Source: Magallana gigas (taxonomy: Eukaryota). From it: 64,000 nucleotides of DNA. Positions 1-64,000 of the stretch are shown here, piece by piece. The translations under genes and the position numbers were made by a program. Position 1 is the stretch's first letter, and each line of letters opens with the position of its first letter. The stretch covers positions 17,732,001 to 17,796,000 of the forward strand of contig NC_088859.1 in assembly GCF_963853765.1 (NCBI RefSeq). The letters run 5' to 3'. The notes below the pieces were generated by a model. It was not told where the DNA came from. It did no database searches and saw only the letters and a program-made list of their open reading frames with translations.

Positions 1-613
1 TTTCAATCAAACTCAATGCAAACTGATTTTGAAAAAAAATGAACTCACACTTAGCAAAATTTTGGCAGCTACTCCTGGTGGAAATCCTAATTTGTCATCT
101 TTTGATTTCATAAGCCGGTAAAAGTCAGTCCTACCAAATATAAGAACAAATATTGCAAAAATATTGAGAGACAAACATTAAACTAAACAGTACATTAGAG
201 TCACAAACATTTAGAAACTCTGGGTTGGACCATAGTATGTTTACTAGCATAAATCACTTGGGGTTTGCTAGAGATTAATTCAGAAAACCTTGCATAAACT
301 AATTTATGGTTGTTCTGCCTTGCTGTAGGGCCTGTACTTTGTATTTGGTTGGGATCTGCCTTTCCTCAGGCACCACTCAGGGTTTGCTATCACTAAAGTT
401 CCAATCTGCATATGCATGTATCCACTGCACATTTGCTCTGAGTCTGGTAAGTTGGTTAAGTCTCTGGTGGCACTTACTCAGTGCCCACGTTTAGGGTTTG
501 CTTAAAGCACTGAAGCCTAAAGGGCTTTTTTTCATCACCTAAATAGCCCCAATCTTTTTCTTGTATATACCAAAATGATTGATAGCAATCAAAAGCATAT
601 ATGCATTAGTATA

Positions 614-1991
614 AAGGGTGTTAAGAAAGTTCGTTCCGTGATTTACTTTAGCCTAGATTTATTAATAAACAACTCGTTTGTAAGTTTTTTGATTTTTAAT
701 AACCAGATAGACCACCTTTGTTTTCCAGTACATTTTTAATTCTGTTTGGCATTGAATGAATTAAAGAAATCAAATGTTTCTGAGGTATCTCCCTCCATGC
801 TCGTTGAAGACGGCGGCGTAATTGGTCCATGGATGTCAGACGCGGATCCTTGTAGGCCTCACTGTCCAGAATACTCCAGAGATTTTCTATGCAGTTTAGA
901 TCTGGGGAATTGGCCGGCCATTCTTCTTTCGAAATAAAGTTTGGTAAATTATCTTTACACCAATTCTGTGTTACTAGGGCAGTGTGAGGTGTCGCACCAT
1001 CTTGAACAAACGTAGCGTGTCCTGGATATTGAACCAACTTTCGTTCATCAATCCTGCCAGTGTTTTTTTGTCGATTCAGTGCAGGTTTAAGTTCTTTTTG
1101 AAGAATTTTATCCACATAATATTTTGCATTTATAGTTTTGCCGGATGGAACAATGTGTAGCTTTGACAAACCGTTTACTCCCATTGCACCCCAGATCATG
1201 ACTTTGGCGCTTGACTGGACGCAGCTGACGTCGGGTACCTCATCTGACTGGGACCCCCACACAACATCGTCTTGTCGGTTCGGAACATGAAACAGATATT
1301 TTGAAGATTTGTCACTGAAGATGTAGTTCTCCCAGTCTTCAGCTGTCAAATGCTTGTGATCACGAGCAAATTTCAATCTTTTTTGTCGTTGTGTTTTCGT
1401 CAGAAGCTGATTTCTTGATCGCTTAAATGCCTTCCATTTTTTTACTTTCCGTAAATAATTAAACGCAGTCACATGACTTACATTAAAGCCCGAGTTCTTG
1501 AGTTCCTTGCTGCATTTTCTTGTTGATTTTCCTCTTTTGTATTTTATGTTCTCGACTTTCCTTTTAACTATGCCTACTATTTTCGACGGTCGGCCCGATC
1601 TCGGTTGGTCGGTGAGCTGTTTATTTTGCTCTCGCCTGCGTCTCCACTTTGTTACCCATCGCTCACTTTTACACAGTTGTTTCGCCACATCCTTCACACT
1701 GATTCCTGCATCTAATAAAGCCAAAGCCTGGGCTCGTTCGTTGACAGTATCGACACTTGTGCAAGACATCTGCTTTTTCACCGAACTCGTCATTTTGTTT
1801 GATGACGTAATAGACATAAATGTTTACATCACTCTATGACACCACCAGAGAGTGCACATAGGGGAGGATAACTGATGATATGTTGAGAGAAAATTCTCTA
1901 GTATAACCAGTGTGAATTTGAAACAGAAATATTGCTTTTATCAATTTATTTTTGTCAATTTACAACCAGAACGAACTTTCTTAACACCCTT
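614..1991 (-). mobile_element. Full-length IS630/Tc1/mariner transposon, DD37E type (1378 bp)
   Basis: Perfect 23-bp terminal inverted repeats AAGGGTGTTAAGAAAGTTCGTTC (614-636 and 1969-1991). TA target duplications at 612-613 and 1992-1993. One long internal transposase ORF. Confidence 0.95.
696..1817 (-). CDS. Tc1-like transposase, 373 aa, DD37E triad
   Basis: N-terminal HTH (ERAQALALLDAGISVKDVAKQL). Catalytic motifs FSD(K)S, QDGATPH and SPDLNCIE, with 37 residues counted between the second D and the E. Confidence 0.93.
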   Translation of the reverse strand: MSITSSNKMTSSVKKQMSCTSVDTVNERAQALALLDAGISVKDVAKQLCKSERWVTKWRRRREQNKQLTDQPRSGRPSKIVGIVKRKVENIKYKRGKSTRKCSKELKNSGFNVSHVTAFNYLRKVKKWKAFKRSRNQLLTKTQRQKRLKFARDHKHLTAEDWENYIFSDKSSKYLFHVPNRQDDVVWGSQSDEVPDVSCVQSSAKVMIWGAMGVNGLSKLHIVPSGKTINAKYYVDKILQKELKPALNRQKNTGRIDERKLVQYPGHATFVQDGATPHTALVTQNWCKDNLPNFISKEEWPANSPDLNCIENLWSILDSEAYKDPRLTSMDQLRRRLQRAWREIPQKHLISLIHSMPNRIKNVLENKGGLSGY

Positions 1992-2149
1992 TACTTCCTA
2001 TTCATCAAACCATTAGTCCTTCTATTCATAAAAGTCTAAAAGTAAACAACATCTTCCACTTCTTCTTCTCTTTGTGGAGTGTACTCAACTTGAGAGTTAA
2101 AATACTCCAGTGATTCCCTGGTAAACAGCCAAAAACCTAATTAGCCTAT

Positions 2150-3010
2150 GTACATTTAAAATGATTAAAAGATAGAAGTGGACAGTTTAGTAGTGAAAGA
2201 TCTCAGACACACTGATAGTATGTATATCGTGTCTACAGTTGTCCACTGATGGTAAGTACCTTATTGTTGCTGGTATGTTGTTCAATGCTACAATGATGGT
2301 TGCTGGAATGAGTATTCGTAGATGTCTACTCTGTATGGTGCTAATTTGGCAGATTCTGTTTGTCACATATCCATGGGCTCTGCTATTGGTGACGAGAAGC
2401 AGGTGATGGACTGAAACTTCTACAATGTGATGGTAAATTCTGTAAAACATGATCACTCGGTTTTGGGCCCTTTGATATTGCAGTGGTTCCCAGCAAAGTT
2501 GATGTAGCAATAGCATGGTGGACACAGTTCCTGGACCCCATGACGAATACATGTACTTGCTGGTGGCAAACCTTGCTGCTTGGCACGGAGCATCTTCTAA
2601 GCGTTGGATTAGAAGTTGTTGGTAAGGATCCAAAACTACTGACCCTTAATCCAGAAATGGGCGTACTACGGTTATGTATGCCTGGCTCCTGATAGCCTGT
2701 GGTCAACTTCGGAGGTTCCTTCCTCAAAATCCAATCGTTCTAGTCGCCTTTGCAGAAGTTGAGTTGATGTGCTTGCGCCATGACAGATCACTGCTGATTG
2801 TGATTCCAAGGTATTTACCACTTGGCACATCTTCCAGGGTATGACAGTACAGTTGGTATGATGCTTTGTTCGGATGGCAGACTAGTTCTTAGAAATATGG
2901 ATGGTGGTACACTTCTGGGGTGTCATCTGCCAGTCATTTTCCCACTTCTAAAGAGCATTTAGGTCCTGCTGGAGTTGGACTCACTGTGTCTACATCTATG
3001 ACTGACTTCA
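2150..3010 (-). mobile_element. 5'-truncated, degenerate non-LTR retrotransposon (CR1/L2/RTE-X-like), 3' end of the RT ORF
   Basis: Minus-strand frames give LQQDLNAL*KWENDWQM, HTLEDVPSGKYLGITISSDLSWRKHINSTSAKATRTIGF and RLEDAPCQAARFATSKY...LCWEPLQYQRAQNRVIMFYRI. These are typical RT C-terminal motifs, broken by stops and frameshifts. Boundaries are approximate. Confidence 0.85.
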
Positions 3011-3630
3011 TGCCTGTTTTACTTAGTGACCAAAGCTTCGATCACCTTGATTGTTACACTTGTGAATATTATACATATGTTTACTTTGTTGACTTTAACA
3101 TACTAAAATGTTGACTTCTATGGTAGAACATATTATTTTTCAATGATATGAAATTAAATTTTAAGGCAGTATACAAGGCACATGGGCAATTTTTCATGTT
3201 GATGTTTTTACCTTTTTTTATAGACCAATAGACAGTTAACGTTTGATACATAGTCAGAAGACAATTAAATATTCATATATTTACCTTCTGTAAAGAAATC
3301 CAAGAACTACATCAAGAAATTTAGCAATTTGTCCTTCGTGTTGAAGGATACCGAGCAGTGCAGAGTCATAAGCTTCCAGATTCTTCGACATTTTACTTTT
3401 TCATGCTCCTCAACCAGACGAAAATGAAAGTGCAAAATAAGACATGCATGGTTTTTTCGTTTTGGTATTTCTGAATTTTAAGTATACTTAAGGAATAATT
3501 GCAAAAACTATATGAAAAATTTTATTAAGCCTTGTTATGCTTTTATCATTTGATTGAAATATTTACATTATGTAGCCAAATAAACGAAAATTTTCGATCA
3601 TGCGAATGATTACTAGATCGAGTTAACTCT

Positions 3631-3640
3631 AAAAATGGCG
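3631..3640 (+). promoter_or_regulatory. YY1/TISU-like motif overlapping the PGAP1 start codon
   Basis: AAAAATGGCG spans the ATG. Motif match only. Confidence 0.35.
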
Positions 3641-6600
3641 CTGCTCACGAAACTTCTGTTCTCGGGAGTTTGCATTGCTGTTTTATTATATGGCATTTTA
3701 GATGTTATAACAAATTATGAACAAAATAAATGTCATATGACGTACATGTTTGAGCAGCCGGAATATTTGGTAAGTCATGTTTTCTTCGGTAGTTCCGTAA
3801 TGCAATTACCAACAGAGTAAATTCTGGAATTGCAATGAAGCCGGTTTGCAAACGCCCATTTTTAGTGGCATTGTTTCAATATTTAAGGGGAAAACTAGCT
3901 ATTCGTGTTACTTATAGGGTTCATACATGCCATTAATATTATATTGAAATTAAATAACTATTACAACAAGTTGCATATGTTTAAAATATAAAAGGTGAGA
4001 AACTGGGATGATCAGAGTGTGTTGTTGACAAAACATGATAAATGGTCAGTTTGATTTCATCTTGGTTATTCTTAGATTAAGTAACCTTGTTTATAACCCT
4101 AGATTTCGACAATACTCGGCCAACCGAGGGATGAACTGTATTGGAAGAAGAAGAAGAACCATGCTAATTAATGTTGAAACATATATGACCATATTTTGAT
4201 ATTGCACACTGACAGTTACAAAAGATGCTCAAAACTTTTTTTTCCACCAAATTAAGGTTTCGTGATCCTCGATCAGGAATTGAGAAAAGCTTTGGCAATA
4301 TCTCCCACTAAAAAAAAAACTCCATAAGACCATTTATACTTTAAAGACAAAATAAGCATCAATAATGGCAATATTGTAACTGGGGAAGCTTATTCTATAC
4401 CCACGGCATCGGCATCCAGACCTAGTTAAAGTTTTTGGAGCAGGTCCTGTATCTGAGTTATTACCTGTCTTTTCGCCACCTAACTCATATGGATAATGCA
4501 ACTGGGCTTACCTAAGCCTAAAAGACCTGAATTCTGAATCTGAACCATGAATTTCAGATGCTGGAGGAGTTTTAGGTGTTTGGAGCAGGTTAAAGTTTTT
4601 GGTGTTTGGAGCAGCTAGGATAAAGTTTTTGGGGCAGGTGCCCTTTGATGACAACATTTAAGTAACTACTGGTCCTGTCTTCACTAAACTTGCATGGATT
4701 GTGCATCTTGTGACACTGATGCACTTCACAGCCTTGGATGCTGAAGTTAAGTAATATGTTTTTGATGCTGGACAAGGTTAAGGTTTTTAGAGCTGGTTAA
4801 AGTTTTTGTAGCAGGTGCCGTTTGATAACCATTTCAGTTACTATTGGTCTGATCTTAACCAAACTTGCATGGCTTATGCATCTTGTGATACTGATGCACT
4901 TGACAGGTTTAAATGCTGAATCTGAGTAATAGGTAGTCAGATGCCGGATGAAATTAAACTTTTTGGAGCTGGTTAAAGTTTTTGGAGCAGGTGCGCTTTG
5001 ATAGATAAGTCTTCATTATTTTTTATTCAGTCTTTACCAAAATTGAATAGATGATGCTTCTTGTGATTCTGATGCACTCCACAGGCTGTGATGCTGAATC
5101 TGAGCCATACGTTTCAGATGCTGGAGGAGGTTAAGGTTTTTTGAGCTGATCACATGTTTTTGTAAAAAACAGTACTTATTCAAACTTGCATGATAATCAA
5201 TCAAATTACAATTACTTGTAATCAGAAAAATGGATGATTACTGATTACTCAGCAACATGTAATCGACTACAGCTGATTGCAATTACTGATTCAGTTACCA
5301 GTCTCTGGTTAAATGTAATTCAATTGCCTTTTAAATTTCATCAGTTCATTGACCTCAATATGTAATGTAATTAATGATTATATTGTGTCAGCTAGGGAGA
5401 ATGATTAATTATAAGAATTATAAATAATTATTAATGAATAATTATTTTGTATCATTTATTTGTATATAGGAAGAGGATGATCTAAGTTGATCTAAGGTGC
5501 AGAACTTTTGCCTAATTCCAGTTGTAAATAAATAAAAATAAATTCAAATTAAATTAGTAAAAAAATTAAGAAATCTTTGAATTTTTTGTATTAAACATGT
5601 TAAAAAATCAAGACAGACTGCAATCTTAATCATTATGTTGTTCTTTTCTTAAAAATGTGTTTATTTTGTAGGAAATTCCTCTCAGCAAAGCCATTAAAGA
5701 AAAATTTCCAAGATATGGCCTTTATGTATATGGAGAAGGGTAAGAAATACTAATTTTATAGATTTTATACATGTAGGTTGTCTGTTTATTATAAATATTC
5801 ACATATCCATCATAAAAGTCACATATACAGTGTAGTTTTAAACCAGTTAATCAAAATTTTAAAGAAATTAGATGAACGATGCAAAAGATATCATATCACT
5901 ATACTGTAATCCAAATGAAAGTAGTTTTTCATATTACATGTATGTACAGTGATAAAAAAAGAGGAACAGTTATTGCATCGGTTAATATTAAGTTCAGGAA
6001 ATGCTACCTTTTGTTTTATGAAATCAGTCATGATATCATGTAATTACATGGGGTGGGGTATTTGGTTCTCAGCATGCTTTTTGATGTAAACAATGTTCCT
6101 GTTAGTGAAATAGGTTGTCACATATTTTATTTTGATAACTGATTTTGTGGATCAACTCAACACTAAAACCTACGAAAATCAGTGATATTGATGATAGTGA
6201 TACACTGTAGTTAAATATAAATTATGGATGGTACTTGAGACCAGTTATATACTATAAATCCTTGTTGAATCACCTTCTTACAGGGATAAGAAAATGACAG
6301 ATTGCTTTTATACATATCAGGGTTTTTTTATTTGGAATTTTTTTAAAATAAATGTAAAATTGAAATTTAGATAGATTTCTTTTCTTTTTTAGACCCTATG
6401 CAAGACAAGTGGAGTAAGTATATAATCAAAATGCCTAAAGAAATCTGACTATAAGATAGTTCAGTTTAACTTCAATACATGTAGTTTGAAATCCAATGTC
6501 ATAGATACCTTGGATATGTTACAGTGATTAAAAGTTCTCATAACTATTTTGGGTATTGGCAGTGTATCTATAGTAGATTAACATGGTGATCTTTATTTTC

Positions 6601-9600
6601 AGAAAGTTGAATTTACAAGGCATACCAGTTTTATTTATACCTGGGAATTCTGGCAGCCACAAACAAGGTACTGATCAATATTAGTTTCACCTACCGGTAA
6701 TTACCAGGCAATGCACATAGATTAACTTTTGTTATTCAATTTTATTAGTCTTTCGTAAACTATATGCACTTAATTAATCATAAGTGATTAAGGTCCTAAG
6801 AGTGTCAAAAAGGACTTTGAAATTGAGTCTTAGTTTAGACTGATGTTATGAATTCTTTTTAACATTTTTGCATGCATGCATAGTGTAACATTGTTGCACA
6901 ATTCCCATTTCCAAATGAAACTGCACTGATGAAAATATGTTAACTTAGGATTATCTAAAGATTCTCAATCCAAAACTTTTCAAATATATGCAGCAGGCGT
7001 TTTTTATCACAAAAATTTAAAAAGGGGGAATCACTAAATTTTTGCTGTGAAAATTAGATTTATTCCCCTTTCCAAACTTGCAAAATTTGTCAGTACTGCA
7101 GCATTGAACACAATGTGGCAATGAATGCCTAAGAAACTCATCATTATTTTTTTATTTTGTATTTATTTCAGCGCGTTCCTTGGGATCAGTTTCCCTCAGA
7201 AGGGCCATGGACAAAAGGACACATTTCTTCTTCAACTACTTTACCGTAGATTTCAATGAGGTAAAGTACACGAAAAAAAGGTGCAAATTCGTCTCAAAGA
7301 CAAGATTAAATTTTGAAGCATTCATCAGTATTTATTGTTTATTGACACTAGTACACTGGATGTGTTGATGTAGATAAACATAAATTGTGAACTTACTTAT
7401 ATTTTCAGGATTTAAGTGCTTTGTATGGTGGGGTTCTACAAGATGAAACAGGTACTTGGCTAACTGTAGAATTTAGGGATTTGTGGTTGAAAATGAGCTT
7501 TGTTTTTAATTTACATTTATGAAGTTATTTTAATGAATAAAATAAATTTGATAAAATTGATTTTTGAAATTTTAAAATACATAATAAATTTCTATGAATT
7601 TAATCTAATAATGGAAATTAATTAAACAGAATTTGTGCACACATGCATAAAGAAAATCCTAAGATTATACAAGAATGCTGAGAACAAGCCTTCAACGGTT
7701 ATTCTAGTGGGCCATTCCATGGTAAGAAATGTATAGTTTCAAGGGTTCTTAGTAACCTTTTACTGATATGATATGCCAGTTATTTTTGTGTCAGGGACAA
7801 CATTTTAGATCATTCTATGTATATGCATAAATATTTTTTTTCTGAAAATATTACTTTGTCCAATTAATTGCATACATATATTTGTAAAAAGATATTCTAA
7901 AAGTTTTTGACTTGATGTAAAAGATTGACTCCTTAAACTTGTTGTAGGGAGGAATGATCGCTAGAGCATTATTCACTTTACCAGACTTTGATCACACTCT
8001 AGTCAATACCATTATCACTCAGTCTACCCCTCATCAGATCCCAGGTAAGCCTGAATGTCAGCTTAATCTCATTCGAGTCAACTAAGATACTTGACTTCTA
8101 TTTTAGCAAAATCAAAGTTGAAGGACTCTTTTTTTCAACCTTTTTTAAGGTTTCAGGTAGATTTTGTCAATCTTGATACATTTTCAACTTGAACGCTATT
8201 TCTCAAGTAAAAATATTCTCACCTAAAATTAGTTTTAAAAAGACTTGTACATGTATAAAAATTGATATATAATTAGATCCATACTAGTAATCTGACTGTA
8301 GGTAAGGTTTTTTTTTTTTTAAATTCACTGTAACACACTAAAATGTTTTGATCTCTCTTTCAGTGCTATCTGTTGACTCATATATGGCCAGCTTTTATAG
8401 AAATGTCAACAACTACTGGAGAGAATTCGGAGCCACCAATCTCAGTCATGTGACTGTGGTTTCCACTGGTGGCGGACACAGGGACTACCAAGTTCGGAAC
8501 TCTCTCAGCTCACTCAAAGGGGTAGGTCAGACTTGGACCAAGCATATTGATGTCAGTTTATTAACACGGTGTAAATGATTTTTACAAAAAAAATTGTGTT
8601 AATTATAATGCTGCCAATTTTTAGCAACATCGATTTTTATTTTGTGTCTTCATCTTTTTAGATCATTGATCCAGCTAGAGGCATCAGTTCATCTGTAAGT
8701 TATTTTGTGAAGAAAAAAAATGACTTTTCCATTGTATAAACCAAAGTTGAAGAATAAACACAATTCAATCATATTTACATTAAAAATGAATAGAAATAAA
8801 TACAGTCACAGTATATCAAATTTAATTCACATGAACATGTACCAGGGTATATTGTATGATATTCACATATTACGAAAAAGTTTTCAAAAAGGCTCCATTA
8901 TTTTGACTATTATTTTCATGTACTAGGTATAAATTTTTGTATATTAACTTACAGTTGAATAGTACATGTATTACCTGAAAGGTTTTTAATCCATCTTTCA
9001 GACCATTTCAATGCCAAAGGCTTGGGTCTCCACAGATCATCTCTGTGCCGTGTGGTATGTCTTTTTTCAGCTATTCATGAGCTCATTATTCTCTCTTTCT
9101 GCTTTGTTCATTTTTTTTATGCAATTTTTATTTCAATCGTAACTTATAAGTTCCTGCAACTTTTGTTACTTATATAGGTGCAAAGAAGTTGTGATGGCCA
9201 CTGTTCGAGCAATATTTGATATTGTGGATACCTCAACCAATCAGGTTAGTGCTTCTCAGAGTTATTGGTGTTTGGGTAAGGTCAACAACCTCACCCCCTT
9301 CCCGAAATAAGTCACCTTATGAATTACTGGGTGTTTTTTCCCCGATATTTGTCTCGTCATTGATTATGATTTTTAACTGATATAAATTGCCTCATGAATA
9401 GCTGAGGTTTGTCTCTGTGAAATGATTCGCCTCATGATTTATGTTGGTTTTTTCTGATATACATGTAAGTTACCTCAAGAATTGCTGGTTGAACACCTCC
9501 CTTTCCTCCTTTTCAGGTTTCAACAGATGCCAATTATAGAATGAACGTTTTCCGTCATCATTTCCTCTCACATTCTGGCTCCAGGAGCTATACAAGGTCA

Positions 9601-12600
9601 TGGACAAAAGAACTGACATTAGACCCCTCAGCCACATGGATGATGGAGAACGGACTTACCTGGGAGTTGGCTAGGGATCAGGTAAAGATTGTGTACCGAT
9701 AATGTAACACAAAATTAATGCAAAAGTGTACCCAACAGTTTTCAGTACATGTATAACAAATGATGGAAAATATCAATTGGGTAATTAATTATTATAGTTT
9801 TAGTTTTGGTTGTTGTTTTCAACAAAAGGTTAAGGCAGAATTTAAGAGTTGTTAATGAAAATAATACATGTATTTTACCAATATTAGTCAGTATTTTTTT
9901 AATAATAAAATGTATGTATATTTCAAAATGATTAAAGACAGTTGAGTAAATGTTAATGAAATTTATAACTATGTTCCTGTAGGGGACCTATAGGTCAATA
10001 TCAAATGCTATTTTGATATCTTACAGAAAAAAAAATAATTTAAGATATTAAGTCCAAATGCATTTGCTTTTAATTGCAGGTGAATGAACCAACATACATA
10101 TCAATCCCCATCGAGAGACAGAGAGAAGATACATTTGTCGCTGTGTCTGATATTGTGAGTTTTTAAATAGAAAAAAAGAATGGCAAATTACATGTAATTT
10201 CCTCAGATATATGCCAGTGTTTGATTTTTCATGTAAAAACACTTTCTTGGATGTGTAAGATTCCTGTCTTAATGTAAATTGTTGTGAGCGAAAAAAAAAA
10301 CAACATATAAAGAGTGATATGATTTAGTTTTTGTTGTTTTTTTTTTAGGAATCAAAGGATTGGATCTGTGTCTGCAAGAGTGAAACAGGAGATGGAAGAT
10401 GGTATTTATTAAAATGCAAATTTTGAATTCTTAATTTGCACATGCATCAATCAACTTCTTTGGGAAAAAGAATGTTAAAGAACTATATATGACATTCATT
10501 TAGTCAAATTTGGCCCCCATAATTGCTATTTTTAAAATGATTCAGGTACATTAATTTGTTGTGTTATTTTATAAAAAGAGTTGACATAAATTATGTTTTT
10601 CACCTATTTATTTGATTTATATGCACTTACTGGCAGTATATGACGTCAGAAGTGACGCTATTTTTATGATTCAATCAAAATCAGTCAAAAATTAACATTT
10701 TTTTTACCGGTATCTTTTTTTGAATGGGAAATATAGAGCGACTCTTTGAACAAGAAAGACATTTTTGTCACTTATAAGTATTGGAGGGATACATCTTTGG
10801 TGAAAATATTTTGTTTGTTCAAGCAGTCGCTCAATGTTTCCCTAAAGAAAAACTGCTTTAAAACAAGCTGGTTTATGCTACAAATGAGAAAATGGTGGGA
10901 AAAGACAAACTTTATGATGTCATATTTTTAAATTGTGGGCACTAAAATCAAAATGAAAATTATGAAAAAACTTCAAATGTATATTTGTACAAATAAAATA
11001 AAGAATTACAGTAAAATGACAATGTTCATTTAAGGGGACCATTTTAGGCTCAAACCATATATAGTCCTTTAATCATTTTACTTATTCCATACTCCATCAG
11101 AACTAAATTGGTTTTTTTTTTTAAATTACAGTAAAAAATGCAAGAATTTGTCAAAATATGGAGAAGCCATTCCACCAAGCGACTCTTGGAGAAAGGTAAT
11201 ATATTTTCTTTTATGTTTTTTATGTATTAGAATTTAAGAAATACCAGGGTATACAGTATACATACTAATTTTAGATTCTGTATTAAATTATTTGAAGAAG
11301 ATATTGTTAATCAGTGTCATATGCTATTCAGCAGTTGAATAGCTTTAAAAAAGGATATTTCAATGCACTTCTAACAATTTTAGTTAATACAAATGTATAT
11401 AATTGTACAACACTTTGCCTTCTCCAGAATATCGATTTTAATTGTAACCCTTTATATTTGTGTACATCATGTTGCAAGACTTATTCAGTATAATATAAGC
11501 TTTCATTTTCTGATTCTATAGGTTGTGCATGTCAACTTGAAGAAACACAAGTCAATGACTCACGTCATTATCATGGTGCCCAGAACGAAGGAAAAGGTAT
11601 AGCTACTGTATATCCATTAATTTTTGCAATCATTTAATTTTCATTTTTTCCGAAACACTTTAACATTGCAAAATATTCAATATACAGATATTACATCCAG
11701 TATTGTTTGTGACCAGAAACTTTTAAATTGCAAAAAATGACATGCGAATTAAAATACGGTAGTTAAACATTTTTCCAGTCCTATTTTCACAAATATTGTG
11801 ACACACAGAAGAATGAATTTATGGTTACTTTAATTAAGTCTTTAAAACTAGTTAATATATAGTCCTACTAGTATTTGATTTCAATACCGATTAAGCATTT
11901 TGTATGTACTTCATTCTCTAAGTCAAGAATTGTGAAAAGCTTTTTGTCTTTTTACATAAAAACTATAAATCTATCTTTAAATTCCTCTTGCTAATTTGGC
12001 CAAAAAAATATGAAAAATTTTACACCATATAGGAATTCTGAAAACTTCACAATAAAGAAATGACAGATGGAGACTCATGTCTTGAATATTGCATTTATTA
12101 TGTACATACAAAAAAGATTGGAAAGGACTTAAAAATTGTTTTAATGAACAGAAAATGGGTAACAGTTGTTGGGTTTGAGATCACATGCTGAGAGTGAATA
12201 ATTAACTGTATGCAATCAGGTTCAGATATCTTCTTTTTCTTCATTATCTCAGAATTTTAAAAAAGAGTAAGTTACCTTTTCTCTCATGAGGGTAGCTCCA
12301 TCTTGCAGCACCCCTGTTGTTTTACAAATGACCTTGCTGTATATCTGTATGTTTCATACACTGCTGTGTTTTTTTCCTGTGACAGGTAGAGGTGATGGGG
12401 GACATTTACCGTAGAGACGACAGACACCTGAGTTACCGCATGCCAGGATTCATTGACATGATCATGACCTACCCAGAGAGCGTGACCCAGGGGACGGGCG
12501 TCCTGACCCTCTTCAATGACACCCTCTTCTATGACCTCCATCTGCCGAATATGGATCAAGTACTTAAAGCCTTCACTGTGAAGCTCGAACCAAAGAAATG

Positions 12601-26900: not shown

Positions 26901-29569
26901 AATAACGACCTCAGATTGTTCCTCCGCAGCACACTCAACTTCATTGTTTTCGAGTTTTGAATGAGTGAAGAGAAAAAAAAGAAATTCAAACACCAGCATT
27001 AAAGTTATTGGCGATTGTTTAAACTTCAGTATTCAAACTATATACCTGTCACCATGCATCATCCTGACATTGCAATACTGGTACATGTATATTTAAATTG
27101 AAACTTTTCTAATAATTTTATCACAAGTAATACATGTAAATTTGTTTTCGACATACTTCTGCTTTAAAACAAGGAGGACAAAAAATATTATTTTGTATAA
27201 AACGTTCAGCATTAACATTGAAAGTATTATTATTTCAGTACATTGCTCCTATATGTGTGTATATATATGTCAACATCCCTCGAATCAATATTGAAGCAAT
27301 ATCTATTGAGACGGGTCTTTTAAACAAGATTTAACTTTTCTGAAGAACAGATTTTTGCTACAGGTATTAAAACAAATTTTTGTGAAGGACTCTTTATTAA
27401 GAGATTTAAGCTGAACAACTGTTGTTTGCTTTTTGAAGTTTTGCAAATTGGAAAGCAAGAGAAAGGCAAACTTCAAATGTGTCAAGAATATTTGGATAAG
27501 TATATATATGTAAAGAAATTTGCAATTTTGATTGTGAGAAAAGCCTTTTCATTTGAAATCACATTAAATGTGTGTGGAGTATTAAATGACCTGAAAAAGG
27601 AGTAATATTGAATAAGTCTGAGAGAATGTTTTAGCTGTTTTATTGTGGTAGACATGCTTTACAAATATGTCTAGTGCACCTATTGAAAAATCTCAAGGCA
27701 AGACTATGTGGAGAAAATAAACTTGCATTTATCTGGACAAAAAGAAAAATAAGACATGCATATATAATTGATAAATATTTTATGCTTTTGAAGCGTCGAA
27801 TAAGAAAAAAGTTGGAGCTTTTTTAAAAAGTTTAAAGAGTTTGAACTTAATTTTATCATGATGATTCTGTTTACTTGGTCATGAAAATTGGCTCTAAATT
27901 CAGCCGATTTGGAACAAAGTGTCTGCTCTATATGAATCACATAGATTGATTCTGTTAATTCCAGCTTTAAAATTCTGTTTGATAAGTTTGTTAGAACTTT
28001 GAAAGAATTCTGCAAGGGCCTTTGTAAATGGGAAACAAGAAGTCTTTGTGCTTAGTCACACAACATGCCAGTCTGAAAGCCAGCATTAATTCCTGTATTT
28101 GAAAAAAAATTTTCAACATGAAAATCCATAAAAACAAGAAATGTTTGGGGACTTGCAACCATGTGATTTAAATCAAATTGGCCATGCTTTATCAAGAGTG
28201 CTTCTCTTCACAAAATTCATTTCTTTTCATTCAGATTTATTCTGTCATTGTTGGAGTCAACAAGGAGAAAGAATCATTGATTCCTTTGAAATTTATTACT
28301 GCCAGTGATTTCAAAATACCTATAAAGTCTTGGCTTGATTTTGAATTGTCTCACAGTCTGCAGTTAATTCTCAGACATCAGTGTTATACATGTTCATACC
28401 ATATTTTGTAAAGTCAAACGAAATCAAGATAGTACATGTTGAAAAAAATTATGCATGTAAAACATTTGGAATTGGAAATTCATAAAGTTGAACATTTTTC
28501 AAAATAAATTACATGTATTACAAAAGTTAAATTGTGAGAATTTTAATAGAAATGACACATAATAATTTAAGGAGCATTGCCACGGAAATGCTAAGGCTTA
28601 AGCCTCCAATGGGTTCTTATAAAGACTGCTAGAGTTATCATTCTTGTAAGCATTCTGTTCTTGACCAGATTCCTCAACTTTTTCAGTTTGTCCGTTTCTA
28701 TGGAACTCTTCTGCCTGGATTTATGGTGGCGGTTTTACTGATGGGGGTGATGCATCAGCTACGGTGTATGGCTAAAGGTGAGAATCTCACAGATGTACAT
28801 GTTTTATGATGAAATCATAAACAGATTTTTAAAGATCATTTTTTTTTTTTTAAGTTGAATTAGCTATAGAGTTTTTCTTTTGATTTCTATATCCTAACTT
28901 CATTTTCAACTGTAAATTGAATATAGAATAAAAAAGTGAAAATGTTGATTCTCTGCATTTTCTGCAGATATGCATCCAATTGATGAAATATACCAGTATT
29001 GTTCCGTTGTTTGTTTTGTAGATGGGATATGTCCAGCTTTATTGGATGCTATTGAGGCCAATGGCAAGCCTTACTTTATCATTCCAGTTGCCATGCTTTT
29101 GAATTTCATATTTCAGTAAGTGTTTTTAGTCTAATACGGTATCAATGTGTGTGACACATACTGTAGATTCCTAATTTAATGGGAGGAATTAATTTCCACG
29201 TAAAATTGTGAGAAGCAACCCTCACAGATTTTAAAGTCTCACTTTTATTTTTCAGACTGTTTTGAACTATAGGAAATCATAACTAAAAATTGGTGATTGC
29301 AATTTCATATTCTCTTGCTTTAATTCAAAACAGCAGAATCGCAAAATTAAGTTCTTGTGTAAAATAAGGAAATTACAGTACTTACCTGTACATTAATCAC
29401 TGAGAATACATCATTCTTTCAGAGACAGACATGGTTATGCTTCTCTTACATTCTGTTAGACATTTGGTAAACTGTCCCTGTGAATCAACTGTTTTGTATT
29501 TGATTAAAAGTACTAGTTTACTCATTTCATGTATAGTTCTTATAATCCAATAATTGATCAAAGAATCAA

Positions 29570-29647
<78 letters not shown>

Positions 29648-32565
29648 TGACCATGTGGATGTTCTTTGTAGACTTCCTGTTACCCAGCAAGCTCTGGGAG
29701 AGGACAGTGGGATGCTACCAGACACCAGGGAACTGACCAATCAGGGACTTATGATGAGACTTCTGCCCCTACTCCTGTATCTGATTGCACAAGGGCTGAT
29801 CAACTTCCAGTGTTTTGTAATCGATATAGGAATGAAATTCCTCAGTCAAGTTTTTGGAATTTTATGTTCATGGTAATCAAATTCATTAAAGTTGAAAAAA
29901 AATATAAATTTTTGTCAATTTTTAGAATTGCTTGCGTTTGGTACTTGAATAAATGTGTATTTAATTGTTTATACTAAATACGAGTAATTAAACTAGTGAA
30001 TCTTAGATATTTCACTGCAATTTACTTAAAAGTATGTGTTTCAATACTAATTTCTTTACCAAGGACTTCAGAATCTATGAATAAACCATTTTTTCCTGCT
30101 TATATGATGTACATTAACTCATGTTTCCTTTTAGCTGTCCGTTGCCAAGCAGCGAAGGCCGAGTAGTCCCAGCATTCCTAGTGTTAGCGTTGGTGCTTTC
30201 TGGTGTTCTATGTGGAACATTGGGCCTTGTCATCTGTTACTTCGTTTGTATTGTAAAGGTAATAAATACATACAGTTAGACCTAAATCGTAAAATTCCTT
30301 CATCTGTTTTGTAAAAAAAAAATTGGCAATATACAGATAGGCTTATGAAATCTTAAGATCCATTCATTTGTATTGTAATAGGCAAATACAGTAAGGCCTA
30401 TATACATATATATGTAGCTTAGGTCCTTCGTTTGTTTTGTAAGGGAAATTAATATAAACAGTTGGATCTGTATGTGTAGGTCCTGAGTAATCCAACATAC
30501 TTCAGATTCTGACAAAAAATATGATCTGTCACTTTCATTCTGTTAAAGAAATGTCTATGAATTTGACTTAGTTTGATTAACAATTTCATGTATTTAAAAA
30601 TGGAATTTAAGAATTGTAATTTTATTGTAAAATAGAAAGGAAAAAACCAGAAAGATTCATGAATAAATTGTCATTGAAGAATTACTTTATTTCCTTCAGG
30701 TTCTAAGGACCTACCATGTATTACGACAGGACATCTTGGACTCGGGCGTCCAGTCACGTTATAATCTGTACCTGACCACACTGCTTCTGCTGATGTGGAT
30801 GATGGGCCTCAACCTACCTCCAATGATAGTCTGGCTCAAAAATATTCAGTATGTTGCTCAAAATGTGAAATTTGATATTTAATCAAATTTTGAAAAAAAT
30901 GAAATATTGATGCTGTAAAATAGCACACTGTCGATCAAGACAATAAACTGTTTTAAAGCTATACACGCTATAATTTACGTCAATTTTGAATGACAGTGAA
31001 AACGCATGTGTTTGTCTACTTATAAAAGTTATCCTTAATCTGTCAATTACAATGGTGAATTTCATCTCGTTACAGAGATATAGATTTTTAATTGTTTATT
31101 TTCCTGCCAGGAAAATATACCTTTTCATGAATATTAATGAAGGAAGAGCGAAACCGACCTCATTGCGCATGTCCGCGGAGAACTAGGTGGTCGTTATTGT
31201 TTGCCTAATTAAATATCCAACTTGATTTTTAATATGCTTAACAGTTGTTAATTTGAAATACATACATGTATAATGAGTAAAATACATTTGTCATTCACGA
31301 TACCCTTACTTCTGCATTAACACTTATAGGATCTATAAATAGCACATAGGGGAAAAACACAGGTCTACGTCATTCTTTTAAAGGAAGTATTCATATCTAC
31401 TCACAGGCTTGTATTTTTTTCTTTTGTTTGTACTGGTATATCGAAAAAATGTATGCTTTACTGAAAATATCCTTTCCTTTGTGAAACTATCACAATTATG
31501 AAGATGTTGACCCTTCACCAGTTGTGGTATGATAGACTAAATTTAGCTGTCAATATCACGTGATAGATTGATATTCACGAGGAGGCATTACTTTCCTGGC
31601 AGGAAAATAAATATTTTTTATTGTTTAATATTTGATATATTTGTTACGTGATCGAATTGAGCATTATAATTAACAGCATAAAGGTAACTTTTATTAGTAA
31701 TCAAACACATACATTTTCCTCTTTATTCAAAATTGACGCAAATTATAGCGTGTATAGCTTTACACTTGCAAAAGCATTGGAAAATAACTGTAAATGCATT
31801 AGTTGAAAATTGTATTATGATATAAATCTTTTACTATTTTGAATCTGAAGAGAGTAATAAATCAGGGCATATTTCTGTTTTGTAGGTATTCTATAATCTT
31901 ATACAATGATCCCACTTGGCTCACTTCCATTTTATGTATCCTCGCTGTAGGAGCATTGCTACTCTGTGATGATCCACTCTCGGGAAAGTATGGAACTTAT
32001 TTTTTTTTTGTAAATACCAGGATGCTTAAATGTTTATTTACTTTTAATTAGATATGCTGTAAATCAATTTTCATATGTATGCGCAAAAAATTTTGCAAGG
32101 TCAAATTTCATTTTCCTAATTGTTTCTCATTAAAACTAGTCCTTTGTTGTCTACTATTCTTCATTGATAAGATCATCTATATTGAAATTGCGAAGAAAGA
32201 AAATGAAAGTTGGTTTAAATTTGTTCCATTTGCTTCACATTAACATTTCTGTTAACATCAGTAATACTTTTTTTTTCAATAAACAACTTCGATTTGAAAT
32301 CAAAAAAAAATTTTTTTGTTATTGATTTCCGTCGCCTATTAGGTATCAAATTTTCCCAAAATGCAATTTTGTTTTCTTTGACAGGGACCACTATTTTTCG
32401 ACCTGTATAGGGGTGTACATCCTGACCGTCTTCTTGGTTCTGTACGGGACTCTGTCCACCTATCGTATCTCCTATGTCATCCCTGCCACCTTATTCCTGA
32501 TGGCTGTACCACAGGTTGTGAGCAAACTGAAGTCAAGCCCACCACAGAAAGACAGAAATATGTAA
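3635..32565 (+). CDS. PGAP1: GPI inositol-deacylase, 27 coding exons, 913 aa
   Basis: Exons: 3635-3769, 5672-5739, 6393-6413, 6603-6667, 7172-7260, 7409-7451, 7630-7721, 7948-8044, 8364-8521, 8662-8694, 9002-9054, 9178-9244, 9517-9681, 10080-10154, 10349-10401, 11132-11195, 11522-11596, 12386-12617, 13048-13117, 13456-13600, 28687-28777, 29022-29115, 29672-29872, 30135-30258, 30700-30848, 31886-31987, 32385-32565. All introns are GT-AG and the frame is continuous (2742 nt). Motifs recognised from PGAP1/Bst1: N-terminal TM plus NKCHMTYMF, GIPVLFIPGNSGSHKQ, lipase GHSMGG, TQSTPH, GGGHRDYQVR, WVSTDHL, and a multi-TM C-terminus. Confidence 0.96.
4386..5150. repeat. Interspersed element with an internal ~176-bp tandem array (Helentron-like non-autonomous element) in PGAP1 intron 1
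   Basis: TAAAGTTTTTG-N-AGCAGGTG recurs at about 4621, 4797 and 4973 (176-bp spacing), with partial units at 4426 and 4590. The head AGCTTATTCTATACCCACGGCATCGGCATCC resembles bivalve HINE heads. The family call is from memory. Confidence 0.65.
14050..14290 (+). mobile_element. tRNA-derived SINE with a V-domain-like core
   Basis: A-box-like TAGCGCAGTTG (14064-14074), B-box GTTCGATCC (14101-14109), V-SINE-like GGGTTTTCTCTAGGCACTCTTGCTTCCTCCCACA (14167-14200), AT-rich tail. Confidence 0.75.
14376..14592. mobile_element. MITE with TA target duplication (CTGT...ACAG ends)
   Basis: TA|CTGTTGATT...AATCTACAG|TA. Related copies at 29161-29378, about 50816-51028, and partial at 44340-44414. Confidence 0.7.
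16671..16703. repeat. (CT)n microsatellite
   Basis: Direct reading. Similar tracts at about 17937-17969 and 23105-23135. Confidence 0.95.
17476..17724 (-). CDS. Candidate small ORF, 82 aa, nested in PGAP1 intron 20
   Basis: ATG-initiated ORF (MCGQPTREISNIKEF...) in a locally less AT-rich patch. No recognisable domain. Confidence 0.25.
   Translation of the reverse strand: MCGQPTREISNIKEFKMCKEDIGHMRLQFTCEDVQAYFLYLFNKPPNNANKLVFLHWTIGKGLCQQTIFERCDRVLEVFINL
19164..19601 (-). CDS. Candidate nested ORF, 145 aa from first ATG (110 aa from MKNMDSK), unknown helical protein
   Basis: The ORF-track start at 19640 is TTG; the first ATG is at 19601. The C-terminal 110 aa look protein-like (LRLAQAIDDLASYRKVMDNL...LIDRWLRKF). 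A candidate acceptor TTTTTCAG lies at about 19952. Confidence 0.5.
   Translation of the reverse strand: MGVDKTLLINCPINILLLLADRASEHLFFSRGIFLMKNMDSKLSKEDSLCDFSHHLNGTLRLAQAIDDLASYRKVMDNLGVNYDARIKAASQRVEIPTEESWRFQQLNQNLKNHIEYIQECQGQDLIDRWLRKFHESGGTSNKNK
21107..22387 (-). CDS. Nested antisense gene, single coding exon, 426 aa, uncharacterised S/N/E-rich protein
   Basis: 1281-nt ORF in a genome where chance ORFs are mostly under 120 aa. ATG at 22387 with an in-frame stop just upstream. Splice acceptor TTTTCAG| at 22432/22431. Confidence 0.85.
   Translation of the reverse strand: MNMDASTLSYHNKVQDWTQMYMLAADGHIYKSSKIATYLPPQKLHQIENWRKNIRNNFGPKSSQFPRLNTPRANSRARSATVARSANNANERKRIWSASSRRHPHFLYSDTNLDDVTNHLAETSLHYSGERAVYQRNLLGKQLLKINTKQVQLINGENVATEAFDKIDKTSKQASNGLNSEGEADHTSDNIEAVSDEAESETLSSISRMEGRGRLIHVNDQEMVQVRSQSNQLLNVISIDDCKMTSPNIYHNAKLKVEKKRAFYQDIPEENSLPESEVPKSQCSKDLETTYNSQRSTKSVSESRNQIQTRNAKISRAIDEMVHERKVMNNMDRNFNARIEASGSGGRIILDKGEGGATFRRLNNALKRHVNSVLAHKAHKQINTWTQDGQSEQDLNSNNGSVLSVDKIGKTHKNSKSQSMESMESS
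22598..22980 (-). other. Probable upstream exon of the nested gene, containing a 73-codon ORF (22602-22823)
   Basis: Donor CAG|GTAGGAG at 22598/22597 pairs with the acceptor at 22432 (166-nt intron). Candidate acceptor AATTTAG| at about 22980. Further strong minus-strand donors CAG|GTGAG at about 24777 and 25577. Confidence 0.5.
29161..29378. mobile_element. MITE, TA target duplication
   Basis: TA|CTGTAGATTCC...GGAAATTACAG|TA. Confidence 0.7.
29572..29642. repeat. (GA)n microsatellite, about 70 bp
   Basis: Direct reading. It explains the ERER/SLSL ORFs in the track. Confidence 0.97.
30957..31759. mobile_element. Non-autonomous TIR element, Kolobok-like, in PGAP1 intron 25
   Basis: 35-bp TIR AGCTATACACGCTATAATTTACGTCAATTTTGAAT with one mismatch. 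Flanks are TTAA on the left and TTAC on the right. Inner inverted repeat TTATTTTCCTGCCAGGAAA / TTTCCTGGCAGGAAAATAA. Confidence 0.75.
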
Positions 32566-33353
32566 AGTTTATAGTGGTGTACATTAGCAAGAAGTACGAG
32601 AAACATTCAAATTTATTCAAATTTAAAAGTGGTGTAGCTAGAACCACCAGAAATATGTGATGAATTAAGTGGTGTAGCTATAAACACCAAAAATGTGTGA
32701 AGTATAAAGAGATTTGATTATGTTAGAACCACCAAAAATATTTGAAGTTAAAAGTGGTGGTTAGGACCACCCTGAAAGAAAGTTCGTAAGTGAAAATTTA
32801 CAAACTATGTCAAAATTGCTTTACATAATCGGATTATTTGCATTAGTATGAAAGAACTCGATTTGTTTGACAGTCATGTAGTTGTGTTTTTGTAAATATC
32901 TTTTGAATGATTTATATATAATATTAATATATTCAGAGATTAATATGATTTCCCATACCAATGTTGACAACCACAACTTAATAACTTTGCATGTGATTAT
33001 TTGTTAGTACATTATTAATATACTTGTATGAATGCATAAATATCATTTGGTTGAATTTGTTTGAAGTTTATATATGATTGATGATTGATAACCAGATAGA
33101 TTCATATTCAAATTCTTTTTTTAATATCAAATTTTTGCACTTTCATACAAATGACGGATTCTTTGGTGATGTTGAAATGGTGCATAGTTATGTTGTGTCT
33201 TATACAAATGATATACACAGAATGTTTATCAAAGCTTGTATTTTTTTTTGGGGGGGGGGGGAAGGGGGGGGGGAGTGATGATTGGTTTGTGGTGTGTGTG
33301 TGTTTTGTAACAAGCACGCCTATTTATTATTTGTACATTCCAAGTTTTAAATA

Positions 33354-33586
33354 CTGTATACAAGGAAATATTCGCCCCCGTTTTTGTTTTTTTTGTGGGT
33401 TTTTTTTTTGCTCCTTTAACCTTTTGCCCTTGTCATCAGCGGGTGGATTTAAGACTGGGCAAATTTCAATGTTTCAATTTATTTTTCTTTAAACATACTG
33501 TGTCTGGGCAAATTCAAGATGAGGCGAATCTGTTTGCAAGTGTAGAAGGGTGATAATTACACGTGCAAAAATAACTCTGTATACAG
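33354..33586. mobile_element. MITE, TA target duplication
   Basis: TA|CTGTATAC...GTATACAG|TA. Confidence 0.8.
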
Positions 33587-34734
33587 TATCTTAGAACGAG
33601 CCATTCTAAATATTGGTTTAGGATCTTTTTTTCTTTCATTTTCATCAACCAAAGGTGCAATTTTTTTTTTGAAATCACTTTTTTCATTGTCCAATTCTAG
33701 AATTACTTTCATTCACATTTGTTATTTTTTATCTTTACATGTTTGTATGTGGCATGCTTAAATGCTGGCATTATCTTTTTACAGGATATGTCATTTAACT
33801 TCCAAAGTGATTTACAATTAAAGAATGGGAAAATGGATTTACTGTGGGTTTTTTTAACATCATGCATAATTTTTGTTATTTTGAAAACAAAAGGCAAAAT
33901 TTAATAATGCAACATAGTCTGATAGACAGCCCCAGTTAGCCAAAAATGGAGTAAAAATTGAACTTAAAGAAGCATAATATTGAGTAGTTTTATATATTCG
34001 GAACTTGAGCAAAGATCATTAAAGAATCAAGTTATTTCGGCAGCTTAATCAAAGTTCTAGAGGTTGATTAACATTTACAGTGACATGGTATGAGTTTTCG
34101 TTGCTTTAGCATTACGTAAAATACTGACGGCTTTGTTTTTACCAAACAATCAGGTTAATCGTATCGAGATGTATGCAGCAGTATATAAGATGTTGATTTC
34201 ACAAAAACATTATTTAGGAATTCCTTACAACAGAATTTTAATGCAACGTTGCCTTAATTTAGATAAAAAGAAAAAGGTATTAAAACTTAACCGTAGTGGA
34301 ATAATAATATATTTCCTTTAAAGGTATAGCTAGCATTGCAGAAAAATACATAACCTGCATAATTATATTTCATATTACGGCTGCCTTTTAGATAGTTGCC
34401 TTAGTTACTCTCGTTTGTTTCCGTGAAATCACGTGTCCAATTATCAGGTCACCTTTAAAATTACACTGGGCACATCTCTCATAACAAGAAATAATCTCAA
34501 GCAAACATTATCTTTGCTTAAGTTTATCCATACCTTGTACTCATATCACCGGAAGTCATAATTATTTTAGATAAGAAACAAAAACAAAAAAAAAACTGGC
34601 ATATATAGTAATTGAATAAATTTATTTTTAAATAAATTGTTAATTTTTAAGCAATTCACTGACAGGATATAACACAATTATTATTTTTCTTTCAAACTGA
34701 GGTAGGTTAGAGTAAAGGTGCTGAATGGAGCAGA

Positions 34735-37700
34735 CTATCTGATTCCAAAAAACTTCTTGATGCGGCGTACGAAGTTTGACTTCTTGCTTCTTTTGGTCTA
34801 AAACAGAAATTAGAATAAAATCAATGAGGAACACAGTTGCACCTTAATCTTAAGGAGACTGGATGGTCATCAAATTAACCATCAGATATATCTAGAATTT
34901 TAAGGTTCAATTTATTTAGTTATAATCTAATATTTAGTGAAGAAAAAATCCATATAATTAACCTTTTAACTTTTTTTGGGGGGGGTGTCTCTTTTTAAAT
35001 GGAACTCTTCTTCTAAATGAGATCAATTAAGTCTGAAAATGGCCACGACCATCGAGCCCTTAACTTAATGTAAATTTGCACACTATATAATTATGTACCT
35101 GATCTTTAGATGCCGAGAAGCTCTCACGTGTGTTGTCTTCAGAACACGTGACCAGAGGGGATGAAACTTGACATTCATCCTCCAGTTTAGTTGCGAGAGT
35201 TAGTTCCTTTCTTTTCTCAACCTTTACCTCATTTCAAACTACAATAAAAAAAAAATAAATGATGGTAAACACTCTACTCTTGACTTTGTGGGATATTTAC
35301 ATATTCAAAATTTATAAGTATCAAAATGAAGTGTGTAAATAAACTAAATATCGCTCATAGCGTTACTTTTGGATGTAACATAAAAACTACGATCATGATT
35401 TGGAGGACAGCTGTTTTGTTTTAAAGCTATGATTTGTTCAGTACCTTTGCAGTGCATCTGAACGTGTCCACTCCAAAAACGAATAATTTCCGAGGCAGAA
35501 AGTCTCCCTCTTCTTCAGGTTTCTCTACCTGGCACATCTATCAAACAAAACAAAAAGAAGCTGATGTTATTTTACTGTGAACAACGTACATGTATATATG
35601 AATGAACAGAAAATAATTAAAAATTGGTTTACTTGTACATTTAATCCGTAACAGTGGCTATGAATGACAAAAGAAACACGTAAATTAAGGAATATTTTTT
35701 GTGTATTTTAATTTCGCGGTTTACTTACCGTTGAGAAAAAAGTTTACAGATCACGTTATACACAGTGATAGTCCAGGTAACGAAGTTCGGGCTATCGCGA
35801 GTTACATGTATTTATGAATGCGTTCGGCAACTTACCATCAGGTCCCTGTAACCAAGTCGTTTGATCTGATCTAGCAGTTTTCTTTCATTCATCTTCGTCT
35901 ACAATAAACATAAAATGATTTGATTCACATCATGAAACGAATGCGTTGTCTTATCAGGTATACCTACACTATAGATTAAAGACTTATAAGTTTGTTTGAT
36001 AAAATCATAAAATTTGAGAGTGAATCAAGTAATTTCTTACAATATGTCTTTTACTCACCATCATTTCTTCCTGAAACGCTCTCTTGGCGCGATGCATGTC
36101 ATCTCTCTCTTTTACTTTTCTCTGTTAAAAGATTGAATGTAAATCCAGTTTGCAAAATGTTTTAATTTTAACTGTTGACAAAATTAAGAATAATGCTTTG
36201 CCATATAGAGATTACAAAATATATATATATATATATACATGTATATGTAAACAATTTTACGTCTCACCAACAGGTCTTCTTGAAGTTTCAGTAAATTTGT
36301 GTGGTTTTCTTGGAGCATTATCTAAATATAAAGAATTTACAATAACATGTATGAGTTAGATGAATGTGAAATTGCTTTCTTTTAATATAAAAGGAATAAA
36401 ATGAACTCTGAAATAGAATATTTTTATTAAATCGTTTCTTACCATGATTTTTCTCGCCATCTGGGGATTCCGTCTTGTTCTTATACTTCTCTATATAAAA
36501 AAAAGAAGAGACTTTTGCATTATGAGTGTCCCGTAAATGCGTATAAATTCACAGAGAAAATAAACTAAACGGAGAAATAACAGTAAAAATAAAGAAATAA
36601 GTGTAATGCATTACCACTAAGTGAACTAGAATATCATCAAGAAGTCTATCCTTTTTCTCTTTGTGCTGCAGAGATATATCAACTCACAATTAAGACAAAA
36701 TACTTTTAGTGAAAGACATTTGTTGTATAATATAAACGTAAAATTTATTTTCAAAGTAAAAGGTTATAATTACCATGCTTTCTCGAATGGCTTCCAATCG
36801 GTTTTCGTTCGCTTCCTATACAAGAAAAAAATCGACATTCTATAAACTAACACATATGAAATTAGTTATTGTTTAATGATATACATAATATGGCAGAGAA
36901 AAAATAACTTTTTTCTTGCATAATATCAAATATTATATTTACCGATAACTTGTTGAAAACATCTCCATTTTTCAATTCTTGACCTTTTTTCTCGTTCATC
37001 ACCATCTATAAATATTAGGAAATTGTTAATTCACGTATTCAATGTGTTAGATTTTACTGTGTGTCTGTTGGGGGGGGGGGGGGGGGGGGGGCTTGTAAAC
37101 TCACAATTAAGACAAAATACTTTTAGTGAAAGATATTTGTTGTATAATATAAACGTAAAATTTATTTTCAAAGTAAAAGGTTATAATTACCATGCTTTCT
37201 CGAATGGCTTCCAATCGGTTTTCGTTCGCTTCCTATACAAGAAAAAAATCGACATTCTATAAACTAACACATATGAAATTAGTTATTGTTTAATGATATA
37301 CATAATATGGCAGAGAAAAAATAACTTTTTTCTTGCATAATATCAAATATTATATTTACCGATAACTTGTTGAAAACATCTCCATTTTTCAATTCTTGAC
37401 CTTTTTTCTCGTTCATCACCATCTATAAATATTAGGAAATTGTTAATTCACGTATTCAATGTGTTAGATTTTACTGTGTGTCTGTTGGGGGGGGGGGGGC
37501 TTGTAAACATTTTTATTTAGTGCAGTTCAGTTTATTTTACTCAAAACTATGAAATGGTACATGAGGTACATGAACAAGTTTATTGTGTATGTCAAACAGA
37601 AAGTATATGGGATGAACAAACAATTTGATTAATTTTTAAGCCAACATACACAATTTTCGTAATATCAAATAGGGGTTGTTTTTTTTTTTGCATAATTTAA

Positions 37701-38149
37701 TTTCAACAAACTTTTTTAGTATTTGGGTATTAGGAACAATACAGCTATAGGAATTTCAATCTCTAGCGATGAAATTTCTGACAATTATATGAAAAATACA
37801 GATTGTTCAAACTACAAAATATGAATCCCACATACCAATAGCTCTCTGTGATTCTCCATCATCTTCTCGTGGTGATCTTGAATTCTTTGCTACATTCAAT
37901 TATAATGAAGTATTATTAAATGTATGTATAGTTGTGTACATTACAAATTAAAACCATGTTTACATAGCAAAACTTATAATCTTATACATGTACATGTAGT
38001 ATTAAGCAAAACTTAAATTCAATTATTTGATTTATTATTTAAAAAAATATATGCAATATCTTAGACATACCATAACTTTTTTAGCCATCTGAGGGCTTCT
38101 TCGTGGAAGTAATCTCTTCTGTAAATATTAAATTAGAAACTTAATAATA

Positions 38150-38224
<75 letters not shown>

Positions 38225-38712
38225 TTGACGTAGAATACTATACCAGTAACTCCACTTGAACATGTTCTACAATTCTACGTCTTTTGTCCTCAACCTGCAA
38301 TTATTGATAAATGATTAAAACTTTTTTTTTTAAATTTTCATCGAAACGAAATTATATGTATTTGATTATTTGAATATTCCTACAACTTAAAATTTCAGTA
38401 TTCGATCTGACGGTAGTGATTAAAAAAGGGCATAAATCATAATGTTGTTTTCAAAAATAAGCCATAGACCTACATTGAATATTACGTTTAATCTTTACTC
38501 TATTGCAAAAGCACGAAAATTTCAAGAAATAATGGTATTCCATAGTTCTGTGAAAGAATGAAGTGATGTGCTTACAAATGACATTTATAAGAATTATCAT
38601 AAAAAAAGGTTTGGCCGTGGCACGTTAACCATTGTTGTATGCTTTATGTTTTTGTTTCACTGAAAATATTATATTGTAAAATGCTTACCAAACTTTGCTC
38701 TATTTGATCCAT
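34735..38712 (-). CDS. Uncharacterised basic helical protein encoded by 13 short phase-0 exons (245 aa, or 224 aa if only one duplicated exon is used)
   Basis: Exons 5'->3': 38712-38689 MDQIEQSL; 38294-38244 VEDKRRRIVEHVQVELL; 38118-38071 KRLLPRRSPQMAKKVM; 37889-37836 QRIQDHHEKMMENHRELL; 37422-37360 and 37005-36943 MVMNEKKGQELKNGDVFNKLS; 36665-36615 HKEKKDRLLDDILVHLV; 36490-36443 RSIRTRRNPQMARKIM; 36321-36268 IMLQENHTNLLKLQEDLL; 36121-36059 RKVKERDDMHRAKRAFQEEMM; 35898-35836 TKMNERKLLDQIKRLGYRDLM; 35537-35445 MCQVEKPEEEGDFLPRKLFVFGVDTFRCTAK; 34797-34735 TKRSKKSNFVRRIKKFFGIR*. Every internal exon has canonical AG/GT sites, a length divisible by 3 and an open phase-0 frame. A probable non-coding first exon ends at the donor near 38846. 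Confidence 0.8.
36681..37508. repeat. Near-identical tandem duplication, about 417-bp unit, 2 copies, each containing one 63-nt exon
   Basis: AACTCACAATTAAGAC starts at 36681 and 37098. By eye the copies differ only by one SNP and poly-G length. Confidence 0.93.
38150..38224. repeat. (GATA)n microsatellite, with paralogous tracts at about 45407-45485 and 52781-52840
   Basis: Direct reading. Each tract sits in the same intron of its copy of the short-exon gene. Confidence 0.97.
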
Positions 38713-38910
38713 ATCGATAATCTAAAGTAGAAAAATATATATTTACATGTATTGTCACTTATTACAGTCGACGCTGTCATTCAATCGTGTCCAAAACAAA
38801 AGATGGAGTATTCTTAAATATAAATTAAAGAATTTAGAAATACCTTCTGCAAATATCCAGCGACTGCCTTTCTCTCAAAATATGTTGTGTTTTGTTTGTA
38901 ACAACTCTTG

Positions 38911-38952
38911 TGACGTTATTGATTTTGTTACGTCAGATACATTATGACGCAA
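38911..38952. promoter_or_regulatory. Cluster of three CRE/ATF-like TGACG sites in the divergent promoter region
   Basis: TGACGTTA 38911-38918, TTACGTCA 38928-38935, TGACGCAA 38945-38952. Conserved in cassette 2 (46174-46215), absent from cassette 3. Confidence 0.5.
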
Positions 38953-39321
38953 AAATTATAGCAATTAGAACGTCATTCGGGGTTTTTTCCGAATTAATCC
39001 ACGGCTGATATTAAATAAACTGTTGATGCGTCCTTTTTTCTTATTGTTGCAGATATACATGTTTATCGAATAAAATCATCTCTAGTGAGCATGATTTTCC
39101 CTTTGACTTTCACACAGAGACATCAATCCACGAACACCCATTTTCAATGCAATACGTTTGTATTTGTAAGGCAAAGTAAGATTTTTATTATTATAATTTT
39201 AATTAATCTTGGATTACAAGACTGTCAAGAACTTACAGAATTCCATACATATGTGTAGATACAGTTATGAGTGACAGAAATAGATCAAGTGTTTTTGTGT
39301 TTTAAGGGGGGTTCGTTTTTT

Positions 39322-40642
39322 ATTAAGGTCTTCCGTTTCCAACGCTTTGTTTCTTTTTCCCTTTTTTGTACAAGCGATTTCTTGAAAACGGCTTGACCGA
39401 TTTTCGTGAAAATTTCAGATCTTGTAGATATTGATAAAAACCTTATATATAATTTTTTATTTTGATGACGTCATTTCCGCTCGGGAGATATTGACGTTTT
39501 AGTGATTTTTAGAGGGTCATTTTGTCCTGCTATCTCCTCCTAAACGAAAAAAGATATTGAATTCAACTTTTCAGGATTTGTAGACAAAAGATTGTAGATG
39601 TGTTTAAAGGCATTTATGGTTGTCTGGCTTCAAAGGCGTCGAAGCTCGCCTGGACCCGAAAATCGAGTTTGAAAAAACGACGTAATTTTTAATGGTTTTC
39701 GTTCTTTATCTCCTTTCCTGAAAATATTTTACCATAACATATAGAGCAAATAAAATTTATATTTACAAGAGCTTTCATTTGATAACAAGAAAAAGGGGCT
39801 TAACCCTCAAATTAGGGGCTAAAAGGGCTCTAAAGTCTTTCTTCCATAGCACTTTACTGAGAAATATTTTGTAATATGTTTAAGAAGCAAAAATGTTCAT
39901 CTTTTACTAATAAAACTATACATCATAACATTTTCATTATGCGTTACGTAATTAGGGCTTTTAAGGGGCCAGAAAGCCAAAACTTCGATCGCATATGTCT
40001 CAAAAAGGACAAATATTTTGAAAAACAATATAGAATAAAAGATGCTTAGAATGATGTTTCAAACAATATTCAATCATAAAAGTTTCGTTATCTGGCCCCA
40101 ATAAGGAGATTAGGGGTCGGCCCCTAAAACGTCCTATCCCAGATAGCTCAAAAACGGCAAAGAATTTCTAAACACTTGTTGAACAAAATATGTTTAATAT
40201 CAAAAGAACTTTCGTATGATGCCAAGAAAAAGGGACTGGCCCTTCAATCTAGGGACCAAAAGGGCTCTAAAGTCTTTCTTTCATAGCGCTTTACTGAAAA
40301 ATATTTTGTTATATGTTTAGGAAGCAATAATGTTCATCTCACATTTATTTAACAATATATTATTATTATTTTATCTTGTGTTCCGTATTAGGGGGTTTTT
40401 AATGGGTTTTAAGGGACCAGAAGTACATACCTCAAACAGAACAAATATTTTAAAAAGCATCATTTTGAAAATCAATATAGAATAAAATGCTGAGAATGAT
40501 GTTCCTAACAAAATTCAACCATCAATTTTTTTTTGTTGCCCCGATAAGGAGATAAAGGGTCAAATATCAAAGTCAAGGTCATATAACCTTCAAATAATCG
40601 CACGGAAGACCCCCTCGTTGCTCACAACGAGATCGTGTCTAG
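39322..40642 (+). mobile_element. Helentron-type non-autonomous element (HINE-like), about 1.3 kb
   Basis: Subterminal inverted repeats AAGGTCTTCCG (39325) and CGGAAGACC (40603). 3' hairpin CTCGTTG-CTCA-CAACGAG (40614-40631). Internal direct repeat of about 435-bp period. T-rich site with no TSD. The paralogous empty site is at about 46575-46595. Confidence 0.8.
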
Positions 40643-41527
40643 TTTTCTATATATATTTTTTTTATTGTGGCGTTGTTGCAGGTATTGCATTACACTGTGT
40701 CGGGGCGGGGGTCTATCAACTGCGGGTTTGGATTTCAACCAAATACTAGGAAAATCACTCATCCGTCTTTACTTGGAATTTTGTCCTTTTTTTATATATA
40801 TCTCTATTTCCAACGTTCCTACATTTATTCACATGACCATTTAGACCAGTTTATGTTCAGTCAAGGTAAGTACCGTATTATTAAGTTGTTGGAGAAATCG
40901 CTTACTAATTTGCAAGACAGGAGAGAAACGTATTTTGAAACGAAAGTACATTATAATGTTCTTTGTGAAATATTATCATTTCGATAAAGTGTAATTAAAC
41001 AGTGATGTGATTCTTTACAAATTTACTCAGATTTCAACTTGAACACATATTCTGGTAATACGTATTTAAGTTTCCACATTCATTTTCATGTGTAACATGC
41101 AACATGCTTGACCGATCTGTGATTAATAGGTGTATATCTTTCACCAATGCGCTGTACCCTTTTTATACTATTCGGACTACAAGTATCTAAACCTTGTTGA
41201 CCAAATTTGCAAACATCATCCTTCATTCATTTTATGGTCAACGGATGCCTCCAGTAATGATAATCTTTTCTGCCTTTAAATGATAATAATCTCAATAACT
41301 GTGCTATTTGTTGCCTATTCCTAAATGCTTTCTTCATGTCTTGGTATCGATAGCTATAGGGAATAATCTATATATTCTATCATGGTTTCAATCCTGGCAA
41401 ATTAAGTGATTGATAACCTGAACTGGCCATAATATTAAACTCCGTCTTGGTATTCTTGACAATTCTGTATGTTTGAAGAAAGAAATTAATTTTACTTTTA
41501 AATTATATATTTTTCTTGTCATTTTAG

Positions 41528-43249
41528 ATGGATTCAATACCAGATGATGCTCAGCACATTATAGAGTGTGGAACCGAAAGCTGTGAAAGATATGGTGCTA
41601 TGTACTGCAACTCTTGTTACCGTTCAATGTGTGAACAGTGCAGAGATGACCATCTGAAGATTCCAGACAATAAGGGCCATGATGTGGTCCAATATCTATC
41701 AAGAAACCATAAAATCCCCGTGGAGAAGTGTAAGAAGCATCCAACCAAGGATTTAGATCTTCTGTGTGAAGAATGCCAAATTCCCTTATGTTCTAAATGC
41801 GCGAGTCAGGAAACCCACACAAGGCATAAGTTTCATGACCTAGAGAAATTTTATTCAGAAAATTGCCATTCCTGTCTAAAGACACTTCCAAGTATTCAAA
41901 ATTATTTCATTCCAACATCAAAAGAGCTGCAGACAGAAATTCAAGAAAATAAAGAAGAAATAAAAAGGGTCATGGAAAAAACCCGAAAAGAAGTGAAAGA
42001 AGATACAGAGTTCTTTAAAAAATTGGCGGACAAAGCAATGTCTGAAACACTGGAAGAGATTGATAGAGTCGAGGAAAAACTACTCGAAGAATTGAAATCA
42101 CAGGACAAAACTGTTGACGAGTACATAACATATCTTCAAAAGCTGGATAGAGAGATTCGTGAATATCTGTCTGCTTCAAAAGTTACAAACATTATAATCG
42201 AACACTCGAAAAATCTGGAGATACGACCAATACCAAAAACAACAAAACCCGTAACACCAACATACACTGTTGGTAAATACAGTAAAGAAGAAGTTTCAAA
42301 TCTACTTGGTAAGCTTCACGTTGACCAAACAAAACCGGAATTAAGACGTATAAAAGCTTTAGAATCGTGTACATCCACAAGCAAGGAAGTGAAAGGAGAG
42401 TATCAAAAGGCATCAAATGTTCAACAAACAGAGTCTCCTTCCGCCTCTGTTATCAAGGTTCGTGAGTTGACTGTACCAGGTGTTGAGCGTCTTTTCCATT
42501 TATCAATAGATACAGCAGAAAAAGTTTGGGCAAGCGATAATTCAGGTTACCTTGTTCAAACCGATCTTCAAGGAAATATGCTACAAGAAATAAATACTAG
42601 TAGACAAGGCGTTGGTTACCACACAGTCACAGAGAATGCCGATTTGATCTATGCAGACAGAGAAAATAAAGTCATTTATAAAAAATCCATGGATTTAAAA
42701 GAAGTATCTCCATTCATCAGAACTGATTGGGAGCCCATCAGCATACATTCTTCCCATAAAAATGGAGGAATATTTGTGGGAATGAAAAAGACCACAGGTG
42801 CGCGCAATTCAGATGCGAAGGTCGTTAAGTACAGCAAGTATGGAAGCTACCTACATTCAATACATAGAGACAATGACAGAAATTTATATTCTGAACCACA
42901 TTACATTACTGAGAACATTAATGGAGATATCTGTACATCCGATTCTGGAAAACAAGAAGTTGTGGTGGTCAATGAAGCAAGACAACACAGATTTTCCTAT
43001 AGAGGCCAGAGGTCAGCATTCAATCCATACGGAATATGCACAGATACACTTGGGCATATCATTGTTTGCGATGGTTATTTTAACAATGGTACAATCGACA
43101 TTATAGATACGGATGGCGAGTTCTTGACTCATCTTGTCTCTCAGTCAGGGATTATTCGTCCATACAGCGTGTGTGTGGATGACAAGAACAATCTCTACGT
43201 TGGGTACTCCTCGTCTAACACAATAAATGTGTACAAATATCTCCAGTAA
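41528..43249 (+). CDS. TRIM-like protein copy 1: two B-boxes, coiled coil, NHL-type beta-propeller, no RING (573 aa)
   Basis: B-box1 (C..C...C..C..MC..C...H) and B-box2 (C..H...DLLC..C...LC..C...H..H). NHL motifs PHYITENINGDICTSD, PYGICTDTLGHIIVCD, PYSVCVDDKNNLYVG. Acceptor TTTTAG|ATG; non-coding first exon with donor CAAG|GTAAGT at 40865. Confidence 0.93.
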   Translation: MDSIPDDAQHIIECGTESCERYGAMYCNSCYRSMCEQCRDDHLKIPDNKGHDVVQYLSRNHKIPVEKCKKHPTKDLDLLCEECQIPLCSKCASQETHTRHKFHDLEKFYSENCHSCLKTLPSIQNYFIPTSKELQTEIQENKEEIKRVMEKTRKEVKEDTEFFKKLADKAMSETLEEIDRVEEKLLEELKSQDKTVDEYITYLQKLDREIREYLSASKVTNIIIEHSKNLEIRPIPKTTKPVTPTYTVGKYSKEEVSNLLGKLHVDQTKPELRRIKALESCTSTSKEVKGEYQKASNVQQTESPSASVIKVRELTVPGVERLFHLSIDTAEKVWASDNSGYLVQTDLQGNMLQEINTSRQGVGYHTVTENADLIYADRENKVIYKKSMDLKEVSPFIRTDWEPISIHSSHKNGGIFVGMKKTTGARNSDAKVVKYSKYGSYLHSIHRDNDRNLYSEPHYITENINGDICTSDSGKQEVVVVNEARQHRFSYRGQRSAFNPYGICTDTLGHIIVCDGYFNNGTIDIIDTDGEFLTHLVSQSGIIRPYSVCVDDKNNLYVGYSSSNTINVYKYLQ

Positions 43250-44899
43250 TTCTATATTATAGTGTATTGCTCATCCCAGTTGTACATGATGCAGTTCATG
43301 GGTTATGAATAAAAGAGAAAAAAGAATTCATTGATTTGCCATGTTTGATGAATAAAAGAGAGTATTCATAATTTACAAGTGTGTTTCTCGATAATTACTA
43401 GTATTGTGGTACAATTTCATATTTTGTTTTAAGTGCAAAACGCGTTTGCTTAAAAAAAGGCAACGCTTCTGATATTTGGATGGGTTTTTTTAAACAAGTT
43501 TAGCATAAATTAAAATTAGCATATTTGTAAATGACCCTTCTCATACATTCATCCGAGACAGTTTTAGATTAATTTAGCCCGAGCTGCTTTCCGCCAGTCA
43601 CGCAAAATACAATGCACAGCCAAATGATATATGTTTACTAGAACTGTGCCAGTGTTTGTTGCACGCAATATAATAATGCAGAAAGGTTCAAGCGTAAAGA
43701 GTTTGAAATTTAATGAGGATAAAAGAGAAGCTCGGAGATGACTTGCAAAAAATTACCGTATAAGAAAATTGAAGCGTCGTTGGGGTGGCAGGTTAAATTA
43801 CTTAAAACAATTTGTTCCCGACAGATATTAATTCTAAGATGTAAATCTCTCACTTGTTATATGATGTTTGAAATTTAATACGTTGAAAGAAAAATTGTCC
43901 ATGGCAAAAAGTTATTAGTCGCATACTGAACACAGCAAACAAGTGGATCTTGGATTAATAATTACCAGAATACAACACAGAAATACTAGTATTACTATGC
44001 CGGATAATTATGACAAAGTGGCATTTTTGCACCTGTCTATAGTGAAGTTTTCAATGAAAATCTAATAAAATCATTTAATAGACCATGGGCTATAGAGTAC
44101 AAACATACAATTGTATATCATCACTTTTGTACATTGTAATTAACTCGAACAATTGGTTTTGAAAAAAAAAAAGATTGGTTAAAAATTATGCACACATGCA
44201 GCACAATAATTTTAGTTCTGGATGTAACGTGCTAATTGGTTGACTGGCTGAAAAAATATTTAAAGAACGTTGCCTAAGATCTAACGTCAAAATACGATAT
44301 ATATCAATTCATTTGAACTTGTCTAAAAAAGTGAGATTTTAAAATCGGCGAAGACTGCTTCTCGCGATTTTACGCAGATACTTATAACTCGTGTTTAAAA
44401 GAGAATTAACAGTAAATACAAAATTTTAAATGTAATTTCAATATTTAGATGACGTTATTTTCTTGCTCAATACCAGAATATTACCAGAATATTAATTAAC
44501 CATAACAACCTTTATACCAAGATAAACTGAGTTGGGAAATAAACCGCCTCACGATTTAGAAAGCATTAACAGCCCAATAATGAAACTACTTGTACAATAA
44601 TTTGTTAATGAGCACAAAACTTACAAAAAATTATTCCTGCATATATGCACAGCTTTCTCTATAACAACATAAAAAATTCGAGGTTCAAGGGCCAAAATTC
44701 TCTTGTTTAATTCAGTGTGAGTATGACTTCCAATCGGTTTTTGTTCGCTGCCTAGATAATAAAAAAATCCGCATACATGTATACAGTCTGCATTCTCTAA
44801 ACATTGAATATATTTCAAGCTGCGTTTACAACACATTAAAATAGTGTATGTTAATAAGTTTAACGAAAGACATACCGGTATAACGAAAGACATATAACA

Positions 44900-45406
44900 A
44901 CAGCCATTTCTGACATTTGCTTTCCAAATTTGTGGATACTTGTATTCTATCCTTTTTTCTCATTGGTCGTCATCTGCAAATATTAATACATTGTAATTAA
45001 CGTATTCAATGTGCGAGATTTTTGTAGGGGGACGGGTGTACACATTAAACTCAGTTCATTTCAGTTTATACACTCTAAACCTTGGAATAGTACATGAGGT
45101 ACTCATGTACATCAATATATTATTGTGAATGTCAAACAGAAAATATATGGGTAAAGTAATTTTCGCGCTAACATACACAATTTCGTAGAATTATTATGTA
45201 TTATTTATACAGAGCAGAACATGGTTACGTATGAAAAGTTTTAATTTTATATATACATTGAATACGTGCTTTTATTTCAAACGCATTTATAAATTCAGGC
45301 ATTTAATTTTTATTTTTAAAAAATGTGAGAGTGCAACTTTTCTAGCCATCTGAGGCCTTCTTCGTGGAAGTAATCTCTTCTGTAATTATTAGATTAGAAA
45401 CTCTAT

Positions 45407-45486
<80 letters not shown>

Positions 45487-45983
45487 TTGACGTAGAATAC
45501 TATACCAGTAACTCCACTTGAACATTTTCTACAATTCGACGTCTCTTGTCCTCAACCTGCAATTATTGATAAAGGATTAATACTTTTTTTTTAAATATTT
45601 TCATTGAAACGAAATTATATGTGTATGATTATTTGAATATTCCTACAACTTAAATTTCAGTATTCGATCTGACGGTAGTGATTATAAAAGGGTATAAATC
45701 ATAATGTTGTTTTTCAAAAATAAGCCATAGACCTACATTGAATATTACGATTAATTTTTTCTCTATTGCAAAAGCACGAAAATTTCAAGAAATAATGGTA
45801 TTCAATAGTTCTGTAAAAGAATGAAGTGATGTGCTTACAAATGACATTTATAAAAATTATCATATAAAAGGTTTTGCTGTGGCACGTTAACCATTGTTCT
45901 TTGCTTTATGTTTTTGTTTCACTGAAAATATTATATTGTAAAATGCTTACCAAACTTTGCTCTATTTGATCCATATCGATAAT
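44900..45983 (-). pseudogene. Truncated, disabled copy 2 of the short-exon gene
   Basis: ATG exon (45983-45951) and 51-nt exon (45556-45506) intact. The 48-nt exon has lost its donor by deletion (about 45335), the 54-nt exon is deleted, the 63-nt exon has TAG at 44949-44947, and downstream exons are absent. Confidence 0.8.
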
Positions 45984-47571
45984 CTAAAGTAGAAAAATAT
46001 ATATTTACATGTATTGTCACTTATTACAGTTGACACTGTCATACAATCGTGTCCAAAACAAAAGATGGAGTATTCTTAAATATAAAACTAAAGAATTTAG
46101 AAATACCTTCTGCAAATATCCAGCGACTGCCTTTCTCTCAAAATATGTTGTGTTTTGTTTGTAACAACTCTTGTGACGTTATTGATTTTGTTACGTCAGA
46201 TACATTATGACGCAAAAATTATAGCAATTAGAACGTCATCCGGGTTTTTTTCCGAATTAATCCACGGTTGATATTAAATAAACTGTTTATGCGAGCTTTT
46301 TTTTTCTTAATGTTGCAGATATACATGTTTATCGAATAAAATCATCTCTAATGAGCATGATTTTCCCTTTGACTTTTACACAGAGACATCAATCCACGAA
46401 CACCCATTTTCAATGCAATACGTTTGTATTTGTAAGGCAAAGTAAGATTTTGATTATTAATTCTAATTAATCATGGATTAAAAGACTGTCAGGAACTTAC
46501 AGAATTCAATACATATGTGTAGGTACAGTTATGAGTTTCAGAAATAGATCAAGCGTTTTTGTGTTTTGAGGGGGGTTCGTTTTTTATCTGTTTTCTTTTT
46601 TTTTTATTGTGGCGTTGTTGCAGGTGTTGCATTACACTGCGTCGGGCGGGGTCTTTCAACTGCGGGTTTGGATTTCAACCGAATACTAGGAAAGTCACTC
46701 ATCCGTTCTTACTTGGAATTTTGTCCTTTTCGATATATATCTGTATTTCCAACATTCCTACAATCATTCACAAGACCAATTAACCCAGTTTACATTCAGT
46801 CAAGGTAAGTACTGCATTATTAAGTTGGTGAAAGAAATCACTTTCTAATTTGACAGGAGAAAAACGTATTTTAAAACGAAAGTACATTATAATGTTCTTT
46901 ACGTAGTGTTATCATTTTGATAAAGAGTAACAAAACGGTGATGTGATTCTTTACAAATTTACTCAGATTTGAAATGGAATGTGATACACATATTCTGATA
47001 ATACGTATTTAATAAAGTTTCCACATTTATTTTCATGTGTAACATGCAACATGCATGGCCGATCTGTGATTAACATTTGTATATCTTTCACCATGCAATG
47101 CGCTGTACCCTTTTATATTATTCGGACTATCTAAACCCTGTTGATCAAATTATCATACAGCATCTTTTAATCCTTTTTTATGGCCAACGGATGCCTCCCA
47201 TAATTATAATCTGTTCTGCCTTTAAATGATAATGATCTCAATATCTGTGCTTTTTGTTGCCTATTACTAAATGCTATCTTCATGTCTTGTTATCAAAAGC
47301 CGTATGGAATGTTCTATAAATCTATACGATTTTTTAACAATTTTACCGGGGAGTCAATAAAACTTCGCTATATCCCAGAATTTGTTATATCCGTGTTGGT
47401 ACTAACGAGTTTTACTGTATATTCATTGTAATTCAGTCTTGGGCGGTAATGGTTGCAATCCTCGCCAATTAAGTGATTGATAACTTGAACTTGAATTATT
47501 CATGACAGTTATGTAAGTCACAGTGAAGAAATAAATTAATTTTACTTTATTTATGTCTTTTGTCATTTTAG

Positions 47572-49296
47572 ATGGCTTCAATACCAGATGATGCTCAGCA
47601 CATTATAGAGTGTGGAACCGAAAGCTGTGGAAGATACGGTGCTTTGTACTGCAACTCTTGTTACCGCCCATTGTGTGAACAGTGCAGAGATGACCATCTG
47701 AAGAGTCCAGACAATGAGGACCATGATGTGGTCCTATATCTATCAAAAAACCACAAAATCCCTGTGGAGAAATGCAAAAGCCATCCAACCAAGGATTTAG
47801 ATCATCTGTGTGAAGAATGCCAAATTCCTTTATGTTCCTTATGCACGACACTGGAAAAACACAAACGGCATGGATTTGTCAACCTTGAGAAATTCTATTC
47901 AGAAAATTACCACTATTGTCTGGATAAACTCCCAAGTATTCAAGAGTATTTCCTTCCGAGATCAAAAGAGTTACAGACAGAAATTCAAAAAGATGCAAAA
48001 GAAATTGAAAGGATCATGGAAAACATTCGGGGAAAAGTAAAAACAGATATTGAGTCCCTTAAAAAATTGGCAGATGAAGTTATGTCTGAAATAATGGTGG
48101 AGGTCGATAAAGAAGCGGAAAAACTGCTTGATGAGATAAAATCACAAGATAAAACAGTTGATGAGTATATAACATATCTTCAACAGCTGGATGAAGAGAT
48201 TCGTGGATATCTGTCTGCTTCAAATGTTACAAACATTATAATCGAACACTCGAAAAAGCTAGAAATCCGACCAATACCAGAAACAACAAAACCAGTTGCA
48301 CCAACTTACACTGCTGGTCAATACAGTAAAGAAGACGTTTCAAATCTACTTGGTAAGCTTCACGTTGACCAAACAAAACCGGAATTAAGAAGTATAAAAG
48401 CTTTAGAATCGTGTACATCCACAAGCAAGGAAGTGAAAGGAGAGTATCCAAAGGCATCAAATGTACAACAAACAGAGTCTCCTTCCGCCTCTGTTATCAA
48501 GGTTCGTGAGTTGACAGTACCAGGTGTTGAACGTCTTTTCCATTTATCAATAGATACAGCAGAAAAAGTTTGGGCAAGCGATAATTCAGGTAACCTTGTT
48601 CAAACCGATCTTCAAGGAAATATGCTACAAGAAATAAATACTAGTAGACAAGGCGTTGGTTACCACACAGTCACAGAGAACGCCGATTTGATCTACGCAG
48701 ACAGAGAAAATAAAGTCATTTATAAAAAATCCATGGATTTAAAAGAAGTATCTCCATTCATGAGAATTCTTGATTGGGAGCCCATCAGCATAAATTCTTC
48801 CCACAAAAATGGAGGAATATTTGTGGGAATGAAAAAGACCACAGGTGCGCGCAATTCAGATGCGAAGGTTGTTAAATACAGCAAGTATGGAAGCTACCTA
48901 CATTCAATACATAGAGACAATAACAGATATTTATATTCTGAACCACATTACATTACAGAGAACATCAATGGAGATATCTGTACATCCGATTCTGGAAAAC
49001 AAGAAGTTGTGGTGGTCAATGAAGCAGGACAACACAGATTCTCTTATAGAGGCCAGAGGTCACCATTCAATCCGTACGGAATATGCACAGACACACTCGG
49101 ACATATCATTGTTTGCGATGGTTATTTTAACAATGGTACAATCGACATTATAGATACGGATGGCGAGTTCTTGACTCATCTTGTTTCACAGCCAGGGATA
49201 AATCGTCCATACAGCGTGTGTGTGGATGACAAGAACAATCTCTACGTTGGGTACTGCTCCTCTAACACATTAAATGTGTACAAATATCTCCAGTAA
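47572..49296 (+). CDS. TRIM-like protein copy 2: B-box x2, coiled coil, NHL (574 aa)
   Basis: Intact ORF paralogous to copy 1. Acceptor TTTTAG|ATG and first-exon donor at 46804. Confidence 0.93.
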   Translation: MASIPDDAQHIIECGTESCGRYGALYCNSCYRPLCEQCRDDHLKSPDNEDHDVVLYLSKNHKIPVEKCKSHPTKDLDHLCEECQIPLCSLCTTLEKHKRHGFVNLEKFYSENYHYCLDKLPSIQEYFLPRSKELQTEIQKDAKEIERIMENIRGKVKTDIESLKKLADEVMSEIMVEVDKEAEKLLDEIKSQDKTVDEYITYLQQLDEEIRGYLSASNVTNIIIEHSKKLEIRPIPETTKPVAPTYTAGQYSKEDVSNLLGKLHVDQTKPELRSIKALESCTSTSKEVKGEYPKASNVQQTESPSASVIKVRELTVPGVERLFHLSIDTAEKVWASDNSGNLVQTDLQGNMLQEINTSRQGVGYHTVTENADLIYADRENKVIYKKSMDLKEVSPFMRILDWEPISINSSHKNGGIFVGMKKTTGARNSDAKVVKYSKYGSYLHSIHRDNNRYLYSEPHYITENINGDICTSDSGKQEVVVVNEAGQHRFSYRGQRSPFNPYGICTDTLGHIIVCDGYFNNGTIDIIDTDGEFLTHLVSQPGINRPYSVCVDDKNNLYVGYCSSNTLNVYKYLQ

Positions 49297-50281
49297 TTCG
49301 CTCATCCCAGTTGTATATGTTGCAGTTCATGAGTTATAAATAAAAGAAAAAAAAGAATTCATTGATTTGCCATGTTTTATGAATAAAAGAGAGTATTCAT
49401 AATTTACAAGTGTGTTTCTCGATAATTACTAGTATTGTGGTACAATTTCATATTTTGTTTTAAATGCAAAACGCGTTTGCTAAAAAAAGGCAACGCTTCT
49501 GATATTTGGATGATTTTTTTTACAAGTTTAGCATGAATTAAATAAGCGTATTTATAAATGACCCTTCTCTTATACATACATCCGAGACAATTTTAGATTA
49601 ATTTAGCACGAGCCGCTTTCCGACAGTCACGCAAAATACAATGCACAGTCAAATGATATTCGTTTACTAGAACTGTGCCAGTGTTTGTTGCACGCAATAT
49701 AATAATGCAGAAAGGTTCAAGCGTAAAGAGTTTGAAATTTAATGAGGATAAAAGAGAAGCTCGGAGATGACTTGCAAAAAATTACCGTATAAGAAAATTG
49801 AAGCGTCGTTGGGGTGGCAGGTTAAATTACTTAAAACAATTTGTTCCCGACAGATATTAATTCTAAGATGTAAATCTCTCACTTGTTATATGATGTTTGA
49901 AATTTAATACATGTACGTTGAAAAAAAACTTTTCCATGGCAAAAAGTTACTAGTCGCATATACAACTGAACGCAGTGAACAAGTGGATCTTGGATTTAAA
50001 ATTAGCAAAATACAACACAGAAATATTACTATGCCGGATAATTATGAAACAGTGGCATTTTTGCATTTATTAGACCATGGACTATAGAGTACACGTATAC
50101 AATGTACATCATCACTTTTGTACATTGTAATTAATTTGAACAATCGGTTTTGAAAAAAAGATTGGTAAAAAAATTATGCACACATGCAGCACAATAATTT
50201 CAGTTCTGGATTAACGTGCTATTTGGTTGACTGGCTGAAAATATATTTAAAGAACGTTGCCTAAGATCTAACGTCAAAATA

Positions 50282-50648
50282 TGGGCGCTTTCCATTAACG
50301 TTGCTTCGCCGGCGATGTTATCGGGAAACGATGACGTTAATGGAACGGTTGGCAACGCCACAATGATCCAACGATGACGATTGCAGCTTAAAATTGATAC
50401 TTATCTTAAAATTTTATCCAGAAATTTTGGCTATGTGCAGTTTTAATGTATTTTAATGTAGTAAGACAAATTTTAGTTTTAGAAATACTGGTTTTGTAGA
50501 ATATGAAAACCTCGATGCCATATTGTTTCCTAATCGGCAACGGTATATTGCGTTGCCACAATCGATCGCCGGCGACGCGCGTTCCAGCAATCGGCGACAA
50601 AGGCAACACCAGCAAATCCGGCGATGCCAGTTAAATGGAAAACACCCA
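50282..50648. mobile_element. MITE (367 bp), TA target duplication
   Basis: TIR TGGGCGCTTTCCATTAAC versus TGGGTGTTTTCCATTTAAC, flanked by TA. Absent at the paralogous site at about 44290. Confidence 0.85.
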
Positions 50649-51534
50649 TATATAATATATCAATTCATTTGACGTTATGAATGAAATTGTTTAATCATTC
50701 AATCGTTCATTTTTTGAAAGATACAGTCTCAAAACTGCAGTGGTGTAGGCATACAAATTGAGTATTACGCATTTGCTTTCAACACACTTTACCAGCAAAA
50801 AATATGTGGAATGTACGGTAAATTCCTTATTTTTACGCGAGTACTTAATTCCGCTATTCCACTGTTTTGCAACAAATCGCGAGAATATAAAATTGCGAAC
50901 AACTTTTTTTGGGTGTAAATCCATATAGCTAAAACTTGTCTAAAAAAGCGAGTTTTAAAATCGGTGAAGACTGCTTCTCGCGATTTTACGCAGATATTTA
51001 TTCCTCGTGTTTATAAGAGAATTGACAGTAAATACAAAATTTTAAATGTAATTTCAATATTTAGATTTTTCTCGCTCAATACCAGAAAATTAATTAGCTA
51101 TAACAACCTAAGATGAACTGAGTTGGGAAATAAACCGCCTCAAGATTTATAAAGCATTAACAGCCCCAATAATGAATGGCTACTTGTACAATAATTTGTT
51201 AATGAGAACATAACTTACAAAAAATTATTCTTGTATATAGGCACAGCTTTCTCTTTAACAACATAAAAAACTCGAGGTTCAAGGGCCAAATTCTCTTGTT
51301 TAGTTCAGTCTGACTATGACTTCCAATCGGTTTTCGTTCGCTTCCTTGATAATAAAAAAAAATCCGCATACATGTATACAGTCTGCATTCTCTTAACATT
51401 GAATATATTTTAAAGCCGCGTGTACAACACATTAAAATAGTGTATGTTAATAAGTTTAACTAGAGACATACCAGTATAACGAAAGACATATAATAACAGC
51501 CATTTCTAATTTTTGGATACTAGTATTCTATTTA

Positions 51535-52779
51535 CCGCTAACTTGATGAAAACATCCATATTCTCCAAAGCTTTTTTTTTTATTGATCGTCATCTGCAAA
51601 TATTAATACATTGTACGTAATTAATGTATTCAATGTGCGAGATTGTCGTAGGGGGGACGGGGTGTAAACATTTACTCAGTTCATTTCATTATATTTACAT
51701 CTACCAAGCATAATTTCCTCTATTTCTTACGGAAACTTATAGTTAATTCATAGCTTTATAGAAACAGCCAGACTGAAATCTACACGCCCTATTTATCGAT
51801 TGGTCGAAATCTACAGCGGCTGAAAGTGACAGGACTGAAATTGACACGCCCTGTTAATCGATTGGTCTGAACCTACAGCGACCTTAGTAAAATCCCAGAC
51901 TGCACGAAATAATCATGACGATGCCAGACTCAAAGTCTCACAGGAGACGATTTGGCTGGGTTTTTTTGCTAACGTACTTTTGTACATTAACAGTAATTCA
52001 GTGAATTTTACTAACTTTTCATAATCATTTTATTAATTAGTTAAAGAAAGATGTTAATATAAACAATTAAATGCTTTCTTTGGTGATTCATGCGGGTTAT
52101 GAAGGTAGCGATCATTGCAGGAAAAATTTACATAACCCACTAACGCGGGTTATGTATTTTTCCTGCAGTGTCGCTACCTTCATATCCCGCATGAATCACC
52201 AAAGGAAGCATTTTATTGTTTAATTAAACACTATAAACATTGGTATAATACATGAGGTACTCATGTACATGAACAAAAATAACGTATTTATATATCTAGA
52301 ATATTATTGTGAATGTCAAACAGAATATATATGGGTAAAGTAATTTTCACACAATTTTTTTATTTTTACAAAGAATTTTGCAGTCAAAATTTCATTTCAA
52401 CAAACTTTTTAGTGTTCGGGGCAAAAGTATTCCTTAGCATCATTAATCTCTAGCGAATAAATTTCTGATAACTATAAGAAAAATACAGATTGTTACACAT
52501 TGTACAAAATATGAACTGCACATACCAAAAGCTCACTGTAGGTCTGAATCATCTTCTCGTGGTGATCTTGAATTATATGCTGGATTCAATTATAGTTTAG
52601 CATTATTATGTATTATTTACATAGAACAGAAGATGGTTACGAATGAAAACTTTTAATTTCATATATATTGAATACGTGCTTTTTTTCAAACGCATTTATA
52701 AATTCAGATATTTAATTATTATTTTAAAAAATGTGAGAGTGCAATATTTTAGACATACCATAACTTTTCTAGCCATCTG

Positions 52780-52840
<61 letters not shown>

Positions 52841-52910
52841 TTAACGTAGAATAAATTACCAGTATCTCCACTAGACATTTTCTTCAACTCTACGTCTATT
52901 CACATCAAAC
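51535..52910 (-). pseudogene. Truncated, disabled copy 3 of the short-exon gene
   Basis: 51-nt exon homolog (52909-52860) has a 1-nt deletion and TAG. The 5' half of the 48-nt exon is deleted and the rest fused to (GATA)n. The 54-nt exon (52579-52526, HIIQDHHEKMIQTYSELL) is intact. The 63-nt exon is shortened and out of frame. No ATG exon. Confidence 0.8.
51700..52229. mobile_element. Insertion with a ~160-bp palindrome and a 62-bp direct repeat (possibly Crypton-like non-autonomous element)
   Basis: Absent at the paralogous site at about 45065-45075. Hairpin spans about 52061-52220. Direct repeats at about 51771 and 51833. No TIR or TSD seen; the family call is tentative. Confidence 0.6.
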
Positions 52911-53214
52911 TGAAATGATTGATAAAGAAATATCAATATTTTATTTTCATACATAATATGGTATAAAAAATATATGTATATGGTCTTAAGTTCCTACAAC
53001 TTTAGTTTCAGTATTTGATCTGACGGCAAGGATTTGAAAAAAGGTATGAATTAGAATTTTGTTTCAAGCAAGCCATACATATTACGTAAAAAAATTTTTT
53101 AATCTATTATTAAAGGAACATAAATTTATAAACAATGATATTCCTTAAATTCAGTAAATGAACGAACTAATGTGCTTACAACTAAAAATTTAAAAAGATA
53201 TAAATTTTTTTTTT

Positions 53215-54182
53215 CAAAATTCTTCTCCAAAATCAATAAATAAGAATAGCTGAAACCTGTGTGGAAGCATCCTCAGGTAGTGTAGATTCAAGTTTACTCA
53301 AATCATGTTTCGCTGGGGTAGGGTTGGACCACAATTTTTTTTACAAAGGATTATATAAAGAACAATCTTTTTTCTCAATAACCATTTGGCTAGAAAGGCT
53401 GTAGCTTCTGTGGAAGCATTCTTAGGTAGTGTAGATTCAAGTTTGTTTAAATTATCATCCCCGGGGGTAGGATGGGGCAAATATGGTTTAAAAAATCGTT
53501 AAATTTTTTCTCTCAAAACCCAATTAGCCAGAAAGCTTTAACTTTGCTGGGAGCATCCTCAGGCATTGTAGATTCAGGTTTGTTCAAATTATGAACCTAT
53601 GTGGTAAAGTGGGACTACAGTGGGGAGGGGGGTCAAATGTTTACAAAGGAATATATAAAAAAAAAGTTTTTAAAATTGTTTTCTCAAAATCCAATCTGCC
53701 AGAAAAGCTTTAACTTTGCTGGAAGCACCTCAGGTCGTGTATATTCAAGTTTGTTCAAATCATGATCCTCAGACGTAGGGTGTGGCCACAATTGGGGGAG
53801 GGGGTCTAAATAGGAATATAGAAGAATATATCTTTAAGTATCATCATCTCAAAATCCCATTGGCTAGAAAGCTGAACTTTATATGAAAGCATCCTCAGGT
53901 AGTGAAGATTTAAATTAATTTGTTAAAATCATGATCCTCAGGGGTATGGTGGGGTCACAACTCACAATGGGGATGAATTAATAGAAAAAAATCTTTAAAG
54001 AGCTTATTTTCAAAACTGAATCACCAATAGGAGCTCAATGTTAAAGTTCGAAAGGCTCTGAAAATCAAGATATACACTCTACTAAGTTTTTTAGATATTT
54101 TGTATTAAATATTTTAAAGACGGTCTAAAGCTTTTGTTCACTATTGTTGCTCAGATAAGCGATGTGCCTCTGTGTCTCTTGT
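53215..54182 (+). repeat. Satellite-like array (about five 137-172-bp units, resembling oyster Cg170/HindIII satellite) ending in a Helentron-like 3' terminus
   Basis: GCATCCTCAGGTAGTGTAGATTCA-like motif at 53267, 53416, 53553, 53725, 53889. Terminal TTGTTGCTCAGATAAGCGATGTGCC...CTCTTGT. Family resemblance is from memory. Confidence 0.75.
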
Positions 54183-55150
54183 GTCTTTTTGTTGCATATA
54201 TAAATCGAATAAATTTTCTCTTATGGGCGTTATTTTCCCTCCGACATTGATACATGCAGAGACATCAATTCATGAACACTAACTTACAATGTAATATATT
54301 TGTATTTGTAAGAAGAATTAATCAATCATGGATAAGGAGACTGTGAAGAATTCCATATATCAAAATAGGTACAATTACAGGTGATAATATTGCGTCGAGG
54401 GTTTTTCAACTGTGGGTTTAGATTTCAATTAAATACTTGGAAAATCACTCACCCGTCTTTACTGGGAATCTCTTCCTTTTCAGTTTCAGCCTTTATATCG
54501 TTATTTCCAACGTTCCTACATTTATCCACAAGACCATTTAGACCAACTTATATTCAGTCAAGGTAAGTACTGTATCATTTAGTTGTTGAAGAAATCACTT
54601 AATTTCAAGACAAGAGGGAAACATACTTTAAAACGAAAGTGCATTATGATGTTCTCTATGAAATATATAATTTCGATAAAGAGTAACAAATACGAGAATT
54701 TACTTAGATTTGAACTAGAATTCGATACACATATTCTGATTATACGTATATGTTTCCACATTCATTTTCATGTGTTATACAACACATCCGACCTGTGTGA
54801 TAAACAGGTGTATATCTTTCACCAATGCGTTGTACCTTTTTAAACTACTGGGACAATCGTAACCTTGTTCACCAAATTATCAATTCTTTCGTGATGGTCA
54901 ACGGAAGGCCCCTGTAATGATAGTTTTTTCAGTCTTTGAATGATAATAATTTCAGTAATTCGGGAGGGGGTGTCACCTATTTATGTTTGTAATCTAAATG
55001 TCTTGGTAGACAAACCCCATGTCAATTGTGCTTTACATTCAGTATTCATTGTAATCCAATCTTGAGCGATCAGGTTTACAATCTTGGCCCAGTCGTGGTA
55101 GCTAACGTGACAAATGTTTTACTTTATAGATATTTTTCATGTCATTCCAA

Positions 55151-56876
55151 ATGGCTTCAATACCAGATGATGCTCAGCACATTATAGAGTGTGGAACCGA
55201 AAGCTGTGAAAGATATGGTGCTATGTACTGCAACTCTTGTTACCGTCCAATGTGTGAACAGTGCAAAGATGACCATCTGAAGAATTCAGACAATGTGGAC
55301 CATGATGTGGTCCCATATATATCAAGAAACCGAAAACTTCCTGTAGAGAAATGCAAGACGCATCCAACCAAGGATTTAGATCTTCTGTGTGAAGAATGCC
55401 AAATTCCTTTATGTTCCTTATGTACGACTCTGAAAGACCACAAACGGCATGGATTTGTCAACCTTGAGAAATTCTATTCAGAAAATTATCACTTTTGTCT
55501 GGATAAACTCCCAAGTATTCGAGATAATTTCCTTCCAACATCAAAAAAGTTACAGACAGAAATTCAAGAAGATGCAAAAGAAATTGAAAGGATCGTGGAA
55601 AATATCCGGGGAGAAGTAAAAACAGATATCGAGTCCTATAAAAAATTGGCAGATGAAGTTATGTCTGAAATAATGGTGGAGGTCGATAAAGAAGAGAAAA
55701 AACTGCTCGATGAAATAAAATCACAAGATAAAACAGTTGATGAGTATATAACATATCTTCAACAGCTAGACGGAGATATTCGTGAATATCTGTCTGCTTC
55801 AAAAGTTACAAACATTCTAATCGAACACTCGAAAAATCTGGAAATACGACCAATACCAGAAACAACAAAACCGGTAACACCAACATACACTGTTGGTCAA
55901 CACAGTAAAGAAGATGTTTCTAATTTGCTTGGTAATTAAGCTTCACGCTGACCAAGACCAACCAAAAACAAGAAACATAAAACCTTTGAAGTCCCGTACA
56001 TCCACAAGCAAGGAAGTGAAACAAGATTATCCAAAAGCATCAACTGTACAACAAACATGGTCTCTAACTGCTGGCACCAAGATTAAAGAGTTGACAGTTC
56101 CTGATATTGGGTGCATTTTCCATGTATCACTAGATAAATCAGACAAACTCTGGGTAAGCGATAATACAGGTAACATTTTCCAAGTCGATTTTCAAGGGAA
56201 TATGCTGCAAAAAATATGCACTAGTTTGCAAGGTTTTGGTTACCACACAGTCACACAGGATGGAGATTTTATCTATACAGACCGAGAGAAAAAAGTTATA
56301 AATAAAAAGACTAAGGATAAAGAAGTAGCTGTATTCATCAGCGGTGGTTTTTGGGAGCCCATCAGCATACATTCTTCCCTTAAAACTGGGAATATAGTTG
56401 TGGGAATGAAAAGGACTGCAGATGCAAAAGTCGTCAGGTACAACATTAATGGAAGTTTTAACTACACGATATACAGAGATATCAACGGCAAAAAACTATA
56501 TTCTGAACCACGTTACATTACGGAAAACATTAATGGGGATATATGTACATCGGATTTTGAAAAACAAGAAGTTGTGGTGGTCAATGAAAGAGGACAACAC
56601 AGATACTCCTATAGAGGTCAAAGGCCATTGTTCTATCCATATGGAATATGCACAGATACTCTTGGACATATCATTGTTTGCGTTTATTCGAACAAAGGTT
56701 CAATTGACATTCTTGATCAGAATGGTCAGTTTTTGTCTCGCCTACTTGAGTCACAACAAGGGATAGATTGTCCATACAGCGTGTGTGTGGATGACCAGAA
56801 CAACCTTTACGTTGGACATTTCTCTAATAACACACTGGATGTGTACAAGTATCTTCAGTGTTCTTCCCCGTCGTAA
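55151..56876 (+). pseudogene. TRIM-like copy 3, split by a 4-bp insertion into a B-box/coiled-coil ORF (stop at 55939) and an NHL ORF (to 56876)
   Basis: GGTAAGCTT in copies 1 and 2 versus GGTAATTAAGCTT here (55931-55943). The acceptor AG before the ATG has become AA (55149-55150). The paralogous stop is lost, adding CSSPS. Confidence 0.85.
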
Positions 56877-57060
56877 CATTTTATTGAATTTTGATAGCAA
56901 TATGGGAAAGATGTATTGATTTGCTATACTGATGATTTAAACGAAATTTAATCCTATAGTTCAATCCACACTTTGTTGTTTCCCTTTGCAGGGTCAACCC
57001 AAAGGTCAAAAGGGAAAACCAACTTTTTCCTTCTTTATCCAACCAAGTATTTGGGCGTCC

Positions 57061-57062
<2 letters not shown>

Positions 57063-57097
<35 letters not shown>

Positions 57098-57194
57098 CGA
57101 CCCCCCCTGGAAAATGAAAATTTATTAAATTTACATAGTAAAATTATCACGAAAATATGCCTCGGACCCCCCCTGGCAAACACAATTATCCTTC

Positions 57195-57228
<34 letters not shown>

Positions 57229-57231
57229 ATG
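57063..57231. mobile_element. MITE with CATGCGCGGATC termini and 5-bp TSD
   Basis: TCCTG|CATGCGCGGATCTAG...CTGGATCCGCGCATG|TCCTG. Confidence 0.88.
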
Positions 57232-59460
57232 TCCTGTGATAAAATCTTTTGGAATTTAATTTACTCCTTCGATATGTGGGTTGCCCCATCCTGGGGCAAT
57301 CAAAATACACAACGGAAATGGATTTTAAATGTCAAATGACCAAGTTATAAACATCTAAATTACCGAGGCTACTGCGAGAAATCTAAGGGTTTTTCCTAAA
57401 AGATGGCGGCCAAGGGACATAACTTTTGTAAAGTGTGGATTGGTGTAAGAGGTAATTACTGAAAACGCACCTCTAATTACCACCCTTTTTTATGGTCTAT
57501 TGGACGCAATACATAAATGCAACGTTCGAGCATAAAAAAGACTGAAATTTAATAAGAAATAAAAAGGAACAGGACTTGCAAAAAGTTATCCTTGTTACAT
57601 ACACGAATGAACAAACGCATCTAGGCCTATAACAGTGTATCGTTTTTTTTTAACAACATATTCACAATAATAGCAATCATATTCACAGCAGATTACTGTT
57701 CATTACTTTTCAGATTCTGGAAATCCCTTTTTGCTTTATATTAAAATCAAGCAGAGAAAAATCAGTCTCTAATGGCAAAGTAATAACATTTCCTACCACC
57801 AACATGACCAAATAGAAATTGGATCTACAAACGAAATTTTAACATGACAACCCGGTGATGTAAATTTTTGGACCACTCGAAAAAAAATTACTCTTTCAAT
57901 AAATAAATTCGAAAAATTCGTTGTGTGCCTCAATATTTCAATTTTAATAGCCCCTTTTCAATTTTTCTTGAGATTAGTACATTTTGTACCTAATTTGTTT
58001 AAATTTTTCTTATTGTGGATGAAAAATAGTACAGCTTGCAGATTTACATTTTTATCGTAAAGTTAAGTTTATTCCATGAAATATAATTACGTGAACTTTC
58101 TGAACAAATGAAAATAACGTGTCATAGATATACTAACATACTTTATTGATTCATTAATAATTGGAAACATAACCCCTTAACAAAGAAATAATTCAAAAAA
58201 TATAAAAATATGGAAAATACATAGTGAACACCTCGGTGAAATAAACAAAAAATAAAACATACATACAAAGGTAGTACTACATGTAATGTAGATTCAGACA
58301 TAAATATTTGGAAGATCTGTGGAAATAAGATTACAGTTTGTTCTAATTCAAATAAATGCATTGTATAGAATAATAAGATTTTATCAAAGTAGATAAAACA
58401 CGGAATGAATATTAAGCTGATATTTTAATATTTTAAATTATGATGATTTATATTTATAATGTCACCCGTTAGCCAGGCTACGTGTGAACATTGCAACGAA
58501 TGATTTCTATTTCATATGGAGTATGATCTACTGTGTAGGAAACTAATCTATCTAATATAATTATCATTTATAATATGAGTGGGCAAATCATTAAAATGTC
58601 TAATAAATTACACAATTCAAAGCATCCAGAGAGATAATCGGATGGTATACTTACTATATACATGTACTACAGTAATATCTAAATGAGCCAAAAACGCTCG
58701 TTTTTTATTAAATTCTAGATTTGTTAATCATACTTTTCGATTTTTTTTCTTGAATAGGAGAAATGAACAGAAGTGCTATAAACTTAAATGTACATATATA
58801 TATGAAATCAACTGCATGTCAATTATGAGCTAGCGAGGAGAAGAAATACAATGTATTTAAAATTTAGTTACATTTAACTTGTTCTTTGATTCATGTTACA
58901 GTGCAGTAAAATACGAAGGACCACTAAAGCCATGAACAACTTTGGAAGTAGTATCTTACCAAAATTAACATCACAAAGTACAGTTTAAAATGCATGAAAA
59001 TGTCTATTCAAGCCAATGGCCATGATAGCAATGTAGCAACATATGAATATTGATATAACAGAATTCATAAATACTTTATAGTACATTGATGACTGCAGAA
59101 GGTCTATCATATTAAAAAAAAAAGTTTTTCGGAAATGTCTTTGTTTTCCTGGTAATATTCCACTCGCAACCTTATTAATTTATAGTTCATAAAGCCCCAT
59201 ATTTCTTCAAATTTGATATCCATAAAGTGGTAAATAAATGTACAGTTAACTAACAATGAAAATATGCATTCACTGATAAAAAAATCACTAACTTTAATAA
59301 ATAATTGCAATAACAAATGTAAAATAAAATCAATCTAATAACTGGTAAAGATATAAATTTATGCAAGAAAAAAGTAACCATAACCAATGAAAAAATAAAT
59401 AGTAACAAAAATGTAAATTCTAAATCTGATCTTGGAGGGAAGCATCTTTGAATGTTTTGT

Positions 59461-62400
59461 TCACAACAGCAAATGTGTTCTTTCAAATCCTTGAGCTAAA
59501 AATTAAAATATATTAAATATAAATGTAGATGAAATAATTTGCAATTCTTAGCATGAACATATTCTGAATCAACAGTTTATCAATAAGCTCCATTATCGTT
59601 ATAAAATACTGTCACAACAGAATTTCAAATGTGAGCAATAATATTTATTCAAGATTTTACTCTCGTAAAAAAAATCAAAAACTTTCTACTCTCATCTTTT
59701 ACAAGGGCAACTGAAATGGCTTTCTGATGCATATCATACCAGTCATTATTCATACATATAACAATATTCTGAGGAACTAGCTAAAGGAATATGGGTTATC
59801 TTTTTTTTTTTTCGGGAGGTCCAATGTCTGTTAACTATTTGTCAGTTAACTGTGTGAAATTTATCTTTGCAAATTCCAGGACCAGATGTCTACTAGCCCC
59901 ACTGCCAGATCCTCAGAGCACACAGGTTCCTGGTTTTTCATATTTTTCTCATACATGTAGGTAGGTGGTATATTTTTTTATTATGAGAAAAATATGTCAC
60001 GTCAGATGCCTGAGGCTTAGCATCACATACATGAACTGAGTACTGATTGTTCAAGCTTAATAAGAAAATAGATATGAAACAAAGTACAACAAGAAATAAA
60101 CTAAACTTACCAATGCCACATAATGCAAATCGAGCCTATAAACGAAACAAAAAAATATAATAAATATTTTAAACAAGGATTCTAAGCTGACTCAAAACAC
60201 AGAATATACATGTAATTTACTTGATAATTTTTAGTATTTAAATTATTAAATTCAAAAAATTTATCTTACCTCTTCATTGGTTCGCATTTCAAAAACGTAA
60301 CAATTGAACTTTTTAGCGAGACTGCACGTGGTTTCTCTGCATATAGAACAAAAAGCAAACATTTCATCAAGTTGTGAGAACTTTCTACTTGGACACATAA
60401 AACAAAAACATGATTTATTTGATCTTACCCTGCAATGTATGCTATGTATTTAAGTTGATCAGTTCTCCGTCCACAAGCTGAAATTTCTGTATAGGAATGT
60501 TCTAGTAAATTCTGTAATGTATAATATCAAATGCAAAATCAAGCTACCAGTCAATATTTATCTTGCACCAAACATTTTTCTTAAACTTACATATGGAAAA
60601 TTGAAATATCATGTAGTTGACTACTCCCCCCCCCCCATTCTTAAAAAATTATAGCAGATGTGCAAGCACTTTGGATGAGTTTAGCCTCCCCCCCCCTTCT
60701 CAAATATGCCTGTTTAATGTATTATTACATTACCAAGACTGTTAGATGAACATTATATAACTGGTTTTATATCATACCTTCTCTTCCTTGGTGTCAATGA
60801 CCAAAACTTCCTTTTCAGTTAGCTCCATCTTTACAGCCTGTCAGATGATAAAAATTTGTAATACATATACATCTAATTTAATTTAAAATCATATCAAGAA
60901 TTTCAAATGTAGTGCATCTCTTAAATCGTACCGGCTTGGGACCAATTCTTGCCAAGTACCAATTCTTGCCAGTGAATTGTTACGTACCAGTAATCTTTGT
61001 ACCAGTATATAATTTTGCGTGTTGATAAAATGGCATAACAATGCACTGATGAGAATTGGAACTTCGTGGGAACTGGTCTTACGCCAGTACAGGTAATAAG
61101 ACTGTTCAAAAGAACATAAATATAAATGGAGTTTGCTTATTCTATTTTACAATAATAAAAAAATATACTAATTTAGTAGTCTTTACCACTCTCTGGGTAT
61201 GGTTCCTTAAAACTCCCAAAACAGAATCTTCAATCCTGACCACTCGTCCGTCCTAAAAATCAAAATATCATATGATAAATAGAGGATATCTATATTTATA
61301 GTATTTTTTGAATTAATATTTGCTTTATCCAACAAGTTGAAATGGTATATATATATTCACGGCGCTTGCCTATGGAATTTATACATCATATTAATTCGTT
61401 GGATAAAGCAAAATATTTAATGTAAAATCACACAATTATAGATGTTCTATTTATCTAATATGATTGATTTATATCATAAAGCTTTTGAGACAGCCCTTGA
61501 AGTGACACAAATTGATTATTTTTAGCCTAATCAATGTTGCAATGTTGTGTTATGCAGTTATTATGACCTTGCTCAATACAATATATTACAGCATGATTTT
61601 GGATATAAATATAGCAGTTTTAATGTAAATTAAGATTCACTGAAATAGACCTTGAAATACTTTTTTGGGGTCTAAAAATTTGTTTCATTTGTTCATCAGT
61701 TGTATATTGTATACGATGTATTCTTTTAACTTACAAGGCCAAGAGTAACATATCCAAGATAGTGAGCATCATATGTTGCACTGAAAGAAAAAATAAATAA
61801 TTTTTTGGAATGTAATAATGTGCTTTAATTCATAAATATTTGTTGACCCTCAATACTAATGAATATTGTTGTCTGGTGAAAATCAAATGCAAAATGAAAT
61901 AAGAAACATGCCCAAAAATTGTAATGGTAGAGCCATTGTCCATGAATGCACATATTCTTGAAATCATGGATTTATACACAAAGTCCACCAAAAAATGATG
62001 CCCACAAAAATGAATGAAACTGCTAGGTCTTCAGACCTTGATATTGACCTTTGAATCATTTCCACTCACCCTCCCTCTGATCCATGAACTGGGATTTCCT
62101 CAGCCTCCTCCTCGTTCAGAATGGTGTGTGGTGGTTTCTTGTAGTCGTTGCTGTTGTCCTTTTTCACCTGTATCAGTTCCTCGGCTGTAGTGATGTCAAC
62201 ATCGGCATCCTCTATCAGGTGTTGTATAGGCTTGTACAAATTACACTGGCTATCAAATCCCTGTGTAAAGAGAAAACAAAAAGCATATAGAGGCATGAGA
62301 TAAACTGAGTGAAAGAAGTGAAGCAGATCTAGAGAGAGAGAGAAAGAGTGAGAGCTAGAATGAGAGAGAAAATTAAGCACCGATACTTTCACATTAGTTT

Positions 62401-62812
62401 GATTCATATAGACTTTGATATCATGTATGTAATACAATGTATTGAGATTTATAATGTTGACTGTTAGAACTTTTCTATGTGAAAACTACTTGGTAATTTT
62501 TAAACCATAACCTTGATTAAGGTATGTAAAATATTTTATATCTACATCAATCTTCTTAATAAATTTTTTTTATCTTATAATAGTATGTAATGTTAAATAT
62601 CAGTCATTAATTGATTAAGTTGGACAGTACACTGCTACAAAATCTTGATTATTCATCATAGATATGTTGTGATTTGGCTTCATTTAACATTTCTTCATTT
62701 CTTTAAATGCTTACCTTAACAACATGAATATGAACTGGAAGACCTTTATACTTTTGTAAAATGTTGTGTACCTGTAAAATTAAGCAATAAATTAGAAATG
62801 CATAACACCCCA

Positions 62813-62843
<31 letters not shown>

Positions 62844-64000
62844 AAAACAAAAAAAAACCAACAAATGCTTAGTTTTCATAAATGTACCAACAAATTAAAC
62901 TTATATCAGTCAAATTCTAACACGTAAGAAAATTATTCAAACAAAACTTACAACAGACATCTTGTTTCCTCTCAGTGCCTCTCCATAGAGCTCATCTATA
63001 ACATCTCCAGCATGAATCTTGTCCTATAAAAAATTAAGATTGAATTCTAAAATTGAAACTACCAGGTAGATATTTTTAAACAGGTAAAGGTAACAACGAA
63101 TTGCTTCACAATAATAATGAGGATAAATTAAGGGGATTATAGTGGAGATGTGAAGTCCACATCATCAGTCAGCAGTAAATGCAGACTTGTTTAGCAATTA
63201 ATTTTGGTTATCCTACAATATAACCAGATTAACCATACAGTTTTTAAAGAATTTACATACCCAGGTATATGTAACTTACATTTTCTTCTGCTACACTGCC
63301 TGGTTCTACAGCTTTCACCAAAAGAAAGCCATTAATGTATCTATTAATAAAGGAAACAATCAAAAATAATCATCACTGATATTATGTAAACGCCTGGTAA
63401 AAGTACATAAATTATATTAACTTACTGGACATGAAGGCCAAGATTATCACATGGAACCAGTTCATATTGCTTATAGATCTAAAAGTGAAAGGAAGAAAAA
63501 AGAAAATTTAACTTTATTGAATGAAATGATAAACTTCTGAAAGTTTCAAATGACCCAGACTTTTAATCAATCATTGCTCACAGGTAAATTCCATGTTTTG
63601 TCCAAGAAACTTGCATTCTGAAAAAAAAAAAACCAAAAACATTTTAGTTCAGTTATTTAAAACAAACCACAGTATACATATTTTCAAATTGGCTTTTTAG
63701 ATAACAATATATTCCAGATACTAATACATAACTTACATGAACTCGCAGCTGGAAGTGTGCCTCGGTCAGCTCAAACAAGAGTGACTGCAGAATTTCTGAC
63801 AAAATCAAAGTTTAAAAGAAAGTGTACTCTTAAATCCATTTTAAACACAATCAAAATCACTATAATACTACTTTTTCAATGATATCTCGAAGTCATAAAT
63901 GAAGGTCTTAAAAAACTTGTTTATAAGTTACAAAACCACAAATTACAAGTTAATTAATATATCAACTGGCTCTCAAAATCCTTTCAAAGCCATACCTGCC
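59461..64000 (-). CDS. RUN (C-terminal end) - PDZ - PTB/PID domain protein, 3' part; the 5' end lies beyond the window
   Basis: Exons: >64000-63996, 63795-63737, 63617-63582, 63478-63426, 63340-63280, 63023-62952, 62771-62715, 62260-62070, 61780-61735, 61252-61187, 60837-60778, 60511-60429, 60336-60270, 60135-60111, 59495-59461, with consistent phases. EILQSLLFELTEAHFQLRVHNASFLDKTWNLP (RUN end); LGLHVQYINGFLLVKAVEPGSVAEENDKIHAGDVIDELYG (PDZ); YDAHYLGYVTLG...HSYTEISACGRRTD...YIAYIAG...FNCYVFE...IAQGF (PTB). Confidence 0.85.
60931..61087. mobile_element. Small MITE, TA target duplication
   Basis: Imperfect 18-bp TIR CCGGCTTGGGACCAATTC versus CTGGCGTAAGACCAGTTC, flanked by TA. Confidence 0.55.
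61265..61480. repeat. Palindromic intronic repeat element
   Basis: Nested inverted arms GATAAATAGAGGATATCTATA / TATAGATGTTCTATTTATC and TTTGCTTTATCCAAC / GTTGGATAAAGCAAA. Confidence 0.65.

Follow-up and report, generated by a model that had tools for sequence, protein, structure and literature searches.

The locus and its gene

The stretch analysed here (the window, 64,000 nt of the Magallana gigas genome) carries on its minus strand LOC105322411, a gene whose 285-aa product (P0061, the same by database match as XP_019920277.2 and UniProt A0A8W8I368) bears the database label "uncharacterized" and no other name. The protein is strongly charged (K+R 22.5%, D+E 17%), and is encoded by 13 consecutive internal coding exons of 33-141 nt and a 60-nt coding end, all in phase 0, every coding exon border falling between codons. 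The lengths of the internal coding exons, 33-51-48-54-63-42-51-48-54-63-63-93-141, have a median of 54 nt and are all multiples of 3; by plain arithmetic, the odds of 13/13 arising by chance are about (1/3)^13 = 6e-7. From exon 2 to exon 13 the final residue is hydrophobic (L, M or V) in 11 of the 12 exons.

An earlier note on this DNA had described a short-exon gene between 34735 and 38880, and the five peptides it quoted were all found on the minus strand at the positions given for them. That span proved too short, the 5' end of the gene extending beyond it, and what had been taken for a first exon of 24 nt is where a long 5'UTR exon, without an ATG, ends. In the main copy of the gene exon 1 lies at 38844-39323; its last 63 nt lack an ATG, and mRNA homology ends at 39323. 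The start codon sits in the 33-nt exon 2 (38689-38721; ATG 38712-38710, MDQIEQSL). There follow the exons of a first module, A, namely exon 3 (38244-38294, 51 nt), exon 4 (38071-38118, 48 nt, with the kink PRRSPQMAKKVM) and exon 5 (37836-37889, 54 nt; AG/GT borders and RNA joints). Exon 6 (63 nt; 36943-37005 and 37360-37422) and exon 7 (42 nt; 36774-36815 and 37191-37232) are each present twice in the window, a doubling that is due to a 417-bp tandem duplication; each mRNA contig holds one copy.

Module B comprises exon 8 (36615-36665, 51 nt), exon 9 (36443-36490, 48 nt, with the helix-breaking kink RRNPQMARKIM) and exon 10 (36268-36321, 54 nt), which pair with exons 3, 4 and 5, respectively, exons 8 and 10 being placed by AG/GT borders, RNA joints and module scoring; by length its last member is exon 11 (36059-36121, 63 nt), which is not similar to exon 6. 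Exon 12 (35836-35898, 63 nt, TKMNERKLLDQIKRLGYRDLM) has AG/GT borders, RNA joints and mRNA contigs in its favour. Exon 13 (35445-35537, 93 nt), whose joints are seen in RNA contigs, carries an acidic patch and then GDFLPRKLFVFGVDTF. Exon 14 (35099-35238; FENEVKVEKRKELT...SASKDQ) had been left out of the earlier exon count; its frame is broken in the window, where it measures 140 nt rather than 141. Exon 15, the last (34604-34797), begins after an AG acceptor and is coding from 34797 to 34738 (TKRSKKSNFVRRIKKFFGIR), with the stop codon at 34735-34737 and a 3'UTR that runs to a poly(A) site near 34604; the alignment of mRNA contig L024 covers 34799-34604, after which the contig finishes in poly(A), and a piece of a contig from run X3 spans 34663-34797.

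Transcription and splicing

The gene is real and expressed, as confirmed by a minus-strand transcript with GT-AG splicing and poly(A). Three polyadenylated Logan mRNA contigs (L024-L026) show the same exon chain as predicted, and the full-length polyadenylated contigs come from three runs. Runs X1 and X3 (two studies) gave RNA contigs with exon joints, all GT-AG, which reads CT..AC on the plus strand: 35537/35836, 35898/36059, 36121/36268, 36321/36443, 36490/36615, 36665/37191, 37232/37360, 37422/37836, 37889/38071, 38118/38244 and 38721/38844. In the stranded raw-read run X22 three joints are each crossed by single reads, with first mates mapping to the plus strand, as a minus-strand RNA would give in a stranded library of the usual type. 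The canonical splice sites, phase 0 and single frame that had been read from the letters therefore hold, in that AG acceptors and GT donors flank every exon and RNA contigs join them as predicted; spliced RNA does cross the predicted junctions.

The claim that the gene was hidden fared less evenly. It is not new, being already in the databases as LOC105322411 and A0A8W8I368, but it is fragmented in the annotation of this assembly, where RefSeq has in its place two truncated models, of 121 aa and 164 aa, that both finish in intron read-through. Our searches of the literature for the LOC, XP and UniProt identifiers and for oyster micro-exon genes returned no relevant paper.

Duplications and the state of the allele

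The split into two models can be explained by two features of the window: the tandem duplication, and the loss of 1 nt from exon 14. The duplication (36681-37499; Tandem Repeats Finder) consists of two 417-bp copies at 99% identity and is young; both units keep AG/GT at exons 6 and 7, and each ends in a poly-G run. The mRNA contigs hold a single copy of the two exons, with the joint 36665/37191. In exon 14 one A of GAAAAT is missing, and the normal frame gives F-E-M-R-stop. The joint between exons 14 and 13 in X1 and X3 (35234/35445) carries the extra letters TCAAA, while L024, L026 and L027 read FENEV and P0059 and P0061 read FENE.

At the 5' end, exon 1 of the main copy is interrupted by a 1.33-kb insertion (39324-40655); nt 171-656 of L024 align to that exon at 94%, and its nt 1-160 to 40818-40656. 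A partial second copy of the 5' end of the gene (copy 2, 45332-46757, minus strand) is 95% identical to 38074-39300 and has intact first (46107-46757), second (45951-45983) and third (45506-45556) exons, its exon 4 (45332-45379) having lost the donor. At the diagnostic sites of exon 1, L024 and L026 carry the copy-2 letter at 24/34 and 31/34 sites, respectively, while in exons 3 and 4 both match the main copy at 8/8 sites; in RefSeq model P0067, copy-2 exons 2 and 3 are spliced to main exon 4. Copy 2 probably provides the promoter of the mature mRNA as well as its first exon. A third, degenerate copy of exons 4-7 (51316-53181, minus strand; 68-88% identical) has an in-frame stop in its exon 6 homologue and has lost splice sites.

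These observations raise the possibility that the haplotype in this assembly is a damaged, possibly non-functional allele that yields truncated products only. With exon 14 at 140 nt, against 141 nt in all RNA contigs, a stop falls four codons in; RefSeq on this assembly has only the truncated models, exons 6 and 7 are present twice and the insertion splits the main first exon. On the other hand, use of an AG 11 nt downstream, with the exon then starting at 35227, would regain phase 0 at a cost of four residues, the duplication adds 105 nucleotides in frame, an intact first exon is available from copy 2, and the differences could be errors of assembly. The assembly contains no alternative haplotig of the locus. 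The full protein may not be made from this haplotype; we regard a damaged allele as a real possibility but not the likelier one. The locus also illustrates how a small duplication and a 1-nt indel can lead a reference annotation to break one gene into two truncated models.

Internal repeat and exon skipping

Exon lengths of 51-48-54-63 had been noted to occur twice, and had been taken to define a helical repeat of ~72 aa. The lengths do recur, and the two modules aligned in register give a BLOSUM62 score of 90, against -37 +/- 18 for shuffled modules (z=6.9), with 0/20000 shuffles reaching 90. The signal is carried entirely by the first three exon pairs, which score 24, 47 and 25, the 63/63 pair scoring -6, so that significant similarity extends over 51 aa (three exons) and not over all 72 aa. 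The triplet of exons 51-48-54 is a genuine internal repeat.

The modular character that had been proposed is evident from RefSeq isoforms and paralogues, which differ by whole phase-0 exons; P0007 (345 aa) and P0008 (500 aa), for example, come from one locus and show whole-exon differences. The proposed splicing potential was also borne out. Exon 4 is a cassette exon that is skipped in a 1109-nt mRNA contig (P0060/L027), which encodes 269 aa with the frame kept. In X1, joint 38118/38689 bypasses exon 3, likewise read as a cassette exon (depth 78, against 64.5 where the exon is included; the shorter side of the joint is 28 nt), and joint 38294/38844 bypasses exon 2. These last two are weaker evidence, being short contig joints seen in the X1 run only, with 26-28 nt on one side.

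Predicted structure and conserved motifs

AlphaFold2 predicts three long helices in the protein (residues 2-28, 34-115 and 120-191 of P0061), broken only at two conserved R-R-x-P-Q-M-A-K-K kinks, at residues 29-33 (exon 4) and 116-119 (exon 9). Mean pLDDT exceeds 85 over residues 41-60, 81-110 and 121-180 and is below 50 over residues 195-270; pTM is 0.27, and the packing of the helices is therefore undefined by the model. A two-copy complex prediction of residues 1-195 scored 0.00, with the fold uncertain. A predicted disordered segment of ~75 residues comes after the helices, starting with the acidic patch and a signature motif, and the protein is predicted to end in a short basic-aromatic helix, RRIKKFFGIR. 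The basic amphipathic tail described earlier thus has its counterpart in a predicted RxKKFFGxK helix at the end of the protein.

Three features characterise the protein and its relatives. The first is a helical N-terminal part built from phase-0 exons of ~42-78 nt, including kink exons of the form R-R-x-P-x-M-A-K-K, as judged from the exon maps of LOC105322411 and of paralogues on C7, C5 and C6 and from the AlphaFold2 helices. The second is the family signature, an acidic patch followed by F-[LVI]-P-R-[KG]-L-F-x-[FTI]-[GND]-x-[DES]-x-F, also written F-[LV]-P-R-K-L-F-x-F-G-x-D-x-F, with F, P, R, L, F and F as the invariant columns (alignment A1); exon 13, which reads EEEGDFLPRKLFVFGVDTF, scores 70.8 bits against the family profile. 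The third is a C-terminal motif, [ST]-x-x-x-R-[VLIF]-[KR]-[KR]-F-[FL]-G-x-[KR], directly before the stop codon, present here as SNFVRRIKKFFGIR followed by the stop at 34735-34737 and alignable with 21 relatives. Conservation of the motifs extends across 22 members. Two possible likenesses, given no weight here, are those of PRKLFxFG-VD to the stretch by which CIP/KIP inhibitors dock on cyclin (RxL) and of the C-terminal tail to basic calmodulin-binding helices.

An oyster gene family

In the same genome a search with exon 13 alone gave 21 matches (E<=10), and the profile of the signature exon gave 40 (E<=0.01), clustered on C3, C5, C6, C7 and C9. Homologues were gathered with the profile of one exon, and subsequent searches went by database identifiers. 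The members are proteins of ~200-500 aa, with a repeat that is a charged helix finishing in H-x-E-L-[LM]. The paralogue LOC109620796 has exons of 51-45-54-69-42-51-48-54-63-63-93 nt, with AG/GT borders between whole codons. For tandem paralogues at C7:21.34 Mb, dN/dS is 0.22 and exons are 92% identical vs 85.5% for introns; the allelic pN/pS of LOC105322411 is ~0.4.

Against 1.84 billion proteins the profile of the most conserved exon yielded 55 matches, and every named match among them belongs to Crassostrea/Magallana or Saccostrea (Ostreidae). This agrees with the earlier view of the protein as lineage-specific, the restriction to oysters resting on a 31-residue profile that diverged relatives could escape. 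A profile search with the whole-family alignment was overrun by low-complexity words and returned 5 proteins only, and is uninformative on range.

Likeness to micro-exon genes

Given the architecture of the gene, a comparison with the micro-exon genes (MEGs) of schistosomes had been drawn. The greater part of the MEGs' coding sequence lies in very small symmetric exons, the skipping of which yields variants with the frame kept; their products, all of them with a signal peptide, are secreted or anchored in a membrane (PMC4350168). MEGs show high dN/dS and have been reported to be restricted to platyhelminths (PMC4350168, summarising DeMarco et al. 2010). Like MEGs, the oyster genes have a coding region made mostly of short symmetric exons with frame-keeping exon skipping, and are lineage-restricted, tandemly expanded and without known domains. 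The likeness holds for architecture and skipping and ends there: there is no sequence relationship, the exons of the oyster gene (33-141 nt) are larger than the usual micro-exon, and its protein, which by sequence has no N-terminal signal peptide, has a charged N-terminus (MDQIEQSLVEDKRRR), a helix from residue 2 in the AlphaFold2 model and an almost wholly helical prediction.

One might nevertheless suppose that the family is a functional analogue of MEGs that generates, by combinatorial skipping, a pool of variable exposed or secreted proteins, for example in immunity. The short symmetric exons and their skipping are consistent with this, as are the tandem lineage-specific expansion and the TRIM-like B-box/NHL arrays that adjoin the locus. 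However, a hydrophobic N-terminus was found neither in the protein nor among its 22 relatives, whereas all MEG products carry a signal peptide (PMC4350168), and the dN/dS of 0.22 between tandem paralogues indicates purifying rather than diversifying selection, in contrast to the high values of MEGs. No TRIM-like neighbours were seen at five other family loci, and we rejected a functional tie to the B-box/NHL neighbours because the ORF listing has no comparable long ORF beside those five. We consider a functional analogy of this kind improbable.

Relation to known protein families

Searches for a characterised family were negative throughout: no Pfam family scored above its cut-off in 10 members, phmmer against PDB sequences gave a best E-value of 0.84, Foldseek against the PDB gave a best E-value of 4.5 and no fold match, and the ESM Atlas gave no usable match. 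These results also bear on the suggestion that the protein has diverged from within a known family of long coiled coils (golgins, trichohyalin, titin-like), for which the long charged helices speak, together with the NCBI automatic names of paralogues ("golgin subfamily A member 6-like", "trichohyalin-like", "titin homolog"). Such names vary between paralogues, as compositional matches would, and to our knowledge neither the signature motif nor the C-terminal tail is a feature of those families; with the Pfam, PDB sequence and fold searches negative, we hold this origin to be very improbable. That there is no gene at all, and that short open frames with AG/GT borders arose by chance in AT-rich DNA rich in open AG...GT segments (154 candidates in 5 kb), is refuted by the RNA-contig joints and aligned mRNA contigs and countered by spliced poly(A) RNA, by proteins in the databases, by the conservation of paralogues and by purifying selection, leaving it a negligible chance.

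Parallels in architecture are offered by repeat proteins built from symmetric exons, such as fibrillar collagen (54-bp exons), nebulin, titin PEVK and tropoelastin. In these, and on our reading in the oyster gene too, one exon equals one structural sub-repeat with same-phase borders, and exon duplication or cassette splicing alters length and not frame; they are, however, ancient and widely conserved, with known folds and partners, whereas the oyster family is oyster-only and consists of small proteins. Long coiled-coil tethers of the golgin-like kind provide an analogy of function only, having a variable-length helical rod and then a short conserved C-terminal targeting element, but the oyster protein lacks a GRIP, GRAB or TM anchor, matches no Pfam family and has a rod of only ~190 residues.

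A proposed helical spacer of adjustable length

Taken together, the best explanation is that the locus is LOC105322411, one of ~40 members of an oyster-restricted uncharacterised family whose products would act as helical spacers or adaptors, and we think this explanation, function included, somewhat better than even. It agrees with the overall reading of the earlier note, a lineage-specific modular protein with combinatorial splicing potential, and neither of the findings that note had named as speaking against it, a lack of spliced reads or a clear match to a characterised family, was made. From sequence features, the best reading of function is that the protein would serve within the cell as a spacer or adaptor whose length can be adjusted. 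The symmetry of all its exons means that a helix segment can be duplicated, lost or skipped with the frame and the two putative C-terminal docking motifs untouched, and the family would thereby vary the length of the helical rod while holding the C-terminal "business end" constant. The conserved linear motif would be a putative binding site for a partner, and the basic amphipathic C-terminus may bind an acidic surface, putatively a membrane or a calmodulin-like protein.

A bolder proposal, which we consider somewhat unlikely, is that oysters independently evolved a family with MEG-like architecture, in which symmetric exons, ongoing exon duplication and cassette and inter-copy splicing would produce a combinatorial, graded-length set of intracellular helical adaptors, all sharing one docking motif and one C-terminal anchor, with rod length regulated.

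For the family, the two defining motifs allow ~40 oyster genes with misleading names ("golgin-like", "trichohyalin-like", "titin homolog", "H3K79 methyltransferase-like") to be regrouped. At this single locus several steps of module evolution can be seen side by side, in an old internal repeat of three exons, a duplication of two exons at 99% identity, partial gene copies as probable donors of 5' exons, and the skipping of cassette exons, and the family offers a clean, testable case outside the flatworms of genes coded almost wholly by short frame-neutral exons.

Exon structure and annotation

A listing of all open segments bounded by AG and GT, combined with a check of their borders, resulted in one single exon chain on the minus strand, and all five peptides quoted in the earlier note were located on that strand where it had placed them. 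Downstream of the 5′-untranslated exon E1, the coding exons are E2 (38721-38689, 33 nt), E3 (38294-38244, 51 nt), E4 (38118-38071, 48 nt), E5 (37889-37836, 54 nt), E6 (37422-37360, 63 nt), E7 (37232-37191, 42 nt), E8 (36665-36615, 51 nt), E9 (36490-36443, 48 nt), E10 (36321-36268, 54 nt), E11 (36121-36059, 63 nt), E12 (35898-35836, 63 nt), E13 (35537-35445, 93 nt), E14 (35238-35099, 140 nt in the window and 141 in RNA) and E15 (34797-34738, 60 nt coding, with the stop codon next). Thirteen consecutive internal coding exons have lengths that are multiples of three (chance ~6e-7), and the last residue is L, M or V in 11 of the 12 exons from E2 to E13. The E3/E4 intron contains a (GATA)19 microsatellite (38150-38224), and the last intron an interspersed repeat of ~210 bp (34845-35080) with, on a first look, >1000 candidate copies over all chromosomes at 74-79% identity; because of this repeat, RNA contig pieces have loose ends at 34863 and 34902.

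The gene had been described as hidden, but it is not unknown, since its protein is XP_019920277.2/A0A8W8I368_MAGGI, the 285-aa "uncharacterized protein LOC105322411"; what stands is that RefSeq has only two models on this assembly, both truncated. One (P0067, 121 aa) covers E2-E7 and the other (P0068, 164 aa) E6-E13, each then reading through into an intron. A tandem duplication of 417 bp at 36681-37499, with units 99% identical, doubles E6 and E7, which are present as a single copy in every mRNA contig, and at the start of E14 the window's GAAAAT is short of one A, producing a stop after four codons. Together these two features, which may be either polymorphism or assembly error, can account for the truncated models. 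The duplication units end in poly-G, one run being 23 nt long (37070-37092) and the other 14 nt (37487-37500). A literature search found no papers mentioning LOC105322411 or the family genes.

Expression and splicing

The predicted junctions were borne out by spliced RNA: all joints from E13 to E1, with GT-AG borders, are present in contigs from RNA data sets of different studies (X1 and X3). Three junctions are also crossed by single reads of a stranded poly(A) raw-read run, with the first mates on the plus strand, an orientation that denotes minus-strand RNA in most stranded libraries. Three Logan mRNA contigs of 1.5-1.7 kb (L024-L026) carry the complete exon chain, with poly(A) at the end of L024 (~34604), and their product, P0059, equals the modelled protein except for a few allelic differences. 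A fourth, the 1109-nt L027, skips E4 with the frame kept, giving a 269-aa protein (P0060). Joints bypassing E3 and E2 were seen in X1 contigs, and this evidence is weaker because one side of the joint comprises just 26-28 nt. The 5′UTR of L027 differs (nt 1-211), being 85% like window 54884-54739 and then running into an exon 6-like segment (78%), which hints either that some transcripts start in a further upstream copy or that the contig is chimeric.

Upstream copies of the 5′ end

The window contains three tandem units. Each pairs an intronless, TRIM-like plus-strand ORF (41528-43249, 47572-49296 and 55139-56876), encoding a B-box zinc finger plus NHL repeats, with a minus-strand copy of the short-exon gene's 5′ end, the two lying head-to-head. 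The third B-box/NHL ORF is probably broken, because it is divided into two ORFs. Copy 2 (45332-46757, minus strand) shares 95% identity with the main copy and retains an intact first exon, E2 and E3, with the E4 donor lost; copy 3 is degenerate. Relative to copy 2, the first exon of the main copy is interrupted by an insertion of ~1.33 kb (39324-40655), probably a mobile element, within which one stretch is directly repeated (39722-39962 and 40159-40399). RNA reads whose ends are rearranged accumulate in large numbers at 39313-39400.

The full-length mRNA contigs have the copy-2 letters at 24 and 31 of 34 diagnostic sites in exon 1 and the main-copy letters at all 8 in E3 and E4, and in P0067 E2 and E3 of copy 2 are spliced to the main E4. 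These observations suggest that transcription may start at copy 2 and that the transcript is then spliced over the B-box/NHL gene to the exons of the main copy. Alternatively, the animals behind the mRNA contigs may have another haplotype structure. Likewise, a RefSeq isoform at C7:21.34 Mb unites exons of two tandem paralogues: P0071 (C7:21345269-21356231) consists of nine exons from the upstream paralogue followed by the final four of the downstream one, and represents splicing between tandem family members.

Elsewhere in the window, a 373-aa ORF (696-1817, minus strand) is a Tc1/mariner-type transposase, as it has HTH_29/HTH_23 and DDE_3 domains; a 428-aa open frame (21107-22393, minus strand) has no Pfam match.

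Internal repeat and predicted protein

The exon-length pattern 51-48-54-63 does occur twice, and the two modules in register (E3-E6 and E8-E11) give a BLOSUM62 score of 90, versus -37 ± 18 for shuffles, none of 20000 being as high. The module repeat claimed earlier holds for the first three exon pairs but not for the fourth, E6 versus E11, which scores -6. Since similarity is confined to those three pairs, the repeat is an old duplication of a three-exon unit, possibly of four.

The protein has a high content of K, R, E and L. AlphaFold2, run with a 22-member alignment, predicted three helices (residues 2-28, 34-115 and 120-191; mean pLDDT of 10-residue blocks up to 96) with breaks coinciding with PRRSPQ and RRNPQ, a disordered stretch at 195-270 and a short C-terminal helix at 274-281, at a pTM of 0.27. 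Searches of Pfam, PDB sequences, Foldseek/PDB and the ESM Atlas returned no match. Judging from sequence, the protein is best read as a helical spacer or adaptor that would act inside the cell and could be adjusted in length, for which a conserved linear motif and the basic amphipathic C-terminus would serve as docking elements.

Comparison with micro-exon genes and the oyster family

The closest known architecture is that of schistosome micro-exon genes, in which very small symmetric exons make up most of the coding region, variants arise by skipping and all products carry a signal peptide; such genes are reportedly confined to platyhelminths (PMC4350168). The likeness drawn in the earlier note extends to architecture but not to membership: the oyster protein has a charged N-terminus and, from its sequence, no signal peptide, its exons are larger, selection is purifying and there is no homology.

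E13 alone has 21 matches in the same genome, and a profile of ten E13-type exons has 40, with clusters on C3, C5, C6, C7 and C9. Against 1.84 billion representative proteins the profile gave 55 matches, the named ones only from Crassostrea/Magallana gigas, C. angulata, C. virginica, Saccostrea cucullata and S. echinata, labelled "uncharacterized" or with compositional names (golgin-like, trichohyalin-like, titin homolog). Members are 200-500 aa long with varying numbers of helical units, and share the signature F-[LV]-P-R-K-L-F-x-F-G-x-D-x-F, preceded by an acidic patch, and a C-terminal R-x-[KR]-[KR]-F-F-G-x-[KR]. The paralogue LOC109620796 has nearly the exon lengths of the window gene, with AG/GT at all borders, and the 345- and 500-aa isoforms of LOC105337229 differ by whole exons. 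Between two tandem paralogues dN/dS is 0.22, with 92% identity in exons versus 85.5% in introns; allelic pN/pS in the window gene is ~0.4. The proposal of a lineage-specific modular protein is thus supported, in that its frame-neutral exons undergo duplication, loss and skipping and the named matches all come from oysters. The window gene is real and already catalogued, and it belongs to an oyster family that is new and undescribed and has an architecture of a known kind.
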